Positions 1 to 64,000 of a DNA stretch of 64,000 nt are shown one piece after another. Where the stretch lies: NCBI GenBank assembly GCA_029936515.1, contig JAPYSK010000001.1, positions 14,079 through 78,078 of the forward strand. The letters are read 5' to 3'. Each line of letters opens with the position of its first letter. Within the stretch, counting starts at the first letter, position 1. Source of the stretch: Candidatus Thioglobus sp. Lineage in GTDB: Bacteria; Pseudomonadota; Gammaproteobacteria; PS1; Pseudothioglobaceae. Under the pieces are notes generated by a model. That model was not told where the DNA came from, did no database searches, and saw only the letters and a program-made list of their open reading frames with translations. Made by a program: the position numbers and the translations under genes.

Positions 1-218
1 ATATCAAATCCAAAAAAGTTGATAGTGCCAAAGCTAAAGCTTGCATTAAAAAACATCCAATCCAGTAATGGAGGAATCATTAAGTAAAGAAAATACAATG
101 AAGTTGCTGTAAGGACAGTATTAATCCAGGATGAGAAGAGATTTGTCCTTAACCACAGTATTGCTCCAATTTGAGATATTGGCGGCTTTCTGGTTGCTTG
201 TTGGTCGTATACTGACAT
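1..218 (-). CDS. aapM: Amino acid ABC transporter permease AapM/BztC, N-terminal part (runs off window start)
   Basis: Manual translation from ATG at 218: MSVYDQQATRKPPISQIGAILWLRTNLFSSWINTVLT..., with the WLRxNLFSSWxNTxLT motif; starts 2 nt after the aapQ stop. Confidence 0.8.
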   Translation of the reverse strand, partial: MSVYDQQATRKPPISQIGAILWLRTNLFSSWINTVLTATSLYFLYLMIPPLLDWMFFNASFSFGTINFFGFD

Positions 219-220
219 AA

Positions 221-1441
221 TTATCGCCCTTGAATAGCCATCTTTTTATTGACATAATTGAGCAATAAAGAAATAAACAGTGAGATTACTAGATAAACCA
301 ACATTGCCATTCCAAGAATTTCAACTGCTTGTCCTACCTGGTTTAGGACAGTACCTCCAAATGTACTCATTAGCTCTGGGTAGCCAATTACTGTAGCTAA
401 TGAAGAGTTTTTTGTTAAGTTAAGGTATTGATTAATGGTTGGTGGAATTGCTACTCTCAATGCTTGAGGCAAAACAATAAGTTTAAGAGATTGTATTTGA
501 GTTAAGCCAATTGCAGCAGCAGCTTCTTTTTGGCCTTTATCAACTGCCTCTATTCCAGACCTTATAGCTTCAGCAATATAAGTTGCAGTGTAGACGCTCA
601 AAGCAAAAGTTAATGCTAAAAATTCTGGAACAACAGCCATACCCCCTTTCAGATTAAATTTACCTAGAATTGCATAGTCAAATTGAAGTGGTGAGCCAAA
701 CAATAAATAAACAATAATTGGTAGTCCAATAATTAATGTAGCAGTATATAGCCATGTGCTTGTATGAATGCCTGTCAGCTCATGTTTCTTTTTATAGAAC
801 TTCTTAATAAAATAAGCAGCAATGATTCCAATAATAAATGCTATACCTACAAATAAAAAACCTTCTTCAGGTATAGGCTTTGGAAGATATAGTCCTCTCT
901 GATTAAGGAAAGCAAGATCAAAAAATGAAAAGCTTTGCTTTGGATGCGGGAAAACGTTGATAAATAAGTTGTACCAAAATAGAATTTGTAAAAGAATAGG
1001 AATATTCCTAAAGAGTTCAATATATCCACCTGCTAATTTTGAAATCAGGTAATTATTAGAAAGTCTAGCAATACCTATTAAGAGACCTATTAATGTCGAC
1101 AATATTATGCCAATAAAGGCAACAACTAGAGTGTTAATGAGTCCTACATAAAAAACACTTAAATTTGGGGACTCTGGGGTGTAGTCAACTACATAGTTTC
1201 CAAGAAAAGGCAAGATATCAAAGCCAGCCCTATTTTTTAGAAAAGAAAAGCCTGTATGTATTCCTCTTGCTTCAATATTTTCAAATAGGTTGCCAATTGC
1301 TGTATAAAAAAGTCCTATTACAATTAATAAAGTAGCGATTTGAAAGAAAAAAGCTCTCGCTTCATTGTTATAGAGTAGATTGCGAAAGTTAAATCCTCTG
1401 TGCTGAGACTGGCCTAAGGAATCAAGGATAATTTTTTTCAT
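221..1441 (-). CDS. aapQ: General L-amino acid ABC transporter permease AapQ/BztB
   Basis: 406 aa polytopic membrane protein; FRNIPILLQI, YTATYIAEAIRSGIEAV (EAA loop), NQYLNLTKNSSLA. Confidence 0.9.
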   Translation of the reverse strand: MKKIILDSLGQSQHRGFNFRNLLYNNEARAFFFQIATLLIVIGLFYTAIGNLFENIEARGIHTGFSFLKNRAGFDILPFLGNYVVDYTPESPNLSVFYVGLINTLVVAFIGIILSTLIGLLIGIARLSNNYLISKLAGGYIELFRNIPILLQILFWYNLFINVFPHPKQSFSFFDLAFLNQRGLYLPKPIPEEGFLFVGIAFIIGIIAAYFIKKFYKKKHELTGIHTSTWLYTATLIIGLPIIVYLLFGSPLQFDYAILGKFNLKGGMAVVPEFLALTFALSVYTATYIAEAIRSGIEAVDKGQKEAAAAIGLTQIQSLKLIVLPQALRVAIPPTINQYLNLTKNSSLATVIGYPELMSTFGGTVLNQVGQAVEILGMAMLVYLVISLFISLLLNYVNKKMAIQGR

Positions 1442-1511
1442 TTAAGGTCTTTAAATTTGAATATGAATATTTTAATGAATATAGAGTCTAAGAGTCTGAA
1501 AAAACAAAAAA

Positions 1512-1544
1512 AAACCAGCCTGATAAAGTATATCAGGCTGGTTT
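1512..1544 (-). terminator. Intrinsic terminator/stabilising hairpin between aapJ and aapQ
   Basis: Perfect 14-bp inverted repeat AAACCAGCCTGATA/TATCAGGCTGGTTT with a 5-nt loop, followed by a T-run on the minus strand. Confidence 0.85.
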
Positions 1545-1565
1545 AGGTTTTAACTAGATAATTGC

Positions 1566-2573
1566 TTATCTAAATGGAGCTGAGTATAGAATACCACCAT
1601 CTGACCATAGTGCGTTAACACCACGAGCAATACCAATTGGAGTGTTTAATCCAATATTGCGCTCAAAGCTTTCAGAGTAGTTACCTACCTGCTTAATGAT
1701 CTGGTAAGTCCAGTCTGAATTCAAACCAACATACTCATGAGTGCTTCCAGAACGACCCATTAAGCGCTCACGCTCAGGGTTATTAGAAACATCATCAACA
1801 GTTGCACTAGTAACACCAATCTCTTCAGCAGTAATCATAGCGTTAAGAGACCACCTTACGATGTTAAACCATGCATCGTCACCTTGACGAACAACAGGAC
1901 CTAGAGGCTCTTTAGAAATGATTTCTGGCAATACAACGTGCTCAGAAGGATCGTTAGAACCTGCACGCATTGAATATAATCCAGATGCATCAGTTGTAAG
2001 AACGTCACAACGGCCAGCTTCATAGTTAGATAGAGTTTGAGCATTCGTATCAGAAACAACAGAGTTGTAGTCGATTCCGTTTGATTTACCCCAGTCAGCT
2101 AAGTTTAACTCAGTAGTTGTACCAGCCTGAATACAAACAGCCGCACCACCTAACTCCAGAGCGCTAGAAATACCTAGAGAAGACTTAACCATAAAGCCTT
2201 GTCCGTCATAGTAGTTAACACCAGCAAAGTTAAGACCTAGTGAAGCGTCACGAGTTATTGTCCAAGTAGTGTTTCTAGACAACATATCGATTTCACCAGA
2301 TTGAAGTGCAGTGAATCTTTCTTTAGCAGTTAATGGTACAAACTTAACTTTAGTTGCATCGCCAAGTGTTGCAGCAGCAACAGCACGACAAACGTCAACG
2401 TCAATACCAGTCCATGTGCCAGAAGAGTCAGCAGAAGAGAATCCAGCTAGACCTTTAGATACACCACAAGATAGGTGACCTTTTGCCTGAACATCGCTCA
2501 AAGTAGAAGCCTGTACACCAAGTGCACCGACAACTAATAATGAAGCAGCAGACAATTTTAGTAATTGTTTCAT
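1566..2573 (-). CDS. aapJ: Amino acid ABC transporter periplasmic binding protein AapJ/BztA
   Basis: Signal peptide; GIDVDVCRAVAAA, RFTALQSGEIDMLSRNTTWT, ISKEPLGPVVRQGD. Start moved to ATG 2573, which has an AAGGAG RBS. Confidence 0.92.
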   Translation of the reverse strand: MKQLLKLSAASLLVVGALGVQASTLSDVQAKGHLSCGVSKGLAGFSSADSSGTWTGIDVDVCRAVAAATLGDATKVKFVPLTAKERFTALQSGEIDMLSRNTTWTITRDASLGLNFAGVNYYDGQGFMVKSSLGISSALELGGAAVCIQAGTTTELNLADWGKSNGIDYNSVVSDTNAQTLSNYEAGRCDVLTTDASGLYSMRAGSNDPSEHVVLPEIISKEPLGPVVRQGDDAWFNIVRWSLNAMITAEEIGVTSATVDDVSNNPERERLMGRSGSTHEYVGLNSDWTYQIIKQVGNYSESFERNIGLNTPIGIARGVNALWSDGGILYSAPFR

Positions 2574-2914
2574 ATATATCTCCTTAATAAGTTTCAAAGT
2601 ATAACAATCCTCTTCAATTAAATGAGGATTACAGAAATTTTATCACTACTTTGGTGACTTAATGCTTATATTTAAATAAAAATAGAAATCAATTCACCCT
2701 TCTCACACTTATTAAATACAGTTATTTATATAAAAATAGAGTAGTTTGAACTGTTTTTTTTGGATAAATAAAATTGAATTAAATTCAACTGATGTAGTTC
2801 ATCCTTGTTTAGATATTTAGATTAATTTACTCCATAAAACAAGATCAGAAGATTAATTTTCCAAAAAAATAAATTTATAAAAAAACAATATAAATCAATA
2901 ACTTATCATTTTAA

Positions 2915-2995
2915 TAGTTATTAATTACCTCTATTTTTATTAATGGTATAAAATAACTATAGTTATTAATTACCTATAGTGGTATAAAATAACTA
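2915..2995. promoter_or_regulatory. Array of direct and inverted 16-bp repeats (candidate operator) upstream of HTH-nadE
   Basis: TAGTTATTAATTACCT at 2915 and 2960; TGGTATAAAATAACTA at 2944 and 2980; perfect palindrome AATAACTATAGTTATT at 2952-2967. Confidence 0.7.
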
Positions 2996-3018
2996 ATATA
3001 TACTTAAATTAACAATAT

Positions 3019-4896
3019 ATGATGAATAAGAAAACAACTGAATACCTTGTTCTAGTGCGCCAAAAAACGGGTTTTTCTGACTATAAAATTGCTCAAAAAT
3101 ATGATATTAATCAATCAAATCTAAGTAAATATAGCTCCGGTAAGGCCGCTTTAAGTGAAACACATGCTTGGTTATTCGCTAATATCCTTGATATTGACCC
3201 AGCTGAAGTAGTCGCTAATACTAAATACGAGCACGCAATTAATACAGGGAATAATACGAAGGCTATATTTTGGCAAGAACAGCTTAATAAGATATTTTCT
3301 GATATAGAGCCTATCAAAATTCAAATAGCTCAATTTAATGCTATTGTTGGTGATATTGAATCAAATGCACAAAAAATGTTAAATTTGATTCATGGTGCTG
3401 CAGATTTAGGAGCACATTTAATAGTATTTCCTGAATTAGCGCTGACTGGGTATCCTCCTGAGGATCTTTTGTTTCGTGACGGATTTATAAACCAAGTTAA
3501 TGAACAGATTGATTTTCTTTGTAAATCAGTGCCTTCTTCTATTAGCGTTTTGTTTGGAGCACCAAACAAAACTAATGAGTCTCTTTTTAATAGTGCTTAC
3601 TGTATTCAAAAAAATCAAATTATTCACATTTACAATAAACAGGAACTTCCTAATTACGGTGTTTTTGATGAAAAACGTTATTTCTCACCTGGTGATGAAT
3701 CTTTTGTATTTGAGTGTCAGAAAACTAAAATTGGTGTTTTAATTTGTGAAGATCAATGGGTTGAATGGCCTATTTCTAAACTTTGTCAATACAATGTTGA
3801 TATAGTTATATCGATTAATGCATCACCTTTTCAATCTGAAAAACATAATGAGCGATTAGAGATATGCAAGAATTACGCCTCAACATTCGATATTTCGTTT
3901 ATTTACGTCAATATGGTTGGCGGACAAGACGAAGTAGTTTTTGACGGAAACTCTTTTGTAGTTAACGAAAATGGGGAGATTACCCTTCAACTGCCTGAGT
4001 TTGAAGAACTTAATTGTCTTCATACTAACTCTATTGAAGCACTGGAATCACCTAGTGAAGAGAAATCTATTTACTCTGCACTAGTCTTAGCTACACGTGA
4101 TTACATTCAAAAAAACTCTTTTAATGGCGCCCTAATTGGTTTATCAGGTGGAATTGATTCTGCTTTAACGCTTGCAGTAGCAGTGGATGCAATTGGCGCT
4201 GATAATGTTCATGCAGTGATGATGCCCTATGAATTTACATCTAATATGAGTCTTGAAGATTCTAAATTACAAGCTCAAAGCCAAGGAGTACAATTTTCAA
4301 GTATTGATATTCATACTATGGTCGATTCTTTCAATTTATCATTAAAAGACCTTTTTGTGAATACCTCTTTGGATTCAACTGAAGAAAACATTCAAGCCAG
4401 AGTTAGAGGAACATTACTTATGGCGTTATCTAATAAATATCATAAAATTGTCTTAGCAACAGGAAATAAGTCTGAAATGGCTGTAGGTTATGCCACACTG
4501 TACGGTGATATGTGTGGAGGGTTTGCGCCACTTAAGGATATTTCGAAAACTATGGTATATAAGCTTTCGAACTATAGAAACTCAATATCAAAAGTTATTC
4601 CAGAGCGTGTTATTACGCGCCCTCCTTCTGCAGAACTGGCACCTAATCAAGTTGATCAAGATACGCTGCCTTCTTACGATGTTTTGGATGATATTTTGAC
4701 ACGATTTGTTGAAATGAAACAATCTGTTAGCAAAATTACTGAGCAAGGCCATAATTTTGAAGTTGTTAACAAAGTAACTTCAATGATTCTTAAAAATGAA
4801 TACAAGAGGCGTCAGTCAGCTCCGGGACCAAAAGTAAGTAGCAATGCTTTCGGCAAGGAAAGGAGATACCCTATGACATCAAAGTTTTTGCCTTAA
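3019..4896 (+). CDS. nadE: Glutamine-dependent NAD+ synthetase with an N-terminal XRE/phage-repressor-like HTH domain
   Basis: Nitrilase-fold glutaminase (FPELALTGYPPEDL, YNKQELPNYGVFDEKRYF, ICED); synthetase motifs GLSGGIDS, ENIQARVRG, ATGNKSE, GYATLYGD; extra ~95 aa with HTH pattern SDYKIAQKYDINQSNLSKYSSGK. Confidence 0.93.
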   Translation: MMNKKTTEYLVLVRQKTGFSDYKIAQKYDINQSNLSKYSSGKAALSETHAWLFANILDIDPAEVVANTKYEHAINTGNNTKAIFWQEQLNKIFSDIEPIKIQIAQFNAIVGDIESNAQKMLNLIHGAADLGAHLIVFPELALTGYPPEDLLFRDGFINQVNEQIDFLCKSVPSSISVLFGAPNKTNESLFNSAYCIQKNQIIHIYNKQELPNYGVFDEKRYFSPGDESFVFECQKTKIGVLICEDQWVEWPISKLCQYNVDIVISINASPFQSEKHNERLEICKNYASTFDISFIYVNMVGGQDEVVFDGNSFVVNENGEITLQLPEFEELNCLHTNSIEALESPSEEKSIYSALVLATRDYIQKNSFNGALIGLSGGIDSALTLAVAVDAIGADNVHAVMMPYEFTSNMSLEDSKLQAQSQGVQFSSIDIHTMVDSFNLSLKDLFVNTSLDSTEENIQARVRGTLLMALSNKYHKIVLATGNKSEMAVGYATLYGDMCGGFAPLKDISKTMVYKLSNYRNSISKVIPERVITRPPSAELAPNQVDQDTLPSYDVLDDILTRFVEMKQSVSKITEQGHNFEVVNKVTSMILKNEYKRRQSAPGPKVSSNAFGKERRYPMTSKFLP

Positions 4897-4900
4897 AGAT

Positions 4901-6193
4901 TTAATTACTAAACACTTTAACTAATCCAGCAGCTTTATGCTTAGTTTCAGCTAGTTCTTTGTCTGGTATTGAGTCGTATACAATTCCGGCACCTGCCCGA
5001 AAAGTTAATGTATTTTCCTGATGAATAAAGCTACGAATGAGGATGTTAAAGTCCATTTTTCCATTTTGGCTTAAATACCCTACTGATCCTGTATATGCTG
5101 ACCTTGGCATCTGTTCTAGTTCGCTAATTATTTGCATACAGCGTACCTTGGGACAGCCAGTGATTGTTCCTCCAGGAAAGAGAGCTCTAACAATTTCACT
5201 TACACCTACATTTTTTCTTAGTTTACCTTTGATATTTGACACTATATGATGCACATAAGGATAAGTTTCTAGTGTCATAACCTCGTTAACAAAGACACTG
5301 CCATATTCACATACCCTGCCCATATCATTTCTTTCCAGATCAAGAAGCATTACATGTTCAGCTATTTCTTTTGGATGACTTATTAGATTCTCCTTTTGAG
5401 TGTCATCTTCAGAGCCTTTTCCTCGAGGATGTGTGCCCGCAATAGGTCTTGTTTGTAAGACGCCATCATTGACACTAAAAAGCCTTTCTGGAGAAGATGA
5501 AATTATGCTGAAATTTTCATACTGAATTAGCGCGGAAAAAGGAGCTGGATTAGCATTTTTTAAGGCGGAATAGATTATTGTTGAATTTATTTTTTCACTA
5601 AGTTTATATTGCCATTGTCTCGATAGGTTGACCTGAAAAACGTCACCCGAAACAATATAATCTAAGCAGGCCTTTACTCCATCGGTAAATTTTTCTTGGT
5701 TTTCTTCTGATAACTTTCCTTTTATGGATTTTTCAGGTATCGGTTTGGTAAGTTTAATATCTGATAATATTAAATTAATGCGATCTTCATTGTCATCTTG
5801 ATCAATAAGATATGTCTTATCTAGCTGATGATCGATAATGATAGCAGAGGGTATTTTTACTGCATAAGCAATTGGAAGATTAGATCTATAAACCTCGTAA
5901 GATAAGGAGGGCTCAATTTGTTCTATTAATTCATACGAGAGATAGACAAACCACCCACCAATAAACGGCAGATCAGAATTTAAATTATTTGGTTTAAGTT
6001 GATTTTTAAGCTCATTTAAAAAATCAAAGTCAGAAAAGCTATTAAGAATAATACTTTCACCAGGAAAAGCAAACAATATAGAGTATCTATTGAAGTCGTT
6101 ATGATTTACACTTTCAAGTAAAAAAGGATATCTCTCACTATTTAGATAACAAAAAGAAGCTAAATCAACTTTTTGTATTTCTAGAATTTTCAC
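4901..6193 (-). CDS. pabB: Aminodeoxychorismate synthase component I (chorismate-binding PabB/TrpE family)
   Basis: GDVFQVNLSR, TRPIAGTHPRG, EHVMLLDLERNDMGRVC, FPGGTITGCPKVR, RAGAGIVYDS; the PGGTITG variant and short length fit PabB-like better than TrpE. Confidence 0.75.
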   Translation of the reverse strand: MKILEIQKVDLASFCYLNSERYPFLLESVNHNDFNRYSILFAFPGESIILNSFSDFDFLNELKNQLKPNNLNSDLPFIGGWFVYLSYELIEQIEPSLSYEVYRSNLPIAYAVKIPSAIIIDHQLDKTYLIDQDDNEDRINLILSDIKLTKPIPEKSIKGKLSEENQEKFTDGVKACLDYIVSGDVFQVNLSRQWQYKLSEKINSTIIYSALKNANPAPFSALIQYENFSIISSSPERLFSVNDGVLQTRPIAGTHPRGKGSEDDTQKENLISHPKEIAEHVMLLDLERNDMGRVCEYGSVFVNEVMTLETYPYVHHIVSNIKGKLRKNVGVSEIVRALFPGGTITGCPKVRCMQIISELEQMPRSAYTGSVGYLSQNGKMDFNILIRSFIHQENTLTFRAGAGIVYDSIPDKELAETKHKAAGLVKVFSN

Positions 6194-6197
6194 TTAT

Positions 6198-6851
6198 TTA
6201 AAGATCTTCTAGTAATTGAATAGCTTTTTTAATTAGAGTATGTTCTGGATACTCTTCAATCATCTTTGATAATAATAGTTTTGCTTCATTAATTTCTTTA
6301 AACTCAATAAGGACTTGTGACAATTCATATAAAGAGTCAGCATATTTTGGGTGATTGGTGTGACTAGATTGAAAGTCTAGATAGGATTTTTTAGAATCTA
6401 TGTATGCTTCACTTCGAGAGTAAGCCCTGCCGAGCCATAATTTTGAATCTGCTACGTTTTCTAAGTCTGGAAAATTCTCCAAGTAGCTTATGAATAACTC
6501 TATAGCTTTTTTATAGTCTCCAAGTACAAATTGACTTTTTCCATCAGAATATAGTTTGAATGCATTTTTTTCTATATCTGTTTTAAGTATTGCTTCTTCT
6601 TTTTTGTTTTCAATAGAGTTTAATTCGATTATTTCAAACAATTTAGCTATTTTTTCAGAATTTAGCCTTTGTGCCTCCTTAAGAAGTTCATTCTCTTCTT
6701 TTAGAGATAAAATCTCGTTATTGAGGGATTTGACTTCTTTATTAATTTTAAAGAATGCCATTTCAAAGTCGAAACCTTCATCTGCATTTATTTCAAGCAC
6801 AGTAAACATGCAGAATATTGATAAAATAAATTTAAGCAGAGTCTTTTTCAT
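6198..6851 (-). CDS. cpoB: Tol-Pal TPR protein CpoB (YbgF)
   Basis: Signal peptide, coiled coil, TPR repeats (YKKAIELFISYLENFP, LWLGRAY, HPKYADSLYEL); directly downstream of pal. Confidence 0.85.
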   Translation of the reverse strand: MKKTLLKFILSIFCMFTVLEINADEGFDFEMAFFKINKEVKSLNNEILSLKEENELLKEAQRLNSEKIAKLFEIIELNSIENKKEEAILKTDIEKNAFKLYSDGKSQFVLGDYKKAIELFISYLENFPDLENVADSKLWLGRAYSRSEAYIDSKKSYLDFQSSHTNHPKYADSLYELSQVLIEFKEINEAKLLLSKMIEEYPEHTLIKKAIQLLEDL

Positions 6852-6899
6852 CAGACGAAACAGCTTATTAATAAAAAAAGAATTTAACGCAATTTATCT

Positions 6900-7892
6900 C
6901 TAGTAATAAGAGAATTCTACTCGACGATTCTTTTCCCAGGCTTCTTCGTTGCTACCAGTTAAGATAGGTTGTTCTTCTCCATAACTTACTACTACAATCC
7001 TATCTTCAAGATTGTAAAGCCCTAAAACTTCTTTAACGTTAAGTGCGCGATTTTCACCAAGTGCTAGATTATATTCACGAGTACCCCTTTCATCTGCGTG
7101 TCCCTCTAATCGAAGGTTAAAAGATGGGTTGCTTTGCATAAAATTAGCATGTTCAATAATTATTCTGGTTGCTACCTCGTTTATTTCAGAGTCGTCATAA
7201 GAAAAATAAAGAGTGGACGTAATTCCAGCATTCTCAAGTAGCAAAGCAGCTAACTTAGTTTCCTCAGCACCCTCTCGTAGGGCTTCTATGACTTCATCTT
7301 TATTTTGAATATTACCGTCTTCGTCTAAAATTATTAGATTATCTGTTAGTGCTTCAACCACTTCATTTCTATTTTGAAGGTTACCATCAGCATCTAGAAC
7401 TAAAGTATCTTCCATACCTTTTTCTTTTGCTATCTCGATTAACTCATCGTTAGATAACGACTTAAGTTCTCCTGAAACTACAACACTATCCATTCCTTTC
7501 TCTTCAGCTCTTTCAATTAGAGCATCGTTTGATAATGATTGAAGTTCCTGAGTGGCATTGTCTAATAAAGCTTCAGCTTCAAGGAGCGCCTTTATTATTT
7601 CATCTCTGTTCTGAAGATTTCCATCAGCGTCAATCTTTAGCATGTCTTCCAAGCCTTTTTCTTTAGCAATTTCAATAAGCTCATCATTACTCAAAACTTC
7701 TAACTCTTCAAATGTAAAGCCATCACTATCATCGTACGCAACAAAAATTTCCTCACTTAGGTCAGTGACCTCTGTTGGGGTATCAGATGGGTTAATTAGA
7801 TCTAGAAACTTATCACCTAGTTCAGAAATGCTTGTAGCAGCACAAGAACTTAAAAAAATTACACTTGATAGTAATAGAATTTTTTTTGACAT
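6900..7892 (-). CDS. pal: Peptidoglycan-associated lipoprotein Pal with a long internal acidic repeat insertion
   Basis: Lipobox LSSC; C-terminal OmpA-like domain EGHADERGTREYNLALGENRA, SYGEEQP, KNRRVE. Start moved to ATG 7892 (AAGGA RBS, after the tolB stop). Confidence 0.9.
   Translation of the reverse strand: MSKKILLLSSVIFLSSCAATSISELGDKFLDLINPSDTPTEVTDLSEEIFVAYDDSDGFTFEELEVLSNDELIEIAKEKGLEDMLKIDADGNLQNRDEIIKALLEAEALLDNATQELQSLSNDALIERAEEKGMDSVVVSGELKSLSNDELIEIAKEKGMEDTLVLDADGNLQNRNEVVEALTDNLIILDEDGNIQNKDEVIEALREGAEETKLAALLLENAGITSTLYFSYDDSEINEVATRIIIEHANFMQSNPSFNLRLEGHADERGTREYNLALGENRALNVKEVLGLYNLEDRIVVVSYGEEQPILTGSNEEAWEKNRRVEFSYY
7272..7706 (-). repeat. Intragenic modular repeats in pal (LSNDELIEIAKEKG x3, LDADGNLQNRDEVIEAL x3)
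   Basis: Visible in the translation, approximately residues 87-231 of the ORF-track protein. Confidence 0.9.
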
Positions 7893-7902
7893 TTTAATTT
7901 CC

Positions 7903-9186
7903 TTAATTAGAATAATTTGACCAACTTGGTTCTCTGACTTCGCCTTCTTTTTGCATAAGTTCAACAGTCTGATTGTTATGAAGAGAAATTATAGACAATA
8001 TTCCCTTGTTGTCTCGGTTAGTTGAATAAATAATCATACCACCATTTGGAGAAAAATATGGTGACTCATCTGATTTATTTTGGGTTAATATTGTTAAATC
8101 TCTTGAAGCTATATCAAGCAAAGCTAGCCTATAATCTTTGCCAACACGATGAATTAATGCAAGATCTTTGCCATCAGGAGAGTACGCAGGTTTTGCATTG
8201 TAACGACCTTCAAAGGTTGCACGAGAAATTTTTCCTGATTTGAGGTTTTTGATATACACTTGAACCTGCCCTGTTCTATTAGAGGTAAAGGCGATGCTTT
8301 TGCCATCTGGTGAAAAATTAGCTTCAGTATCAATTGCAATATTTGTAGTCAATCTTTTGAGTTTTTGAGATTCAAAATTATATAAGTAAATATCTTTATT
8401 TCCATTTTTAGAAAGAGTTAACGCAATATTTTTACCATCTGGATGCCATGATGGAGAAGAAGCGATACCATCAAATTTAGGTAATTTTTGTGGTAATGTT
8501 TCTTGAAAAACATATTTAACAAAAACATCAGATCGATTGTTCTTAAAAGAAACATAAGCTATTTTTCTTTGATCAGCTGACCATGCTGGAGACAGAATTG
8601 GATAAAGAGATTTAATAATTGTTTGTTCATTTTTTCCATCCCAGTCAGAAATTTTAAGACGATATGTTCGTTTACCATTATTTTTTTTATTACTCACAGT
8701 AACAAATGATAATCTCGTATTAAAAGAACCTTTTTGACCTAGGAGGGCATAATAAATAACATCACTTAAAGCATGAGCAGTTTTTCGAAGAGCTCCATTT
8801 GTAAATGCTAATTTATTCACATAAAGAGGTTTTTGAGTTAATACATCATAAATATAAATTTCTGCATGGTTAACATTAGAACTAATTTGTCGAATCTTTC
8901 CAAAAACAATAGCATCTTTTTTATGTTTTAGATAAAAATCAAAGTCAATTGGACCGGTAGTTAGTTGATTTGTGCTTTTAGCATCAAATTGGCCTGATCT
9001 ATTTAAGTTTTCTCTTATAATTTTTGCTAGATCAACATCCTCTTGAAAGTTGCCAATCATTTCAAAAGGGGCTATAACTATAGGAAACGAATCTTCTTTA
9101 GATTTAATAATGTTAACTTCTAAAAGTGCATTAGCAGAGAAAGAGGCTAGGATGCCAAACAATATAAAAAACTTAATGTATTTCAT
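7903..9186 (-). CDS. tolB: Tol-Pal system protein TolB
   Basis: Signal peptide; beta-propeller repeats SPAWSADQRKIAYVSF, SSPSWHPDG, EANFSPDG, PAYSPDG, SPYFSPNG; directly upstream of pal. Confidence 0.93.
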   Translation of the reverse strand: MKYIKFFILFGILASFSANALLEVNIIKSKEDSFPIVIAPFEMIGNFQEDVDLAKIIRENLNRSGQFDAKSTNQLTTGPIDFDFYLKHKKDAIVFGKIRQISSNVNHAEIYIYDVLTQKPLYVNKLAFTNGALRKTAHALSDVIYYALLGQKGSFNTRLSFVTVSNKKNNGKRTYRLKISDWDGKNEQTIIKSLYPILSPAWSADQRKIAYVSFKNNRSDVFVKYVFQETLPQKLPKFDGIASSPSWHPDGKNIALTLSKNGNKDIYLYNFESQKLKRLTTNIAIDTEANFSPDGKSIAFTSNRTGQVQVYIKNLKSGKISRATFEGRYNAKPAYSPDGKDLALIHRVGKDYRLALLDIASRDLTILTQNKSDESPYFSPNGGMIIYSTNRDNKGILSIISLHNNQTVELMQKEGEVREPSWSNYSN

Positions 9187-9380
9187 TCATTTTCCTCAAT
9201 CCATGCCATTTGTATAGCCTCTAAAACTCTTTCACCGCATTGACTATTGCCTTCTTCAAAATCATCAAGGCTCATTACAAGTTGACGTAGATCAACAAAA
9301 TTTATAGTTTTAGGGTTAATGCTTGGATGACTTTCTTCGAGTGAAATGGCTATTTCTAGAGAATCGGTCCAACAAATCAT
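9183..9380 (-). CDS. iscX: Fe-S cluster assembly protein IscX (YfhJ)
   Basis: 65 aa acidic protein WTDSLEIA...PKTINFVDL...DF...GERVLEAIQMAWIEE, matching the IscX pattern; ATGA overlap with tolB. Confidence 0.85.
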   Translation of the reverse strand: MICWTDSLEIAISLEESHPSINPKTINFVDLRQLVMSLDDFEEGNSQCGERVLEAIQMAWIEENE

Positions 9381-9455
9381 GATGCGATAGGGACAATAAT
9401 TAATAAAAATGTAATTTTAATCAATTCGGTTGCTTGCTTTACACATTTTTTAATA

Positions 9456-11561
9456 TTAAATCCTTTCTGCAGAAATAAGGTGAGGTAATTTATTCAGCTG
9501 ATCTAATACATTGTTAAGTTGAATGATATTAGTTATGACTACAGTAATATGAAATAGTCTTGTAGAGTCTGGCTTTTCTTGTTGCTCGATATTTTCAATA
9601 TTGACCCCAAGGTTAGCCAGCGTATTTGCAATAGCAGCCAATCTCCCGCTTCGATTTTCTATCAGACAGCTGATACCAACTTCAAAGAGTTCATTTTCAT
9701 CAGATTTCCAATCAATTTCCATCCATTGGGCATTCTTTTCTTTGATGTGCTCTAAGTTTGAACAATTTGAGCGGTGCATTACCAAGCCTTTTGTGGTTGT
9801 TAAAACGCCAGTAACTTGATCGCCAGGAATTGGATAGCAACAATGAGCAAAGTTAATTGCCATTCCTTTTGTTTTATTTATTGTTATTGTGTTTATTGTT
9901 TCATTATTTATATCTTTTAAAAGATTATTAACTACAGCTGCAACAAATATTTCTGATAACCCAACTTTAATGTATAGCTCTTGATAGTTTGCACAATGAA
10001 GGTCACTTAAACACTTCTCCCATTTATCTTTTGGAACATCGTTAATTTTAATTTTTTGATAATTCAAAGCATCAGAAATTAAATGCTTGCCAAGTTTTGC
10101 TAGTTCAGTTTTGGAGTTTTCTTTTAGATGTGCTTTAATTGCACTTTTAGCTTTAGAGGTGACTACAATGTCCAGCCAACTTGGCTGAGGTTTTACAAAT
10201 CGACTTGTAATTATTTCTACAGTTTGACCGGACTTGAGCTGTGTTGAAAGTTCAGCCTCAATTCCGTTGATTGTTGCCTTTTGGGATCTTTTACCCACAC
10301 TTGTATGCACTGCATAAGAAAAATCAAGTACAGTCGCTCTTAAAGGGAGAGGAATTATTTTTCCCTCAGGAGTAAATACAAATACCTCCTCTGAGAATAA
10401 ATCAGCCTTGGTACTCTCTAGGAAGTCAATAGATGAGTCTGAACTTTGTTGAATATCTAATAAAGATCCAAGCCAATTTCGAGCTAACTTTTCAGTTGGT
10501 TTATCAGTATTTTTATAATACCAATGTGCAGCGATACCATACTCAGAAATAAAATTCATTTCTTGTGAACGGATTTGGACCTCCATAAACATTTTTCTTG
10601 GTCCTATTAACACTGTATGGATAGATTGGTAGCCATTTGATTTAGGTGCTGCAATGTAATCTTTAAACTTTAGAGGTAAAGGCTTATATAGGCTATGAAT
10701 ATGACCCATTGCTTGATAGCAAGCATTGGTATTATCAACAATTATTCTAAAGGCATGCATATCAAGTATTTCAGAGAATTTTCTAGATTTAAGTTTCATC
10801 TTGTTATAAACACTACTTGGCTGCTTTTGACGTCCTTCAACAGTAGCATTAATTCCTTCAAATTTCAATCTTTTTTCGATTTCAGTTTGAATGCGAGAGA
10901 TTGCTTTCTTTTGGTTTCCATACTGCTTACTAATTTTTCTTTTAAGTATTAAGTGTTTTCTAGGATGTAGTGTTTTAAAACACAAATCATCTAGCTCTAC
11001 TCTTATACTATGTAATCCAAGGCGCCTTGCTATTGGAGCATGAATTTCATAAGTTTCTTTTGCTTTTTGTATTTGTTTTTCATCACTCATAGATTCTATA
11101 GTGCGCATATTATGAAGCCTGTCAGCAAGCTTGATAACCATTACCCTCATATCTTTTGACATTGCAAAAACAAGCTTTTGAAAATTTTTTGCCTGTTTTT
11201 GAGAACTTGAATTGAATTCTAAGTGTGTTAATTTAGAAACGCCCTCAACAATATGCGCAACTTGACTTCCAAATTCCTTTTCAACATCATCTTTAGTTAT
11301 GGATGTATCTTCAATACAATCATGAAGTATTGCAGCAACAATACAGTAATAATCTAACTTTAATTCTGCAAGAATTAAAGCGACAGCTAATGGGTGATAA
11401 ATATAGGATTCACCAGAGCGCCTAAACTGACCAGAATGAGCTTTTTCAGCAAGCTTATATGCTTTTTGAACGAGACTAATTTCATCGTTAGAGAGATATG
11501 TCTCTAAAACAACGCATAAGTCTGTAATTTGCAATTTTTTATTAAAGAAAGAACTCGCCAT
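9456..11561 (-). CDS. spoT: Bifunctional (p)ppGpp synthetase/hydrolase SpoT
   Basis: HD motif ILHDCIEDT, KLADRLHNMRT, KSNGYQSIHT, EVQIRS, TGS (DFSYAVHT) and C-terminal ACT domains. Confidence 0.95.
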   Translation of the reverse strand: MASSFFNKKLQITDLCVVLETYLSNDEISLVQKAYKLAEKAHSGQFRRSGESYIYHPLAVALILAELKLDYYCIVAAILHDCIEDTSITKDDVEKEFGSQVAHIVEGVSKLTHLEFNSSSQKQAKNFQKLVFAMSKDMRVMVIKLADRLHNMRTIESMSDEKQIQKAKETYEIHAPIARRLGLHSIRVELDDLCFKTLHPRKHLILKRKISKQYGNQKKAISRIQTEIEKRLKFEGINATVEGRQKQPSSVYNKMKLKSRKFSEILDMHAFRIIVDNTNACYQAMGHIHSLYKPLPLKFKDYIAAPKSNGYQSIHTVLIGPRKMFMEVQIRSQEMNFISEYGIAAHWYYKNTDKPTEKLARNWLGSLLDIQQSSDSSIDFLESTKADLFSEEVFVFTPEGKIIPLPLRATVLDFSYAVHTSVGKRSQKATINGIEAELSTQLKSGQTVEIITSRFVKPQPSWLDIVVTSKAKSAIKAHLKENSKTELAKLGKHLISDALNYQKIKINDVPKDKWEKCLSDLHCANYQELYIKVGLSEIFVAAVVNNLLKDINNETINTITINKTKGMAINFAHCCYPIPGDQVTGVLTTTKGLVMHRSNCSNLEHIKEKNAQWMEIDWKSDENELFEVGISCLIENRSGRLAAIANTLANLGVNIENIEQQEKPDSTRLFHITVVITNIIQLNNVLDQLNKLPHLISAERI

Positions 11562-11696
11562 TTGGTTATTAAATTATTTCAAGTCTTATAATTATAAGCA
11601 TGTTGCTATTAAGACAAAGTTCTTTATACAAAGGTTTCCATTGTTAAAACTCCTAAGTATAATTATCTTCCATAATTATTAACAAGATATCTCTGT

Positions 11697-12467
11697 ATGT
11701 ATAAGCCACTTATATTAATTTTTTCATTAATAGTATTATTGAGTGGCTGCTCCCCATTTGGCTCAGATAAAGACGTCCGAAAGCCTATTGGAGATGGGCT
11801 TTCACCAAAAGCTTTGTATGAGCTAGCAGAAGATAAAATTGATGCAGGCTCTATAGATCAAGCTATCGAACAATTTGAAGTCATAATATCTGCTTACCCA
11901 TCTTCAAAATACGCCTTGCAAGCAAGATTAGATATTGCATATAACCTCTATAAACGCAAAAAACATAATCGAGCAATACTCCAATTGGATGACTTTATAG
12001 AAATGTATCCTGATCTTGAGTCAACTCCATATGCATATTATCTGAGAGGAGTAATTGCAGAAGATAAATCTACATCTATCCTTGATGATATTATTACTGA
12101 GAGTGCCCAAAGGGATGTTCAAAGTGTTCGTGATGCTTACGATTACTTCTCCATATTGATAGAGAAATTTCCGAATTCAAAATACTCAGAAGAAGCAAAA
12201 GAAAAGCTCTTTATATTTAAAAATACCATTGCTAAACATGAATTCTATATCGCATTATATTACACAAATAATGGTTCTCATATAGCTGCTATTAATCGCT
12301 CAAAATATATTATTGAAAACTTTCCTAATAGTTCCTCTATTGCCGATAGCCTTCACTTGATGGCTTACAATTATGATGCTATTAATGCAGAACAATTAGC
12401 TGCTGATGTAAAAATTATCCTTATATCTAGTTTTCCTAACTACTCTCCTAATTACACAATAGATTAG
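11697..12467 (+). CDS. bamD: Outer membrane protein assembly factor BamD
   Basis: Lipobox LSGC; TPRs YPSSKYALQARLDIAY, YAYYLRG, FPNSKYSEEA, IAKHEFYIALYY, AAINRSKYII. Confidence 0.9.
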   Translation: MYKPLILIFSLIVLLSGCSPFGSDKDVRKPIGDGLSPKALYELAEDKIDAGSIDQAIEQFEVIISAYPSSKYALQARLDIAYNLYKRKKHNRAILQLDDFIEMYPDLESTPYAYYLRGVIAEDKSTSILDDIITESAQRDVQSVRDAYDYFSILIEKFPNSKYSEEAKEKLFIFKNTIAKHEFYIALYYTNNGSHIAAINRSKYIIENFPNSSSIADSLHLMAYNYDAINAEQLAADVKIILISSFPNYSPNYTID

Positions 12468-12488
12468 TAGATAAAGCATAACTCAGCC

Positions 12489-13655
12489 ATGAACTCATCT
12501 GAAAGATTTTTTGCCTTTAAGGTTTCCTTAATAATGGCAGTTAGAATGCTGGGCTTATTTATGCTTTTCCCAGTAATGAGTGTATATGCTAATGAATATG
12601 ACAACTCTACACCATTTTTGATTGGCTTAGCAATTGGTATATATGGCCTAACTCAAGCGATCTTTCAAATTCCTTTTGGCTACCTTTCAGATAGATATGG
12701 ACGCAAGCCGTTATTAATTTTAGGATTAATAATTTTCTTTATTGGGAGTTTGATAGCTGCCAATACTTCAAATATTTTATTTGTTGTTATTGGTAGGGCT
12801 TTTCAGGGTGGTGGTGCTATTTCTGCTGTATTAATGGCATTTTTAGCTGATTCTATCTCTGAAGATAATAGAGCAAAAGCAAACGCTTTTGTCGGATTTC
12901 AAATTGGAGTTGCTTTCATGTTATCTTTAATAATTGGTCCAATAATAACTTCAAGGATTGGACTAGAGGGGCTTTTCTGGATTATCGCTCTTCTTTCAGT
13001 TATTGCTATGCTTATAGTCTTTACTCTTCCCAATTCAAAGACAATCAGTTATTACCGCCTATCTTTTGATGCATTCAAGGAAGTTTTAAATGGGCAACTA
13101 TTGCGATTAGATTTTAGTATTTTTTCTCTTCATTTGATTCTTTCAAGTGGTTTTATAGTAATGCCTTTATTGATAATGGATAATCAAATTATCACTATGA
13201 TTGATAATTGGCAACTATACCTTCCAGCGGTACTTCTTTCATTCTTAGGTATGTTGCCTTTAATTATTATTTCTGAAAAGTTTAAAAAAATAAAATTAAT
13301 TTTATTGTTCAGTATAAGTCTTTTAATTAGTAGTCAGGTTTTGTTTTATTCTCTAGAATTAAGTTTTTCAGTTTTTCTATTTATATTAACGGTTTTCTTT
13401 ATTGCCTTTAACACAATTGAAGCAATACTTCCTTCACTTTTATCTAAAACTGCAAGCACTTCAAAGCGTGGTCTTGCGATGGGTGTTTTCTCTACCTCTC
13501 AGTTTTTAGGAACTTTTTTTGGTGGAGTAATTGGAGGCCTTATTTATAACATTTACGACTTAAATAGTGTATTCTTATTCACCATATTTGTAGCAATTAT
13601 TTGGTGGTTTTTGATACTTACTTTACCACTTAAAACGATAACATTAGAGGAGTAA
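12489..13655 (+). CDS. MFS transporter (YajR-like)
   Basis: RMLGLFMLFPV, GLTQAIFQIPFGYLSDRYGRKP (motif A), GRAFQGGGAISAV; upstream of ssb. Confidence 0.85.
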   Translation: MNSSERFFAFKVSLIMAVRMLGLFMLFPVMSVYANEYDNSTPFLIGLAIGIYGLTQAIFQIPFGYLSDRYGRKPLLILGLIIFFIGSLIAANTSNILFVVIGRAFQGGGAISAVLMAFLADSISEDNRAKANAFVGFQIGVAFMLSLIIGPIITSRIGLEGLFWIIALLSVIAMLIVFTLPNSKTISYYRLSFDAFKEVLNGQLLRLDFSIFSLHLILSSGFIVMPLLIMDNQIITMIDNWQLYLPAVLLSFLGMLPLIIISEKFKKIKLILLFSISLLISSQVLFYSLELSFSVFLFILTVFFIAFNTIEAILPSLLSKTASTSKRGLAMGVFSTSQFLGTFFGGVIGGLIYNIYDLNSVFLFTIFVAIIWWFLILTLPLKTITLEE

Positions 13656-13658
13656 AAA

Positions 13659-14120
13659 ATGGCGGGCATAAATAAAGTTATACTTGTTGGAAATCTTGGT
13701 GCAAAGCCGGAAGTTAAGTATGCCTCAAATGGCAATGCAATTAGTAATTTATCTGTTGCTACTAGTGAATCATGGACCGATAAAAGTACCGGTCAAAAAC
13801 AAGAAAAAACTGAGTGGCATCGAGTTAGTTTATTTGGCAAGATTGCAGAGATTGCTGGACAATATTTAGATAAAGGTTCAAAAGTTTACGTAGAAGGAAA
13901 ATTGCAGACACGAAAATGGCAAGATCAGAGTGGCCAAGACCGTTACACTACTGAAGTTATTGTTAGTGGTTTTAATGGTACTTTACAGATGTTGGACCGT
14001 CGTGATGGCGTAAATTCTGAAGCGCCAACGCAATCGACACGTCCCCCTGAGAGTAGTCAATCAGCTCCAAAAATAACACCTGTAGCTCAAGATGAATTTG
14101 AGGATGATATACCTTTCTAA
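13659..14120 (+). CDS. ssb: Single-stranded DNA-binding protein
   Basis: [31 protein letters not shown]-terminal DDIPF. Confidence 0.97.
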
Positions 14121-14123
14121 ATT

Positions 14124-14513
14124 TTAATCTTTACTACTAGTCTCTAAAATAACAAATGCAACTGCATTTTGACTTTCGTCAGATATACTCAAATGCGCTT
14201 GTTTGATTCCTTTTTCTAATAAATAGAGTCTTAATTTTTCACTAGGTATAAAGTGTGGCTTACCATTCTCATTGTTCCTAACCGTTAGGTCTTGAAAACT
14301 AACAACTTTACCAATACCAGTTCCTAAAGCCTTTGAAAAGGCTTCTTTAGCGGCAAACCGTTTGGCGCAAAAAGCCGCGCTATCAGCCTTATTAGCAAAC
14401 AACGCTTGCTCATGCTCTGTTAAAACTCTTTTAATGAAGCCTTCTCTATTTTTTAATATGATTTTCTGAATGCGATCAATATTTACAATATCTGTTCCAA
14501 CGCCATAAATCAT
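14124..14513 (-). CDS. acpS: Holo-ACP synthase
   Basis: [31 protein letters not shown]. Confidence 0.96.
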
Positions 14514-15241
14514 AAGCCTCTCGCTTTTAATATCAATGCTTTCATTTCAGAAGTTGCAAGAGCAAGCCCAACAAAAAGAGCTCTAGAAATAATAGAATGA
14601 CCTATATTTAATTCTACAATTGAGTCAATTTTTGCTATAGCACTAGTATTTTCAAGAGTTAGGCCATGACCTGCATTTACTTGAATACCCAAACTATGTG
14701 CATATTCACAAGCTTCTATTATCTTTTTAAGCTCTAACTCAGTATTCTTTTGATTGGTAGCATTAGCGTAATGACCTGTGTGGATTTCAATTATAGGTGC
14801 TTGACATTCTGCTACAGCATCAATCTGTCTCCTGTCTGCATCAATAAAAAGAGAAGCTTTAATACTATTAGATTGGAGCTGGTCACATACATCTTTCATT
14901 CGTGATAACTGGGATGCAACATCTAAACCCCCTTCGGTTGTAAGTTCCTGGCGCTTTTCTGGCACCAAACAACAATCTTCGGGGGAAATTTCAGAGGCAA
15001 TCTTGAGCATCTCATCGGTTGCAGCCATCTCCAGATTCATTTTAGTTTTAAGTTTTGATTTTAAATCCTCTAGATCTCTATCTTGAATATGACGTCTATC
15101 CTCTCTTAAGTGCAAAGTAATGCTATCAGCTCCAGAATCTTCACAGATTCGAGCCGCCTCTATTAGGCTAGGATATTTCGTGCCTCTTACTTGTCTTAAT
15201 GTAGCAATATGATCTATATTAACACCCAAAAAAATACTCAT
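14510..15241 (-). CDS. pdxJ: Pyridoxine 5'-phosphate synthase
   Basis: [58 protein letters not shown]. Confidence 0.97.
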
Positions 15242-15250
15242 AATTTACCC

Positions 15251-15937
15251 TTAATTTACAAAAAATAATTCTCTACTTTTAAGTGGTTTTTCACCCAAAA
15301 GCAATTTTAGCCTCTTTCGGTTCAATATTTTTAAGATAGACAATTGCTCAGTACTAGGACAATTCTCATTTGCATTGGCAATATTTAAAAGAATGTCACC
15401 GAATATTTTACCATCAGCATTAGCAAAAAATCCCTGGTGATCACGAAATTCATAATTGATACTAGAGTTAATAGGGTTGCCTTCATAGTCTGCACTAAAA
15501 TCTAGACCATAGCCGAGCTCTTGTAGAAGTTGATTTTCAAACAATCTAAGAGAATATTCTTTTTCAGAGCCTGATTGCTTATTAATTTGCTTAATATAGC
15601 TCCAATATGAGTCAAATAACGCTTTATATTCATCATCCTGAGGTAAGAGTCTAGAAAGGAGTTCATTGGCATAAATAGCAATTATAAGGTCATCGCCCAT
15701 TAGTCGACGAGGCTCATCATTAGACTCCCATTGAGTAAGGCTTTTTAAATCACCTTTGCCAGTATAAGAAATTTTTAAGCACTGGAACATTTGGAGCGAT
15801 GTTTTTTTACTTCTTGCACCACGAGCTATTAAGCGAATCTTACCGTAATGCTCAGTAAAAAAGTCTAGCAGAAGAGAGTTGCCTTGGTACATTCTTCGAT
15901 GGATTAAAAAAGCTGGCGTATTCTCTATTCTAGTCAT
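15251..15937 (-). CDS. recO: DNA repair protein RecO
   Basis: SLLLDFFTEHYGKIRLIARGARS, LRLFENQLLQELGYG, LKSRELF; era-recO-pdxJ synteny. Confidence 0.9.
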   Translation of the reverse strand: MTRIENTPAFLIHRRMYQGNSLLLDFFTEHYGKIRLIARGARSKKTSLQMFQCLKISYTGKGDLKSLTQWESNDEPRRLMGDDLIIAIYANELLSRLLPQDDEYKALFDSYWSYIKQINKQSGSEKEYSLRLFENQLLQELGYGLDFSADYEGNPINSSINYEFRDHQGFFANADGKIFGDILLNIANANENCPSTEQLSILKILNRKRLKLLLGEKPLKSRELFFVN

Positions 15938-16814
15938 AGCCTAAGGAAGCTAGAGCTCTTTTATCATCAGACCAGCCCTGCCTAACCTTTACCCATAATT
16001 CCAAGAAAACTTTTTTTTCTAAAAAGCCTTCAATACTTATTCGGGACTCCTGTCCAATTTTTTTAAGCATCTTCCCTTTGCTGCCAATTACGATGCTTTT
16101 TTGTGAAGGTTTATCAACAAAAATTCTTGCAGCTATTCTATACATTTGACCGTCTAAATCAAACTTTTCGATTTCCACTGTTATATCATAAGGAAGCTCG
16201 TTGGAAAGGTTTCGCATTAATTTTTCTCGAATAAATTCTGATACAACAAACTTTTGAGAGCGATCAGTTATGTAATCAGAGTCAAAGAGAGCTTTCTGCT
16301 GAGGAAGATACTTAAGGATTAACCTCCTTAATTCTTTTGTATCACTTCGATTGAATGCCGATAAAGGAAAAACCTCATTAGCTTTAAACTTATCACCTAT
16401 TGTTTCTAGATAAGGAAGTACTTGATCTTTTGAATTTAGTTTGTCGACTTTATTTACACAGAGAATTACTGGGATTTCAATTTTATTTAAATGCTCTAAA
16501 ACGCGCCCATCTTCTTTTGTCCACTTAAACACTTCAACAAGCCAAATAATCATATCTACATCCGCAAAGCTTGAGCTAGCGGCTTTATTCATATACGAAT
16601 TAATTGCTTTTTTGTTGCCAATATGTATGCCAGGCGTGTCAATAAAAATCATTTGGTAGTTTGATTGAGTGTCTATTGCATTAATTCGGTGCCTTGTAGT
16701 TTGAGGTCTATGAGAAGTAATTGAGAGCTTTTGTCCGATCAGTTCGTTTATGAGCGTTGATTTGCCTACGTTAGGTCGCCCTACTACTGCAATAAATCCT
16801 GATTGAAAGCTCAT
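15930..16814 (-). CDS. era: GTPase Era
   Basis: GRPNVGKST, PQTTR, DTPG, NKVD and a KH domain; start set to ATG 16814. Confidence 0.96.
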   Translation of the reverse strand: MSFQSGFIAVVGRPNVGKSTLINELIGQKLSITSHRPQTTRHRINAIDTQSNYQMIFIDTPGIHIGNKKAINSYMNKAASSSFADVDMIIWLVEVFKWTKEDGRVLEHLNKIEIPVILCVNKVDKLNSKDQVLPYLETIGDKFKANEVFPLSAFNRSDTKELRRLILKYLPQQKALFDSDYITDRSQKFVVSEFIREKLMRNLSNELPYDITVEIEKFDLDGQMYRIAARIFVDKPSQKSIVIGSKGKMLKKIGQESRISIEGFLEKKVFLELWVKVRQGWSDDKRALASLGYD

Positions 16815-17476
16815 AAAGAGGAAAGACTCCCAAGAATTGATTCGGCACAAGCCTGCTCAGCCCTTTTGATGCTTTTTGCATTTTCCTCTACGGTAAGGTT
16901 AAATTCTTTAATATGGCAGCTTACGTAAAAAACTGCATTGTGATCTTGTCCTTTTGTTTTGATTAGCTCATACATAGGAAGAGAGCGCCCTTTTTTTTGT
17001 AATAGCTCTTGGAGTTGAGTTTTGAAATCCTTTAATGAGTCATCTGGACTAGCTTCATTTAATAGTCCATCATAAAGTTTTAAAATAACAGCGCTAACAG
17101 TTAAATAATCAGAATCAAGAAATATTGCGCCCAAGATTGCCTCAAAGGCATCTGCCTGGATCGATTCACGTCTGAATCCGCCACTTTTAAGCTCTCCCTG
17201 TCCCAATACAAGGTTTTCAGATAGATTAAGGGTTTTTGCCAGTTTAGCCAAGGTTTGACCTCTGACTAAAGATGAGCGAAGTCTTGATAGTTGACCTTCA
17301 TCAACCAAGGGAAATCGAAGATAAAGCTCATGAGAAATAACGCAGCCAAGGATACTGTCACCAAGAAACTCTAGTCTTTCATTGTTATTTTTGTTAACGC
17401 TTCGATGGGTTAATGCCTGCTTTAGAAGTGCAGCATCACTGAAATGATAATCAATATTTTTTTGTAGTTTTTCCAT
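16811..17476 (-). CDS. rnc: Ribonuclease III
   Basis: NERLEFLGDS, ADAFEAILGAIFLD, dsRBD DFKTQLQELLQ. Confidence 0.96.
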   Translation of the reverse strand: MEKLQKNIDYHFSDAALLKQALTHRSVNKNNNERLEFLGDSILGCVISHELYLRFPLVDEGQLSRLRSSLVRGQTLAKLAKTLNLSENLVLGQGELKSGGFRRESIQADAFEAILGAIFLDSDYLTVSAVILKLYDGLLNEASPDDSLKDFKTQLQELLQKKGRSLPMYELIKTKGQDHNAVFYVSCHIKEFNLTVEENAKSIKRAEQACAESILGSLSSL

Positions 17477-17482
17477 AAGAAG

Positions 17483-18277
17483 CTAAATAGCTACTGGCGC
17501 CTTAATTGGGGCGTCATGAATGTAATTATCAAACTCAAAGTCTTCATATTCATAATCAAAAATGGTATTTGGCCTTCTCTTGATAATTAACTTTGGAAGT
17601 GTTTTAGGTGTCCTAGAGAGCTGAGTTTCAACCTGTTCAGAATGATTTGAATAAACATGGCAATCACCGCCACTCCAAACAAAATCACCAATCTCTAAGT
17701 CGCATTGCTGAGCAACCATATGTGTTAATAAGGCATACGAGGCAATATTAAATGGAACGCCTAAAAAAATATCAGCACTTCGTTGATAAAGCAGACACGA
17801 TAACTTGCCGTTTGCGACATAAAACTGAAATAGTGCATGACATGGCGCAAGAGCCATCTTATCGAGTTCACCTACATTCCAGCTCGAAACTATAATTCGC
17901 CTTGAGTCAGGCGAGGTTTTTATCAATCTTACAGCCTCTGTAATTTGATCAATTACTTTGCCGTCATGATTCTTCCATTTTCGCCATTGAGCTCCATATA
18001 CAGGGCCCAAGTCGCCATTCTCATCTGCCCACTCATTCCAAATATTTACCTTGTTGTCTTGTAAATACTTAATGTTAGTGTCACCCTTTAAAAACCATAA
18101 TAATTCATGAATGACTGAAGGAATATGGACTCTCTTAGTTGTCACTAAAGGGAAGCCATCTTTTAGATTAAAGCGCATTTGGTGACCGAAAAGACTTTTC
18201 GTTCCAGTTCCAGTTCTATCAGTCTTTTCTGACCCTGTATCTCTTACAAGCTTTAAAAAATCTAGATACTGCTTCAT
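17483..18277 (-). CDS. thyA: Thymidylate synthase
   Basis: [44 protein letters not shown]. Confidence 0.97.
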
Positions 18278-19062
18278 GAGCGCCCTTTTAAATAATATGA
18301 TTTATAGAACATATATAATCCAACCAAAATCATTGGCAGACTTAATAGCTGTCCCATGGTTATCCAGTCTAAGGCCATATAACCTAAATGAGAATCTGGA
18401 ACTCTAATAAATTCAATTATAAATCTAAAGGTTCCGTAGAAAATCAAAAATAAAGACGATGTTGCCATAACTGGTCGATCTTTTTTACTAAAAATCCATA
18501 ATATAATAAACAAAACAAAGCCCTCCAGAAAAGCCTCATAGAGCTGTGTTGGATATCGATGGCTCCATTGACCACTATGGTCAGGTGCATATAGACCCCA
18601 AGGGCTAGTGGTAATCTTTCCCCAAAGCTCTCCGTTAATGTAATTACCTATTCGACCAAATGCTAATCCTAATGGCACTAATGGAGCGATAAAATCTGTT
18701 GTTTGAAAAAAACTATGATTTGACTTTCTATTAAAAAATAACATAGCAAGCAAGACGCCTATAAAGCCTCCATGAAAAGACATTCCTCCATTTTGGAAAT
18801 TAAAAAAGGTCAAAGGGTTTGACACAAAAATTGAAAAGTTATAAAAAACTAAATAGCCTAGTCTTCCACCTAAAACAGCACCCAATGCGCCATAAAAAAT
18901 TAGATCATCAACTTGTCGAATATTCCAGTTTTGATTTTGTTTTACTCGATATTTAGCAAGAAAATAAGCGACTAAAAAAGCCAACAAATACATAACACCA
19001 TACCAGTAAATCTTCACAAAACCTAAGTCTAAGATTACTGGATCAATTACGACGTATTTCAT
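18274..19062 (-). CDS. lgt: Prolipoprotein diacylglyceryl transferase
   Basis: [42 protein letters not shown]. Confidence 0.96.
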
Positions 19063-19189
19063 AGATTAAATGTAGTCATTAATCAGTAGTTTTTTTAATG
19101 GAAATGTTCTTTTTTTTATCCATATAGAATTATAGGCAATATTAATGTTTCAGTGTATCAAACTGATTGTAGTTTGTTATAAATAGTAA

Positions 19190-19666
19190 TCAAGAGTACT
19201 TAATTAATTTTAGATCTTTTTTTTGATATAAAGGGTGAGCAGGTTGACCAGATTTGTTTATTTTTAAGCACATTAGATTCGGAATTATTTTTTTTACTTC
19301 TTTGTCTCTATTTAAAAGGGATCCTTCATTACCCCAGGCAGCAACAGCTAAATCCACCTTTTTTGAAAGTTCTATAATATGTAGATCATTATCATTGCCG
19401 ATTGGATTTTTTACATTTTTGAGTTCGGTAGGTATTGTTGCCCTATAAGCAAATAGATTGACCATTAGAAGACTTCCATAACCCCAGTTTTGCGCATAGT
19501 TAATACATCTACGTATGGTTGGATCGTCTATCTTTTCATCTGCAGTTGACGGGTTTAAGCCAATAAACAAAACAGTTTTCTTTTTACCATCCCAAATACG
19601 AGAAAGTGCATACCTATATTTCCGACAATCCGAAAAAGTTGCATTTTTATTAACTAAAAGGCCCAT
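19190..19666 (-). CDS. DUF1643 family protein
   Basis: FSDCRKYRYALSRIW, FIGLNPSTAD, DPTIRRC, VNLFAYRAT, VAAWG, PAHPLY. Confidence 0.8.
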   Translation of the reverse strand: MGLLVNKNATFSDCRKYRYALSRIWDGKKKTVLFIGLNPSTADEKIDDPTIRRCINYAQNWGYGSLLMVNLFAYRATIPTELKNVKNPIGNDNDLHIIELSKKVDLAVAAWGNEGSLLNRDKEVKKIIPNLMCLKINKSGQPAHPLYQKKDLKLIKYS

Positions 19667-20634
19667 TCATAAGCATGCAATGCAGCGGCACCACCAGTAT
19701 GAATAAATAAGATTTTGTCTGAGTCTTTAAAATGCTTATTTTGTATTAAATCAATTAAACCAGCAAAGCCTTTTCCAGAGTAAACAGGATCTAGAAGGAT
19801 AGCTTCTTTTGTTGCCAGTAAATTAACAGCATCAGTCATGCCTTTAGTTGGAACACCATAACCTCCACCCACATAACCATCAAAGACTTCAACGTCTTCT
19901 CGTTTTGGTTCGTCACATTGAATATATTTACAACCATCTTGTGCCATTTTGTAAATTTTTTCTTCTTGGTCATGTTTGTTGTCTTTGACACTAATACCAA
20001 TAATATTTATCTTGCTTTTGTAATATGTTTTTCCTGAAACAATGCCTGAATGAGTCCCTCCACTTCCACTTGCTAGAACAATATGAGTAAATAAGTTTTC
20101 TTTGTCATATTCAACAATTTCTCTCATACATTCAACGTATCCAAGTTGTCCAATATGATTACTGCCACCAACAGGAATATAGTAAGGGTTGGCTCCTTTA
20201 TTTTTTCTTTCATTCATTATTTCTTCAGCATGCTCTTTTACATCCTTGCCTTTAGGGCAGATTATTATTTCAGCGCCGAAAAGCTTTTCCAGAAAAACAT
20301 TGCCTGATGTCATGTAGGCATCTGGAGCATCTGCTAGTCTTTGTTCTAAAACTATGAGACATTTCAATCCTAGCTTTGCACACGCCGCTGCAGTTTGTCT
20401 TGTATGGTTAGATTGAACGGCGCCAACTGTCACAACAAGGTCTGCCTGATTATTAATAGCATCAGGCATTAAAAATTCTAGTTTTCTTGTCTTATTTCCA
20501 CCTGTTGCTAGACCGGTACAATCATCCCTTTTGATATATATATCGGGACCTTTTAAATAATCGGAAAGATTATTTAGTTGTTCTATTGGGGTAGGGAAAT
20601 GCCCTAAATTCATTCTATTAAATTTATCATTCAT
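19654..20634 (-). CDS. D-cysteine desulfhydrase / cysteate sulfo-lyase family PLP enzyme
   Basis: IKRDDCTG, GGNKTRKLEF (PLP Lys), QSNHTRQTAAA, LLDPVYSGKG, FIHTGG; Ser/Thr at the positions that separate this group from ACC deaminase. Confidence 0.85.
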   Translation of the reverse strand: MNDKFNRMNLGHFPTPIEQLNNLSDYLKGPDIYIKRDDCTGLATGGNKTRKLEFLMPDAINNQADLVVTVGAVQSNHTRQTAAACAKLGLKCLIVLEQRLADAPDAYMTSGNVFLEKLFGAEIIICPKGKDVKEHAEEIMNERKNKGANPYYIPVGGSNHIGQLGYVECMREIVEYDKENLFTHIVLASGSGGTHSGIVSGKTYYKSKINIIGISVKDNKHDQEEKIYKMAQDGCKYIQCDEPKREDVEVFDGYVGGGYGVPTKGMTDAVNLLATKEAILLDPVYSGKGFAGLIDLIQNKHFKDSDKILFIHTGGAAALHAYEWAF

Positions 20635-20668
20635 ATTTATTCAACCTAATTATATTTTCATAAGATCT

Positions 20669-22183
20669 TTACTCTCTTTTTTTGCCTTGTATTATTCTGT
20701 CTAGTATTAGTGCGCAGAATAAGATAGCGATACCAGCTAATATGCCCTGTCCAACATTTGCATATTGCAATGCCTCCAAAACATCTTGACCTAAACCTTT
20801 AGCGCCAATTAAGGAAGCAACAACAACCATAGCTAAACTCAACATAACAGTTTGATTAACACCGGCAAGGATAGTAGGCATTGCAAGAGGTAAATCAACT
20901 TTTGTCAAGAGATACCATTTAGAGGCTCCATAGGCTATAGCTGCCTCTCTAATACTTTCTGGAACACCTTTTAAGCCTAATACAGTCAGTCTAACTACAG
21001 GAGTTCCACCAAAAATCATTGTAATAATTACCGCAGAAACCTTTCCGGTTCCAAAAAAAGCGATAACAGGAATCATAAATACAAATGCAGGCATAGTTTG
21101 CATAAAGTCCATGATTGGTCTAATAAATGAATAGAACTTTGGTCTGGTAGCACAATAAATTCCTAGGGGTATTCCAATAGAGATGCTAAGAATTGCTGCA
21201 GTTCCCAATAAAGCCAACGTTGTCATTGCTTTAACCCAGAACCCTAAAAACCCCATATATGCCAAAAATGAGAGAGAGAAGAGCGCTGCTCTTGGTCCTG
21301 CGGAGAGTCCAGTCATCAGGACAATAGCACTTATGACCACAATCCATGGTGTTTTAACAAATAGCATCTCTAGTGAATCAAGTACAGTTCTTATTCCAAA
21401 GGTAATAGCACTAAAAAGAACATCACCCTTAATAACAGCATAATCAAAGGACCTTTCTACACCATCTATTGAAGCAAGCCTTATATCAGGGTGTGTTGGA
21501 AAGTCAGCAAATAAAGCAACAAGGTTTGGAAAGCTATAGTGTATTGCCGAAAAGACAATGATTATTAATGCAAATGCTATGCTTAGAAGATAGTTTTTAA
21601 ATTCCATTCCTGGGCTAATTTGCTTATTTGAAAGCCATTCAGAAAACTTCTTTTCCAAAATTGAATTTGCTAATACGCCTTGTAATACTCTTATTAAAAT
21701 AAATAGAAAAATTCCACTAATCGCAATCGCAACACCCGAGGCCTCAATGTTTTGGGCTTCTTGTAAGTATCCCTGTATAGAGTCCTCAAGTGACTTTATA
21801 GTTCTTTTAAACATTTCGACTTTATCTGAATTTTTTTCTATAGCTGCTTGTAATTGCTTTTCTCGAAAGTCTATTGTGGATTGAATTTTGTCAATTTTGC
21901 TATAAGCCTCTGCGCTAATATTGCCAAAAAAGCCTCTCACAATTTGAACAATTGCAAATGTTTCAATAATTAAAAATGCTAAGGACCAGTTCCATATGTT
22001 TCGAATTCCAAACCATACTGAACCAAATAAAAATGCAAATAAGTTAAAGGATAAAACAAATTTTGACGTACTATTAATACGCTCGAATTCATGAATATAG
22101 TATTTGGAATTAGTCTTTACAAAATCTTTAATTTGATTTGTATTTGCATATTTATCTTTACTCATTAAATTATCTTCACTCAT
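20669..22183 (-). CDS. ProW-like (quaternary amine/amino acid) ABC permease with a long N-terminal DUF2628-like extension
   Basis: C-terminal ProW core (RPIMDFMQTMPAFVF, VRLTVLG, EAAIAYGAS, GVNQTVMLSL); start at 22183 overlaps the upstream stop (ATGAGTGA). Confidence 0.85.
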   Translation of the reverse strand: MSEDNLMSKDKYANTNQIKDFVKTNSKYYIHEFERINSTSKFVLSFNLFAFLFGSVWFGIRNIWNWSLAFLIIETFAIVQIVRGFFGNISAEAYSKIDKIQSTIDFREKQLQAAIEKNSDKVEMFKRTIKSLEDSIQGYLQEAQNIEASGVAIAISGIFLFILIRVLQGVLANSILEKKFSEWLSNKQISPGMEFKNYLLSIAFALIIIVFSAIHYSFPNLVALFADFPTHPDIRLASIDGVERSFDYAVIKGDVLFSAITFGIRTVLDSLEMLFVKTPWIVVISAIVLMTGLSAGPRAALFSLSFLAYMGFLGFWVKAMTTLALLGTAAILSISIGIPLGIYCATRPKFYSFIRPIMDFMQTMPAFVFMIPVIAFFGTGKVSAVIITMIFGGTPVVRLTVLGLKGVPESIREAAIAYGASKWYLLTKVDLPLAMPTILAGVNQTVMLSLAMVVVASLIGAKGLGQDVLEALQYANVGQGILAGIAILFCALILDRIIQGKKRE

Positions 22184-23240
22184 CTTGACCCTCAACAATA
22201 GAAACCAGCAAGTCTTTTTGGGACACTACACCAATATCTTGGCCACTTGGGTTGCTAATAACGATTGGTTTATCGCTAGACACAGAGCTTTCAATTAAGC
22301 TACTTAAATCATCGTCCTCCTTCATTCTTATAGCATTTTTTGGTATTACACCATATTTCTTAGTAAATTCATCAATTGGTCTCATAATAGATTTTGCTTT
22401 TACAACTTCAAGCCTTGAAATTCCTTTTACAAAGTCAGCAACATAACTATCCTTTGGATTCATAACAATTTCTTCGGGCGTTCCAATTTGAATAACTTTT
22501 CCATCTCTCATGATAGCAATTCGATGGCCAACTTTAACTGCCTCATCTAAGTCATGAGTGATAAAGACTGTTGTTTTTTTTAATTTTTTCGATAGCTTAA
22601 TAAACTCTATTTGAAGCTGTCTTCTGATTAATGGATCGAGCGCACTAAATGGTTCATCCATTAATAATATTTCGGGATCGGCTGCAAGCGCTCTTGCAAG
22701 CCCTACTCTTTGTTGCATCCCCCCAGAGAGCTCATGTGCATATTTATTACCCCAACCTGTTAGTTCAACTGTATTTAAAATTTCATTTGCTTTTCCGTAC
22801 CTATTATTTTTATTGACACCTCTTATCTCTAGAGGCATGGCGATATTATCTATTACAGATCTATGAGGCATAAGGGCAAAATTTTGAAAAACCATGCCTA
22901 TTTTTTTGTTTCTAAATTCTTGTAATTCTTGTTTTTCTAAAGCCATTACATCCTGGCCATCTATTAGAATTTTTCCAATTGTTGGCTCTAATAACCTATT
23001 AATATGCCTTACAAGGGTGGATTTACCACTACCAGATAAGCCCATAACGCAAAATATCTCTCCTGGATTGATATTAAACGAGACATCAGAAACACCAATT
23101 ACAGAGTTGTACTTCTCTAGAGCTTCTTGCTTTGAAATATTCTTTTTAGTGATAGCTTCTAAAGCTTCTGCAGAATTATTTCCAAATATCTTTGAGATAT
23201 TTTGAATTTCAATGAAGCTTCCAGTGTTTTCTTGCGACAT
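22176..23240 (-). CDS. ProV-like ABC transporter ATP-binding protein
   Basis: GLSGSGKST, LSGGMQQRVGLARALA, LLMDEPFSALDPLIR, FITHDLDEA. Confidence 0.92.
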   Translation of the reverse strand: MSQENTGSFIEIQNISKIFGNNSAEALEAITKKNISKQEALEKYNSVIGVSDVSFNINPGEIFCVMGLSGSGKSTLVRHINRLLEPTIGKILIDGQDVMALEKQELQEFRNKKIGMVFQNFALMPHRSVIDNIAMPLEIRGVNKNNRYGKANEILNTVELTGWGNKYAHELSGGMQQRVGLARALAADPEILLMDEPFSALDPLIRRQLQIEFIKLSKKLKKTTVFITHDLDEAVKVGHRIAIMRDGKVIQIGTPEEIVMNPKDSYVADFVKGISRLEVVKAKSIMRPIDEFTKKYGVIPKNAIRMKEDDDLSSLIESSVSSDKPIVISNPSGQDIGVVSQKDLLVSIVEGQDE

Positions 23241-23265
23241 AGTGTTTGTAATAATTGAAAAAAAA

Positions 23266-23287
23266 CCGGCGCTTATAAAGGCGCCGG
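23266..23287 (-). terminator. Hairpin downstream of the substrate-binding protein gene
   Basis: CCGGCGC/GCGCCGG stem followed by a T-run on the minus strand. Confidence 0.7.
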
Positions 23288-23308
23288 CTTTATGACGAAC
23301 TGACTAGA

Positions 23309-24271
23309 TTATAAACCTAACCAACCATCAACAGTACCTTCGTTCTTAGACATCCAATCTCTTGCAACTTCTGCTGGATCTCTCTTATTAACAGAAATTT
23401 CATATGCTAGCCATGAAACATCATCAGATGTTAACTGGAAGTTATTGAAAAATTCAACAATTGCTGGAGATTTACCTTCTAGTGAAGTGCCCCAACCAAT
23501 TTGAATATTTTTCATTGCATCCTTAGAGGCTACATAAGATTTTTTATACCAATCTGCATCAGTTTTTGGTTGAATCATTTTGTACTTAGCAGGATCATGA
23601 GTAGGCTCAGTTAACATAACAACGTCAGCCATTCCCCATATAGCGTGTGGCTTGTAGCAATAAAATGCATAACCTTCACCCTTCTTAATTGAGTCTAGTA
23701 CTCGAGCATTTTTTACAGCTTCAGCAGCTCTAATTGGCTCTATTCCAGCATCAAGTAGTAGATAATCTCTAACCTTAACCTCATTTACGTTTGCAGATGC
23801 CCATCCATCAGCACCAATCCAAAACTCACCTTTACCGTTGCCATCACTATCCATAGCTGCAACAACCTCAGGTCTTCCAAGATCAAAAATTGACGTTATA
23901 TTCATCTCTTTTGCAAAAGCTTGAGATACACAGTAACCTTGATTTCCTTCGTAACTCAATGAGCTTAACTTAAGTGTTCCTTTAGGAACTAGGTCATTAG
24001 TGTAGGCCTGTTGGTTAGGTAACCAGACGTCAGGGTGAACTTCAATTTCACCTTTACTTCTATCAATAGCTCCATATATCGCTGTATTGTTTCCAGGTAC
24101 AAGCTCAACTTCACCACCCATTTTGTCTGTAATAACAGCAGAAAGTAAGTTAGCAATTGCTGTTGCACCAGTCCAACCTGGATCACCAATATTTACTTTT
24201 TCTGCATAACTAGACATTGACATAGATAATGCAATTAATCCAGCTAATATAGTCTTATTAATTATTTTCAT
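23309..24271 (-). CDS. ProX/OpuAC-family ABC substrate-binding protein
   Basis: Signal peptide from ATG 24271 (GGAG RBS); EVHPDVWLP, FWIGADGW, FYCYKPH; operonic with ProV/ProW-like genes. Confidence 0.82.
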   Translation of the reverse strand: MKIINKTILAGLIALSMSMSSYAEKVNIGDPGWTGATAIANLLSAVITDKMGGEVELVPGNNTAIYGAIDRSKGEIEVHPDVWLPNQQAYTNDLVPKGTLKLSSLSYEGNQGYCVSQAFAKEMNITSIFDLGRPEVVAAMDSDGNGKGEFWIGADGWASANVNEVKVRDYLLLDAGIEPIRAAEAVKNARVLDSIKKGEGYAFYCYKPHAIWGMADVVMLTEPTHDPAKYKMIQPKTDADWYKKSYVASKDAMKNIQIGWGTSLEGKSPAIVEFFNNFQLTSDDVSWLAYEISVNKRDPAEVARDWMSKNEGTVDGWLGL

Positions 24272-24483
24272 TTTTTCTACTCCATATAGTTTTTTTTTGT
24301 ACAATTGTTTCATTTAAATAAAATAAAGTACAAATGTAGTTTATCATTAATATTAGTTCTTAACTACAAAATATAAAAAAAAATTGAATGCCTAAAATAT
24401 ATATTTAAGTATGTAACTGTTTTCCAAAAAAAATAATTAGAGCGATTTGTATAAAAGAAAAGTTAATGTGAATAATTAAGAGA

Positions 24484-25359
24484 ATGATATCAAGTAATTT
24501 GAGCACTAAGCAGATACAAGAGCGTTTAACTTTAGGTTTTAATACTTATCCGAAAGAAGTTCAAAAAGCCGCAAAGTATTTAATTAGTAATACATTTGAG
24601 ATTCCACTATATTCTCTTCGTAAAATTTCAAAAATGGCGCAAATAAGCCCGTCAACTTTGGTACGCTTAGTTAAACTGCTTGGTTTTCAACGCTATGATG
24701 AGTTTAAGAATATCTACATAGAAGATGCTAAAAAATCTACCTCTCACTTCACTCTAAAAGCTCAAAAGATTCAGCAACAAAAAACTGATAAATCATTCGA
24801 GTCTTTTGAAAAATTTGCGTTACAAGCTATGGATTGTGTCCTTAATGATGAAGTGTACGACAAAATAGATCCTATAATTGATCATATCTTAAACGCGAAA
24901 AATATCTATATTTCGGGAATGAGAGGTAGCTTCACTCTCAGCTTCTACTTACATTTTATGCTTCACATGATGTTGCCCAATGTGAAATTAATACGTGATC
25001 AAGAGGGAATGCTATTAAGCGAAATTGCTCAAATGAATAGCCACGATTTAGTTTTCGTTTTTGGACTCTCACCTCTGTCTCAGTCAAGTTTATTTGGAAT
25101 TAATCAGATTGTTAAAAAAAATCCAAAAATAGTTGTTTTAACGAATGAAATTATCGCAAATATCGTACCAGATGCGACTCAATTGATTTCACTTGGTAAC
25201 CACTCACAAACATTTATACCAAGCTTTATACCTTTTGTTGCTTTTTCTGAATTGCTAGTTTCTAGGTTGATAGCCAAAGGTGATAAGAGAATCCTAAACT
25301 ATATCAAAAACACTGAAACTGAACTTTCTGATGTTGGTATGTTTGTCAAACCGGTTTAG
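24484..25359 (+). CDS. RpiR/MurR-family transcriptional regulator (HTH + SIS)
   Basis: SLRKISKMAQISPSTLVRLVKLLGFQRYDEFK; SIS-like IYISGMRGSFTLS; divergent from the ABC operon. Confidence 0.88.
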   Translation: MISSNLSTKQIQERLTLGFNTYPKEVQKAAKYLISNTFEIPLYSLRKISKMAQISPSTLVRLVKLLGFQRYDEFKNIYIEDAKKSTSHFTLKAQKIQQQKTDKSFESFEKFALQAMDCVLNDEVYDKIDPIIDHILNAKNIYISGMRGSFTLSFYLHFMLHMMLPNVKLIRDQEGMLLSEIAQMNSHDLVFVFGLSPLSQSSLFGINQIVKKNPKIVVLTNEIIANIVPDATQLISLGNHSQTFIPSFIPFVAFSELLVSRLIAKGDKRILNYIKNTETELSDVGMFVKPV

Positions 25360-25416
25360 TCTGCTGACACAATCCCAACTCTGATAAAAGTTAAGGCTGG
25401 ATATTTAAACTTACTA

Positions 25417-26166
25417 TTAAAGAAGAAAATCCTTAATTAACTTATTAAATAATAATGTCTCTTCCATGTGCGAATTATGGGCGCAGTTTTTAATTATCTT
25501 TATTCGAGAATCTGCTATTCCATTTCTTAAAATTTCTTGCTGAGACCAATCATATGAACGATCTTTATTTGACCAAAGAATTAGTGTTGGTGAATTAATT
25601 TGACTTAATTGCCCTCTTCCATCCCAAGAGTCCCATGCATCAAGACTTGCGAGTGCTGCTTGAGTAGTTGCTTTTGCGCCTTCATCTAAGCATAACTTGT
25701 AACCATCACCAATTGAGTGGTCAATGAACCAAGTTTTTGCGATATCTTTTCGAGTTTTATTAAGGCCAAATTGTTTGATTTTAGTTCTTGATTCATCAAT
25801 CGTTTCAAATCTGCTTGGTAAAACTCCTATTGATCCTGTCCCAAAACAAATTAACTTATTAACACGTTCTGGAAATAATGCCGCCATTTCTTGAACGATC
25901 ATCCCTCCCATAGAGTGACCAAGCAAATTGAAGGTGTCAATTTTTAAATAATCTAAAAGTTCAAATACTTGGGTCGCATTTTCTCTAATTGTCGAAGGAG
26001 CGGTCATTTTAGAGCTCTCACCATATCCGGCAAGGGAAGGCATAATTAATTCAAAGTTATTTTTTAAATCCTCCTGAAATTTCCACATATCTTGACCACC
26101 CAAATAGCCGTGTACCAATACTAGTGGGTAGCCTTTTCCTATTCTTTTGTAAGATAAATGATTCAT
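25417..26166 (-). CDS. Alpha/beta-fold hydrolase
   Basis: LVLVHGY, nucleophile elbow GHSMGG, C-terminal AHNSH. Confidence 0.88.
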   Translation of the reverse strand: MNHLSYKRIGKGYPLVLVHGYLGGQDMWKFQEDLKNNFELIMPSLAGYGESSKMTAPSTIRENATQVFELLDYLKIDTFNLLGHSMGGMIVQEMAALFPERVNKLICFGTGSIGVLPSRFETIDESRTKIKQFGLNKTRKDIAKTWFIDHSIGDGYKLCLDEGAKATTQAALASLDAWDSWDGRGQLSQINSPTLILWSNKDRSYDWSQQEILRNGIADSRIKIIKNCAHNSHMEETLLFNKLIKDFLL

Positions 26167-26200
26167 AATATGAAATGATAAAGTATTAATAGCATAGCAA

Positions 26201-26578
26201 TTAAATTAGTGACGTAATATTTCCATCACCCTCAACAAAGTCATACTTACCAAAGTCTTTTTTATCAACCCATGACATTGCTTCATGCTCATTAAGCTTG
26301 ATAGTTCCATCTTTTATTGAACAAAGAAAATAATGTAATACAATATTTATTTCACTGTCTTTATATTTTTCTTCTGCAAGCTTTTCATGGATATTAATAT
26401 CTATATTTAATTCCTCATGAATTTCTCTTAAAAGAGCCTCTTGAAAGGATTCGTTAGGCTCAACCTTTCCTCCTGGAAATTCCCACTTAAGGCCTAAATA
26501 TTTGTCTCTATTTCTTTGAACAATTAAATAGGTGTTTTCTTTTTTAATGATCGCAGCAACAACATCAATAGGCTTCAT
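26201..26578 (-). CDS. NUDIX hydrolase (MutT/NudG-like)
   Basis: Nudix box WEFPGGKVEPNESFQEALLREIHEEL; ATG 26578 preferred over 26599. Confidence 0.9.
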   Translation of the reverse strand: MKPIDVVAAIIKKENTYLIVQRNRDKYLGLKWEFPGGKVEPNESFQEALLREIHEELNIDINIHEKLAEEKYKDSEINIVLHYFLCSIKDGTIKLNEHEAMSWVDKKDFGKYDFVEGDGNITSLI

Positions 26579-26610
26579 AGTATAAATTCCATAAATCACT
26601 TAAATATATA

Positions 26611-26687
26611 TGGTGCGCCCGATGCGATTTGAACGCACGACATTCGGCTTCGGAGGCCGACACTCTATCCAGCTGAGCTACGGGCGC
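26611..26687 (-). tRNA. tRNA-Arg(CCG)
   Basis: Reverse complement GCGCCCGTAGCTCAGCTGGATAGAGTGTCGGCCTCCGAAGCCGAATGTCGTGCGTTCAAATCGCATCGGGCGCACCA folds as a 77-nt cloverleaf with anticodon CCG and encoded CCA. Confidence 0.97.
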
Positions 26688-26860
26688 AATATGTAACTGA
26701 TAATTTTAGTCGAGTGCTTGCGCTCAGAAATAAAACTTATAAGGATTGGTATAAATTTCTTCTTAAAACAATATTATTTCTTCATCTAAAATAAATAAAA
26801 AACAAGTACAATCCTTAGTGATTAATCTAATTTCCTTTTTAAAAACCCATCAACCTAAAT

Positions 26861-28201
26861 ATGACAAATTCAAAAGCTTTAATAAAATCTATTATTCTTT
26901 CTTCTTTTCTTTTTTTTGTTGCTTCTAATAGCTCTATAGCTGAAGATGAAAACTACTCCCCCCTAGATTCACCATCCTTTTTTGAAGGTCTAAATACCTT
27001 TACTTCTATCTTTTCTCAAATTAAACAACTCTATGTTGACGAGATTGATGATGAAACATTGTTTAATAACGCCATTAAAGGTTTAATCGAGGGTTTAGAC
27101 CCTCATTCTAGCTTTCTAGAACCAAAAGATCAGTCTGATTTAAGTGAGAGCACTATGGGCAAATTTGGGGGTCTAGGAATTGTTATAGGAACACAAGGTA
27201 ATTATATTGAAGTTATCTCACCAATAGACGATACCCCAGCATATCGAGCAGGCCTTCAGGCTGGAGACATTATTTTACAAATTGGTGATCAAAATGTGAG
27301 TCAAATCAACCTTGAAGAAGGCGTTAAACTTATGAGGGGGGCTCCAGGTACGAAAGTTAAGTTGACTATTGGGAGACCCGATATCGCACCATTTGTTGTT
27401 GAAATAACTCGAGAGATTATTACTATTACTTCTGCAAAAGGGGTCATTCTTGATGAAGGTATTGGATATCTAAGGATTGCTCAATTTCAAAGACCAACTT
27501 CAGATTTGGTAAAGAATATTATTTCTGATTTAGTTGCTCAAAATGAGAGTGAGCTTGATTCTTTGATTATTGATCTAAGAAATAATCCTGGAGGCTTACT
27601 GGACTCTGCAATTGATGTCTCTAATCTTTTTATTGATGAAACTGGCATCGTGGTCTATACAGAAGGCAGAACGCCAAGTTCTAATATCTCTTTCCCGACA
27701 AAACCTGGTGATATCGTTAATGGTGCTCCGATAGTTATTCTAATGAACAAAGGCTCTGCTTCAGCATCTGAGATCGTTGCAGGGGCTCTTCAAGATCACA
27801 AGCGAGCCATTATTATGGGTGAAGAGTCTTTCGGTAAAGGTTCAGTTCAATCTATGCTAAGTTTGGAGGATGGATATGGCCTTAAACTCACAACTGCAAG
27901 GTACTATACGCCTTCAGGTCGTTCTATACAATCTAAAGGAATTACGCCTGATATTGAACTAGAAAACATCTCTCTTGATAATGATGAAGATGAGGATTCA
28001 ATAGACTTTAGCTCTCAAGAAAAAGACTTAAAAAATGCCTTATCAGCTGAAGATCCTACTGAGTTATCAGAGGAAGAAATTCTAAAAGTACAGGATGAGA
28101 TAGCAGAAAAGAGAGACCAAGAGTACATCGAACTTCTTAAGGGGGATTACTTTATTCATGAAGCTATCAATGTATTGAAGGCTTTAAAAGTCTACAGATA
28201 G
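26861..28201 (+). CDS. ctpA: S41 carboxy-terminal processing protease
   Basis: LDPHSSFL, PDZ GKFGGLGIVI, IIDLRNNPGGLL, GSASASEIVAGALQD, SFGKGSVQ. Confidence 0.93.
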   Translation: MTNSKALIKSIILSSFLFFVASNSSIAEDENYSPLDSPSFFEGLNTFTSIFSQIKQLYVDEIDDETLFNNAIKGLIEGLDPHSSFLEPKDQSDLSESTMGKFGGLGIVIGTQGNYIEVISPIDDTPAYRAGLQAGDIILQIGDQNVSQINLEEGVKLMRGAPGTKVKLTIGRPDIAPFVVEITREIITITSAKGVILDEGIGYLRIAQFQRPTSDLVKNIISDLVAQNESELDSLIIDLRNNPGGLLDSAIDVSNLFIDETGIVVYTEGRTPSSNISFPTKPGDIVNGAPIVILMNKGSASASEIVAGALQDHKRAIIMGEESFGKGSVQSMLSLEDGYGLKLTTARYYTPSGRSIQSKGITPDIELENISLDNDEDEDSIDFSSQEKDLKNALSAEDPTELSEEEILKVQDEIAEKRDQEYIELLKGDYFIHEAINVLKALKVYR

Positions 28202-28211
28202 TCAAACAATA

Positions 28212-28248
28212 AAAAGCCTTTCATAAATATTCTTCATGAAAGGCTTTT
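28212..28248. terminator. Bidirectional intrinsic terminator between convergent ctpA and lepB
   Basis: 13-bp inverted repeat AAAAGCCTTTCAT/ATGAAAGGCTTTT. Confidence 0.8.
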
Positions 28249-28271
28249 GTATTTAATTTGAGTCAGATTAA

Positions 28272-29174
28272 CTAATCAAACCCACCTATTCGGCTAAACT
28301 GCATTGTGTTGTAATTCCAGTCCCAGTGCATCCATATACCAATCGCCTTTCCAAGAATGAACTCTTCAGGAACAAATCCCCAGAATCGTGAGTCACTACT
28401 ATGAGACCTGTTATCACCCATTACAAAATAATGCCCATCAGGAATTGTGATCTCAGGTAAATCTTTTGAGTGCCCTGAAGGGTGCAACAAAATATCATGA
28501 TTGGCGGATTCGATAAGCTCTCTAACTAAGCGATAACGATTCATAGGTTTGCCTGAATCAACACCAATATAAGGGCCAACTTTATTGTAATCAATGGCTT
28601 TACCATTAATTATTAGCTGATCTTTTTCATAAGAAATAACATCACCTGGAAGTGCAATAACTCGTTTAATAAAATCTACACCAGAGTAGCCAGGATTGTG
28701 CTCATAGTTTGGGTAGCGAAAAACAATAATATCACCCCTCTCTGGTTTTGAGAAATCAATGATTTTAGTATTGGTTATAGGAAGTCTAAGGCCATAGTCA
28801 AACTTATTAACTAGGATAAAATCACCTGTCAAAAGTGTAGGCATCATGGAATTTGATGGTACTCGAAATGGCTCAAATATAAAGCCACGAAAAATTAAAA
28901 CCAATAATAGAACAGGAAAAAGCTCAATTGACCACTGTACAACTTTAGGTCTGTGAGCGTATTTTTCAGATTTTGAAAATTTTAAAAAGATTAAGAAGTA
29001 AAAAAACTTACCAATCTTTGATTTATTATTGTCACTCTCGATGGAATCTTGATTATTAGATTTGGAGTTAAAAAAGAGATCGATCAATACAACAATAATT
29101 GCCAGAAGCATTGCTATAAAAAGCCACGAAAGGACATCCCATGCAAAGAAAGATTCTGCGTTATTAATAGTCAT
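28272..29174 (-). CDS. lepB: Signal peptidase I
   Basis: EPFRVPSNSMMPTL (Ser), DFIKRVIALPGD (Lys), YFVMGDNRSHSSDSRFWG. Confidence 0.96.
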   Translation of the reverse strand: MTINNAESFFAWDVLSWLFIAMLLAIIVVLIDLFFNSKSNNQDSIESDNNKSKIGKFFYFLIFLKFSKSEKYAHRPKVVQWSIELFPVLLLVLIFRGFIFEPFRVPSNSMMPTLLTGDFILVNKFDYGLRLPITNTKIIDFSKPERGDIIVFRYPNYEHNPGYSGVDFIKRVIALPGDVISYEKDQLIINGKAIDYNKVGPYIGVDSGKPMNRYRLVRELIESANHDILLHPSGHSKDLPEITIPDGHYFVMGDNRSHSSDSRFWGFVPEEFILGKAIGIWMHWDWNYNTMQFSRIGGFD

Positions 29175-29255
29175 AGATTGGTTTATTTTTTAAAAAAAGT
29201 ATTATAACAAGCTGGTCATTAAGAATTTACTCGAATTAACATCAGTAACATTAAT

Positions 29256-30560
29256 TTATTGAGTTTCAATGAGATTCATTCCGACCTGATTGACTAGTTC
29301 TACAAAGTTTGGAAAAGATGTTTTTACATTATCAACGCCTTCAATATCAAGCTCAAAATTCGATCTAGCGGATGCAATTGCAAATGCCATGGATATACGA
29401 TGGTCATGGTGGGATTTAATAATAGAAGTTTGTTTTTGAAATTCACCGCCTTTAATTCTAATTCCGTCCTCTAAAACTTCATTTTCTATCCCTAGAGATA
29501 GCAAGCCATCAGCCATAACTTGGATGCGATCAGACTCTTTCACTCTTAATTCTCTTGCGTCAGTCAAAAGGGTTTCTCCATGAGCACAGCTTGCAGCAAT
29601 AAAGATAGCTGGAAATTCGTCTATTGCAAGTGGAACAAGCTCCTTAGGAATAGTAATTCCTTTAAGGCTAGAAGAGCAAACTCTGATATCGGATACTAAT
29701 TCACCGGCCTCCTCTCTTTGATTGTTAAGTTCAATATTTGCGCCCATCAGTTTAAGAATCTCGATTACTCCAGTCCTGGTTGGGTTGATGTTGACTGCTT
29801 CTAATGTAATATCTGCATTTTTAGCGATGCTAGCAGCAACAATAAAGAAGGCAGCAGATGAGATATCGCTCGGAACCTCTATATCACAAGCTTGTAATTG
29901 TCCTCCACCAGTCAAAGAAACCTTGCCACTAGATGAAGTTACTTGGTATCCAAAGCCTTTGAGCATTCTTTCAGTATGATCTCTTGTTGTTTCATTTTCT
30001 GTAATACAAGTCTCACCATCAGCGTAAAGTCCTGCTAATAATAGGCAAGATTTAATTTGCGCTGAGGCTACAGGGAGTGTGTACTTTAAAGCAGAAAGTT
30101 TTTGGTTGCCACTAATCGATAAAGGAGGCATTGAGTCAGAACTTTTAATGATTGCACCCATTTCTCTAAGCGGGTCAATAATTCTTGCCATAGGCCGCTT
30201 CGAGAGTGATTCATCACCACAAAGCATAGAATCGAAGCTTTGTGCGCTTAAAAGTCCAGTCATTAATCGTATAGAGGTGCCTGAATTGCCTAAGTTTAAG
30301 GGTTTTAAAGAGGGTCTTAAACCATTCATACCAACACCATTAATAACAACGTTGGAGACTTCTCTTTCTATCTTAACTCCCATATCTTTAAATGCATTCA
30401 AAGTTGCAAGAGTATCCTCTCCCTCTAAAAAGCCTGACACATTTGTGACCCCATTTGCAATTGAGCCAAGCATAATTGAGCGATGTGAGATAGATTTATC
30501 CCCCGGAACTTTGATAGAACCCTTTAAAAATTCACTAGGTGAGGCTATAAAATTAGCCAT
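29256..30560 (-). CDS. aroA: EPSP synthase
   Basis: PGDKSISHRS, LGNSGTSIRL, ASAQIKS, RDHTERML, LRVKESDRI, DHRISMAF. Confidence 0.97.
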   Translation of the reverse strand: MANFIASPSEFLKGSIKVPGDKSISHRSIMLGSIANGVTNVSGFLEGEDTLATLNAFKDMGVKIEREVSNVVINGVGMNGLRPSLKPLNLGNSGTSIRLMTGLLSAQSFDSMLCGDESLSKRPMARIIDPLREMGAIIKSSDSMPPLSISGNQKLSALKYTLPVASAQIKSCLLLAGLYADGETCITENETTRDHTERMLKGFGYQVTSSSGKVSLTGGGQLQACDIEVPSDISSAAFFIVAASIAKNADITLEAVNINPTRTGVIEILKLMGANIELNNQREEAGELVSDIRVCSSSLKGITIPKELVPLAIDEFPAIFIAASCAHGETLLTDARELRVKESDRIQVMADGLLSLGIENEVLEDGIRIKGGEFQKQTSIIKSHHDHRISMAFAIASARSNFELDIEGVDNVKTSFPNFVELVNQVGMNLIETQ

Positions 30561-30569
30561 TTAATCGCC

Positions 30570-31421
30570 CTATCCTACCCATGAGTCACGTGTAGTTTTT
30601 GCATCACGAAAGAAAGATTCAAGTTTATCTTTATCTTGATTATCAATTGCATCTACTAAAGAGCTTAAAGTTTCTTGGTAGTTCTTAATGTGAGCGATAA
30701 TTTGAACTCGGTTGTTCAAGCAAATATCTCTCCACATTACCGCGTCACCAGAGGCTATTCTAGAAAAATCTTTAAATCCTCCTGCTGCATAAATAGACGC
30801 ACTTGGATTTTGAGTGATAAGATAGTTGACCAAGGAAAAAGCCAACATGTGCGGCAAATGTGATGTCATCCCTAATAATTCATCGTGAGATTCAGCACTC
30901 ATAAAATCAACGTCAGCACCAACATCTTCCCACATTTTTTTGAGACTATTGATTGTCTTATCAGTGTTTATTTCAAGCGGTGTTATGATAACTTTTTTAT
31001 TTAAAAATAGTTCTGCATCACTTGATTCAAATCCACTCTTCTCTTTACCGGCAATAGGGTGTGCCGGAACAAAGCAATTCGCCATCTCTACAAATATTTC
31101 TCTTGCTGTCTTAGCGATACCCGTTTTAGTGCTACCTACATCAGTAATAATCATGCCTTCTGTGATGTAAGGCTTTAATTCTCTAAATATTGACTCAAAA
31201 GTGCCAACTGGAGTTGCTATGACTACAATATTTGCCCCATCTAGGGCTTCACTTATATCAGTTGAATATTGATCAATAATATTATTTTTTTGAGCCTCTT
31301 GTAGGCGAGATATGTCTCTTCCAAATCCAAATACAACTTCAGCTAAGTTGTTGTTCTTTAGAGCTTTTGCAAGAGATCCACCTATTAATCCAACACCAAT
31401 TATTGTTATTTTTTTTATCAT
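30570..31421 (-). CDS. tyrA: Prephenate/cyclohexadienyl dehydrogenase
   Basis: GVGLIGGSLA, TDVGSTK, HPIAGKE, HDELLGMTSHLPH, GGFKDFSRIA. Confidence 0.92.
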   Translation of the reverse strand: MIKKITIIGVGLIGGSLAKALKNNNLAEVVFGFGRDISRLQEAQKNNIIDQYSTDISEALDGANIVVIATPVGTFESIFRELKPYITEGMIITDVGSTKTGIAKTAREIFVEMANCFVPAHPIAGKEKSGFESSDAELFLNKKVIITPLEINTDKTINSLKKMWEDVGADVDFMSAESHDELLGMTSHLPHMLAFSLVNYLITQNPSASIYAAGGFKDFSRIASGDAVMWRDICLNNRVQIIAHIKNYQETLSSLVDAIDNQDKDKLESFFRDAKTTRDSWVG

Positions 31422-32482
31422 AGTATCTTTTTTAAAGCGCTAAGTAGATGTTCATTTTCTTCAGCAGTTCCAATCGAAATTCTTAAATAATTACTCATCT
31501 CTACTGGGCGCACAATAATCCCCTCTCTAAGAAGATCATTATATGTTTGTAATGCATCATTAAACTTAACTGCAATAAAGTTTGCAAATGAAGGTATATA
31601 TTTTAAATCTAAAAGCTTGAACCCATCTACTAATTGCTTAGCACCATCATTGTTTATATTTACTGATTCTTGTAAAAAATCTATATCAGACAGCGCTGCA
31701 ATTGCAGCAACTTGTGCCGTATTGTTTACATTAAATGGCTCTCTAACACGGTTAATGTAATCGGAGATTTTGCTATTACATATTGAATACCCTACTCTAA
31801 GTCCCGCTAGCCCATAAGCTTTCGAAAATGTTCGAGTAATTATTAAATTTTCAAAGACTTCAAGCCAGCCAATAGCTTCATCATTGATATTTAAATATTC
31901 AAAATAAGCTTGATCTAAGACAACTGGAATATGTTTAGGGACTTTATCCAAAAAACTATAAACCTCTTCATCGCTTATAAAGGTTCCTGTTGGGTTATTA
32001 GGGTTTGCAACAAAAATAAGCTTAGTGTTTTCATTGATCAAGCCTAACATTGCATTTAAATCATGGCCATAGTTCTTTGCAGGTGAAATTTTTGCTGTCG
32101 CACCAAGCGCTTGAGTAACTAGAGGGTATACAACAAATGCATACTGAGAAAATATAACTTCATCAGTCTTTTTACAAACAAAAACTCGAGCTATTAATTC
32201 TAACAATTCGTTTGAACCATTACCAAGAGAAATCATTTCAGAAGCAACCATCAAACGATCACTTATAGCTTTCTTTAATTCGAAAGCATTGCCATCAGGA
32301 TAGCGATTTATACCTGATAATGAGCTTTTGATTGCTTCGATAACCTTTGAACTGACTCCTAAAGGGTTTTCATTTGAAGCAAGCTTAGTAATATTTGTAA
32401 TACCTAGCTCTCGCTCAAGCTCTTCAATTGGCTTTCCTCCTTGATATGGATTCAAGCCAAGAATAGATTCACATGCATTCAT
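31418..32482 (-). CDS. hisC: Histidinol-phosphate/aromatic aminotransferase
   Basis: KLASNENPLG, ANPNNPTG, DQAYFEY, TRTFSKAYGLAGLRVGY. Confidence 0.94.
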   Translation of the reverse strand: MNACESILGLNPYQGGKPIEELERELGITNITKLASNENPLGVSSKVIEAIKSSLSGINRYPDGNAFELKKAISDRLMVASEMISLGNGSNELLELIARVFVCKKTDEVIFSQYAFVVYPLVTQALGATAKISPAKNYGHDLNAMLGLINENTKLIFVANPNNPTGTFISDEEVYSFLDKVPKHIPVVLDQAYFEYLNINDEAIGWLEVFENLIITRTFSKAYGLAGLRVGYSICNSKISDYINRVREPFNVNNTAQVAAIAALSDIDFLQESVNINNDGAKQLVDGFKLLDLKYIPSFANFIAVKFNDALQTYNDLLREGIIVRPVEMSNYLRISIGTAEENEHLLSALKKIL

Positions 32483-33558
32483 AAAATTGCGATCGGATAA
32501 GATCCCAGGATGTTTAGTTTTGAAGCGTTCTGTTTAACTTTTAAAATTGCACTTTGAACATTTTCTTCGCTTTGATGTCCCTCGATATCAATAAAGAACA
32601 AGTACTCCCATTTAACTCCAGGAATTGGATGCCTAGCGAGTTGCAGTAGGTTTATATTGTTGGATTTAAATGGCTCTAATAAATCAAACAAAGCACCAGA
32701 CTCATGTTTAGTAACAACCAGTAATGAAGTTTTATCATTATCACCATGAGGAACCTCATCCTTGCCAATAACAATAAAGCGAGTAACGTTTCCAGCTTTA
32801 TCTTCAATATTTTTTTCAACTCTTTGAAGTCCGTAAATATTAAGCGCAGCTATAGATGCAATGGCTGCTGCATTTGGCTCATCTTTTACCATACGTGCAG
32901 CAAGAGCATTAGACGCTACAGGTCTTAATTCAGTTTTAGGGTAGTGGTTAGATAGCCATCGATGGCATTGATCAAGGGCCTGCTGATGAGCATAAATTAT
33001 TTTAATTTCTTTGGATTGATCCTGCATCATCAAATGATGAGCAACCGCAATTTCAACTTCACCACAAATATTAAGGTCATGACTATACAACATATCAAGC
33101 GAAGTACCAATAACACCATTAGATGAGTTTTCAATAGGAACAACGCCGTATTGGGCATTATCGGTCTCTACTTGGTGAAAAATTTCGTCAATAGTTCCAC
33201 AATCTAGCGTTGAGACTCCGTGACCAAAATGCTTTAATGCGGCTTCTTGTGTAAAAGTTCCTTCAGGGCCCAAAAAAGCTACTTTAAGGGGTTGCTCAAG
33301 TGCGAGACAGGCAGACATTATTTCTCTAAAAATTAATGCAATATCTTTATCTTTAAGTAAGCTTTTATTTCTTTTAATAACTTTGCTAAGAACTTGAGCT
33401 TCTCTTTCAGGACGATAAAAAGCGCTTTGCTTATTAGATTCCTTTTTTACTAAAGCAACCTCGGCTGCAAGATCAGCACGATTAGCAATGAGCAATTGAA
33501 TCTTCTGATCCAAAGCATCGATTTCTGATCTTAAATTTTCAAGTGACTTATGTTTCAT
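32479..33558 (-). CDS. pheA: Chorismate mutase/prephenate dehydratase (P-protein)
   Basis: N-terminal CM (LRSEIDALD, YRPEREAQV), AFLGPEGTFT, PIENSSNG, NVTRFIVIG, ACT domain. Confidence 0.96.
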   Translation of the reverse strand: MKHKSLENLRSEIDALDQKIQLLIANRADLAAEVALVKKESNKQSAFYRPEREAQVLSKVIKRNKSLLKDKDIALIFREIMSACLALEQPLKVAFLGPEGTFTQEAALKHFGHGVSTLDCGTIDEIFHQVETDNAQYGVVPIENSSNGVIGTSLDMLYSHDLNICGEVEIAVAHHLMMQDQSKEIKIIYAHQQALDQCHRWLSNHYPKTELRPVASNALAARMVKDEPNAAAIASIAALNIYGLQRVEKNIEDKAGNVTRFIVIGKDEVPHGDNDKTSLLVVTKHESGALFDLLEPFKSNNINLLQLARHPIPGVKWEYLFFIDIEGHQSEENVQSAILKVKQNASKLNILGSYPIAIL

Positions 33559-33620
33559 TCTAGTTGTAAATTTTATTAGATTTAAGTGTACTTTGGTTAC
33601 TCTTTAGTATTTGCTGTTAT

Positions 33621-34700
33621 CTATGTGCAAGTCTTTTCAAACTCACTCATAAAAGTAACTAAAGCTTCAACACCCTTAAGTTCCATTGAATTATAGATGC
33701 TTGCACGTATACCGCCAACAGTTTTATGACCTTTAAGGCCTAATAAATTAGATTCTAGGGCTTTTTTTACAAATAATTGGTCGAGAGTTGGATCAGATAA
33801 TAAAAAAGGCACATTCATCCGAGAGCGATATTTATTGGATACCTTATTGGAATAAAGATCAGATGAGTCTATGGCTTTATAAAGTAACTCAGATTTTCTC
33901 TTGTTATGATATTCGATTGCTTCTAGCCCACCAAAATCATTTATCCATTCAAAAACAAGGGACGCAACATACCAAGCAAAGGTGCAAGGGGTATTAAACA
34001 TTGAATTATTTTGGGCTTGAATAGAATAATCAAAGAGAATGGGCTGGTTACTTAAAGCTTGGCCCAATAAATCTTCTCTTACAATCACAATTGTCAAACC
34101 AGATATTCCCATATTTTTCTGTGCACCAGCATAAATCACTCCAAACTTAGAAACATCTATAGGCTTAGAAAGTATCGAAGATGACATATCTGCTACAACT
34201 GTCATATCTACTTCAGGGACATAGTTAAACTCAAGTCCAGCAATAGTTTCATTAGGAGTAAAGTGCAAATACGCACCATCCGGATCTATAGTCCAATCAG
34301 AGAAATTTTCAATATCGGTAAACCCATTAGATTTGCTATCACTACAGACATTAACTTTACAGTAGCGCGAACCTTCAAGGATTGCTTTCTCTGACCAAAG
34401 CCCCGTATTGACATAGTTAGCACTTTTTTTACTTTTTAATAGATTTATAGGAACCATAGAAAATTGCTGAGAAGCACCACCCTGTAAAAACAAAACTTCG
34501 TAGTTACTTGGAATGTTCATTATATTTCTTAAGTTCTTTTTAGATTTTTCAGCTAATTCCATAAAATCAACGCCACGATGGGAGATTTCCATGACTGATG
34601 CTTTTGCATCTCTAAACTCAAGAAGCTCGCTTTGAATTTTTTTTAATACAGAACTTGGTAGAGCTGATGGTCCAGCACTAAAGTTATATATTTGACTCAT
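33621..34700 (-). CDS. serC: Phosphoserine aminotransferase
   Basis: YNFSAGPS, MEISHRG, LFLQGGA, ADMSS, YAGAQKNMG, GGIRASIYN. Confidence 0.97.
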   Translation of the reverse strand: MSQIYNFSAGPSALPSSVLKKIQSELLEFRDAKASVMEISHRGVDFMELAEKSKKNLRNIMNIPSNYEVLFLQGGASQQFSMVPINLLKSKKSANYVNTGLWSEKAILEGSRYCKVNVCSDSKSNGFTDIENFSDWTIDPDGAYLHFTPNETIAGLEFNYVPEVDMTVVADMSSSILSKPIDVSKFGVIYAGAQKNMGISGLTIVIVREDLLGQALSNQPILFDYSIQAQNNSMFNTPCTFAWYVASLVFEWINDFGGLEAIEYHNKRKSELLYKAIDSSDLYSNKVSNKYRSRMNVPFLLSDPTLDQLFVKKALESNLLGLKGHKTVGGIRASIYNSMELKGVEALVTFMSEFEKTCT

Positions 34701-34896
34701 AAGAAAGGTGTTATTTTATTTGATAATTATTATTTTACCTAAGACAAGTAATTACTTCTAAGCATTGTTTTTTGAATTATTAAGTTCAATTAAATATATT
34801 TTCTTATAGCTATTGTAGGTTTAACATATACATTCTAAAATTAATATGTTCGCAAGATAGTCTTAATATAATGAGTATTTTCGATTGAGATAAAAT

Positions 34897-35487
34897 ATGA
34901 AAACAACATACAAAAAAAGAATGCAACGCAAAAAAGAATTTATTGATTCTAGAATCAAAGAAGCAAATATTGATAAAGGAATCATTGTCCTATTAACTGG
35001 AAATGGGAAGGGTAAATCTTCTTCTGCCATGGGAATGATTTGTAGAGCCCTTGGATACGACATGAAAGTTGCTCTCGTACGTTTTTTAAAAGGTGAACAG
35101 CAGACTGGAGAGGATCTTTTTCTAGACAATAATTCAAATGTTGTTTCTGCTCATATGGAAAGTGGCTTTACCTGGGATACTCAGGATCAAGAACTTGATA
35201 AAAAAAGTGCAAGTGAAACGTGGAATGAGGCTGAAAAATTTCTAGCTAATCCTGAGATTGATCTTGTGGTTCTTGATGAGATTACCTACATGATCAATTA
35301 TAACTATCTTGATGAAAAAGTAATCCTTAAAGTCCTATCTAATAGACCAAAAGATCAACATGTAGTAATTACTGGCAGAGCAGCAAGTAAAGGAATTATT
35401 GAGGCTTCAGATACAGTAAGTGAGGTAAAAGATATAAAACACGCTTTTAGAACCAATATCAGAGCTCAAAAAGGTATCGATCTTTAA
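34897..35487 (+). CDS. cobO: Cob(I)alamin adenosyltransferase CobO/BtuR
   Basis: TGNGKGKSSSAMG, VVLDEI, VVITGR, HAFRTNIRAQKGIDL. Confidence 0.93.
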   Translation: MKTTYKKRMQRKKEFIDSRIKEANIDKGIIVLLTGNGKGKSSSAMGMICRALGYDMKVALVRFLKGEQQTGEDLFLDNNSNVVSAHMESGFTWDTQDQELDKKSASETWNEAEKFLANPEIDLVVLDEITYMINYNYLDEKVILKVLSNRPKDQHVVITGRAASKGIIEASDTVSEVKDIKHAFRTNIRAQKGIDL

Positions 35488-35492
35488 ATATA

Positions 35493-36854
35493 CTAACTAT
35501 TTTCAAGTAAATATTGGATTGCTTGGTATAAATACCCTACCGTTACAATTTTCATTCCTTTTATAGATTTTTTAGGTGCATTCCCTTTCGGAATTATTGC
35601 TACTTCAAATCCTTGCTTTTGTGCTTCTGAGAGTCTCTCCATGGCATTGTAAACTGGGCGCACCTCGCCAGTAAGTCCAACCTCTCCAAAAGCAATCCAT
35701 TTGCTTGGAATCACCTTGTCTCTAAGGCTAGAAACTATTGTAAGCATTACGACAAGATCTGAAGCAGTCTCGCTAACTTTTATTCCACCAACTACATTAA
35801 TAAAAACATCCTGATCAAAAGTTGCTATCCCAGAATGTTTATGTAGTATTGCAAGCTGAAGAGACAATCGGTTTTGATCTAGACCAACACTTACTCTTTT
35901 TGGACTGCCATTCGCTTGATCAACTAGTGCTTGTATCTCCACCAATAAAGGTCTTGTAGCCTCTCTAGTAACCATAACCATCGATCCAGATGATGGATTT
36001 TCTTGGTTTGAAAGAAAAATAGAAGAAGGGTTGCTGATTTGTTGAAGGCCTTTTTCACCCATAGCAAAGACACTAATTTCATTAACAGCACCAAAGCGAT
36101 TTTTTACTGCTCTAATAATTCTATAACGACCACCCGGATCACCTTCAAAATAAAGAACTGCATCAACCATATGCTCTAAGATTCTAGGACCAGCAAGAGC
36201 GCCACCTTTTATGACATGACCAATCAGTAAAAGCACAGTGTTGGTTTGTTTTGCATATTGTGTAAGTTGTGCTGCACAATCACGTACTTGAGTCACTGAA
36301 CCAGGGGCAGAAGAAGAGATATCAGTAACCATTGTTTGAATAGAATCAATAACAATAACTTTAGGTTGAAAGTCTTTCGAAAGCTTTAAAATTTTCTCTA
36401 AATGGGTTTCGCTTATAAACAATATATCTTCTTTGATTTCTAGTCTGATAGCTCTTTCGCTAACCTGTTCTGCTGACTCTTCACCACTGACATATAACGT
36501 GGTATTTGCTTTATTAATGACTGCAAGTGCTTGCAAAATTAAAGTTGACTTACCAATACCAGGGTCTCCGCCAATAAGAACCACTGAGCCATCAACCAAG
36601 CCACCACCTAAAGTACGATCAAGTTCGCTCAAGCCTGTGGAAAGCCTTTCTTTATTTTGTGTTGTTATTTCAGATAAATTTTGAACTTTTGATGCGGGTA
36701 AGTCTTTCAGGATATCAGGCTTAGATGATGTCGTCTGAGAAATAACTATTTCTTCAAGTGTGTTCCATTCTTTACAGTCTAAACACTGCCCTACCCATTG
36801 GTGGTGAGATGCTCCACACTCTCTACAAACGAACTCGATTTTAGTTTTAGCCAT
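35493..36854 (-). CDS. radA: DNA repair protein RadA/Sms
   Basis: C4 zinc finger, GGDPGIGKST, DSIQT, KNRFG, C-terminal Lon-like domain. Confidence 0.97.
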   Translation of the reverse strand: MAKTKIEFVCRECGASHHQWVGQCLDCKEWNTLEEIVISQTTSSKPDILKDLPASKVQNLSEITTQNKERLSTGLSELDRTLGGGLVDGSVVLIGGDPGIGKSTLILQALAVINKANTTLYVSGEESAEQVSERAIRLEIKEDILFISETHLEKILKLSKDFQPKVIVIDSIQTMVTDISSSAPGSVTQVRDCAAQLTQYAKQTNTVLLLIGHVIKGGALAGPRILEHMVDAVLYFEGDPGGRYRIIRAVKNRFGAVNEISVFAMGEKGLQQISNPSSIFLSNQENPSSGSMVMVTREATRPLLVEIQALVDQANGSPKRVSVGLDQNRLSLQLAILHKHSGIATFDQDVFINVVGGIKVSETASDLVVMLTIVSSLRDKVIPSKWIAFGEVGLTGEVRPVYNAMERLSEAQKQGFEVAIIPKGNAPKKSIKGMKIVTVGYLYQAIQYLLENS

Positions 36855-36875
36855 TTGCTGTATTCACTTCAAAGG

Positions 36876-37328
36876 TTATTTTTTCATCAATTTATCAATT
36901 TCAATCTTGAAGGCTTCGATATCTTGAAATTGTCTATAAACTGAAGCAAACCTTATATAAGCAACCTCATCTAATGCCCTCAATTCATCCATAACCCATT
37001 CACCGAGAATAGATGAAGGCACTTCTCTTTCATTTTGAGCCATCAGTTTGCGCTGAATTTTTTGGATAGCTGTTTCAATTTTTGAAATTGAAACAGGCCT
37101 TTTTTCAAGTGCTTTTAATAGACCTGAGCGTAACTTATCTTCGCTAAAAGTTTGTCTTGATTCATCACTTTTTATAAGCCTTGGAAGGTTTAGATCTACT
37201 GTTTCACGAGTAGAATGCCTTTCCCCACAAGCTACACACTCGCGACGACGACGAACCTGTGACCCATCATCAAGCAATCTTGTATCTAGAACCTTGGTGT
37301 CATCTGATTGACAAAAAGGACATCGCAT
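36876..37328 (-). CDS. nrdR: Transcriptional repressor NrdR
   Basis: MRCPFC...[12 protein letters not shown]-cone, [15 protein letters not shown]. Confidence 0.97.
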
Positions 37329-37333
37329 CTTTA

Positions 37334-38587
37334 CTACTTATAAACAGGAAATTTTGAGCAAAGAGACTCAACTTTTGCTCTAACCTCATCTACAACAGAG
37401 GTGTTTTCAATATCATCACAAATATCACAAATCCAGTGAGTAATATCTATACACTCTTTCTCACCAAAACCTCGAGTCGTTGCAGCTGGAGTTCCAACAC
37501 GGATTCCACTAGTTACGAAAGGAGATTGAGGGTCATGAGGTACTGAATTTTTATTAACCGTAATGTGCGCAGAGCCAAGCGCTGCATCAACAGCTTTACC
37601 GGTTAAACCTTGATCAATAAAACTTACTAAAAACAAATGATCATCTGTTCCACCCGAAACAACATCATAGCCTCTCTCAATGAAGGTGTTGGCCATAGCT
37701 CTAGCGTTTATTACAACTTGTTTCTGGTAGGTTTTAAATTCATCGCTCATCGCTTCCTTAAAAGCAACAGCCTTTGCAGCAATAATATGCATCAATGGGC
37801 CGCCCTGAATTCCAGGGAAAATTGCTGAATTGAGTTTCTTCTCGATCTCTTCATTAGCTCTTGCTACAATTAATCCTCCGCGAGGACCTCTCAAAGTCTT
37901 ATGAGTAGTTGTTGTACAAACATCAGCAATATCTATTGGTGAAGGATAGTCACCCGTTACAATTAAACCGGCCACATGAGCCATGTCAACAAATAAGTAT
38001 GCACCAACCATATCAGAAATTGATCTAAAGCGATTCCAATCGATGACACGAGAATATGCTGAAAATCCAGCAATAATCATCTTTGGTTTGTGTTCAAGCG
38101 CTAAGCGTTCAACTTCATCATAATCAATCTCGCCAGTTGCTTCATTTAAGCCATACTGTATTGCGTTAAAATTTTTACCTGAGAAGGATGGTGCAGCGCC
38201 ATGAGTCAAGTGACCACCATGCGCTAAACTCATTCCTAGAATTGTATCTCCTGGAACTATTAATGCTTGAAAAACTGCAGCGTTTGCAGTAGATCCAGAA
38301 TGAGGTTGAACGTTAGCATATGCAGCCCCAAATAATTTTTTAGCGCGATTTATAGCTAACTCTTCAACACGATCAACATGTTCACAACCGCCATAATATC
38401 GCTTATAAGGGTAGCCTTCAGCATATTTATTGGTAAGCTGTGACCCCTGAGCACTCATAACAGCTGGAGAAGTATAGTTTTCTGATGCAATTAATTCAAT
38501 ATGTGCTTCTTGCCTTTCGACTTCGCCATTTATTGCATTAGCGATGTCAGGATCAACATCATTTAATGTTAGATTTTTATCAAACAT
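37334..38587 (-). CDS. glyA: Serine hydroxymethyltransferase
   Basis: [36 protein letters not shown]; start at ATG 38587 gives 417 aa. Confidence 0.97.
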
Positions 38588-38765
38588 AAAGAGTTTCAAA
38601 TTAGAGATTAAACTCTGATTTTACCGACTTTTTTTTAATCATTTAACAACTTAATACTACTTTTTTTAAATAATAAAAACGATCCTTAGTTTGACTGCAT
38701 TGTTCGGGAGTTTTCGATGATTTCTCAGTGGTAAAATTACCTTTTTTACTTAATCTTTAAAAAGA

Positions 38766-40052
38766 ATGAAAGTGCTGGTTTTAGGTGCAGGAGTTATTGG
38801 CACAACCTCTGCCTACTTCCTTGCCAAACAAGGTCATGATGTTACTGTTATAGACAGACAGGATAGCGTCGCAATGGAAACTAGTCATTCCAATGCAGGG
38901 CAACTATCGTATGCATTTTCATCACCCTGGGCATCTCCTGGCTTGTCTCTTAGTTTGTTTAAATGGACCTTAACTAGGAACTCCCCTCTTGTTATTAACC
39001 CAAACATCAGCTTTAAAACTGCTAAGTTTATGTATCGAATGTTCAAAAACTGCAATCCAACCAGTTATGAAGTGAACAAAAGTCGAATGCTAAGAGTAGC
39101 AAACTATTCTCAAAAATGCTTATTAGAGCTGGAAAAAGAAATAGACGTTCATTATGAGCAACGAAAACAAGGATCTTTACAACTATTTTGGAGTTCTAAA
39201 GAGCTTGAAAAGGTTAAACACGATATTTCAGTTTTAGAGAAGTTTAATATTCAATACGAGCTTCTAGATGTAAATGGTTGCATCCAAGCTGAACCAGGTC
39301 TTCAATATGTTAAAAACAAACTTGCAGGTGGCATGCGATTTAAAAATGATTACACAGGTAACTGTTATCTTTTTACAAATGAAATTTATAAAAAATGTCT
39401 TGAAATGGGGGTTAAATTTGAGTTTAATACACATATTGAATCTATCCTATTAGAGAAAAATAAAGTATCAGCAATAAAAACAAATAAAGGAGAATTGACA
39501 TCGGATAGTTACTCAATATCTCTTGGAAGTTATTCATCAAAAATTCTCGCTAATATAGGTATCGATATTCCTATTTATCCAGTCAAGGGTTACTCAATTA
39601 CCTTGCCTGTTCTTGAAGATAAAGACGCTCCACAATCTACAATAATGGATGACAAAAATAAGATTGGTATAACAAGACTTGGTGACACTATTAGGGTTGC
39701 TGGAACAGCACATTTAACAGACTTCAATAAAGATCTTAGAGAGAAATCTCTTCATTCTTTGAAGGATGGACTAAATAAGCTTTTTCCATATGCCTCTAAA
39801 GAGTGTAATGACATTCAATTTTGGACTGGTTTCCGCCCAAGTACCCCTGATGGAACTCCTATTATTGGTCCTACACCCTACTCTAATTTATATCTAAACA
39901 CTGGGCATGGGACTTTTGGATGGACAATGTCTGTCGGCTCAGGCAAACTATTGGCAAGCCTAATTTCAGGTATTGAGTCTGAAATATCTATGGAGGGTAT
40001 TGATATGAGTCGCTATAACTATGCTAACAAAACATCTTTGAATTATGGCTAG
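38766..40052 (+). CDS. dadA: D-amino acid dehydrogenase
   Basis: GAGVIG, ETSHSNAGQ, YPVKGYSIT, WTGFRPSTPDG, NTGHGTFGWT; followed by alr. Confidence 0.93.
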   Translation: MKVLVLGAGVIGTTSAYFLAKQGHDVTVIDRQDSVAMETSHSNAGQLSYAFSSPWASPGLSLSLFKWTLTRNSPLVINPNISFKTAKFMYRMFKNCNPTSYEVNKSRMLRVANYSQKCLLELEKEIDVHYEQRKQGSLQLFWSSKELEKVKHDISVLEKFNIQYELLDVNGCIQAEPGLQYVKNKLAGGMRFKNDYTGNCYLFTNEIYKKCLEMGVKFEFNTHIESILLEKNKVSAIKTNKGELTSDSYSISLGSYSSKILANIGIDIPIYPVKGYSITLPVLEDKDAPQSTIMDDKNKIGITRLGDTIRVAGTAHLTDFNKDLREKSLHSLKDGLNKLFPYASKECNDIQFWTGFRPSTPDGTPIIGPTPYSNLYLNTGHGTFGWTMSVGSGKLLASLISGIESEISMEGIDMSRYNYANKTSLNYG

Positions 40053-41121
40053 AAGATGCACTGCTTCTATCAATCTTAATGCAATTAAGAAAAACTACTT
40101 ATATGCAAAATCGCTATCGCCTAATGCTAAAGCGATAGCGATTGTTAAAGCTAATGCTTATGGTCATGGAGCAATTAAAGTTGCAAGTCACCTAGAAGAT
40201 TGCGCTGATTGCTATGGAGTTGCATGCACTGAAGAGGCTATTGAGCTAAGAAACTCTGGAATTGATAAAACTCCTATATTGTTAATGGAAGGTGTTTTTG
40301 AAGCATCTGAACTTAAACTTATTGAAAAATATAATCTAATTGTTACAGTATGTAATTCAAAGCACCTTCAATGGCTTCTTGATAATAAATTTAATAAACC
40401 AGTTGATGTTTTTGTTAAATATGATTCTGGTATGGGTCGACTAGGCTTCCAGGGTGAAGAATTTATCAATGCAATAAATCTACTAGAAGAAAGTGAAAAA
40501 ATTGGCCAAATAACTCTGATGACTCATTTTTCCAGTGCTGATGATTTAAATAGCACGTCAACTAATGAGCAAATCAGCAATTTTGATAAAACTCTATACT
40601 CAAAGAAATATTCTACTTCATTGGCAAATTCAGCAGGAATTATGTCGTGGAGTGAATCTCATAGAGAATATACCCGACCAGGCATTATGCTTTATGGGTC
40701 TTCACCATTTCCAGAAAAATACTTTCTAAATAAACTAACACCAGCAATGACGCTGTCCTCAGTCCTTATATCAATTAAAAGCTTTAAAGTAGGACAATCA
40801 ATTGGCTATGGTTGCCGCTATATTTGTAAACAGGACACACTAATTGGCGTTGTTGCTATCGGTTATGCGGATGGATACCCGCGAAGCGCAAAAGATGGCA
40901 CACCTGTATACATTAATGGAGTTAAAAGTAAAATTGCTGGAAGAGTATCAATGGACATGATAACCATAGACTTAACTGGCGTACCAAATCCTCAAATAGG
41001 CGATTGCGTTGAACTCTTTGGTGAAAATATTTCTATAGATGAAGTTGCTGAACATTGCAGCACTATCTCTTATGAGATCTTTACTAAAATCACAAACAGA
41101 GTTTACAAATCCTACGTCTAA
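40045..41121 (+). CDS. alr: Alanine racemase
   Basis: AIVKANAYGHG, DSGMGRLG, MTHFS, RPGIMLYG, IGYADGY, GRVSMDM. Confidence 0.96.
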   Translation: MARRCTASINLNAIKKNYLYAKSLSPNAKAIAIVKANAYGHGAIKVASHLEDCADCYGVACTEEAIELRNSGIDKTPILLMEGVFEASELKLIEKYNLIVTVCNSKHLQWLLDNKFNKPVDVFVKYDSGMGRLGFQGEEFINAINLLEESEKIGQITLMTHFSSADDLNSTSTNEQISNFDKTLYSKKYSTSLANSAGIMSWSESHREYTRPGIMLYGSSPFPEKYFLNKLTPAMTLSSVLISIKSFKVGQSIGYGCRYICKQDTLIGVVAIGYADGYPRSAKDGTPVYINGVKSKIAGRVSMDMITIDLTGVPNPQIGDCVELFGENISIDEVAEHCSTISYEIFTKITNRVYKSYV

Positions 41122-41180
41122 TTTTTGTAATACCAATATAATACATTCAATTAATTCTTGATTTATTTTTCTCTAAACTC

Positions 41181-41996
41181 ATGCTTACATTAAATCAAAT
41201 AGAATCTTTTAAAAAAAATGGCTATCTAGTTATAGAAAACTACATTGATCAAAGGCAAAGAAATCTTTTAATGCAGCGAGCTGAAGAATTAATAGATGAA
41301 TTTGAACCACCCTCTTCACATTCAGTATTTACTACTAATGAACAGGAAAGAACGAGCGATGAATATTTTTTAAACTCAGGTGATAAAATTCGATTTTTTT
41401 TTGAAGAGAAAGCGATTGATGAAGATGGAAAATTTACGGTTCCCAAGCAACAATCAATCAATAAAATAGGTCATGCACAACATGTATTAGATCCAGTTTA
41501 TAAGGAAGTAATCAAAGAATTAAACTTTCCAAGATTAGGGATACAGTTAGGTATTAAAGATCCTCGACAATTGCAATCTATGCATATTTTCAAACAGCCA
41601 AGTATTGGTGGTGAAGTAGGACTTCATCAAGATTCAAGCTTCTTATATACCACCCCAATGAGCTGCATCGGTTTTTGGGTTGCGCTAGAAGATGCAAACA
41701 AAGAAAACGGTTGTCTACAAGCTATAACTGGTGGTCATTCAATACCACTTAAAAAGCGCTTTAAATTATCTTCAAATGGTGGCACAGAATTTGAGATATT
41801 AGATGATAGTCCTTGGCCTGACAATGCCCTTGACCTATTAGAAGTCAAGGCAGGTACACTTATTATATTACATGGCCAACTACCTCATTATAGTTCTGCA
41901 AACACTTCAGACAGGTCTCGACAAGCATTTTCTCTTCACTTGATAGATCAAAATTGTCACTATGCTGAAGATAACTGGCTACAATCTTTAATCTAA
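41181..41996 (+). CDS. Phytanoyl-CoA dioxygenase family Fe(II)/2OG oxygenase (PHYHD1-like)
   Basis: HQD...H facial triad (LHQDSSFLY, LHGQLPHYS), GCLQAITGGH, 2OG-binding Arg in SRQAFSLH. Confidence 0.88.
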   Translation: MLTLNQIESFKKNGYLVIENYIDQRQRNLLMQRAEELIDEFEPPSSHSVFTTNEQERTSDEYFLNSGDKIRFFFEEKAIDEDGKFTVPKQQSINKIGHAQHVLDPVYKEVIKELNFPRLGIQLGIKDPRQLQSMHIFKQPSIGGEVGLHQDSSFLYTTPMSCIGFWVALEDANKENGCLQAITGGHSIPLKKRFKLSSNGGTEFEILDDSPWPDNALDLLEVKAGTLIILHGQLPHYSSANTSDRSRQAFSLHLIDQNCHYAEDNWLQSLI

Positions 41997-42013
41997 TAAC
42001 ATTTAATAACACT

Positions 42014-42367
42014 ATGCATGACCGAAAAATAACAGACATTCATAATGTTGAATTTAAACCCTTTGATCGCTATGGTTCTCCAGTTCCAAAGATGAGCTGG
42101 CACATTATCAGCTATGATAAATCTTCAGGTTATGGAAGCTATATATTAAAGATGGATGCTGGAGCGCAAACCGTTCCACATACTCATTTAGGCTTTGAGG
42201 AGTTTTTAATTGTAGAAGGTGAATTAATTGATTCAGATGGTATGGTTTTCAAAAAAGGTGATTTTGTATCTTTTGAACCAGGAAGTCAGCATTCTTCTTT
42301 CTCAATCAAAGGTGCCTTAATTATGGTTTTTCAAAGAGGCCTTAATAAGCCAACAGTAGAGGTATAG
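42014..42367 (+). CDS. ChrR-like cupin domain protein
   Basis: Cupin motifs PHTHLGFEEFLIVEG and EPGSQHSS. Confidence 0.8.
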   Translation: MHDRKITDIHNVEFKPFDRYGSPVPKMSWHIISYDKSSGYGSYILKMDAGAQTVPHTHLGFEEFLIVEGELIDSDGMVFKKGDFVSFEPGSQHSSFSIKGALIMVFQRGLNKPTVEV

Positions 42368-42387
42368 TTTCTATGCATAATAAATAA

Positions 42388-43647
42388 TTAACTATCAGAT
42401 TCAGCTTGGGACTCTATCGCCTCTTCAGCGATTACCTCCATTGCTACTAAGCTCGGTCTTTGTGCCATAACCTGGAAGTTTGATTGATCAGACTCATCAA
42501 CGTCCTCATTAATAAACATCATCACAAATACTATTACTGCAATAACTAAATGCACTAGACTTAAATATATTAAAAAGCCAAAGCTATCAAATAGCTTAAG
42601 AAAATAACTCATCGTGAATGGCCCTAATGCTGCAAAAATACTAAAAACAAAAACAATTGTCCCACTAGCGCTAACCATTTGGCTTGGCTTTAGGCGATCA
42701 TTAGTATGAGCAACACCAAGTGAATATAGAGGTAAAGTACTTGCACCAATTAATCCATTTAAGATTAAGAAAATAGTCTTAGAAAAATCAAATAATGCAA
42801 GAAGTACACAGATCCCTACAACTATTAAACAGCATAATAAAATTACCTTTCTTCGATCAATCCTATCAGATATCCAGCCAAGTGGCCATTGTGATAAAGC
42901 TCCAAAACCAAGGAAAAGAGTCATAAAAAGTGCAGTCTCTGAAATGCTTAAACCAGACTTAATTGCATAAATTGTTCCAACCCCAAAGAAGCCAGCAGAT
43001 GCAAGCCCCGAAATACCTATAGTTGCAACACCTGAGGGTGAAGCTTTCCAGAGGGCTTTAAAGCCTAAGGATTCTTGCAGTTCTATTTTTTCTTCAGGAG
43101 TCTTAATTTCAGTTAAAAGAATAGGAATTAGTGAAATTGAAAGCAAAATAGAGGCAAGTAAGAACAAATTTACGCCTGCCGGACTATCAACAACAAACAA
43201 ACCCTGGCCCATTGCAAGCCCTCCCCAGACAACCATCATATGAATTGAGAAAAGTTGACCACGATTTTCATTTGACGATATTGAGTTTAACCAGCCCTCA
43301 ACTATTATCATGATGCCTACAATGCAAAAACCTGATAAAAATCTAGCAACAAACCATACTGGTGGCTCAATAAATAATAATTGAATCAGGATTGCAGTTG
43401 AAGCTATTGAGGCATATGCAGCATACGTTCTAATTTGACCAGTTCTCTTTATTTGATTTGGTGATATCAGTGAACTTGCAAAAGCACCCACGAAAAAACC
43501 TGACATTACTAGTCCAGTAGTAATTACAGAGAAACCCTCATAGTCGGCACGCCAACTACTTAAAGTACCTTGCAAGCCATTACCAAGACTAATAAAAAAA
43601 ATGCCCAAAAACAAAGGCCATAAGGAGCGCAAAACAACAGTCAACAT
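42388..43647 (-). CDS. MFS transporter (YcaD-like)
   Basis: 12-TM pattern; GNGLQGTL, RFLSGFC, EGWLN, QWPLGWISDRIDRR, PLYSLGVAHTND. Confidence 0.85.
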   Translation of the reverse strand: MLTVVLRSLWPLFLGIFFISLGNGLQGTLSSWRADYEGFSVITTGLVMSGFFVGAFASSLISPNQIKRTGQIRTYAAYASIASTAILIQLLFIEPPVWFVARFLSGFCIVGIMIIVEGWLNSISSNENRGQLFSIHMMVVWGGLAMGQGLFVVDSPAGVNLFLLASILLSISLIPILLTEIKTPEEKIELQESLGFKALWKASPSGVATIGISGLASAGFFGVGTIYAIKSGLSISETALFMTLFLGFGALSQWPLGWISDRIDRRKVILLCCLIVVGICVLLALFDFSKTIFLILNGLIGASTLPLYSLGVAHTNDRLKPSQMVSASGTIVFVFSIFAALGPFTMSYFLKLFDSFGFLIYLSLVHLVIAVIVFVMMFINEDVDESDQSNFQVMAQRPSLVAMEVIAEEAIESQAESDS

Positions 43648-43763
43648 AATTAATTCAAACCCATTAAATAATCAAATCATCGATAAATTAAAAACAATTT
43701 ATTATGACACTTTTTTTTAAAGAACGCGGATTTTAATATAATTTAATACTATATTTAACAAAC

Positions 43764-44048
43764 ATGGTAAAAAGATTTTTTATGGTCATTAATCCTGAAA
43801 ATAATTGGATAATTTATTTACTTGAATGTGGCGATAAAAGCCTTTATTGTGGGATTACTAACAATCTTGAAAGACGCCTTAAACAGCACAGAGGAGAGAG
43901 CAAAGGTGGGGCTAAATATACAAGGTCACATCAGCCATGCAGATTGGTTTATAAAGAAGAGTCCTTGTCAAGAAGTAAAGCTCTACAGAGAGAAGCTGTA
44001 ATCAAAAAAATGACAAAAGAAGCCAAACTAGCGCTAATTAATTTATAG
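43764..44048 (+). CDS. GIY-YIG nuclease family protein (UPF0213/YhbQ-like)
   Basis: IYLLECGDKSLYCGITNNLERRLKQH, GAKYTR, ALQREAVIKK. Confidence 0.88.
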   Translation: MVKRFFMVINPENNWIIYLLECGDKSLYCGITNNLERRLKQHRGESKGGAKYTRSHQPCRLVYKEESLSRSKALQREAVIKKMTKEAKLALINL

Positions 44049-44075
44049 GAAAAAGGAGTATCTAAAAGTTAGTAG

Positions 44076-44603
44076 TTAGTTTTGTAAATTACCTAGATCG
44101 TTTAAAACCATTTCAGAGTGAGTTTTAGGATCTACAGATAGATAAATTTTAGCTACTAATCCTGTAGGATCAATGATAAAAGTATTTCTCTTTGCAGTTT
44201 TATAGACAAGAAAATTTCTTAATGAGTCGTATAATTTTGCTACCTCTCCTGTTTCGTCAGACAATAGAGAGAATGGTAGTTTGTTTTTATCCGAAAAAAG
44301 CTTGTGCGATTCAACGCTATCAAGACTTACTCCAAAAACAACTGATTTACTTGCAATAATGCGTTTGACTGCATCTCTAAAGTCACATGCCTGAGTTGTG
44401 CATCCTGGAGTGCCATCTTTTGGATAAAAATATAAAACAACCCAATTACCCTTGTAATCATTTAGCTCATGGGTAAGGTTATTTTGATCTCTTAGGCTGA
44501 AATTTGGCGCCCTATCGCCAACTTTTAATGCAGCTAAAGAAGAGGAAGAGGCAATCAAAAAAAATACAATGAACGATATAACTTTAACTGATTTGTGACA
44601 CAT
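44076..44603 (-). CDS. bcp: Peroxiredoxin, BCP/PrxQ family, with signal peptide
   Basis: LYFYPKDGTPGCTTQACDFRD (CxxxxC), FSLLSD, RNTFIID; hydrophobic N-terminus. Confidence 0.9.
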   Translation of the reverse strand: MCHKSVKVISFIVFFLIASSSSLAALKVGDRAPNFSLRDQNNLTHELNDYKGNWVVLYFYPKDGTPGCTTQACDFRDAVKRIIASKSVVFGVSLDSVESHKLFSDKNKLPFSLLSDETGEVAKLYDSLRNFLVYKTAKRNTFIIDPTGLVAKIYLSVDPKTHSEMVLNDLGNLQN

Positions 44604-44667
44604 ATTTAAAAAAATAATACCTTATTAAAATCTATATTTTAACTTTAAAATTTGCTATTTATGTTTC

Positions 44668-44835
44668 TTAATTTGTGTCAGTTTTTTCGACCTTTCTTGA
44701 ATTTTGAATTGCACTACGGTACCAAGCTATAGCTTTTTGAAATTGATATTCATTGATATTATTTCTTCTGCAATATGCACTTGCTTTGCTTTCTCTTGAA
44801 TTTTTAACTGTACTTTGATCCAATATATGATTCAT
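44668..44835 (-). CDS. Possible 55-aa small hypothetical protein
   Basis: Manual ORF MNHILDQSTVKNSRESKASAYCRRNNINEYQFQKAIAWYRSAIQNSRKVEKTDTN, below the ORF-track cutoff; no family recognised. Confidence 0.35.
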   Translation of the reverse strand: MNHILDQSTVKNSRESKASAYCRRNNINEYQFQKAIAWYRSAIQNSRKVEKTDTN

Positions 44836-44854
44836 ATATAATTCCAGTAAAACA

Positions 44855-44895
44855 TGCTTTAGTTGTAAGGTAGGAGTAACCTAACAACTAAAGCA
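44855..44895. other. Long stem-loop in intergenic DNA
   Basis: TGCTTTAGTTGTAAGG / CCTAACAACTAAAGCA, 16-bp stem with 1 mismatch, loop TAGGAGTAA. Confidence 0.65.
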
Positions 44896-45230
44896 GGAAC
44901 CTCATTGCCAAGCGGAGAGAGAATGACAAAAATACTCGAGGTTTTTTAAAAAACTTTTTACATACTTTAATTAACAATCTTTAGTAACATTGTTTTTAGC
45001 TATCAGAGAATAATTAAATTTTTATAAATAATTACCAAATTCAAGTTACAACGTAAAGGGGTTGTCGTTGCAATTTCTCCAATAAACTAAAAACAATGTC
45101 TTCATCATAGGCGCTGAGAGTAAATATCAAATGTTTTATAGGTGAAGTTTTGGTGGAGAATTTATGAAGATTCTCTTTTTAATTTGTTTTTAAACTACAA
45201 TATTATCTTTTCTCTTTAAATCTGACCTAA

Positions 45231-45899
45231 ATGCAGCACATACTAATCATTGAAGACGATAGAATAATTGCTGAAAGCATTGAGTTTATCCTTGAAAAAG
45301 ACTCATTCAGTTGTCAGTGGTTTAATAATGGTAGCGAATCTCTTAATTACCTCGATAACAACAAGGTTGATCTTATACTTCTTGATGTAGGCTTGCCAGA
45401 TATGAATGGCTTTGATGTGCTTCGTAAAGTTCGTATTAAATCAAACATACCAGTAATTATTATCTCAGCTAGAGATGACGAATCAGACCAAGTGCTGGGT
45501 CTTGAGGGATTAGGAGCTAATGCATATGTAACAAAACCTCTGAGCCCAAGACTGGTTGTAGCGCATGTTCGCTCACAGCTTAGACATCTTCGCTCAGACA
45601 AGAAAACTAGTGAATCGAAATTCAGTATCAATCAAGCACTTCAGAGAGTTATTTTTCATGATCAAGAGCTTACATTAACGCCTGCTGAATTTAAAATCTT
45701 ATCCCTACTAATTAAAAAACCTAACAGAGTTCATTCTAGGGAATATTTAATGAATATTATCTGGGATAGACCTCATGGATCAGACCTTAAGACCATCAAT
45801 ACACATATTAAATCTATCCGTAAACGCCTTAACGAGATTGATTCAGAAAACGACTATATAGAGACTCACAGAGGTATTGGTTATAGTCTTATTGAATGA
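45231..45899 (+). CDS. creB: OmpR-family response regulator, CreB-like
   Basis: ILIIEDD, LDVGLPDMNG (phospho-Asp), winged HTH LTPAEFKIL, IETHRGIGYS; paired with a CreC-like kinase. Confidence 0.75.
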   Translation: MQHILIIEDDRIIAESIEFILEKDSFSCQWFNNGSESLNYLDNNKVDLILLDVGLPDMNGFDVLRKVRIKSNIPVIIISARDDESDQVLGLEGLGANAYVTKPLSPRLVVAHVRSQLRHLRSDKKTSESKFSINQALQRVIFHDQELTLTPAEFKILSLLIKKPNRVHSREYLMNIIWDRPHGSDLKTINTHIKSIRKRLNEIDSENDYIETHRGIGYSLIE

Positions 45900-47350
45900 A
45901 ACACTTCAAGCTAAATATTGGAACTAAACTTTTTATTCTTTACTTTGTTATAAGTAGTGCCTTGGTTTTTGTTTTTGTTAATCGAACAAGTACAGATTCT
46001 GCAAAAGAAGTAATGATTGAAGTATCTGAACTCATGAGTAGAATTGCTTCAGGGAATAATATTAATGGCGAAATTGACATAGTAACCTTTGAAAACCTTA
46101 TTGGAAGTTACTTTAGATCTCAAGAAAATACCATTCATCATCCTAGTAGCCAGCGCTTAGAAAATTTAGCAATCTATTTAACAGACAAGGATGGTCTCCT
46201 CATTCTAGATTCGCGAGACCTTAAGCTTGGAAAAAATATGAAACATCTCAGCGAAGTTGAATCAGCACTTCAAGGAGATAGAGGCATCACTAGAGTTGTT
46301 GCTGAACCTGTATTGGGCCCTAGAAAAGCCAGAGGCGTTGCAATTGATTATTTTTATAAACCTGAATTTTTGCATGCATCAAACCCAATTTATGGCAGAA
46401 ATGGTGAAATTTTAGGAGCTATAGTTGTTGTAGCTCCAATGTTTGATTTAATGAATAAAGATTATTTACTTGAATTTATTTTTTATGTTTTTCTTATCTC
46501 ACTGATTTTTGGTGCATTAGGTAGCTATAGAATTTCTAGAAATATTAAACGTTTAGATAAATATATCTCAAGCCTATTTAGTGGAGAAGATGTCACCCCT
46601 CCCGATTTAAATATCCAATTTAAAAAGCTTGCTTTGACCATACAAAACGCTAGGGGTAATGTTGAGCTTAAGGATGCTGTTGAGCAGTATATTGACACAC
46701 TTGCTCATGAATTAAGAACTCCGATAACTGGCATACAGCTAACAGCAGAAACATTATTGACTCCTATGAGTGATGAGGAAAGAAAGCGATTCATTAAAAA
46801 CATTCTCGTCTCTAATAAACAAATGGACAAGCTAGTAACTAGATTGCTAGACCTTTCAAGAATTGAAAGACGTGAATCCTTAATAAAACCTGAAAAATTA
46901 AAAATATTACCAATTATTGAAAGCGCCATAAAAGCACCGTCTCGAACTCGCACAATTGCAAGTAAAAACATTAATATAGCTCTAGAAATTGATAATAAAA
47001 TCACAATATTTGCTGAAAAAATATTACTTGAACAAGCAATTAGTAATATTTTGAACAATGCTCTAGAGTTCAGTCCTAAAGAAGGAATCATAACAATCAA
47101 GGCCTCTGAAACCAATACAGCTGTCTCAATTATAGTGCTTGATGATGGGCCAGGAATGCCGCCTCATGTTCTAAGAAATTTATTTACTCGATTCTTCTCA
47201 GTGTCAAGGCCTGACTCGGGAGACAGAGGTAACGGTTTAGGATTAAGGTTTGTTAGAAAGATAATGCAACTCCATGAAGGTGAAATCACTTTGAAAAATC
47301 GCTTATTACAGCAAGGCGCTGAAGCAAAGTTAAGATTTCCAATTAAGTGA
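45896..47350 (+). CDS. creC: Sensor histidine kinase, CreC-like
   Basis: YIDTLAHELRTP (H box), NILNNALEFSP, DDGPG, FTRFFSVSRP, GNGLGL; N-terminus resembles CreC. Confidence 0.75.
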   Translation: MKHFKLNIGTKLFILYFVISSALVFVFVNRTSTDSAKEVMIEVSELMSRIASGNNINGEIDIVTFENLIGSYFRSQENTIHHPSSQRLENLAIYLTDKDGLLILDSRDLKLGKNMKHLSEVESALQGDRGITRVVAEPVLGPRKARGVAIDYFYKPEFLHASNPIYGRNGEILGAIVVVAPMFDLMNKDYLLEFIFYVFLISLIFGALGSYRISRNIKRLDKYISSLFSGEDVTPPDLNIQFKKLALTIQNARGNVELKDAVEQYIDTLAHELRTPITGIQLTAETLLTPMSDEERKRFIKNILVSNKQMDKLVTRLLDLSRIERRESLIKPEKLKILPIIESAIKAPSRTRTIASKNINIALEIDNKITIFAEKILLEQAISNILNNALEFSPKEGIITIKASETNTAVSIIVLDDGPGMPPHVLRNLFTRFFSVSRPDSGDRGNGLGLRFVRKIMQLHEGEITLKNRLLQQGAEAKLRFPIK

Positions 47351-47481
47351 CATTTAATTGCCTTTTCAGATGGAAGTGTAAATCATCATAAGATGTTGTA
47401 AAATTTTATTTTCAATCTTTAAACAAAGTTAATTTTTATGGTATTATTCGCCAGTTTTATTCCGAAAACCTAACAGAAAAT

Positions 47482-48243
47482 ATGAAAATAATCATCCCTA
47501 TCAAACGTGTCCTTGACCCTTACACCCAAGCACGAATCAACAAGCAAACACAACTAGTTGATTTAACCAATGCAAAAATGGCAATGAATCCTTTTTGCGA
47601 GATTGCTGTTGAAGAGGCATTAACCCTTAAAGAAAGTGGCAGCGCTAACGAAACAATTGTAGTTAGTATCGGCACTGACAAAACAGTAGACACCCTTAGA
47701 ACTGCACTGGCGATGGGCGTTGATCGAGCTATTTTCATTAAGACTGAAACAGATTTAGATTTACAGCCATTACACGTTGCTAAGATTTTAGCCAATATTA
47801 TCAATCGCGAACAAGCTGATCTAATCATCATGGGTAAGCAAGCTGTTGATAATGATAATAACCAAACTGGTCAAATTCTCTCAGGCCTTCTAGATTACTC
47901 ACTTGGAACATTCATTTCTAAATTTGATTTAAGTAGTGACGCTAAGAGTGTAGAGGTTTGCCGTGAAATTGACTCCGGAATAGAAACTAGGAAACTTAAT
48001 CTACCTTCAATAGTTACAGTCGATTTAAGGCTAAATGAACCTAGATATGCTTCATTACCAAACATTATGAAGGCAAGGTCTAAGCCTTTAGAGACAATTG
48101 AAATAGAAAGCCTTGGTATTGACATCACACCGAGAATTAAAGTTATTAGTGTTGAAGAGTCTGGAACTAAAGATAGAGCCTCTAAACAGATTAGCTCTGC
48201 TGAAGAATTTTTCTCCGAGTTAAATCAATTAGGAGTCCTATAA
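47482..48243 (+). CDS. etfB: Electron transfer flavoprotein beta subunit
   Basis: IKRVLDP, MNPFCEIAVEEAL, GKQAVDNDNNQTG, DLRLNEPRYASLPNIMKA. Confidence 0.95.
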   Translation: MKIIIPIKRVLDPYTQARINKQTQLVDLTNAKMAMNPFCEIAVEEALTLKESGSANETIVVSIGTDKTVDTLRTALAMGVDRAIFIKTETDLDLQPLHVAKILANIINREQADLIIMGKQAVDNDNNQTGQILSGLLDYSLGTFISKFDLSSDAKSVEVCREIDSGIETRKLNLPSIVTVDLRLNEPRYASLPNIMKARSKPLETIEIESLGIDITPRIKVISVEESGTKDRASKQISSAEEFFSELNQLGVL

Positions 48244-49169
48244 TGTCTGCACTTATTCTAATTGAACTCAACGGCTCTGAAGTTAGTGCTAATAGCAGAG
48301 CTGCAATAACAGCAGCTTCTGAACTTTCTGATAGCATAGACGCCTTAGTGCTTACAAATGATTCGGCACACTCTACTCCAGTTGCATCTCTGAGTGGCAT
48401 CAACACAGTAAAAATGATCGTTAGTCCTGAATTGGAGCATCCCAGTGTTGAAGTTGCTAGTAAGCTAGTAGCAGAGGCAATGAGTGGTTATAAATATTTA
48501 ATCTCTGGATCGTCAACCTTTAGTAAAAATATTTTACCAAGAGTTGGCGCCTATCTAGATGTTCAACCTATATCTGATGTTTGTGAAATTAAATCAAATA
48601 ACACATTTGTTCGCCCATTATATGCCGGTAACATTATGGCAACAGTTGAGTCAAATGATGAGACTATGTTGTTAACTGTTAGAGCTACTGCTTTTGAGCA
48701 TAGCCCTGATGGTGGCTCAGCAGCAGTTGAGAATTTGTCACCATCTATCCCCGAGTCAAACTCTATCTTTGTTTCTCTTCAGGAATCTCAATCAGAGCGG
48801 CCTGAGCTAACAACAGCCGAGAGAATTGTTTCTGGTGGACGTGGACTTGGATCAAAAGAAAACTTTGCCCTAATTGAGCAATTAGCTGACAAGTTAGACG
48901 CAGCAGTTGGTGCTTCTAGAGCTGCGGTTGATGCAGGCTTTATTTCGAATGACTACCAAGTTGGACAAACAGGTAAAGTTGTTGCACCTAAATTGTATTT
49001 AGCTGTTGGCATTTCTGGTGCCATTCAACATCTTGCTGGCATGAAAGACTCTCAGGTCATTGTAGTGATAAATAGTGATCCAGATGCGCCTATGTCTAGA
49101 ATGGCTGATTTAGTATGGCAGACTGATTTGTTTGACGCTTTAAAAGATCTCAATGATTACACCCAATAG
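48243..49169 (+). CDS. etfA: Electron transfer flavoprotein alpha subunit
   Basis: RPLYAGN, VSGGRG, GASRAAVD, QVGQTGK, GISGAIQHLAGM. Confidence 0.96.
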   Translation: MSALILIELNGSEVSANSRAAITAASELSDSIDALVLTNDSAHSTPVASLSGINTVKMIVSPELEHPSVEVASKLVAEAMSGYKYLISGSSTFSKNILPRVGAYLDVQPISDVCEIKSNNTFVRPLYAGNIMATVESNDETMLLTVRATAFEHSPDGGSAAVENLSPSIPESNSIFVSLQESQSERPELTTAERIVSGGRGLGSKENFALIEQLADKLDAAVGASRAAVDAGFISNDYQVGQTGKVVAPKLYLAVGISGAIQHLAGMKDSQVIVVINSDPDAPMSRMADLVWQTDLFDALKDLNDYTQ

Positions 49170-49180
49170 GGATACAAATA

Positions 49181-50800
49181 ATGGAAAGAGAGTCAATTGA
49201 GTATGATGTTGTAGTTGTTGGAGGAGGCCCTTCGGGCTTAGCTTCGGCATGCAAACTAAAACAGCTTAATCCCGAACTCTCTGTTTGTTTACTAGAAAAA
49301 GGCTCTGAAATAGGCTCTCACATCATTTCTGGCGCTGTCTTTGAACCTCAAACCTTGTTTGACCTTTTCCCAGAAGAGGCAAAAAATTGTCCTACACTTA
49401 AAACCTCTGTAGTTAAGGATGATCTTTATTGGTTCACCAATAATAATAAGAGCATAAAAGTCCCCACTTGGTTAATGCCAAAAAGCCTTCATAACAAAGG
49501 TAATTACATCATCTCACTAGGAGAGCTTTGTCAATGGATTGCCGAACGAGCAATAAACCTTGGTGTCGATATTTTCCCTGGATTTCCTGCCCAAAGCTAC
49601 TTGACTGATTTAAATGGTAGGGTTTGTGGTATCTCTACTGGTGATATGGGTATAGACAAGGAGGGAAATCAAAAAGGTACCTTCACACCAGGAATGGATA
49701 TACTTGCAAAGCAAACAATTTTTGCAGAAGGCGCAAGGGGTCACTTAGGAAAAAAATTAATAAAAGAATTTAGCTTAGATGAGGGGAAAACACCCCAACA
49801 TTTTGCTATTGGCTTTAAAGAAATCTGGGAAGTTGACAATAATAAACATAGTCCCGGAGATGTTGTACATACTATGGGATGGCCACTTAATGGTGGAACA
49901 TCAGGTGGAGGCTTCCTTTATCATTTCGAAAACAATCGAATTGCAGTCGGTCTAATCGTTGACCTAAACTATTCTAATACTCATCACAGCCCTTTTCAAG
50001 AATTTCAGCAATACAAGCAACATCCATCAATCAAACAATTTCTTGATTCTGGTAAACGTGTCTCGTATGGCGCAAGAGCAATTACAAAAGGCGGCATTAA
50101 CTCTCTTGTAAAAATGGAGTTTGATGGTGGAATGATTATTGGATGTGACGCTGGAACACTTAACCCTAGCAAGATAAAAGGCAGTCATTGCGCTCTTCAG
50201 TCAGGCATTCTTGCTGCAGAGTATATTAATAAGCTGCTTTTAGAAGAGATCTGTGATTTTGATGATTTATTTAAAAATAGTGCTCTATATAAAGAACTCT
50301 ATAAATCAAGAAACTTTAGTGGCGCTATGCATAAATTTGGCTTTTATGCTGGTGCAGCCTATAACTTTATTGAGTCGAACATTTTTCGTAACAAATTGCC
50401 GATTACTATTAAAGATGAAAAGAGAGATTGTGATTCCTTAAAGACAACTAAAGCCTCAAAAATAAAGACATACCCTGCCCCTGACAATTTATTAAGTTTT
50501 GATATTACCTCTTCTTTATTCCTATCTGGAACTAACCATGAAGAAGACCAACCCGTTCATCTAAAGCTTACTGACCCTAACATTCCACTTGATTACAATA
50601 ACAAAATTTTTAACGAACCAGCTCAAAGGTATTGCCCAGCAGGTGTTTATGAAATTATTGAAAAAGATGGGGCTGATTATTTTCAGATAAATGCTCAGAA
50701 TTGCCTTCATTGCAAGACATGTGACATTAAAGACCCGTCACAGAACATCAATTGGACTCCTCCCGAAGGTGGTGGTGGACCAAACTATATTGGGATGTAG
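49181..50800 (+). CDS. ETF:ubiquinone oxidoreductase
   Basis: GGGPSG, LEKGSEIGSHIISGA, RYCPAGVYE, QNCLHCKTCDIKDP (4Fe-4S), EGGGGPNY. Confidence 0.95.
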   Translation: MERESIEYDVVVVGGGPSGLASACKLKQLNPELSVCLLEKGSEIGSHIISGAVFEPQTLFDLFPEEAKNCPTLKTSVVKDDLYWFTNNNKSIKVPTWLMPKSLHNKGNYIISLGELCQWIAERAINLGVDIFPGFPAQSYLTDLNGRVCGISTGDMGIDKEGNQKGTFTPGMDILAKQTIFAEGARGHLGKKLIKEFSLDEGKTPQHFAIGFKEIWEVDNNKHSPGDVVHTMGWPLNGGTSGGGFLYHFENNRIAVGLIVDLNYSNTHHSPFQEFQQYKQHPSIKQFLDSGKRVSYGARAITKGGINSLVKMEFDGGMIIGCDAGTLNPSKIKGSHCALQSGILAAEYINKLLLEEICDFDDLFKNSALYKELYKSRNFSGAMHKFGFYAGAAYNFIESNIFRNKLPITIKDEKRDCDSLKTTKASKIKTYPAPDNLLSFDITSSLFLSGTNHEEDQPVHLKLTDPNIPLDYNNKIFNEPAQRYCPAGVYEIIEKDGADYFQINAQNCLHCKTCDIKDPSQNINWTPPEGGGGPNYIGM

Positions 50801-51763
50801 CTATTTACATTGATTAGCTGTAATTACCACTGTATTAACGATCTCATCGACGCTACATCCTCGTGATAAATCATTAACTGGCTTTGCAAGCCCCTGAAGG
50901 ATTGGTCCAATTGCTTTTGCACCAGAAAATCGCTGAACAAGTTTGTAGCCAATATTAGCTGCATCTAGGTTAGGAAAAATCAATACATTTGCAGGTGGAA
51001 CAAAAGCAGTTTCTGGATATTTAATCTTTAATACGTCTTTATCCAAAGCAGCATCAAGCTGTATATTACCAACAATATCAATGTTTGGCAGTCTAGATTT
51101 AAGGATATCAGTTGCAAGCCTTACTTTGTCAACTTGTAGGTGTTTAGCGCTTTGATTTGTAGAAAATGAAAGCATAGCTATTTTTGGCTCACTTTCAAGT
51201 AAAGATTGGGCTGTTTTAAATGCGCTATGTGCAATTTCAGCTAACTCTTCAGAACTAGGGTCTATATTCATAGCGCAGTCTGAAAAGATCATATTCTCAC
51301 CATATATTTGATGATTTTGATCAAATACCATTAGGAATAAACTTGATACAAGCTTACTGTCATTAGAGACACCTATAATTCGTAGAGCATTACTTAATAC
51401 TTCCTGGCTTGGTGTAATGGCACCTGTAACAACGCCATCCACATCGCCTCTATATAGAGCAACCATTGCAAATACACTTGGGTTTGAAACTAGCTCTAAA
51501 GCTTCATTAAGATCAATACCCTTATGCTTTCTTCTTTCATAAAAAGTTTTGGCATACTCCAGCTTCAAATCTTCATCTTCAGGATTAATGAATTCAATGC
51601 CATGAGTTGTGTCAGTTTTTGCGTCAAGTAAAACGATTTTGGCAATTTTTTGGTTTGCAAGAAGCTTAGCCGCCTCTAGAACGCGAGCATCATTAGATTC
51701 GGGCAATAAAATACGTGGATATCTGACTTTTGCTCTATTCGTTAAATCTTCTACTAACGCCAT
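50801..51763 (-). CDS. pta: Phosphate acetyltransferase (short form)
   Basis: ILLPESNDARV, FSDCAMNIDP, AMLSFST, QLDAAL, FPNLDAANIGYK, GPILQGLAKPVNDLSRG. Confidence 0.93.
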   Translation of the reverse strand: MALVEDLTNRAKVRYPRILLPESNDARVLEAAKLLANQKIAKIVLLDAKTDTTHGIEFINPEDEDLKLEYAKTFYERRKHKGIDLNEALELVSNPSVFAMVALYRGDVDGVVTGAITPSQEVLSNALRIIGVSNDSKLVSSLFLMVFDQNHQIYGENMIFSDCAMNIDPSSEELAEIAHSAFKTAQSLLESEPKIAMLSFSTNQSAKHLQVDKVRLATDILKSRLPNIDIVGNIQLDAALDKDVLKIKYPETAFVPPANVLIFPNLDAANIGYKLVQRFSGAKAIGPILQGLAKPVNDLSRGCSVDEIVNTVVITANQCK

Positions 51764-51886
51764 TATTATGCCTCAAATAAACAAGATGATAGTTTACCCG
51801 AAAATATCAGTAATTCTATATACCCTTCTGCTGCTATAACTAAAGTTTAGGTTTATTACCAAAAATATTTTAAAGGCTTTAAATAA

Positions 51887-51902
51887 ACTCATATATATGA
51901 GT
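51887..51902. promoter_or_regulatory. 16-bp perfect palindrome (candidate operator)
   Basis: ACTCATATATATGAGT, 40 bp upstream of the GntR-aldolase GTG start, in the divergent pta intergenic region. Confidence 0.55.
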
Positions 51903-51942
51903 ATACTGAGACAATTGTCCTTATAAAATAGCTTTCATACAC

Positions 51943-52890
51943 GTGAATAAGAAGCTTTATCAAACTGTTATAGACTATATCAATAATAAAATCACTAGTG
52001 GAGAGCTATCAATTGGTGATGTTATTCCTTCTGAATCTCAACTTTCAAAGCGATTAAATGTGAGTATTGGAACTGTCAGAAAAGCCATCGATAAGCTTGA
52101 AAATAGTAATATACTTTTTCGTCATCATGGTAAAGGAACATATGTAAACTTAAACTTAAAAACTATGAAAACTGACTATAAAAAAGAGCGCTCTGACCTT
52201 GCCGCTGCTTTTAGGTGGGCCGCAAGACTTAATATGCATGAAGCTGTTGCAAATCACTTCAGCTTGGCAGTTTCAGATGATGGCTCACAATTCCTATTAA
52301 ATCCTATCGGGATGAATTTTTCTCAGATTTGTGCAAGTGACCTTATTCTTCTAGATTCTAATGACCCAACAACAATGTCACAACCCAATGCCCCTGATCC
52401 TTCAGCTTGGGCTATACACGGGGCAATGCATAGAAATAATCCTCAAGCCAGATGTATTCTTCATGTCCATCCTAAATATGCAACCATTCTCGCCAGTCTT
52501 GAAGATAAGACCATGAAGCCTATCGATCAAAACACAATGCGCTTTTATGAAAAGGTATCAATTGATCATGACTATAGCGGTATGGGTCTTGGCAAAGAGG
52601 CTGAGAGATTAAGCACTATCTTGGGTGATAATTCTGTTCTGTTGATGGGTAATCATGGAGTTCTGACCGCTGCTAAGACGGTAGCCAAAGCGTTTGACGA
52701 CCTTTATTACTTTGAACGCTCCTGTGAAAATTTAATTGGGGCTTATCAAACTGGTAAAAACTTACACTTAGTAAGTCATGAGATTGCTACAAAAACGGCT
52801 CAGCAATGGCAAGACTATGACGCCTCAGACCTTCACTTTGATGCATTAAAAAGAATCTTGGACAAGGAAGAGCCTGACTACAAAATTTAG
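51943..52890 (+). CDS. GntR winged-HTH fused to a class II aldolase/adducin domain
   Basis: Residues 1-68 GntR (IPSESQLSKRLNVSIGTVRKAIDKL...GKGTYV); residues 75-315 aldolase II (NHFS, ILHVHP, GNHGV zinc ligands). Confidence 0.88.
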   Translation: MNKKLYQTVIDYINNKITSGELSIGDVIPSESQLSKRLNVSIGTVRKAIDKLENSNILFRHHGKGTYVNLNLKTMKTDYKKERSDLAAAFRWAARLNMHEAVANHFSLAVSDDGSQFLLNPIGMNFSQICASDLILLDSNDPTTMSQPNAPDPSAWAIHGAMHRNNPQARCILHVHPKYATILASLEDKTMKPIDQNTMRFYEKVSIDHDYSGMGLGKEAERLSTILGDNSVLLMGNHGVLTAAKTVAKAFDDLYYFERSCENLIGAYQTGKNLHLVSHEIATKTAQQWQDYDASDLHFDALKRILDKEEPDYKI

Positions 52891-52928
52891 CTCTTAAAAT
52901 TATATAAATTTATCGACAAGGAGTAGTA

Positions 52929-54176
52929 ATGTCAAACAACAATGTCTCATTAGACGTGAACTATGTAAAAGCGCAATTTCCAGCCTTTAATGACCCCTTA
53001 AGTGCCAAATGGTCTTTTTTTGAAAATGCCGGTGGAAGTTACGTTCCTAATAACGTCATCGAGCGTTTAAATTATTTTATGACCTCAACAAAGGTTCAGC
53101 CTTATGCCGAGTTTGATACCTCTGCAATTGCTGGAGATAATATGGATCAAGCAACTAATTTGTTTGCTGAAATGATTAATGTACAGAATGATGAAATCAT
53201 TATTGGAGGCTCTACAACGATAAATATGTACGTATTGTCTAATGCAATGAGAAGTCTTTTAAAGCCAGGTGATGAAGTAATTGTTACCAATCAAGACCAT
53301 GAAGCTAATGTTGGAGCATGGCGAAGGCTCGCCGAGCACGGTATGGTTATCAAGGAATGGAAAATCAATACAAAAACTGCTGAACTTGAGATTGAAGATT
53401 TAAAATCTTTATTGTCAGAAAAAACTAAAATTGTCGCGGTCACTCATTGCTCTAACATTGTGGGTTCAATAAATGACCTTAAATCCATTGCAAAACTGGT
53501 TCATGAGTATGACGCTTATATTATTGGTGATGGTGTCTCTTATGCACCCCATGGATTTCCTGATGTAAAAGACCTTGATGTTGATTTTTACGCATTTAGC
53601 CTCTATAAGACTTACGGCCCCCACTTAGGTCTTCTTTATGGGAAAAAAGCGATTCTAGACAAACTACCGAATCAAAATCATGAATTTCTAGAGGGAGATG
53701 TCCCCTACACTCTTAATCCAGGCGGCCCAAATCATGAAGAGTTGTCCTGTTTAATTGGCGTATATGAGTATTTTAATAACTTATTTGAGCATCACTTTCC
53801 AGGAGAGGATGGCTCTGTTAGAGACAAAATTGAAAAAATTAATGAATTGATTGCAAAGCATGAACAAGAAATAGCAAACCCCCTTCTCGAATATATAAGC
53901 TCTCGAGATGACATTAAACTTATCGGAAAAAACAAAATAGAGAATAAAAATAGAGCGCCAACGATTGCCTTTACTATGGACAATAAGTCATCAAAGGAGC
54001 TCAGTAGTGATCTTGTTAAACATGGCATTGCAACAAGGAATGACAACTTCTATGCATGGCGATGCTTAAAGGCTTTAGGAATAGATGTTGATGATGGTGT
54101 TGTAAGAACAAGTATGGTTCACTACAATACTCATGAAGATGTAAATAATCTAATCGAAGCCCTAAAGAAGATTTAA
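52929..54176 (+). CDS. Class V PLP-dependent enzyme (cysteine desulfurase-like, no catalytic Cys)
   Basis: FENAGGS, DHEAN, VTHCSNIVG, DGVSYAPH, FSLYKTYGPHLG (PLP Lys). Confidence 0.85.
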   Translation: MSNNNVSLDVNYVKAQFPAFNDPLSAKWSFFENAGGSYVPNNVIERLNYFMTSTKVQPYAEFDTSAIAGDNMDQATNLFAEMINVQNDEIIIGGSTTINMYVLSNAMRSLLKPGDEVIVTNQDHEANVGAWRRLAEHGMVIKEWKINTKTAELEIEDLKSLLSEKTKIVAVTHCSNIVGSINDLKSIAKLVHEYDAYIIGDGVSYAPHGFPDVKDLDVDFYAFSLYKTYGPHLGLLYGKKAILDKLPNQNHEFLEGDVPYTLNPGGPNHEELSCLIGVYEYFNNLFEHHFPGEDGSVRDKIEKINELIAKHEQEIANPLLEYISSRDDIKLIGKNKIENKNRAPTIAFTMDNKSSKELSSDLVKHGIATRNDNFYAWRCLKALGIDVDDGVVRTSMVHYNTHEDVNNLIEALKKI

Positions 54177-54202
54177 AGAGGTTAATCCGAGGTTTTTCAT
54201 TG

Positions 54203-55027
54203 TCAAAGTTTTTTATACAAGGTAGGAAACATTTTTCCAGATAAATCGTCACCATTTTGGTAACCATTTGCCTCCATTATTGCCCTTTCATCTTGGGCCC
54301 AATCACCTCGATACTCAACCCTAGAACCTTCTTTTGCCATTCTCAGAGTATATCGATGAATATCTTTTTTTGGAGTAACTTCATTCAAGCTTCCGTGCAA
54401 AGTTCGCATATCAAAAAAGACACAATCACCCAATTCAAGGTCCCACTGTAGAAATTCATAGTTGTCCTTATTTTCAAGTATATCTGGCGTTATATCGTAT
54501 GTCTTTCCATTCACCTCGCCGGCTTCTCCATCAATTGGATGTCCTTCTTGAAATCGTGTTCTTATATAAAGCTTATTCCAGAGATGGGAGCCCTTAATCC
54601 AAGCTATTCCCTCTTCTTTTGAGACAGGCTCGAGAGGGAGCCAGAGAACACACATAGTTCCTTCAAAATCAAAGTATGAGATGTCGTGATGAAAAGGAGC
54701 GCCTGATTTAGACCCTGACTCTCTATAAAACCAATTATCCATGACTAAATTAATTTTTTTAGCCTCTAAAAGCTCTGAGGCAATTTGAGCAGTAGGTGAA
54801 TTAAAAACAAAGTCTTTAAAGTCTTTATATAGATCCCATATCCAAAAATCTTCGAAGTAACCAGGTGCATCTTTATCCTTTGTATGTCTTACAAACCGTG
54901 GACTAGGATTATTTATATCCTCATTAATGCCATTTCTAAGCTTTTCAATCCATTGCTTTTCAAACTTACCTTTTATTAAAACAGCACCATCCTTATTAAA
55001 TTGATTAATTTCAGCTTGAGATAGCAT
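54203..55027 (-). CDS. PhyH-family Fe(II)/2OG dioxygenase
   Basis: PFHHDISY (HxD), LWLPLEPV, KGSHLW, RTLHGS, RYTLR. Confidence 0.85.
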   Translation of the reverse strand: MLSQAEINQFNKDGAVLIKGKFEKQWIEKLRNGINEDINNPSPRFVRHTKDKDAPGYFEDFWIWDLYKDFKDFVFNSPTAQIASELLEAKKINLVMDNWFYRESGSKSGAPFHHDISYFDFEGTMCVLWLPLEPVSKEEGIAWIKGSHLWNKLYIRTRFQEGHPIDGEAGEVNGKTYDITPDILENKDNYEFLQWDLELGDCVFFDMRTLHGSLNEVTPKKDIHRYTLRMAKEGSRVEYRGDWAQDERAIMEANGYQNGDDLSGKMFPTLYKKL

Positions 55028-55107
55028 TTCAAGTTATTTGGAATAATAAGATAAATAACGATTGACTGAGTCAATCGTTAAAACCTAATGGTTAGATTAA
55101 AAATTAA

Positions 55108-55299
55108 TTAGATAGCGCAGCTCATATCTTGGCCACAACAACTAGGTGATTTAATTTTTCCGTGACCATTTGGACATTTTGAAATTTGAACTTCTGTTCC
55201 ATCATCAAGCGTAAGCATGCCGTCTACTAGAGGTTCATCACATTTAGCGCAAGTTGCGTTAACAGCCATTCCACAATTATCACATTCATATGTTGCCAT
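55108..55299 (-). CDS. Small Cys-rich putative metal-binding protein
   Basis: 63 aa with CxxC, CxxC, CxxxH and CC; GGAG RBS upstream. Confidence 0.75.
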   Translation of the reverse strand: MATYECDNCGMAVNATCAKCDEPLVDGMLTLDDGTEVQISKCPNGHGKIKSPSCCGQDMSCAI

Positions 55300-55412
55300 A
55301 ATTTTCTCCGATTAAATTAAGCAATATATTAACAGAATTAAATTACCTAATGCCTTAAAAGTGAGTACAATTTTTGGATATATTACAATAATTGTATGAT
55401 ATAAATACATAT

Positions 55413-55796
55413 ATGAAAAAACTAATACTAATCTCACTTTTAACTCTTGGATTTATAAACTTCTCCTTTGCTGGAGGTGACGATAGAGATCAAGAATTGC
55501 CATTAAATTCGCTCAATACAGTGGCTGATGAAGACGCTTCATTATTGGCAGAATCCAATCAAAATATACAAGCTTCTGAGACTAATACTTCTGATTTAGA
55601 ACAACTTCTTAAAGAAATTGAAAAAGATCTCAATGAGTCAGATGAGCTTGATCAGAAAATACAGGATAAGGGCTATATTGAAATCTTCAAAGAAAACTAT
55701 ATAGATTCATATTCAGGGCGCTTTATATTGCTTGGAGTTTTCGTCCTTTTACTGTTTTTTATGCTTATCTTCAGTATGTTTTTTTCAAGAAAGTGA
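55413..55796 (+). CDS. Hypothetical exported/membrane-anchored protein
   Basis: Signal peptide MKKLILISLLTLGFINFSFA, acidic helical middle, C-terminal TM helix ending in SRK. Confidence 0.65.
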   Translation: MKKLILISLLTLGFINFSFAGGDDRDQELPLNSLNTVADEDASLLAESNQNIQASETNTSDLEQLLKEIEKDLNESDELDQKIQDKGYIEIFKENYIDSYSGRFILLGVFVLLLFFMLIFSMFFSRK

Positions 55797-55950
55797 TCTA
55801 GTAATTAATAATAGAGCGCTATTAATATGAATGACATAGGATAATTTATTTATCATTGTCAGGAGAAGTAAAATTGAGTCGATTTAAACAATACTAATTC
55901 AGTGGTTGTGTGAAATCAAAAAAAGGTATACAATCGATTTACTCAAGGTG

Positions 55951-55968
55951 AAAAATTGATCAATTTTT
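55951..55968. promoter_or_regulatory. 18-bp perfect palindrome upstream of the TRAP operon
   Basis: AAAAATTGATCAATTTTT. Confidence 0.4.
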
Positions 55969-56091
55969 AGCTCTTAAACTATTGTTTTTTGTTGTGCTAA
56001 TTTCGTGACCCGTTTTTTAGTTGGAACAATCAGTTGTCTTCATCACGAGAGCGGTTTTTTATTTTGATATATTTATTTAAGGAGATTACTT

Positions 56092-57165
56092 ATGATTAGA
56101 AATAAATTGATACTTATGATGGTAGCAACACTACTCGTTTTTAGTGGTTCGAGTTCAATTGCTGCAGATGAAAAAGTCATCAAGTGGAAACTGGCGATGA
56201 CATGGCCTGCTGGCTTACCACCTTTCGCATGGACTGTTACACGTTTTGCTGACAATGTAGAGGCGATGAGTGGTGGTCGAATGACAATTCGTGTTGATGA
56301 TAAAAATAAACACAAAGCTGCCTTGGGCATACTTGATATGGTCAAAGCTGGTCAGTATGAGATGGGTCATTCAGCCTCTTACTATTGGAAAGGCAAGGAC
56401 ATTAATACTATGCCATTTACAACTATGCCTTTCGGTATGACAACATCTGAGCAAGACGCTTGGTACTTCTATGGTGGTGGTGAAGCACTCGCAAAAGAAG
56501 TGTTTGACAAACATGGAGTTAACCAGTATCAAGGTGGTAGTACAGGTAATCAGATGGGTGGATGGTTCCGTAAAGAAATCAATTCTGTTGACGACCTTAA
56601 AGGTCTGAAGATGCGAATTCCTGGTTTTGCCGGAGAAGTTTTGGCTGAACTTGGTGTTGCGGTAACTAACCTGCCTGCGGGTGAGTTATATACAGCACTA
56701 GAGCGTGGAACGATTGATGCGCTTGAGTGGGTTGGTCCAGGTATGGATATTAATATGGGCTTTCATAAGGTTGCACCATATTACTATACTGGTTGGCATG
56801 AGCCTGCAACAGACTTGCAGTTCTTAATCAACCAAGATGCTTGGAATGAGTTACCGGCTGATTTACAGGCTATTATCGAGGTAGCTATGGTTGATTCCAA
56901 GGCGCGTATGTATTGGGAAAACTTTGCCATGAGTGCCGAAGCTTGGTCTAAGATGGGAGTGGATTACCCTAACATTAAAGTTAGGACATTCCCTCCAGAA
57001 GTAATTGCTGAGATGAAGGCTGTTAATGCTCGACTTATCGCTGAAACTTCTGCAAGAGATCCTATGTTCAAAAAGATTATGGAATCTCAAGCGGAATTTA
57101 TGGCGAAGGCTCGAGAATGGACAAAGATGTCAGATTATTTGTACTTGAAAGACAATATCGAATAA
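56092..57165 (+). CDS. dctP: TRAP transporter substrate-binding protein (DctP family, TakP-like)
   Basis: KWKLAMTWP, GHSASYYWKGK, QMGGWFRKEI, LKMRIPG, ALERGTIDALEWVGP; GGAG RBS. Confidence 0.9.
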   Translation: MIRNKLILMMVATLLVFSGSSSIAADEKVIKWKLAMTWPAGLPPFAWTVTRFADNVEAMSGGRMTIRVDDKNKHKAALGILDMVKAGQYEMGHSASYYWKGKDINTMPFTTMPFGMTTSEQDAWYFYGGGEALAKEVFDKHGVNQYQGGSTGNQMGGWFRKEINSVDDLKGLKMRIPGFAGEVLAELGVAVTNLPAGELYTALERGTIDALEWVGPGMDINMGFHKVAPYYYTGWHEPATDLQFLINQDAWNELPADLQAIIEVAMVDSKARMYWENFAMSAEAWSKMGVDYPNIKVRTFPPEVIAEMKAVNARLIAETSARDPMFKKIMESQAEFMAKAREWTKMSDYLYLKDNIE

Positions 57166-57186
57166 TTTAAATCTTATGTGTTTTAT

Positions 57187-57217
57187 AATGCCCGCTATAA
57201 ACGCGGGCATTTTTTTT
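57187..57217 (+). terminator. Intrinsic terminator/attenuating hairpin after dctP
   Basis: AATGCCCGC/GCGGGCATT stem followed by a T-run. Confidence 0.85.
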
Positions 57218-57236
57218 ATTTTTACAGGCTAATGTA

Positions 57237-57752
57237 ATGCAATGGATTGAATCATTTTGCGATAAATTTTCTAAATACTTAGGTATCGTTATTGCGTTTT
57301 TGCTCATCATAATGATGATCAATGTTGCTTTCGATGCCTTGAATCGTTACCTAATGAACTCTAATTCAGTTGCTTTGCAAGAGATGGAGTGGCACCTATT
57401 CTCGGTAATTATATTGTTGGGATTATCTTATACACTGAATCAAGAGGGTCACGTACGTGTTGATGTTTTGTATACAAATTTTAGTGCAAAAAAGAAAGCC
57501 ATCATCAATATGATTGGTGTCATTACATTTGTTCTACCACTTAGCCTATTAGTAGCATTCGGCTCACTTGGCTTTGTTGCAGAGGCCTACAATTTTATGG
57601 AGCAGAGTGGAGATCCAGGCGGACTGCACTATCGTTTTATTATCAAGGGTTTAATTCCAACAGCGTTTTTTATTTTAATATTCATGTCAATTGGTTATTT
57701 TGCGCGTAACTATAACCTCTTAAAACGACTCAACTCAAGTTCAGACTCATGA
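57237..57752 (+). CDS. dctQ: TRAP small permease DctQ
   Basis: 4 TM; EMEWHLF, GHVRVDVLY. Confidence 0.92.
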   Translation: MQWIESFCDKFSKYLGIVIAFLLIIMMINVAFDALNRYLMNSNSVALQEMEWHLFSVIILLGLSYTLNQEGHVRVDVLYTNFSAKKKAIINMIGVITFVLPLSLLVAFGSLGFVAEAYNFMEQSGDPGGLHYRFIIKGLIPTAFFILIFMSIGYFARNYNLLKRLNSSSDS

Positions 57753-59098
57753 TAGGTTTAATAATGTTTTTTACTGGTCTAGGAATGCTATTTATTGGCT
57801 TTCCTGTTGCGTTTACTTTTGGAGCAGTATCGGTATTCTTTGGTATGGCTGCTGGCATCATTGAAGCTTTTAGTGATGGCGAGCTATTGGTTGACGGTAT
57901 AGATAATGGTTTGATGATGTTTGCGATGATGCCTCATCGTATTTGGAGCATTATGAATAACACCATTTTAATGGCAATTCCTTTGTTTATATTAATGGGC
58001 TTGATCCTGCAAAAAACTAAATTAGCAGAACGCCTACTTGAATCTATGGGTTATCTATTTGGTGAAATTAGAGGCGGCTTAGCAATCAGTACCGTTTTAG
58101 TCGGCTCTTTATTAGCAGCATCTACAGGGGTAGTTGGTGCCAGTGTTGTAGCTATGGGCGTTATTTCTTTGCCCGTTATGTTGAAGTATAACTATTCAAA
58201 AGGATTAGCTACTGGAACCATATGTGCAGCAGGAACCTTGGGTCAAATCATACCACCTTCTATTGTTCTTATTATATTGGGAGACGTCTTTAATGTGCCT
58301 GTTGGAGACCTCTTTAAAGCTGCACTTTTTCCTGGTCTAGTTCTGGTTGCAGCCTATACAGTCTATATTTTGATAGCAGCCTATTTGAATCCCCAGATCG
58401 GACCAGCAGTTAGAATTGAAAGGCAAGAAGGCGAAAGTAAAAAAAGCCAAGTCATTTCAGCATTATTTTCAATTATTCCGCCTTTGTCATTAATTGTTGT
58501 TGTTCTAGGTTCTATTTTTGCAGGCATTGCAACCCCTACAGAATCATCCGCTATTGGCTGTGTTGGTGCCGTAATACTAGCACTCTTATATAGAAAATTT
58601 TCCTTTTCAATGTTGATGGAATCTTCCATGGAAACGGTGAAAATAACGGCAATGGTTTTTGGCATTTTGATTGGTGCAACTGCATTTTCTATGGTCTTCA
58701 CCTATACCGGGGGTGACTTATTAATTGAGAACTTTATGCTCAGCTTGCCGGGTGATAAATGGGGCTTTATTATAATTGCAATGCTCGTTATTATGATCTT
58801 AGGATTTTTTATAGACTTTGTTGAAATTTCTTATATTATTGTTCCAATTTTGGTACCAATTTCAGATGCTATAGGCATTAACCCTATCTGGTTTGCCATT
58901 CTAATCGCTATGAATCTGCAAACTTCATTTTTAACGCCACCGTTTGGGTTCAGCTTGTTTTATTTGAAAGGGGTTGCTCCTAGCAACATAAAAACGACAG
59001 ATATTTATAAAGGCGTTATACCTTTTATATTAATACAGGTACTTGTATTAGCTTCTATTGTCTTTTATCCAGAATGGTATGGCACTTTTCAATATTAA
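57749..59098 (+). CDS. dctM: TRAP large permease DctM
   Basis: LMAIPLFILMG, AASTGVVGASV, GTLGQIIPPS, QTSFLTPPFG. Confidence 0.93.
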   Translation: MIGLIMFFTGLGMLFIGFPVAFTFGAVSVFFGMAAGIIEAFSDGELLVDGIDNGLMMFAMMPHRIWSIMNNTILMAIPLFILMGLILQKTKLAERLLESMGYLFGEIRGGLAISTVLVGSLLAASTGVVGASVVAMGVISLPVMLKYNYSKGLATGTICAAGTLGQIIPPSIVLIILGDVFNVPVGDLFKAALFPGLVLVAAYTVYILIAAYLNPQIGPAVRIERQEGESKKSQVISALFSIIPPLSLIVVVLGSIFAGIATPTESSAIGCVGAVILALLYRKFSFSMLMESSMETVKITAMVFGILIGATAFSMVFTYTGGDLLIENFMLSLPGDKWGFIIIAMLVIMILGFFIDFVEISYIIVPILVPISDAIGINPIWFAILIAMNLQTSFLTPPFGFSLFYLKGVAPSNIKTTDIYKGVIPFILIQVLVLASIVFYPEWYGTFQY

Positions 59099-59164
59099 AT
59101 ATATATCGCAAACGGATTAGTACTAAAAGAAGACCTTATTGATTAAAAACTTGGAGAATTCACT

Positions 59165-60547
59165 ATGGACGTTAAAACCAAAACAACTTGGCAACAAGAT
59201 AAAGATCATTTTATTCATCCATGGACCGACTTTTCAACCTTTAAAGATGAAGGTTCGCTGGTTCTGACTGACGGTTCTGGAATAACCCTGACTGATAGCG
59301 AAGGACGACAGTTTATGGATGGCATAGGAGGTCTTTGGTGTGTAAATATCGGCTATGGTCGAGAAGAGATGGCAGATGCTATTGCCGAGCAAGCGCGGCG
59401 TATTCCTTATTTTTCTACCTTTGGACATCACACCACACCTCCAGCTGCAGCTTTAGCTGCAAAACTTGCAGAATTAGCACCAGGAAATTTAAATCATGTG
59501 TTTTATGGTTGTGGGGGTTCTGTAGCTAACGATACGGCTGTTCGCATTATTCACTTTTATTTTAATCAATTGGGGCAAAAAACTAAGAAGAAAATTATCA
59601 GTCGAATTGATGGTTACCACGGTAGCACCTATATGGCAATGTCAATTACTGGTGTTGAGTTTGATCATGTTGGTTTTGATGTTGACAATCAAATGGTTCA
59701 TCACATAAGTTGTCCGAACCCCTATCGACGTCCTGATGATATGAGTTTAGAGAATTTTTGTGACTCTAAAGTGCAAGAGTTGGAGGACAAAATATTAGAG
59801 CTTGGTGCCGATAATATTGCCGCTTTTTTTGCTGAACCAATACTGGGTGCCGGCGGTGTTATTGTACCGCCACCTGGCTATCACCGCAAAACCCAAGAGG
59901 TTTGTAATAAATATAATGTTCTTTATGTTTCTGATGAAGTGGTTACAGGCTTTGGTCGATTGGGCCATATGTTTGCCTCTAAAGACGAGTTTGATTTACA
60001 ACCAGATATCATTACTTGCGCTAAAGGCTTAACCTCCGGGTATCTACCACTAAGCGCAACAATACTATCAGACGATATTTATGATGTTATTAGTATCCCC
60101 CAGGCCAAAGGTGCTTTATTTACTCACGGCTTCACTTATTCTGGTCATCCTGTTTGCTGTGCGGCGGGGTTAAAGAATATTGAAATTATTGAAAGAGAGA
60201 ATCTGTGTGAACATGTAAACGATGTGGGTGATTACTTTGAGAGGCAACTAAAAACTCTAGAAGACCTCGATATTGTCGGCGAGGTACGTGGTAGAAAATT
60301 TATGATGTGCATTGAAAATGTTGCTGATAAACAAACAAAAGAGCTTCTTCATGAAGATGGTGAAGTTGGCACACGTATCGCCAACCACTGTCAAAATCGT
60401 GGTCTCATAGTTAGGCCTTTAGCGCATATGAATGTATTATCTCCTCCACTCGTGATGACACGAAAAGAGGTTGATAAAATGGTAAACATTTTGCGAGAAA
60501 GTATCATTGAAACAATTAGCGATTTATCGAATGACGGCTATTTATAA
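59165..60547 (+). CDS. Class III (omega-amine:pyruvate) aminotransferase, HinC-like
   Basis: GGLWCVNIGYG, GYHGST, FAEPILGAGG, DEVVTGFGR, TCAKGLTSGY, HGFTYSGHP. Confidence 0.9.
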   Translation: MDVKTKTTWQQDKDHFIHPWTDFSTFKDEGSLVLTDGSGITLTDSEGRQFMDGIGGLWCVNIGYGREEMADAIAEQARRIPYFSTFGHHTTPPAAALAAKLAELAPGNLNHVFYGCGGSVANDTAVRIIHFYFNQLGQKTKKKIISRIDGYHGSTYMAMSITGVEFDHVGFDVDNQMVHHISCPNPYRRPDDMSLENFCDSKVQELEDKILELGADNIAAFFAEPILGAGGVIVPPPGYHRKTQEVCNKYNVLYVSDEVVTGFGRLGHMFASKDEFDLQPDIITCAKGLTSGYLPLSATILSDDIYDVISIPQAKGALFTHGFTYSGHPVCCAAGLKNIEIIERENLCEHVNDVGDYFERQLKTLEDLDIVGEVRGRKFMMCIENVADKQTKELLHEDGEVGTRIANHCQNRGLIVRPLAHMNVLSPPLVMTRKEVDKMVNILRESIIETISDLSNDGYL

Positions 60548-60606
60548 GTGATTATTTAGAGTTTCTAAGTGCTAAAAATTTGTTGAAAGATAAAAAAGAA
60601 CATGAA

Positions 60607-61875
60607 ATGTTGACTAAAAAAATAGACACACTCGTAGTCGGTGCAGGGCAAGCAGGAATAGCCATGAGTGAACACCTAAGCAACTCAAACATACCTCACC
60701 TCGTTCTTGAGAGAAGCAGAATTGCAGAGCGCTGGCGTTCAGAGAGATGGGACACTCTGGTTGCTAATGGCCCTGCCTGGCATGATCGATTTCCGAATAT
60801 GGAGTTCCCTGATTTTGACCCCAATGGATTCCCTAATAAGGAGCAAGTTGCTGACTATTTTGTTGCGTACGCTGACATGATTAAAGCTCCAATTATTTGT
60901 GGTGTCGAGGTTTTGGAAGTTAAAAGGAATGATGGACGCCCAGGATTTCGTGTTGAAACCTCAGACGGTGTAATCGAAGCCAACAATGTGGTTGCCGCTA
61001 CAGGACCTTTTCAGTGCCCTTTGATTCCAGACCTTGTACCAGAAAATGAAGCAATAACACAAATCCATTCAAAAGACTACCACAATCCTGAGCAGTTGCC
61101 TGAAGGCGCAGTTCTGGTTGTAGGGGCAGGATCATCAGGGGCACAGATCGCTGATGAGCTTTTACTTGCAGGAAAATCTATTTATCTCTCTGTAGGCCCA
61201 CACGACCTTCCTCCGCGAAGCTATCGTGGACGTGATTTCGTCTGGTGGCTTGGTGTTCTCGGTAAATGGGAGGCGACCACTAGGGATCCAGAGATGGAAC
61301 ATGTCACCATAGCGGTGAGTGGTGCTCATGGAGGACATACGGTTGATTTTCGTCGTCTCGCTGGGCAAGGAATTACCCTACTAGGAAGAACACAGTCGTT
61401 TAAAAATAATGTGATGGGTTTTGCCTCTGATCTTACAAAAAATATTGCCAGCGGAAATGCATATACCCTATCACTACTTGACCAAGCTGACGCTTATGTG
61501 ATTCGTAATGGTCTCGACTTTCCAGAAGAGCCTGAAGCCCGCAAAGTGCTGCCAGACCCAAAATGTGTGACTAATCCTATTCTTGAGCTGAATCTTAAAG
61601 AAGCTGGAATAAACTCAATTGTCTGGGCAACAGGTTTTGATGTTGATTACAGCTGGTTAAAGGTTGACGCGTTAGATGAAAAAGGCAAGCCGAAACATGA
61701 GCGCGGTATTTCAGGCGAGTCGGGGGTTTATTTTCTTGGTCTTCCGTGGCAGTCACGTCGAGGTTCATCGTTCATCTGGGGCGTCTGGGAGGACGCTAAG
61801 TTTCTCACTGACCAGATAGCCTTGCGACGCAATTATCTCGACTTTGACGCTTCAGAAAGTGCCTCAAAGCTATAA
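60607..61875 (+). CDS. Flavin-dependent monooxygenase/oxidoreductase, HinF-like
   Basis: GAGQAG (FAD), VVAATG, QIHSKDY, GAGSSG (NADPH), VWATGF; ATG 60607 preferred. Confidence 0.87.
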   Translation: MLTKKIDTLVVGAGQAGIAMSEHLSNSNIPHLVLERSRIAERWRSERWDTLVANGPAWHDRFPNMEFPDFDPNGFPNKEQVADYFVAYADMIKAPIICGVEVLEVKRNDGRPGFRVETSDGVIEANNVVAATGPFQCPLIPDLVPENEAITQIHSKDYHNPEQLPEGAVLVVGAGSSGAQIADELLLAGKSIYLSVGPHDLPPRSYRGRDFVWWLGVLGKWEATTRDPEMEHVTIAVSGAHGGHTVDFRRLAGQGITLLGRTQSFKNNVMGFASDLTKNIASGNAYTLSLLDQADAYVIRNGLDFPEEPEARKVLPDPKCVTNPILELNLKEAGINSIVWATGFDVDYSWLKVDALDEKGKPKHERGISGESGVYFLGLPWQSRRGSSFIWGVWEDAKFLTDQIALRRNYLDFDASESASKL

Positions 61876-61912
61876 AACACATAGAACTAAATAGATTTAT
61901 AATGGAGACACA

Positions 61913-62326
61913 ATGACACACCAAAGAATTAGAAAATTTAACACCGCACAAATGTACCCAGGTAAGGGCATGGACAACGACCTTTGTATGGCTGTTAGGG
62001 CTGGAAACCGAGTATTTTTAAGAGGACAAACCTGCTTTGACTTGGATGGCAATATTACCGGCGTTGGAGATGCTAGAGCGCAAACAGAAAACGCAATGAG
62101 TTGTGTCAAGGTTCTACTTGAAGAGTCAGGCTCTAAGTTGGAGCATATCTGCAAAGTGACCATCTATATCACTGAGCGTGAATATCGCGAAGAGGTATAC
62201 GAGGTTGTTGGAAGGTGGCTTAAGGGTATTCATATCTGCTCAACTGGGTTAATTGTTAAAGGATTAGCGGTACCAGAGATGTTGATGGAAATTGATGTTG
62301 AGGCAATGATTCCAGAGGCTGAATAA
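61913..62326 (+). CDS. RidA/YjgF family protein, HinL-like
   Basis: AVRAGNRVFLRGQT, AQTENAM, ICKVTIY, STGLIVKGLA, MEIDVEA. Confidence 0.88.
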   Translation: MTHQRIRKFNTAQMYPGKGMDNDLCMAVRAGNRVFLRGQTCFDLDGNITGVGDARAQTENAMSCVKVLLEESGSKLEHICKVTIYITEREYREEVYEVVGRWLKGIHICSTGLIVKGLAVPEMLMEIDVEAMIPEAE

Positions 62327-62361
62327 ACACTAAATAAAGACAACTAAAAGGAGATATTGTT

Positions 62362-63039
62362 ATGACTTTTTCTGTTGCAGGTTTTTGCGAAAGAACGGGT
62401 ATGGTTGGGGTAGCTATAACCTCCTCGAGTATATCTGTAGCGAGTCGCTGTCCCTGGGTTCGAGCAGGGGTTGGTGCTGCAAGTACTCAAAATATTACTG
62501 ACCCAAGTTTGGGCGATGCAATGCTCGATTTAATTGCTAAGGGTTCAAGCTCCGAACAAGCAATTGAAATAGTTACTAAGGACCGCAAATTCATCGATTA
62601 TCGGCAATTAACTGTTATTGACAACAAAGGGCAAAGCTCAAGCTTTTCTGGTACAAAAACGCTCGGTACGCACTCAGTAGCTCAAGGTCATGATTGTATT
62701 GCTGCAGGAAATTTATTAATCAGTACTGAAATACCTCAGGCTATAGTTGATAATTTTTCTAAACACTCACACCTTCACCTTGCTGAGCGTTTACTACTGG
62801 CCTTAAAAGCTGGTCTTGATGCAGGCGGCGAAGAAGGCCCTATTCACTCGGCTGGAATCAAGGTTGCACATGAACACTCTTGGCCATTAGTTGACTTAAG
62901 AGTGGATTGGGCTGATGAGGAGCCAATTAATAAACTCATTGATCTGTGGCGAAACTACGAAGAACAAATGATGGATTACAATACTCGCGCTATAGACCCT
63001 AGAAGTGCTCCAAGCTATGGTGTCTCTGGAGACCTCTAG
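62362..63039 (+). CDS. DUF1028 family (Ntn-hydrolase-like) protein, HinH-like
   Basis: N-terminal MTFS, GVGAASTQ, YRQLTVID, AAGNLL, AGLDAGGE, DLRVDW. Confidence 0.85.
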   Translation: MTFSVAGFCERTGMVGVAITSSSISVASRCPWVRAGVGAASTQNITDPSLGDAMLDLIAKGSSSEQAIEIVTKDRKFIDYRQLTVIDNKGQSSSFSGTKTLGTHSVAQGHDCIAAGNLLISTEIPQAIVDNFSKHSHLHLAERLLLALKAGLDAGGEEGPIHSAGIKVAHEHSWPLVDLRVDWADEEPINKLIDLWRNYEEQMMDYNTRAIDPRSAPSYGVSGDL

Positions 63040-63040
63040 T

Positions 63041-64000
63041 ATGCCATTCAGTGCAGCATCAGAGAAAGACAGTAAAGCGATTGGACTCTTAAAAACATTA
63101 GTAGGGTTTGACACCACCAGCTATAACTCTAACCTTGGATTAATTGAATTCATTCAGTCCTATTTATCAAGTTATGACATTGATTCAACGTTGATACATG
63201 ATGAGAGCGGAAAAAAAGCCAACCTCTATGCAACCATTGGCAGAACAGATATTGGCGGAGTGATGCTCTCAGGGCACACCGATGTTGTACCTGTTGCTTC
63301 TCAAGACTGGGGCACTGATCCATTTTCATTGATAGAGTCTGATGGCAAGTTTTATGGACGTGGTAGCGCTGATATGAAGGGTTTTATTGCTTTAGTATTG
63401 AGTCGCGTTCCAGAGATGGTATCTTCAGAACTCACAAAACCAATCCATTTAGCGTTCTCTTATGATGAGGAGATAGGCTGCGTTGGTGTTCAGAGAATGC
63501 TGGATTTACTAGAGCATCAACACATCAAGCCAAGCTGCTGCATTATCGGTGAGCCAACCGGCATGGAGGTTGTTATTGGCCACAAAGGTAAGCACGCAAC
63601 TCGCGTAAAAGTTAGAGGTCATGCCTGTCACTCTGGGCAATCACCTTTAGGAGTTAATGCGATAGATTTTGCATCAGAATTAATCGTATATATTCGTAAA
63701 TTAGCTCACGAAAAAGCACAAAATGGGCCCTTTGATAAGGACTATGAGGTGCCCTATACTACCCTTCATACTGGCGTTATAGGAGGTGGAACGGCTCTCA
63801 ATATTGTGCCTAATTCGTGTCAGTTTGACTTTGAAATTCGACACCTTTACGAAGAAGATCCACAGCATTTATTAGATCAAATTGAGAACTTTGCTAGAGA
63901 CCATCTAGAAAACGAGATGCACTTAATTGATTCTGATACAGGTTTTAATTTTGAAACGCTAGCAACTTATCCAGGCTTACTAACCGATCCAGGTATAGAG
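63041..64000 (+). CDS. M20/ArgE-family amidohydrolase (acetylornithine deacetylase-like, HinG-like), truncated by window end
   Basis: Manual translation from ATG 63041: MPFSAASEKD...LSGHTDVVP...YGRGSADMKG...SYDEEIGC...IIGEPT...HKG; open to 64000. Confidence 0.9.
   Translation, partial: MPFSAASEKDSKAIGLLKTLVGFDTTSYNSNLGLIEFIQSYLSSYDIDSTLIHDESGKKANLYATIGRTDIGGVMLSGHTDVVPVASQDWGTDPFSLIESDGKFYGRGSADMKGFIALVLSRVPEMVSSELTKPIHLAFSYDEEIGCVGVQRMLDLLEHQHIKPSCCIIGEPTGMEVVIGHKGKHATRVKVRGHACHSGQSPLGVNAIDFASELIVYIRKLAHEKAQNGPFDKDYEVPYTTLHTGVIGGGTALNIVPNSCQFDFEIRHLYEEDPQHLLDQIENFARDHLENEMHLIDSDTGFNFETLATYPGLLTDPGIE

Follow-up and report, generated by a model that had tools for sequence, protein, structure and literature searches.

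In the 64,000-nt stretch of DNA analysed here (the window), the gene for an NAD+ synthetase with a fused N-terminal HTH module (HTH-nadE) is preceded by an array of repeated sites that is probably the operator region of a negatively autoregulated gene, with the fused HTH as the predicted binder. Because the same sites accompany the fusion in 87 genomes of marine sulfur bacteria, repression of the gene by its own enzyme product is the most likely role.

Four predicted operators upstream of HTH-nadE

The array has the arrangement A-13-B-A-4-B. Box A (TAGTTATTAATTACCT) starts at 2915 and 2960 and box B (TGGTATAAAATAACTA) at 2944 and 2980, the two copies of each being exact duplicates. The spacers within the array are 13 and 4 nt long and consist of A/T tracts. 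The first B box adjoins the second A box, creating a perfect 16-nt palindrome, AATAACTATAGTTATT (2952–2967), and 23 nt lie between the end of the array and the ATG codon (3019). All of these positions and strings, as well as those of a near-palindrome at 2774–2788, had been given correctly in the initial annotation of the window, and a repeat search independently returned the direct and inverted repeats of the array (D1, D2, I7, I12, and I14). The same annotation had described A and B as sites that alternate in orientation. The alternation is indeed seen, but A and B do not represent separate site types: each box is a single imperfect dyad of 16 bp, T(A/G)GT-N8(A/T)-AC(C/T)A (TRGT-N8-ACYA), and the difference lies merely in which half reads TAGT and which TGGT. 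Read in this way, the array is a set of four predicted dimer-type operators, O1 to O4.

2915–2930, no strand assigned: predicted operator O1 (A1), TAGTTATTAATTACCT, dyad TRGT-N8-ACYA with one mismatch
2944–2959, no strand assigned: predicted operator O2 (B1), TGGTATAAAATAACTA, perfect dyad and exact copy of O4
2960–2975, no strand assigned: predicted operator O3 (A2), TAGTTATTAATTACCT, over the −35 region of the proposed promoter
2980–2995, no strand assigned: predicted operator O4 (B2), TGGTATAAAATAACTA, perfect dyad, the most conserved element

The pattern TAGTTATTNNNTACC, with at most one mismatch allowed, occurred five times in the 64-kb window, compared with 0.35 matches expected; four of the five, all perfect, were those of the array, and none of 100 shuffled sequences reached five matches. 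In a PWM scan of the window, the four array sites scored 20.9–21.5 bits, and no site outside the array exceeded 14 bits. Start-to-start (and centre) spacings from O1 to O4 are 29, 16, and 20 bp. The O3–O4 distance corresponds to about two helical turns, while the 16- and 29-bp centre spacings are out of helical phase. The spacing suggests that binding may be cooperative.

Occurrence of the dyad in loci with the fused gene

The comparison set comprised 87 loci with the HTH-nadE fusion, from Thioglobaceae/SUP05/Arctic96BD-19 and from deeper lineages with ~43% identity and other neighbouring genes; 200 nt upstream of nadE were taken from each locus (17.4 kb in all). These upstream regions held 114 perfect dyads, compared with three in 545 kb elsewhere, and dyads with one mismatch or none had a density of 11.4 per kb upstream of HTH-nadE versus 0.18 per kb elsewhere. 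The flanks of the fused loci (~480 kb) were essentially free of dyads. In 85 of the 87 loci, the ~43%-identical lineages included, one or more sites lay within the 200 nt preceding nadE, and the proximal site was seen in nearly all of the loci. The co-occurrence of the repeats with the HTH extension in relatives, which the initial annotation had put forward as a check, is seen as far as sequence analysis can show it. Its counterpart, that no such repeats should be present where NadE is without an HTH, agrees with the unfused nadE of Acinetobacter baylyi, which has no upstream array, this being one distant genome in which absence is expected under any hypothesis. The best 120 matches to the NadE core of the window were all fused, and the nearest unfused NadE proteins first appeared at ~45% identity.

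Homologues of the HTH module that stand alone were also found (P0124–P0129). The contexts at their loci, L081 and L082, resemble those of mobile elements or repressors, and the repeats present there are of other kinds and not the TRGT-N8-ACYA dyad. A metagenome scan with the N-terminus of P0130 gave no matches. The possibility that L034 and L080 are two paralogues of one genome was ruled out, since they belong to different assemblies. Pfam annotation of the 64-kb window revealed no NAD gene besides nadE.

Comparison of these sequences ties the sites to the fused gene over a deep evolutionary distance and places them over a likely core promoter. Both their location at the gene's own promoter and their co-occurrence with a DNA-binding fusion are as would be expected of the operators of an enzyme-repressor. 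The proposal of multiple operators for the fused HTH, in the style of phage switches, is supported by the sequence evidence, with the site redefined as a 16-bp dyad.

An NAD+ synthetase with a predicted XRE-type HTH module

The gene and its N-terminal module are as follows.

3019–4896, plus strand: HTH-nadE, 625 aa, HTH followed by CN_hydrolase glutaminase and NAD synthase, from profile matches
3019–3312, plus strand: predicted N-terminal 98-aa XRE-type HTH module of six helices, from Pfam, AF2, and Foldseek

Amino acids 99–623 match the NCBIfam equivalog NF010588 with 724.6 bits (cutoff 479), and the two enzyme domains are recognised as CN_hydrolase (PF00795, E 2.4e-28) and NAD_synthase (PF02540, E 1.7e-69). 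The best PDB matches were 5kha (549 aa, E 3.6e-165) and 4f4h (565 aa, E 2e-143), both of which are two-chain entries. The translation contains FPELALTGY, YNKQELPNYGVFDE, VLICEDQW, and GLSGGIDSAL, which we take to be the context of the Glu-Lys-Cys glutaminase triad and the SGGxDS ATP-binding loop. Judged by sequence, the catalytic motifs are intact and the protein belongs to the type-2 (dimeric-class) glutamine-dependent NAD+ synthetases. The NadE-Gln class of ~540 aa is dimeric (PMC7196632), and this, together with the size class and the two-chain entries, suggests that HTH-NadE is also a dimer. In databases, the fused protein is named merely “NAD+ synthase”. The gene is monocistronic, as pabB, located on the minus strand (4901–6193), converges on it.

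Pfam HTH_3 matched amino acids 14–63 of the window protein (E 3.3e-4) with 21.1 bits, short of the cutoff of 23, and PF01381 (HTH_3) is precomputed for many orthologues. The AF2 model of the module (pLDDT 86.5) contains helices at 4–17, 21–27, 32–40, and 47–57, and two extra ones. Foldseek matched the model, with a probability of ~1.0 and E values of 0.02 or weaker, to λ cI-NTD, C.AhdI, C.BclI, C.Esp1396I, ClgR, and ImmR; the λ cI-NTD matches among the closest folds include 1rio, a structure with σ region 4. As modelled, the module has a λ-repressor-like fold (helix 2-turn-helix 3). Its sequence similarity to PDB entries is marginal (E 0.019 or weaker), and an NCBIfam match to phage RstR (E 0.003) is far below the cutoff. 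The presumed recognition helix, INQSNLSKY, is retained in the deep lineages too, as INQSN(L/F)(S/N)KY. Residues 1–60 average 78% identity versus 58% in the glutaminase domain; in the sequences compared, no other segment of the protein is as conserved, which indicates strong purifying selection on the HTH. In nearly all loci an in-frame stop is located just 5′ of the ATG.

The dyads would be bound by the fused HTH and not by another protein. It is unlikely, in our estimation, that the operators are real but serve a separately encoded transcription factor, the fused HTH having some other target or role. Such a factor could be an NAD-responsive regulator elsewhere in the genome, the site scans having covered the window and the flanks, or else a nearby small protein with a Fic-like_C domain, which we take to be winged-helix-like. 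The gene for this protein is divergent and upstream of nadE in L080, L084, L085, and L087, and in a few SUP05 loci it is found at a distance of 1–2 kb upstream, but the dyads are present in the 64-kb window and in most of the 87 loci, from which it is absent. Against any separate factor, the sites co-occur with the fusion and with the conserved recognition helix in every sampled lineage, and the fused HTH, on which purifying selection is stronger than on any other part of the protein, needs a target. That XRE-type regulators usually autoregulate also argues for the fused HTH.

Proposed promoter and transcripts of nadE

Two promoter elements are proposed.

2980–2988, plus strand: proposed extended −10, TGGTATAAA (TGnTATAAA), within O4, read from the sequence
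2995–2997, plus strand: inferred nadE transcription start, approximate, from a single contig end (weak to moderate evidence)

A consensus promoter scan of the plus strand found no canonical −35/−10 (σ70) pair in the array, and the promoter was reinterpreted as one of the extended −10 type. The missing pair fits this assignment, since an extended −10 promoter needs no −35. The most upstream nadE RNA contig (run X29, 2997–3192), from a strain ~95% identical to the window, begins 9 nt past the −10 hexamer. No genuine RNA contig was found over 2661–2996 in eight metatranscriptomes; apparent RNA at 2863–2894 (run X25) was due to spurious 31-mer low-complexity matches. RNA depth was 5–30 for nadE and 10^3–10^4 for the neighbouring aapJ, and the low nadE depth is compatible with a repressed promoter.

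O4 overlaps both the extended −10 and the inferred transcription start, and, at O4, GTGGTATAAAATAACTA is near-invariant among 30 near-group loci. In the distant group of fused loci, a perfect TATAAT overlaps the proximal site, which is the strongest there, and a further conserved half-site lies over the predicted start. Binding at such positions would be expected to repress transcription. We regard it as distinctly improbable that the fused HTH binds the sites but mainly activates, or acts as a dual switch like λ cI at PRM. Activators usually bind upstream of the core promoter, as O1 and O2 would allow, the proposed promoter is without a good −35, and both λ cI, seen with σ region 4 in 1rio, and the C-proteins are among the closest folds and activate when occupancy is low but repress when it is high. 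However, the invariant O4 is in a position typical of repression, as are the strongest site and the conserved half-site of the distant group, and nadE RNA depth is low.

There is very little chance that the repeats act as RNA or DNA structure without a dedicated protein, i.e., as leader hairpins, an attenuator, a promoter, an UP-element, or curvature. The window array, if transcribed, would form two hairpins (−20.4 kcal/mol, z = −3.6), box B includes the −10-like TATAAA, and A/T tracts make up the spacers. Yet the array is without an RNA contig in the eight metatranscriptomes, and the equivalent region of L064 is unstructured (z = +0.54) because its sites share one orientation. Conservation is of sequence and not of pairing, and the 16-bp dyad recurs 60–110 nt upstream of the promoter, where a −10 function does not explain it. 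Rfam searches over the array gave only noise even at permissive E-values, a scan of the array region found no terminator-like sites, and the hairpins were not conserved in L064; on these grounds, the reading as an RNA element was rejected.

Conservation and geometry of the predicted operators

The four-site state with exact duplicates was found only in the window, L001, L002, and L017, which are also the only loci with a perfect O2. Most close relatives keep O1, O3, and O4 and have a degenerate O2; at the O2 position of the other near-group loci, the right half (AACTA) is kept and the left half is degenerate. The site at the O1 position (−107/−104) is conserved throughout the near group. In L080 and L084, whose proteins are ~43% identical to that of the window, sites start at −127/−98/−81/−61, giving spacings of 29, 17, and 20 bp, compared with 29, 16, and 20 bp in the window. 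The O1 equivalent of these two loci is the site at −127, and the O2 equivalent is a weaker site, TAGGTAAAATATACCA, at −98. The O3 and O4 equivalents of L080, L084, and L085 are likewise 20 bp apart, and, in the 30 near-group loci, a 20-bp start-to-start distance accounts for 21 of the adjacent-site spacings counted. In the distant group, both strong sites have the same orientation with a spacing of 36 bp, and a 14-bp variant, TGGTA-N4-TACCA, is present. Thus, spacing, orientation, and site variant all differ between lineages, and no single fixed nucleoprotein geometry is conserved everywhere.

The A/A and B/B identity is seen only in the window, L001, L002, and L017, the last being a contig of ~2× coverage whose coding sequence is far more divergent than its array. 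It could have come from duplication or conversion at this place in recent time, or from faulty assembly, and be functionless in itself, but this explanation has scarcely any likelihood and is already largely refuted by the conservation data. The sequence is present in assemblies made independently and in over 20 DNA runs, the underlying O1, O3, and O4 are ancient, as is the four-site geometry, and homogenisation accounts for the identity of copies only and not for the existence of sites.

One more conserved element is located upstream of O1.

2893–2905, plus strand: conserved upstream box, AATCAATAACTTA, matching the IHF consensus WATCAANNNNTTR

The box is evident in the alignments of both the near and the distant groups and also holds a half-site of the AGTTAT type on the opposite strand. 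A plus-strand match to the IHF consensus between −119 and −148 was found in 66 of the 87 loci, at a density of 11.5 per kb versus 0.23 per kb elsewhere (a 49-fold local enrichment). Based on the known consensus, the box is a putative IHF site.

Proposed mechanism and relation to known regulators

In the mechanism that we propose for autorepression, the two HTH modules of one dimer would recognise one 16-bp dyad. With O3 and O4 occupied, the region from the −35 segment and the extended −10 (TGGTATAAA) through the start at ~2995–2997 would be covered, RNA polymerase would be excluded, and nadE would be repressed. O1, O2, and the upstream IHF-consensus box may strengthen occupancy through cooperative, higher-order binding. 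The most speculative step, a conjecture modelled on the ligand control of NadR, BirA, and PutA, is that DNA binding might respond to the ligands of the enzyme (NaAD, ATP, NAD+, or glutamine). A wider and tentative possibility, which we think has less than an even chance of being correct, is that HTH-NadE represents a family of NAD regulators in bacteria that has so far gone unrecognised, alongside NadR, NiaR, NrtR, and NadQ. As a trigger enzyme, it would have a catalytic or ligand state, NaAD/ATP-bound versus NAD+-bound or idle, that sets the hold of its HTH pair on the ancient four-operator array, which may be bent by IHF. If this is true, transcription of nadE, and perhaps of a wider regulon, would be adjusted directly by the NAD supply of the cell in SUP05/Arctic96BD-19.

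NadR of Enterobacteria, like HTH-NadE, has an N-terminal HTH fused to an NAD-metabolism enzyme. The HTH of NadR is of the Cro/C1 type, and the protein binds dyad operators at the promoters of NAD genes. It differs from HTH-NadE in its enzyme parts (NMN adenylyltransferase and ribosylnicotinamide kinase versus glutaminase and NAD synthetase) and in its operator, the NAD box TGTTTA-N6-TAAACA, which is distinct from TRGT-N8-ACYA. Unlike NadR, whose regulatory role is noted in PMC7196632, HTH-NadE has its own gene as the sole target seen in the window and flanks scanned. Pfam and NCBIfam scans of HTH-NadE found no NadR-family model or NadR enzyme domains and, as far as its sequence can tell, the protein resembles NadR in design only.

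BirA, PutA, and archaeal RbkR are comparable, in that a metabolic enzyme with its own DNA-binding domain represses its own pathway or gene. PutA uses several operator copies within one intergenic region. The DNA-binding folds are different (winged helix in BirA and RbkR, ribbon-helix-helix in PutA, and XRE in HTH-NadE), as are the pathways. RbkR joins a riboflavin kinase to a DNA-binding domain (PMC5397151). Ligand control has been demonstrated for all three proteins, whereas for HTH-NadE it is conjecture.

The best structural matches to the HTH module, λ/434 cI-Cro and the C-proteins (C.AhdI, C.BclI, and C.Esp1396I), are autoregulatory proteins whose dimers bind dyad operators ~2 turns apart that overlap the promoter; C.Esp1396I shows higher-order binding, as a tetramer on its operator (3clc). 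These are small, stand-alone regulators of mobile elements, whereas the HTH module is joined to a 527-aa housekeeping enzyme encoded by a chromosomal core gene. Their motif differs from TRGT-N8-ACYA, and their sequence similarity to the module is marginal.

NAD biosynthesis genes are also controlled by NrtR, NiaR, and NadQ, whose operators were found by comparative genomics (PMC2330246, PMC2330245). NrtR (Nudix and wHTH) and NiaR (HTH and 3H domain) have architectures unrelated to that of HTH-NadE, in which Pfam and NCBIfam scans found no Nudix-like or 3H domain, and none of the three regulators is known to be joined to a pathway enzyme of the NadE type that is catalytically intact. A literature search found no paper on the HTH-NadE fusion.

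Direct metabolic feedback on transcription is classically illustrated by enzyme-repressors such as BirA, PutA, and NadR, of which few families are known. HTH-NadE would add a case in which the last enzyme of NAD synthesis bears a repressor-type HTH and the predicted operators are legible in the genome. The fusion and its predicted operators are conserved throughout Thioglobaceae, in free-living SUP05 and Arctic96BD-19 and in clam and mussel symbionts. SUP05/Arctic96BD-19 rank with the most abundant bacteria in the dark ocean and in vent symbioses, and any regulatory logic found here would hold for genome-streamlined bacteria that are ecologically dominant and possess very few transcription factors. 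One protein and 110 bp of DNA make up a compact system suited to asking how catalytic state couples to DNA binding, and the dyad motif is a ready handle for defining the regulon in complete genomes.

Flanking genes

The gene upstream of HTH-nadE encodes an aapJ-like SBP in the near loci, and is a Sel1-repeat ORF in the distant loci and the Fic-like_C gene in the deep lineage; downstream, pabB, gcvP, or ileS is found, depending on the lineage. The dyads stay with nadE whatever its flanking genes. An influence of the array on aapJ, which had been suggested in the initial annotation, was rejected because the sites follow nadE when the upstream neighbour changes and because of the layout of the RNA contigs, the array being more than 250 nt from the ends of those of aapJ. 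The near-palindrome at 2774–2788, TTGAATTAAATTCAA, is a separate element that is conserved in the close clade only.

A predicted operator array upstream of HTH-nadE

Direct reading of window 2500-3300 bore out the repeat array described in the initial annotation. Sequence A, TAGTTATTAATTACCT, is present as exact duplicates at 2915-2930 and 2960-2975, and sequence B, TGGTATAAAATAACTA, at 2944-2959 and 2980-2995; a repeat search gave the same families. The spacers are 13 nt and 4 nt, the B1/A2 junction forms the perfect palindrome AATAACTATAGTTATT (2952-2967), and the ATG at 3019 follows the array after 23 nt. As to the proposed alternation of A and B, TAGT and TGGT halves do occur in either order, but the two are not distinct kinds of site, since the same dyad fits both. 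The decisive evidence for this dyad came from the deep lineage, whose sites, TAGTTAATTTATACTA and TAGTATTTTTTAACTA, have ends that form inverted repeats TAGT...ACTA. One 16-bp dyad, T(A/G)GT-N8(A/T)-AC(C/T)A, accommodates all sites, and four operators are therefore predicted in the window.

Predicted dimer-type operators (each a 16-bp dyad)
O1, 2915-2930
O2, 2944-2959
O3, 2960-2975
O4, 2980-2995

With one mismatch or less allowed, the pattern TAGTTATTNNNTACC matched four times in the array, each time perfectly, and once elsewhere in the 64 kb (0.35 matches expected; observed count reached in 0 of 100 shuffles). Strong footprints mark the conserved upstream regions in alignments of both groups of relatives: TAGTTATTnnTTACCtaTAGTGGTATAAAATAACTA is almost invariant upstream of nadE in 30 close relatives, and the pattern in 50 distant Thioglobaceae is ATGGTAnTTTTACCA...GGTATTTTTTAACTA-N21-GTGGTAAAAAATAACTATAATAGGTAAAAAATAC. 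We judge the array to be a real, conserved cis-regulatory element.

The fused enzyme and its N-terminal module

The downstream ORF (3019-4896, 625 aa) combines a weak HTH_3 match (aa 14-63) with a CN_hydrolase glutaminase domain and an NAD_synthase domain. From residue 99 onward the protein is an equivalog-level NAD+ synthase (NF010588, 724.6 bits vs a cutoff of 479), and its translation retains intact glutaminase and ATP-loop motifs. Its closest solved relatives, 5kha and 4f4h, are two-chain entries of ~550 aa; the class is type 2, described as dimeric (PMC7196632). Because pabB converges downstream on the opposite strand, nadE is monocistronic. In almost every relative, an in-frame stop occurs within a few codons 5' of the ATG, which fixes the start codon and places the array outside the coding region. 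Database gene calls are often frameshifted stubs or start internally (P0027, P0028, P0034, P0036, P0041, P0043, P0225, P0226, P0281). Full-length proteins carry just the name "NAD+ synthase", so that present annotation does not reveal the HTH.

Residues 1-152 were modeled with AlphaFold from 22 homologues (pLDDT 86.5): the HTH domain contributes four helices, two more follow (61-76 and 79-93), and the glutaminase domain begins with its first strand. The top Foldseek PDB matches were the lambda cI N-terminal domain, three restriction-modification controllers (C.AhdI, C.BclI, and C.Esp1396I), ClgR, and ImmR, with high probabilities, yet with E-values of 0.02 or weaker. Sequence searches gave marginal matches only, to XRE proteins and phage RstR. 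Mean identity within the family is 78% for residues 1-60, 74% for the synthetase domain, and 58% for the glutaminase; residues 1-60 being the most conserved, the HTH is no decaying appendage.

When residues 1-98 were compared with a protein library, only 81 proteins scored at E<=0.001, a few of them fused NadE; the remainder included a small stand-alone family of 110-160 aa that aligns over all 95 aa of the module with 40-46% identity. Stand-alone relatives of the HTH include L081 1336-1821, L082 256-1037, P0124-P0129, and P0137. Several have a hydrophobic segment and a C-terminus ending ...FILC or ...ILC, two are arranged in tandem, and one is oriented divergently to a series of tiny ORFs, resembling a mobile-element switch. 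Repeats upstream of these genes are unlike the nadE dyad.

The dyad follows the fusion

One scan of species-representative genomes yielded 79 fused loci, all in Thioglobaceae (Ca. Thioglobus, Pseudothioglobus, Ruthia, Ruthturnera, Thiodubiliella, Bathymodiolus symbionts, and SUP05/Arctic96BD-19 MAGs). The 120 top-scoring database hits for the enzyme core were without exception 613-627 aa long or truncated calls, and carried no label beyond "NAD+ synthase". A search from the divergent fused protein P0130 recovered more fused lineages (42-65% identity to P0130), and unfused NadE proteins, of Acinetobacter and other organisms, came only after them, at ~45%. From the deeper fused lineages, seven loci were sampled (L080, L084-L089), with L090 as the one unfused control. 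The dyad was then counted in 87 fused loci, including the window.

Dyads in the 200 nt upstream of nadE (17.4 kb in total) and elsewhere (545 kb)
Perfect: upstream 114; elsewhere 3
One mismatch or less: upstream 198 (11.4 per kb); elsewhere 99 (0.18 per kb)

At least one site was present in 85 of the 87 loci. The array was not found with an unfused NadE: A. baylyi nadE has a single one-mismatch match, a weak control because the genome is distant. Within the 64-kb window there were no other dyad sites above background and, by Pfam annotation, no other NAD-pathway gene.

An additional effect of the array on aapJ, as initially suggested, is not supported, since neighbors vary and the sites stay with nadE. 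The divergent gene in the close clade encodes an aapJ-like solute-binding protein ~400 nt away, with no ORF between. Most other Thioglobaceae have a 117-aa Sel1-repeat ORF inserted there, which the window's clade lacks. In the deep lineage, nadE is preceded by a Fic-like_C gene with ppsA and followed by gcvP or ileS.

Sel1-repeat ORF
L064 2409-2762, minus strand; equivalents in 37 loci; present in most SUP05-type genomes

Geometry of the predicted operators and the proposed promoter

Site starts relative to the ATG, and spacings
Window: -104, -75, -59, -39; 29, 16, 20
L080 (deep lineage): -127, -98, -81, -61; 29, 17, 20
L084 (deep lineage): -127, -98, -81, -61; 29, 17, 20

L085 resembles L080 and L084, with a weak O2. 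Given the similar spacing in the window and the deep loci, the four-operator layout looks ancient. Among the 30 close relatives, 21 of the spacings counted between adjacent sites were 20 bp, and O2 is degenerate in most, retaining the AACTA half alone. The subclade made up of the window, L001, L002, and L017 differs in that O1 and O2 have become, by homogenization, exact copies of O3 and O4. Distant Thioglobaceae are remodeled, with strong sites 36 bp apart, an upstream 14-bp TGGTA-N4-TACCA palindrome, and a conserved half-like site 3' of the -10. By these alignments, the motif is universal and the exact architecture variable.

A proposed extended -10, TGGTATAAA, lies within O4. A consensus scan found no -35/-10 pair in the array region, which fits, since extended -10 promoters do not require a -35. 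In contigs from eight marine metatranscriptomes, the aapJ-like gene (1566-2573, minus strand, family-3 solute-binding protein) had an RNA depth of 10^3-10^4, with contigs ending near 2580-2660; nadE had a depth of 5-30, the aapJ-like depth being 100-1000x higher. The nadE contig reaching furthest upstream begins at 2997, 9 nt past the hexamer, which is modest evidence, coming from one contig end in a strain ~95% identical, that O4 covers -10/+1 and O3 the -35 region. The distant group has a perfect TATAAT overlapping the right-hand end of its proximal operator. Repressors that occlude a promoter typically bind at positions like those predicted here.

A conserved box, AAATCAATAACTTAT/AATCAATAACTTA, at 2893-2905, ~125 nt upstream, matches the IHF consensus WATCAANNNNTTR perfectly; the consensus recurs at the same place and strand in 66 of 87 loci (49-fold local enrichment). 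On the opposite strand, the box also includes a half-site of the AGTTAT type.

Proposed autoregulation and alternatives

We propose that an HTH-NadE dimer would offer both HTH modules to one dyad. Dimers at O3 and O4, two turns apart, would exclude RNA polymerase, O1 and O2 would contribute cooperative occupancy, and the putative upstream bend site may contribute, so that the terminal enzyme of NAD synthesis would be negatively autoregulated. By analogy with NadR, BirA, PutA, and RbkR (PMC5397151), the ligand state of the enzyme may modulate DNA binding.

A separate regulator could instead occupy the sites. The sole nearby candidate is a small Fic-like_C protein (159-184 aa). Its gene lies upstream of HTH-nadE, divergently, in deep loci, and a few SUP05 loci have it 1-2 kb upstream; it is missing from most loci, and the 64-kb window has no homologue.

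Fic-like_C genes
L080 3186-3713, minus strand
L084 1697-2224, minus strand
L085 279-833, minus strand
L087 1334-1813, minus strand

Activation or a dual switch by the fused HTH is possible, as the C-protein and cI analogy permits, but site positions favor repression. An RNA-level role is unlikely: the eight metatranscriptomes showed no genuine coverage of 2661-2996 and hence no transcripts covering the array, hairpins are limited to arrays in which the sites are by chance inverted, and Rfam gave no match. Recent duplication accounts for copy identity but fails to account for the existence of the sites.

Full-text literature searches found no description of a NadE-HTH/XRE fusion or of NAD regulation in Thioglobus/SUP05, and neither the NADS family survey (PMC3376133) nor the NadE-PII paper (PMC7196632) mentions an HTH on NadE. 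Enzymes that carry their own repressor domain are a known kind of design, to which this one belongs; the partner enzyme, motif, and four-operator layout are new.

Additional observations

In L017 (JAAZZI010000092.1, ~2x coverage), the array equals that of the window, while the nadE N-terminus is 81% and the aapJ-like gene 66% identical, which suggests promoter-region recombination or a chimeric low-coverage contig. The initially reported palindrome TTGAATTAAATTCAA is present at 2774-2788. Its conservation, at about -245 relative to nadE, is limited to the close (Pseudothioglobus-like) clade; the distant group lacks it. The operator dyad does not fit it, and a palindrome of this kind turns up in 19% of intergenic-region shuffles; it is a separate element, possibly of the aapJ promoter region. 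The window encodes a second HTH-enzyme fusion at 51943-52890, in which a GntR-type HTH (aa 5-68) precedes a class II aldolase/adducin domain (aa 85-263).

Follow-up and report, generated by a model that had tools for sequence, protein, structure and literature searches.

The fused gene and its neighbors

The window, by which we mean the whole stretch of 64,000 nt that was analyzed, carries a gene in which the winged helix-turn-helix (wHTH) of a GntR regulator is joined in frame to an enzyme of the class II aldolase/adducin fold. It lies between a divergent pta gene and a gene for a class V PLP enzyme, and the features of the locus are the following:

50801..51763, minus strand: pta (phosphotransacetylase), the divergent left neighbor, found in all fused loci
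51764..51886, no strand: composite intergenic region, a pta-proximal part joined to a regulator-proximal promoter, which marks a deletion of ~6 kb
51878..51907, plus strand: sigma-70-like promoter match (TTTAAA, 18 nt, TATACT), a consensus match whose spacer and -10 overlap the palindrome
51887..51902, no strand: perfect 16-bp palindrome ACTCATATATATGAGT, candidate operator of the HTH, a single site in the window
51943..52890, plus strand: fused gene (GntR wHTH, linker and class II aldolase/adducin-fold enzyme), 315 aa, GTG start
51943..52146, plus strand: wHTH, codons 1-68, inherited from a HutC-type GntR repressor
52147..52164, plus strand: linker, codons 69-74, NLNLKT (AAC TTA AAC TTA AAA ACT), the rest of a former intergenic spacer that is now translated, and the scar of a ~0.55-kb deletion
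52165..52890, plus strand: full-length PRK07490-type enzyme, codons 75-315, with the three-His metal site H174/H176/H238
52929..54176, plus strand: class V PLP enzyme (VC1184-like, "cysteine desulfurase-like"), second gene of the operon, identified by Pfam/NCBIfam matches

The initial annotation had read residues 1-68 as a complete GntR DNA-binding domain, and the Pfam GntR family (PF00392) indeed matches residues 5-68 over its whole profile (1-64 of 64; 64.7 bits against a cut-off of 27). The intact aldolase II domain that it placed from Met75 onward is equally well supported by NCBIfam PRK07490, which covers residues 75-314 (profile 7-247 of 248; 366.4 bits against a cut-off of 260), and Pfam Aldolase_II (PF00596) matches residues 85-263 (144.6 bits against a cut-off of 22.2). 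The gene begins with GTG, at a codon that is ATG in relatives; the linker NLNLKT (52147-52164) leads, as described before, into a Met75 codon (52165) with no Shine-Dalgarno motif ahead of it. In an AF2 model of the 315-aa protein (mean pLDDT 90.3), two confident domains are connected by a low-confidence linker at residues 69-79 (pLDDT <50 at residues 73-76), and the N-terminal domain is made of three helices and a beta hairpin. The UTRA family (PF07702) has no match in the window protein, and the 64-kb window contains no UTRA-like sequence. Among the Pfam families, Aminotran_1_2 likewise does not match the fused protein, and the MocR-type models of NCBIfam (PdxR, EhuR) match the HTH part alone (residues 3-83), far below their cut-offs.

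Residues H174, H176 and H238 of the enzyme domain, which make up the three-His divalent-metal site, are invariant in an alignment of 78 sequences. By sequence and fold, the nearest proteins are 3OCR (function unknown; TM about 0.83), NovR, TqaM, pyruvic oxime dioxygenase, the HMPDdc decarboxylase and adducin heads; FucA-type aldolases are 14-19% identical to the domain. The earlier description of the enzyme as Zn-dependent is not established: the metal site is intact, but the solved structures closest to the domain belong to Fe(II) (non-haem-iron) oxygenases and to decarboxylases rather than to sugar-phosphate aldolases. That the fused gene heads an operon with the class V PLP enzyme agrees with the 38-nt gap between the two genes, an AAGGAG before the next ATG and the absence of a terminator-like site. 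A class V PLP gene follows the aldolase in every sufficiently long related Thioglobaceae locus, the L009-L012 group excepted. In Pseudomonas, the neighbors are an OpuAC-type binding protein, Aldedh, a GMC oxidoreductase, a Rieske oxygenase and an AraC regulator. In other lineages, betB/betA or choline sulfatase stand nearby. Taken together, the neighbor genes suggest a part in sulfonate or quaternary-amine catabolism, although as a guide to the substrate this context is no more than suggestive.

The fusion is neither an artifact nor very recent. Contigs of four unrelated metagenome runs cross the junction without an indel or joint. A stop or frameshift at this place, which the initial annotation had named as speaking against a true fusion, occurs in none of them. 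The identical 315-aa protein and 18 further clusters of fused 315-aa proteins (76-86% identity) were found across ENA, JGI, Logan and NCBI. The fused ORFs come from at least 11 independent sources, one of them the complete genome NZ_CP159805.1 (Candidatus Pseudothioglobus), which carries the fused gene at 86% identity; the closest genomes overall are those of Candidatus Pseudothioglobus (Thioglobaceae, SUP05/ARCTIC96BD-19 group). Weaker evidence comes from a metatranscriptome record of 151 nt (52059-52209), which spans the junction with 0 mismatches at depth 2, such contigs being sparse. With four gap-free assemblies, at least 11 sources and purifying selection on both domains, we reject the view that the ORF stems from faulty assembly, from a frameshift in sequencing or from the decay of a regulator. 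We also considered whether the 241-aa relatives are alternative calls of a fused ORF, and rejected this: their DNA has either a full regulator followed by a stop and a spacer, or no regulator.

The 21 fused proteins align without gaps and with a linker of constant length. Residue 75 is M in 15 of them and N, V or I in two each, and the codon, where it is not ATG, is AAT, GTT, GTC or ATT. In these six, the enzyme can therefore be made only as a fusion, so that the hybrid is the translated form; translation mainly from Met75, which had also been named as counting against the fusion, is impossible where the codon is AAT, GTT or GTC.

Split relatives and the origin of the fusion

Close relatives have the aldolase in one of three forms: fused, split from a separate regulator, or regulator-less. 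Our comparison comprises seven fused loci (the window, L007, L013, L028, L093, L094 and L096), the split loci (L008/L097, L014-L017, L021, L024 and L025), which have a 240-aa GntR protein with HTH and UTRA and a spacer of ~49 nt, and the regulator-less loci (L001-L004, L009-L012, L018, L019, L023 and L026), in which the aldolase adjoins betB/betA/OYE-type genes or choline sulfatase; in L005, L006, L022 and L052, the sequence is truncated on the left side. In the split sister genomes of Pseudothioglobus, a 240-aa HutC-type GntR regulator, a 49-nt spacer and a separate 241-aa aldolase follow one another. The comparison of split and fused relatives, which had been proposed from the start, thus shows both forms between the same flanks, ETF-QO/pta to the left and, to the right, class V PLP enzyme/PhyH. 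Over residues 1-69, the regulator of L008 is 80% identical to the window protein (55/69). The full-length split regulator aligns end to end with YvoA/NagR of B. subtilis (2WV0, E=8e-13) and is therefore a HutC-subfamily protein. Judged by its sequence, the window protein is a descendant of HutC that by architecture is no longer HutC.

The smaller of two deletions can be read at the linker. The window sequence TTA AAC TTA AAA ACT ATG matches the end of the split spacer, (G)TTA AAC TTA TCA ACT ATG, directly before the aldolase ATG. Since the linker is the counterpart of the final 15-18 nt of the spacer, this alignment indicates that in the fused lineage a deletion of ~0.55 kb took the UTRA domain, the stop codon and most of the spacer. 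As a result, codon 68 of the regulator now reads in frame into sequence that began 15-21 nt ahead of the enzyme ATG. The GAGG that precedes the aldolase in the split spacer is gone in the fused form; the split loci L015-L017 have no obvious Shine-Dalgarno motif before the aldolase ATG.

The larger deletion lies on the left. When extended to 10 kb, the split locus reads ETF-alpha, ETF-QO, pta(-), a 969-aa gene(-), tctC/tctB/tctA(-), regulator, aldolase and class V enzyme, so that pta stands on the minus strand, downstream of tctCBA-sauST. This is the ancestral order, in which three operators separate the minus-strand genes from the regulator. The left flank is pta in 7/7 fused loci and tctA in 8/8 split loci with left-flank sequence. 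In the window, pta and the fused gene are separated by an intergenic region of 179 nt that includes the pta-proximal motif ATAGTTTACCCGAAAAT (51789-51805) and, toward the regulator, the operator. In L097, the same motif is found between pta and the 969-aa SauS-SauT gene, and the sauST gene, tctCBA and two distal operators stand between it and the regulator. This arrangement indicates that a deletion of ~6 kb in the fused lineage removed tctCBA, the two distal operators and the gene for SauS-SauT. In this 969-aa protein, the N-terminal half passes the equivalog threshold of the acylating sulfoacetaldehyde dehydrogenase SauS, and the C-terminal half is an AMP-forming CoA ligase. In the known route of sulfoacetate degradation, SauT, SauS and a TTT transporter are followed by Xsc and Pta, and sulfoacetate is bound by a TctC-type protein (PMC10413351). 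Because the SauS and CoA ligase halves and the tct genes fit this route, we infer that the lost island was most likely a module for sulfoacetate uptake and activation, and the ancestral regulator its repressor.

The hybrid almost certainly arose by deletion and fusion, judging from these loci. The initial annotation had offered a recent deletion-fusion as one of its two readings; the deletion is upheld by the syntenic split relatives, but "recent" is not, since the fused genes form a diverged clade (HTH dS 0.6-2.2) in which the HTH is under purifying selection. The other reading, a new GntR variant with the aldolase fold as C-terminal module, does not compete with the deletion but may be what the deletion led to functionally.

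When the window is left out, the fused HTHs form a clade with 88-91% bootstrap, and with the window added the value is 46-50%; the placement of the window itself is weakly resolved, and its right side is closest to the split locus L014. In the aldolase tree, fused and split forms are mixed, and the fused ones are not monophyletic. Fused L013 and split L015, for example, are 88-98% identical in DNA from the aldolase onward, with HTHs at a dS of about 1.5. An independent fusion in each lineage is unlikely, as all fused loci agree in where the junction lies, in the length of the linker and in having pta as left flank. We read this as a single fusion event, with homologous exchange near the junction among co-occurring lineages as the probable cause of the mixing in the aldolase tree; this leaves a small chance that both deletions were repeated independently.

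Selection, candidate operator and possible roles of the hybrid

Pairwise dN/dS ratios (Nei-Gojobori), which are rough as dS is near saturation in many pairs, lie at 0.055-0.20 for the HTH of the fused genes (at dS 0.6-2.2), at 0.02-0.09 for their enzyme domain and at about 0.5-2, near neutrality, for the 11-residue linker; all 7 linker columns vary. In the fused HTH, nonsynonymous changes are rarer than synonymous ones (Fisher p 1e-5 to 1e-14). Every part of the hybrid except the linker is, by these estimates, under purifying selection. The HTH of the split-form regulators has a dN/dS of 0.02-0.08. Compared with it, selection has slackened by a factor of 2-4 in the fused HTH, which counts against retained DNA binding; the constraint as estimated is relaxed, and still clearly present. 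It is also unevenly spread over the DNA-binding domain, with 9 of 34 columns variable in helices 2 and 3 and the wing versus 21 of 33 elsewhere (Fisher p=0.003).

Residues S32, I/V42 and G63, the same in split and fused forms, are equivalent to the NagR contacts R38, R48 and G69, and the replacement of the two guanine-reading arginines by S and I/V fits an operator with an AT-only core. Substitutions specific to the fused form concentrate at residues 16, 56 and 59. Y59 is invariant in the split forms and has become F, H, R, L or S in the fused ones, which again counts against retained binding. Residues 56 and 59 lie beside the counterpart of E61 in NagR, a residue that can be cross-linked to the effector domain (PMC4333415), and changes at such positions are to be expected after the loss of UTRA.

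The palindrome that the initial annotation had singled out at 51887-51902 (ACTCATATATATGAGT) is present and perfect over its 16 bp. The 64-kb window contains no second copy with up to 3 mismatches, and so no regulon sites. With the same tolerance (<=3 mismatches), the motif lies upstream of the regulator in 12/12 HTH-encoding loci, fused or split, and is absent upstream of the aldolase in 7/7 regulator-less loci. Split forms have a tandem pair of sites 22 bp apart near tctA, to which L014 adds a third, regulator-proximal site; all fused loci have a single site at -50 to -56. A second promoter-like match, on the opposite strand, points at pta. Every fused locus, and split-form L014 too, retains the -10-like TGAGTATACT, although this conservation could reflect the -10 element alone. 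In 6/7 fused loci, the left half-site reads ACACAT and so has one mismatch, and L007 has besides 2 extra bp that change the half-site spacing; both the mismatch and the spacing count against operator binding by the hybrid. Weighing these observations, we lean slightly toward a hybrid that still binds ACTCATATATATGAGT over its own promoter.

Solved members of the fold family to which the enzyme domain belongs are oligomers. Isolated NagR DNA-binding domains bind palindromic DNA alone (PMC4333415), so any dimerizing partner should restore avidity. We propose that the hybrid may be a bifunctional enzyme-repressor that exerts autogenous negative control over the operon of the enzyme and the PLP enzyme. 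The enzyme domain would replace UTRA as the dimerizing, and perhaps ligand-sensing, module, and the oligomeric enzyme would bring two wHTHs onto ACTCATATATATGAGT, overlapping its own -10 and possibly the divergent pta promoter. The linker of ~11 residues may be too short for two HTHs to sit on one palindrome, depending on the N-termini in the oligomer. Taken whole, an origin by two deletions followed by service as a bifunctional enzyme-repressor seems to us moderately probable. Only tentatively would we go further and suggest a true trigger enzyme, or a nascent GntR subfamily, in which occupancy of the active site by substrate, product or metal alters the geometry of the HTHs on the operator; we rather doubt that this is the case.

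The main rival of the enzyme-repressor model is that the protein serves as an enzyme only, with the HTH as a folded, DNA-inert passenger that supplies the promoter, the ribosome-binding region and the start codon, and of which selection would demand no more than a harmless fold. Such a passenger would suit a gene whose enzyme has lost its own GAGG and spacer and, in some lineages, Met75, which makes the N-terminal extension obligatory there. It would also suit the higher dN/dS of the HTH compared with split forms, the changes at residues 56 and 59, close to where NagR (position 61) touches its effector domain, the degenerate operator half-site of most fused loci and the altered spacing in L007. 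However, the constraint is not even but concentrated on the elements that face the DNA, namely the wing and helices 2 and 3; the palindrome keeps its left half, which lies outside the -10, in 7/7 fused loci; and a mere leader should shrink in a streamlined genome, whereas the length is constant in all 21 sequences. We therefore hold a passenger role to be unlikely, if a serious contender. A gene with two products in the lineage of the window, with an internal start at Met75 yielding mainly free aldolase and the fusion as a minor regulatory species, is less likely again. The ATG at 52165 lies in an A-rich, probably unstructured context, Met75 is kept in 15/21 fused sequences, and the aldolase of split L015-L017 is likewise preceded by no obvious Shine-Dalgarno motif. 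Against such a start, no Shine-Dalgarno motif precedes Met75, and lineages whose residue 75 is N, V or I clearly manage without the internal start.

The hybrid might, by analogy with MocR, also be a pure regulator whose aldolase-fold domain is a non-catalytic ligand sensor, a reading that we consider very improbable. The GntR family offers precedents in MocR and AraR, and the architecture fits the pattern of a wHTH plus an enzyme fold. But the enzyme domain evolves under as strong a constraint as the free-standing orthologues do (dN/dS 0.03-0.09) and retains all positions invariant across 78 homologues, including the three-His site; its PRK07490 score lies above the equivalog cut-off, the conserved partner gene is kept, and a pattern-based scan retrieved no second copy from NZ_CP159805.1.

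Novelty and relation to known systems

The initial annotation knew of no GntR subfamily with an aldolase II C-terminal domain. We too found no second GntR-aldolase II fusion when we looked through the 150 best-scoring representatives of 1.84 billion proteins, and ten N-terminally extended relatives lack an HTH. A PDB chain covering both domains was not found, nor was a paper on a GntR-aldolase II fusion. The combination of a GntR wHTH with an aldolase II fold appears to be new, as we found no other; as a concept, it belongs with the MocR-type regulators and the trigger enzymes.

The GntR subfamilies (FadR, HutC, MocR, AraR, YtrA) are defined by swaps of the C-terminal domain, the origins of which are ancient and opaque. 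Here, both the earlier and the later state can be found in abundant marine bacteria that are close relatives, and the scars of the deletions can be read; the main value of the locus is that the ancestral and the derived state are both open to experiment. Operator binding by the hybrid would show that an unrelated oligomeric enzyme can serve as scaffold for a reused DNA-binding head, and that an inducible repressor turned into an autogenous enzyme-repressor when the pathway of a transported substrate was lost as the genome was streamlined. Should the hybrid not bind DNA, the locus would be a clean case of an enzyme capturing the expression signals of a regulator. Were it a trigger enzyme, it would adjust how much of itself is made by sensing its substrate, and the birth of a MocR-like regulator family would have been caught in the act in streamlined ocean bacteria. 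Either way, PRK07490-type enzymes and their class V PLP partner are flagged for organosulfonate or quaternary-amine metabolism in the SUP05/ARCTIC96BD-19 group.

With HutC regulators (NagR/YvoA, DasR of S. coelicolor), the hybrid shares an orthologous wHTH and a palindromic candidate operator in the promoter region. Unlike them, it has no UTRA effector/dimerization domain of the chorismate-lyase fold, and unlike NagR, it has S and I/V in place of the guanine-reading R38 and R48, matching the AT-only core of the operator. It resembles the MocR regulators (GabR, PdxR) in linking a GntR wHTH to an enzyme-fold domain that is predicted to oligomerize and to bind a small molecule or cofactor. The partner in MocR, however, is of the fold-type I aminotransferase-like kind, whereas that of the hybrid has the metal-dependent, non-PLP class II aldolase/adducin fold; the linker of the hybrid is also much shorter (~11 residues), its enzyme domain is a full, conserved orthologue of a free-standing enzyme, and in contrast to the ancient MocR family its origin is a deletion recent enough to be traced. 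To PRK07490/3OCR-type proteins it corresponds in the full-length match, the three-His site and the fold, and it differs from them in the 74 N-terminal residues of wHTH and linker. Like the trigger enzymes PutA, BirA and NadR, the hybrid unites a predicted DNA-binding domain and a pathway enzyme on one polypeptide, for which we propose autogenous control; unlike these three, it pairs a GntR wHTH with a protein of the aldolase II fold.

Fused and split alleles and the control region

Otherwise very similar genomes can carry different forms of the locus: L013, with the fused gene, pairs with the split loci L015 and L016, and the fused gene of the window pairs with split L014. DNA identity 3' of the junction is 88-98% in these pairs, and the HTH regions are strongly different. 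This combination suggests either recombination with a breakpoint close to the junction or a polymorphism that has persisted for a long time. The candidate operator of the fused locus L007 (ACACATATATATATGAGT, L007:5950-5967) contains two extra bases, altering the spacing of its half-sites; the near-identical L096 keeps the normal spacing.

Upstream of the fused gene in the window lie:
50801-51763, minus strand, pta
51764-51942, control region of the fused gene, which pta faces divergently after the 6-kb deletion
51927-51900, minus strand, promoter-like site (TTTATA, 16 nt, TATACT)

The promoter-like site overlaps the same palindrome that is the candidate site of the HTH, and pta may therefore have been brought under control of the hybrid protein.

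The left part of a split locus

Two features were noted in the split-form contig L097:
634-2075, ETF-QO, called as a 157-aa C-terminal fragment only
3123-6032, minus strand, SauS joined to an AMP-forming CoA ligase (SauT-like)

The latter gene, which adjoins tctCBA and pta and has no counterpart within the window, encodes a single 969-aa polypeptide. Its SauS part is an acylating sulfoacetaldehyde dehydrogenase (score 703 bits, cut-off 600), such that two consecutive enzymes of the sulfoacetate pathway are found on one chain. About 1 kb without a called gene precedes the ETF-QO fragment; either the gene may be disrupted or the assembly may be faulty here.

The right flank of the window locus

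The features on this side are:
54203-55027, minus strand, PhyH-family dioxygenase
55108-55299, minus strand, 63-aa cysteine-rich, zinc-ribbon-like protein, adjoining the dioxygenase
56092-60547, plus strand, TRAP transporter (DctP/Q/M-like), then a class III omega-aminotransferase, then a flavin oxidoreductase

The cysteine-rich protein is kept in nearly all related loci (84-90% identity), and a search for a family match to it returned none. At the position of the single dioxygenase gene of other loci, the regulator-less L019 has two tandem PhyH-family genes (L019:6045-7742), 80% and 60% identical to the window copy. The genes just downstream, including the aminotransferase (PRK07036, 747 bits), may form another module for uptake and deamination of an amine or sulfonate.

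Neighborhoods of the aldolase/class V PLP pair

In Thioglobaceae, the pair has a hypervariable left flank (L001-L004, L009-L012, L018, L023, L026). Some of these lineages have genes there for betaine-aldehyde dehydrogenase, choline dehydrogenase and an OYE/Pyr_redox enzyme, and another has a choline sulfatase, which hints at a role in choline-O-sulfate, betaine or sulfonate catabolism. An orthologue with 58% identity is found in Pseudomonas putida PSE9 (L050, 1-8726), in the midst of genes for an OpuAC-type binding protein, an aldehyde dehydrogenase, an AraC-type regulator, a GMC oxidoreductase and a Rieske oxygenase, a neighborhood that resembles a quaternary-amine catabolic cluster.

Follow-up and report, generated by a model that had tools for sequence, protein, structure and literature searches.

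A candidate reduced histamine-to-aspartate gene block in the marine Candidatus Thioglobus lineage

The window analysed here, a 64 kb stretch of Candidatus Thioglobus DNA, ends in five genes (59165 to 64000, + strand) that probably encode a reduced pathway from histamine to aspartate; on sequence comparison we give this reading a probability of about 0.7. The host belongs to the SUP05 group and represents an uncultured, low-GC marine lineage of sulfur oxidisers. In the literature consulted, histamine catabolism is described mainly for Pseudomonas (PMC8231116). The gene set of P. putida U is HinABCDFLHGIJK, and in PAO1 hinFLHG corresponds to PA5393-PA5390, hinDAC to PA0219-0221 and hinK to PA0218 (roles and names from PMC8231116 and PMC6467879). 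Read in this way, the block is a reduced form of a known pathway that is new both in its make-up and in its ecological setting. The initial annotation had likewise proposed a hin-like cluster for histamine or imidazole-4-acetate catabolism in a streamlined marine bacterium, and this core reading holds.

Families were assigned with Pfam and NCBIfam profiles. The block opens with a class III aminotransferase of the omega-amine:pyruvate type (460 aa, 59165..60547; Aminotran_3, PRK07036), followed by a flavin monooxygenase with two Rossmann motifs (422 aa, 60607..61875), a RidA-family protein (137 aa, 61913..62326; Ribonuc_L-PSP), a DUF1028 protein (225 aa, 62362..63039; Pfam DUF1028, 212 bits) and an M20/ArgE-like metallohydrolase (63041, or 63017, to 64000; Peptidase_M20 and M20_dimer, PRK07522). 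All five lie on the + strand, separated by 59, 37, 35 and about 1 nt, and the profiles agreed with each of the families that had been named from the sequence. The monooxygenase is listed as an open reading frame from 60580, and its start is probably 60607 because homologues are 415-422 aa long. The end of the window cuts the M20 gene at residue 320 of 394; the L001 sequence contains the full gene, at which the operon terminates. Among 80 genomes carrying the monooxygenase, it was adjoined by RidA in 61, by DUF1028 in 58 and by the M20 gene in 48, and the five-gene arrangement is far beyond chance. The five genes are intact and under purifying selection (dN/dS 0.04-0.09, also inside the clade that has no aldehyde dehydrogenase (ALDH)), and genes of the block were detected in four marine metatranscriptomes.

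Sequence comparison identifies the last four genes as orthologues of Pseudomonas hinF, hinL, hinH and hinG. As references we used P. mendocina and other Pseudomonas loci, chosen for having the published hin gene content and order, as proxies for P. putida U (AWA45227-45230) and PAO1 (PA5390-5393). The composition and order of hinFLHG that the initial annotation had given agree with PMC8231116, PMC6467879 and these actual loci, and the comparison it had called for, made with the proxy species, gave 67, 60, 53 and 46-47% identity to P. mendocina HinF, HinL, HinH and HinG, in the same gene order. The monooxygenase is 67-68% identical to the F-position proteins of P. mendocina and five other Pseudomonas species, of which four keep the F-L-H-G order and the fifth, P. 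bohemica, has it rearranged. Its score against the MSMEG_0569 flavin oxidoreductase family (TIGR04046), 357 bits, falls below the curated cut-off of 498 and compares with 358 bits for P. mendocina HinF. The monooxygenase family is a tight one, with a single full-length 50%-cluster representative nearby (63%) and the next family at no more than 44%, and its GAGQAG and GAGSSG motifs are invariant. We propose that this protein is an imidazoleacetate 4-monooxygenase. The RidA protein, the predicted HinL for an enamine/imine deaminase step, keeps its position in 61 of the 80 loci. The DUF1028 protein, whose sole solved relative is PDB 2IMH, is the predicted HinH for an amidase step; it begins MTFS, and all 67 of 67 orthologues begin M/V-T-F-S, bearing out the N-terminal Thr noted earlier. 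Thr2 is likely the N-terminal nucleophile. The M20 hydrolase and P. mendocina HinG both match PRK07522, and we propose N-formyl-L-aspartate deformylase as the function of the former.

The first gene has a different origin. Although the Pseudomonas pathway also begins with an aminotransferase, orthology of the window enzyme with HinC, as implied by the initial annotation, was rejected: it is a paralogue that belongs to PRK07036 (747 bits, cut-off 618) and not to PRK12403 (362 bits, cut-off 817), and it shares 37% identity with P. mendocina HinC, a PRK12403 member. The HinC-type enzymes of three Pseudomonas/Paraburkholderia hin clusters (L079, L084 and L098) score 902-992 bits against PRK12403. 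The family of the window enzyme is broad, its closest relatives of solved structure being generic amine:pyruvate transaminases, and homologues at 57-68% identity sit mostly in non-hin contexts of the polyamine/agmatine type. Orthologues at 71-95% identity are found within hin-type clusters, and hinFLHG adjoins every orthologue of at least 70% identity that has informative flanks. HinD-, HinA-, HinK- and aspartase-like genes accompany the orthologues in L096, L117, L118 and L125. The L096 locus (88% orthologue) runs PotD-type ABC, M20b, Hist_deacetyl, ALDH, aminotransferase, divergent LysR and hinFLHG, its ALDH being 59% identical to HinD, and in L118, L119 and L125 (71-78% orthologues) the order is hinFLHG-HinA-aminotransferase, and the opposite strand carries HinD, aspartase and LysR. 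These contexts suggest that the enzyme is very probably a functional replacement for HinC, and we propose that it acts as a histamine:pyruvate aminotransferase. To our knowledge, no PRK07036-type enzyme acting on histamine has been reported. The PRK07036 type would be a second aminotransferase family that replaces HinC in several marine lineages, and recognising it would improve the annotation of histamine catabolism.

The accessory hin genes are missing from the vicinity. Neither in the 64 kb window (tblastn, E <= 1e-3) nor in the 9 kb downstream did we find a gene for an aldehyde dehydrogenase, an amine permease, a LysR regulator, an amine oxidase or an aspartase, so the block differs from the Pseudomonas pathway in having no nearby HinD, HinA, HinK/HinB/HinJ regulator or HinI aspartase. 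The absence of HinD, HinA and HinK from the window had been seen from the sequence alone. The suggestion that they lie beyond 64000 did not stand: the M20 gene is followed there by convergent psuG and psuK, a 5'-nucleotidase and unrelated genes, and in sister genomes the HinD, HinA and HinK genes are upstream of the aminotransferase. Nor is the merging of the hin loci special to this host, since the P. mendocina cluster is likewise contiguous (hinFLHG-hinK-hinDAC). Because sister lineages carry regulator, transporter and dehydrogenase genes upstream of the same aminotransferase, the block appears to be a trimmed derivative on which selection still acts.

In the pathway we propose, the PRK07036-type aminotransferase would transfer the amino group from the side chain of histamine, or of a closely related 2-(imidazolyl)ethylamine, onto pyruvate, yielding imidazole acetaldehyde and alanine; pyruvate is the amino acceptor of HinC-type enzymes (PMC6467879). 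An unlinked aldehyde dehydrogenase, not encoded in the block, would oxidise the aldehyde to imidazole-4-acetate. This second step and uptake rest on unseen genes, as no such genes are present in the window or the 9 kb downstream. By orthology with hinFLHG, the NAD(P)H/FAD monooxygenase HinF would then hydroxylate the imidazole ring, ring opening and deamidation by HinL and the N-terminal-Thr protein HinH would convert the product to N-formylaspartate and ammonia, and the M20 hydrolase HinG would release formate and L-aspartate. The cell would thus recover all three histamine nitrogens, in the form of alanine, ammonia and aspartate. SUP05/Thioglobus bacteria, which abound in the ocean, are generally viewed as sulfur oxidisers with limited use of organic matter; a maintained and transcribed pathway of this kind would add biogenic amines to their nitrogen sources.

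Directly upstream lies a TRAP transporter operon, dctP (56092-57165), dctQ (57237-57752) and dctM (57749-59098), all on the + strand, with dctM ending 66 nt before the aminotransferase; dctPQM (56092-59098) was absent from the earlier reading of the region. DctP is of the TakP type and shares about 65% identity with PDB 4PET and 5CM6, both of which we take to have been crystallised with pyruvate. It keeps the equivalents of the TakP ligand and cation residues Arg177, Tyr100, Glu214-Trp215 and Glu240, and LKMRIPG, SYYWKG, LEWVGP and GWHEP are conserved in its alignments to 2HZK, 4PET and 5CM6. dctPQM is a TakP-type importer by sequence, with pyruvate and other 2-oxo acids as its predicted ligands. 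Its likeness to the TakP systems (R. sphaeroides TakP 2HZK/2HZL; 4PET, 5CM6) concerns this neighbouring transporter and not the hin-like genes. Comparison across genomes marks the TRAP system as an independent unit that did not ancestrally belong to the hin-like block, and in the proposed pathway it would remain a separate importer of pyruvate-type 2-oxo acids. A terminator-like hairpin follows dctP (57187..57211, + strand; a nine-pair stem with 6 G-C pairs, then TTTTTTTATTT), where the sole Rfam match is below threshold. Metatranscriptome depth falls 10- to 100-fold past dctP, and the hairpin probably reduces read-through into dctQM and the genes after it.

The missing linked aldehyde dehydrogenase and amine transporter could also mean that only the lower pathway operates, with free imidazole-4-acetate imported, possibly via the TRAP system, and converted to aspartate, and the aminotransferase having a different amine as its substrate, for instance putrescine, cadaverine or a beta/omega-amino acid. 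TRAP systems are carboxylate transporters, and the present one is close by on the same strand; moreover, Halomonas aminotransferase homologues (57-58%) adjoin agmatine deiminase, ALDH and M20 genes, and hinFLHG occurs without an aminotransferase in the SUP05 single-cell genome L011. We nevertheless consider this unlikely, given the constant association of the closer orthologues with hinFLHG, in some cases together with HinD-, HinA- and HinK-like genes, and the strong purifying selection on the aminotransferase (dN/dS 0.04) within the reduced clade. Import of imidazole-4-acetate by the TRAP system is further opposed by the retention in DctP of all TakP residues for a 2-oxo acid and cation, and by the occurrence of each unit without the other. 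A tighter coupling, in which a single operon of eight genes with a shared purpose comprises dctPQM, the aminotransferase and hinFLHG, and its TRAP system imports the transaminase acceptor (pyruvate or another 2-oxo acid) or an imidazole 2-oxo/acetic acid, seems highly improbable. The shared strand, the 66-nt spacer devoid of a terminator-like site, a junction kept in at least eight metagenome contigs at 94-100% identity and the use of pyruvate by HinC-type enzymes (PMC6467879) are all consistent with it. However, a 95%-identical variant, L110, has the aminotransferase and hinFLHG entirely without dctPQM, sister genomes have dctPQM followed by Zn-ADH and malate synthase without hin genes, and lineages with DctP 82-89% identical have no hin genes downstream. 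No assembled transcript in the metatranscriptomes spans the junction, dctP is expressed 10-1000x above the hin genes, and the DctP family, conserved at 62-67% across unrelated phyla, fits a general-purpose transporter.

It is very unlikely, in our view, that F-L-H-G in the marine clade acts not on imidazole-4-acetate but on some other heterocyclic acid, such as a methylated imidazole acetate or a hydantoin/imidazolone derivative. The observation behind this alternative is that creatinase-like, hydantoinase A/B and DUF1989 genes precede the module in L094 and L095, whose monooxygenase is 83% identical. That placement in L094 indicates that other feeder routes exist; yet the hydantoinase group there lies 129 nt away from the monooxygenase gene, and membership of one tight family with the Pseudomonas HinF-position protein, at 67% identity, argues against a changed substrate. 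A complete amine-ALDH-LysR front end adjoins the module at 83%, and a histamine dehydrogenase does so in a clade member at 81%. The module of L011 is 78-90% identical to that of the window, and the histamine dehydrogenase homologue of this genome matches PDB 3K30 at 710 bits.

The preferred reading, a reduced histamine-to-aspartate pathway, places the block among several systems that share its lower module. Homologues of the histamine dehydrogenases of Nocardioides simplex (3K30) and Rhizobium sp. 4-9 (6DE6) flank the module at 24 of the 80 loci, whereas the window has no such gene and carries a transaminase instead. ALDH is found at 23 of the 80 loci and LysR at 51. Actinobacterial clusters (an Arthrobacter plasmid locus, L007; Brevibacterium, PMC6467879) share the monooxygenase-RidA-DUF1028 core, with a monooxygenase 68% identical, but start with a copper amine oxidase, have ALDH, LysR and aspartase genes linked (flanking the module in Arthrobacter, as does the copper amine oxidase), and use an M20 hydrolase of another subfamily. 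Such neighbours of the module favour histamine as the compound degraded. It is conceivable, though quite unlikely, that one chromosomal site keeps the module while swapping non-homologous front ends and that the TRAP system is coupled to it, importing pyruvate or imidazole acetate; as part of this joint claim, imidazole acetate would enter through cation-bridged binding. If that were true, histamine and its derivatives, such as the zooplankton neurotransmitter, acetylhistamine and carcinine, would serve SUP05 bacteria as a regular currency of nitrogen. Four front ends are seen in the marine clade, namely histamine dehydrogenase, ABC with deacetylase, ALDH and transaminase, transaminase only, and transaminase behind TRAP, and such variety around a single conserved lower module provides a natural illustration of modular pathway evolution.

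All five ORFs at 59165-64000 lie on the (+) strand, with intergenic gaps of 59, 37, 35 and ~1 nt, and Pfam and NCBIfam confirmed the gene families that the initial annotation had named for them. The leading class-III aminotransferase (59165-60547; Aminotran_3) falls in NCBIfam PRK07036 (747 bits; cut-off 618). Behind it come a flavin monooxygenase that bears two dinucleotide-binding motifs, a member of the RidA family, a DUF1028 protein (212 bits) and an M20/ArgE-like hydrolase (PRK07522), which is cut by the window end and whose full length of 394 aa was read from the almost identical metagenome contig L001. The most likely start of the monooxygenase is position 60607, as its homologues are 415-422 aa long; close homologues carry the name Candidatus Thioglobus sp., SUP05 group.

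The last four genes correspond in type to the lower pathway of Pseudomonas. In PAO1, hinF, hinL, hinH and hinG are PA5393 to PA5390, with hinD, hinA and hinC at PA0219-0221 and hinK at PA0218 (PMC8231116). For P. putida U, PMC6467879 describes an FAD monooxygenase (HinF, EC 1.14.13.5), an enamine deaminase (HinL) and two amidases, HinH and the EC 3.5.1.8 enzyme HinG; the make-up of hinFLHG given in the initial annotation agrees with both papers. When the monooxygenase was first used as a query, all homologues obtained were close marine relatives (at least 82% identity), with no Pseudomonas among them, and the Pseudomonas anchor was obtained by a search of 50%-cluster representatives, plasmid tblastn and a genome scan. 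Among 1.84 billion such representatives there was just one close full-length relative (63% identity, 602 bits), with the next family falling to 44% (363 bits), which places the window monooxygenase in one tight orthologous family. The MSMEG_0569/Nit1C family was ruled out for this protein, its score being below the cut-off. The scan of species-representative genomes found the monooxygenase at 80 loci (66-89% identity), in Thioglobus, Mesorhizobium, roseobacters, Paraburkholderia, Arthrobacter, Nonomuraea and five Pseudomonas species. Four of these five have the order monooxygenase-RidA-DUF1028-M20, and P. bohemica has the same genes rearranged. On the P. mendocina chromosome, hinFLHG, a divergent LysR gene, an aldehyde dehydrogenase (ALDH), an amino-acid permease and an aminotransferase form one contiguous stretch, which is the published hinK-hinDAC content adjoining hinFLHG; merged hin loci are thus not special to the window's organism. 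The window proteins are 67% (HinF), 60% (HinL), 53% (HinH) and 46-47% (HinG) identical to those of P. mendocina, and P. mendocina HinF and HinG match the same NCBIfam models as their window counterparts with equal scores. We consider it highly probable from these comparisons that the four genes are hinFLHG.

The neighbours of the module point to its substrate. When the 80 loci were clustered by neighbouring genes, antisense shadow ORFs of high-GC genomes swamped the first result, and counts were made after filtering. LysR regulators were near the module at 51 of the 80 loci, a ~700-aa flavoprotein of the trimethylamine-dehydrogenase type at 24, an aldehyde dehydrogenase at 23, a GMC oxidoreductase at 12 and an NCS1 permease at 10; copper amine oxidases and aspartase were near it at a few. 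In the SUP05 single-cell genome AB-629-P17 (L011), whose hinFLHG is 78-90% identical to the window's, a 700-aa flavoprotein (5644-7740 (-)) lies 2.2 kb from the module and scores 710 bits against PDB 3K30, 'histamine dehydrogenase', versus 480 bits against trimethylamine dehydrogenase. An Arthrobacter plasmid carries ALDH, a primary-amine oxidase and LysR, then monooxygenase-RidA-DUF1028-M20-aspartase. Short of experiment, this context is the best evidence that imidazole acetate derived from histamine would be handled by the module. On the Acetobacter pasteurianus plasmid pAPA01-020 (L006) and at ~12 Mesorhizobium-type loci a GMC oxidoreductase, ALDH and an NCS1 permease accompany the module, a sign that in some bacteria the pathway may be entered from an alcohol (imidazole ethanol/histaminol). 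In another Thioglobus genome (L094, 2827-9871, and L095), hinFLHG is preceded by two creatinase-like M24 genes, a fused hydantoinase A/B (1211 aa) and DUF1989, a cluster that may serve creatinine/hydantoin-type nitrogen scavenging at the same variable site.

The aminotransferase had been taken for HinC, and this identification by orthology failed. The hin-cluster aminotransferases of P. bohemica, Paraburkholderia and P. mendocina belong to NCBIfam PRK12403 (902-992 bits, cut-off 817), a model against which the window protein, itself in PRK07036 and 37% identical to P. mendocina HinC, scores only 362 bits. In other Pseudomonas a PRK12403-type aminotransferase adjoins ALDH and a regulator, and in P. 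putida the aminotransferase/ALDH pair directly follows the malonate operon, an arrangement that we take to be the same at PAO1 PA0208-0221. A metagenome scan with the window aminotransferase gave 45 loci in five groups. At 94-100% identity the arrangement is window-like (dctPQM, aminotransferase, hinFLHG), and at 95% a single contig, L110, has it without the TRAP transporter genes dctPQM. Copies at 89-93% sit in an ABC-deacetylase-ALDH form; at 71-78%, hinFLHG, a HinA-like permease and the aminotransferase are accompanied on the opposite strand by HinD-like ALDH, aspartase and LysR genes; below ~68% the hin association is mostly gone, as in a Halomonas copy adjoining agmatine deiminase. Locus L096 (monooxygenase 83% identical) carries an 88%-identical copy in the series PotD-type ABC transporter, M20b, Hist_deacetyl, ALDH (59% identical to HinD), aminotransferase, divergent LysR and hinFLHG, and in Roseibium and Roseovarius PRK07036-like copies at 51-53% stand beside the module with PotD-type ABC transporters. 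Because its orthologues are tied to hin genes, yet its family is PRK07036 and not PRK12403, we regard the window aminotransferase, from context, as a probable non-orthologous replacement for HinC. At L096 (1-9825), and also at L115, L117, L124 and L134, the genes ahead of ALDH and the aminotransferase encode the PotD-type ABC transporter, an allantoate/N-carbamoyl-type M20 amidohydrolase and an acetylpolyamine amidohydrolase-like Hist_deacetyl protein; this front end hints that the real substrate could be a conjugated histamine, e.g. acetylhistamine or carcinine.

P. mendocina HinK, HinD and HinA had no match in the whole 64 kb, in line with the initial annotation, and homologues of ALDH, amine permease, LysR, amine oxidase and aspartase were likewise absent from the window. 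The suggestion that the missing genes lie beyond 64000 did not hold: in L001 the operon ends at the M20 gene and convergent psuG and psuK (pseudouridine glycosidase and kinase) come next, then a 5'-nucleotidase and unrelated genes. As the missing genes are present in close relatives (aminotransferase 88-93%, monooxygenase 74-92% identical), the window form is derived and reduced. The block is not decaying; compared with L010, another TRAP-type genome, the aminotransferase, RidA, DUF1028 and M20 genes have dN/dS values of 0.04-0.09, a comparison with L096 gave similar figures for the whole set of five, and all five were found at low depth in four marine metatranscriptomes. An unlinked dehydrogenase is the simplest filler of the HinD gap; P. 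putida has redundant HinD and HinE (PMC6467879). The core of the initial annotation, a hin-like histamine pathway, stands, but not HinC orthology, the site of the missing genes or the uniqueness of the merged arrangement. We read the block as a novel, pared-down version of the known histamine pathway, carried by marine bacteria of ecological importance, and we put the probability of the whole proposed route from histamine to aspartate at about 0.7. Hin genes are common in Pseudomonas according to a review, and our literature search found no paper tying Thioglobus to histamine use.

Upstream, dctPQM (56092-59098 (+)) ends 66 nt before the aminotransferase gene on the same strand. DctP is ~65% identical to PDB 4PET and 5CM6 and is also related to the 'ketoacid-binding protein' 7UG8 and to TakP (2HZK); in the alignment it keeps all TakP residues for the pyruvate carboxylate and bridging cation. 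Functional coupling of transporter and block, e.g. through pyruvate supply as amino acceptor, is conceivable; no metatranscriptome contig carried a transcript across the dctM-aminotransferase junction, all being too short to span it. Three observations argue for independence: the DctP family is wide (62-67% conserved over unrelated phyla); sister lineages (DctP 82-89%) have the same small upstream ORF and dctPQM followed by zinc alcohol dehydrogenase and malate synthase, without hin genes; and L110 (contig Ga0206679_10008356, 2385-4284) has the hin block without dctPQM, its aminotransferase gene starting ~58 nt after the small ORF, so that it differs from the window by a presence/absence polymorphism of the entire TRAP operon. 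From these comparisons dctPQM would be an independent, general-purpose system for 2-oxo acid uptake that abuts the hin-like block by chance in this subclade. Ectoine and taurine catabolism, in each of which a class-III aminotransferase goes with a TRAP system, were ruled out, as the binding protein here resembles TakP and is independent of the block.

In 56092-57216, dctP is directly followed by a strong terminator-like hairpin with a T-run, past which metatranscriptome depth drops 10- to 100-fold. In seawater metatranscriptomes dctP is among the most transcribed genes here, with contig depths of hundreds to thousands versus 2-50 for its neighbours. A search for riboswitch or leader RNA in 51-64 kb gave none, the sole match being sub-threshold and at the dctP terminator, and a promoter scan found sites no more numerous than in shuffled sequence. 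The small ORF (55392-55796) encodes 134 aa (127-131 aa in related contigs); the product has hydrophobic stretches at both termini, an acidic middle and no Pfam match. In this clade (L099-L106) it is without exception the ORF ahead of dctP, and in L110 the one directly ahead of the aminotransferase gene. Further upstream, 51943-55027 holds a 315-aa fusion of GntR DNA-binding and class II aldolase/adducin domains (NCBIfam PRK07490), an unusual regulator architecture, then a class-V aminotransferase and, in convergent orientation, a dioxygenase of the PhyH family, a trio kept upstream of the TRAP genes in the relatives L010, L110 and L142. Genes for electron-transfer flavoprotein (ETF) beta and alpha, ETF:quinone oxidoreductase and phosphate acetyltransferase (47482-51763), and further up a second PhyH dioxygenase (41181-41996) and alanine racemase (40045-41121) suggest that the upstream region is rich in organic-nitrogen and organic-acid catabolism.
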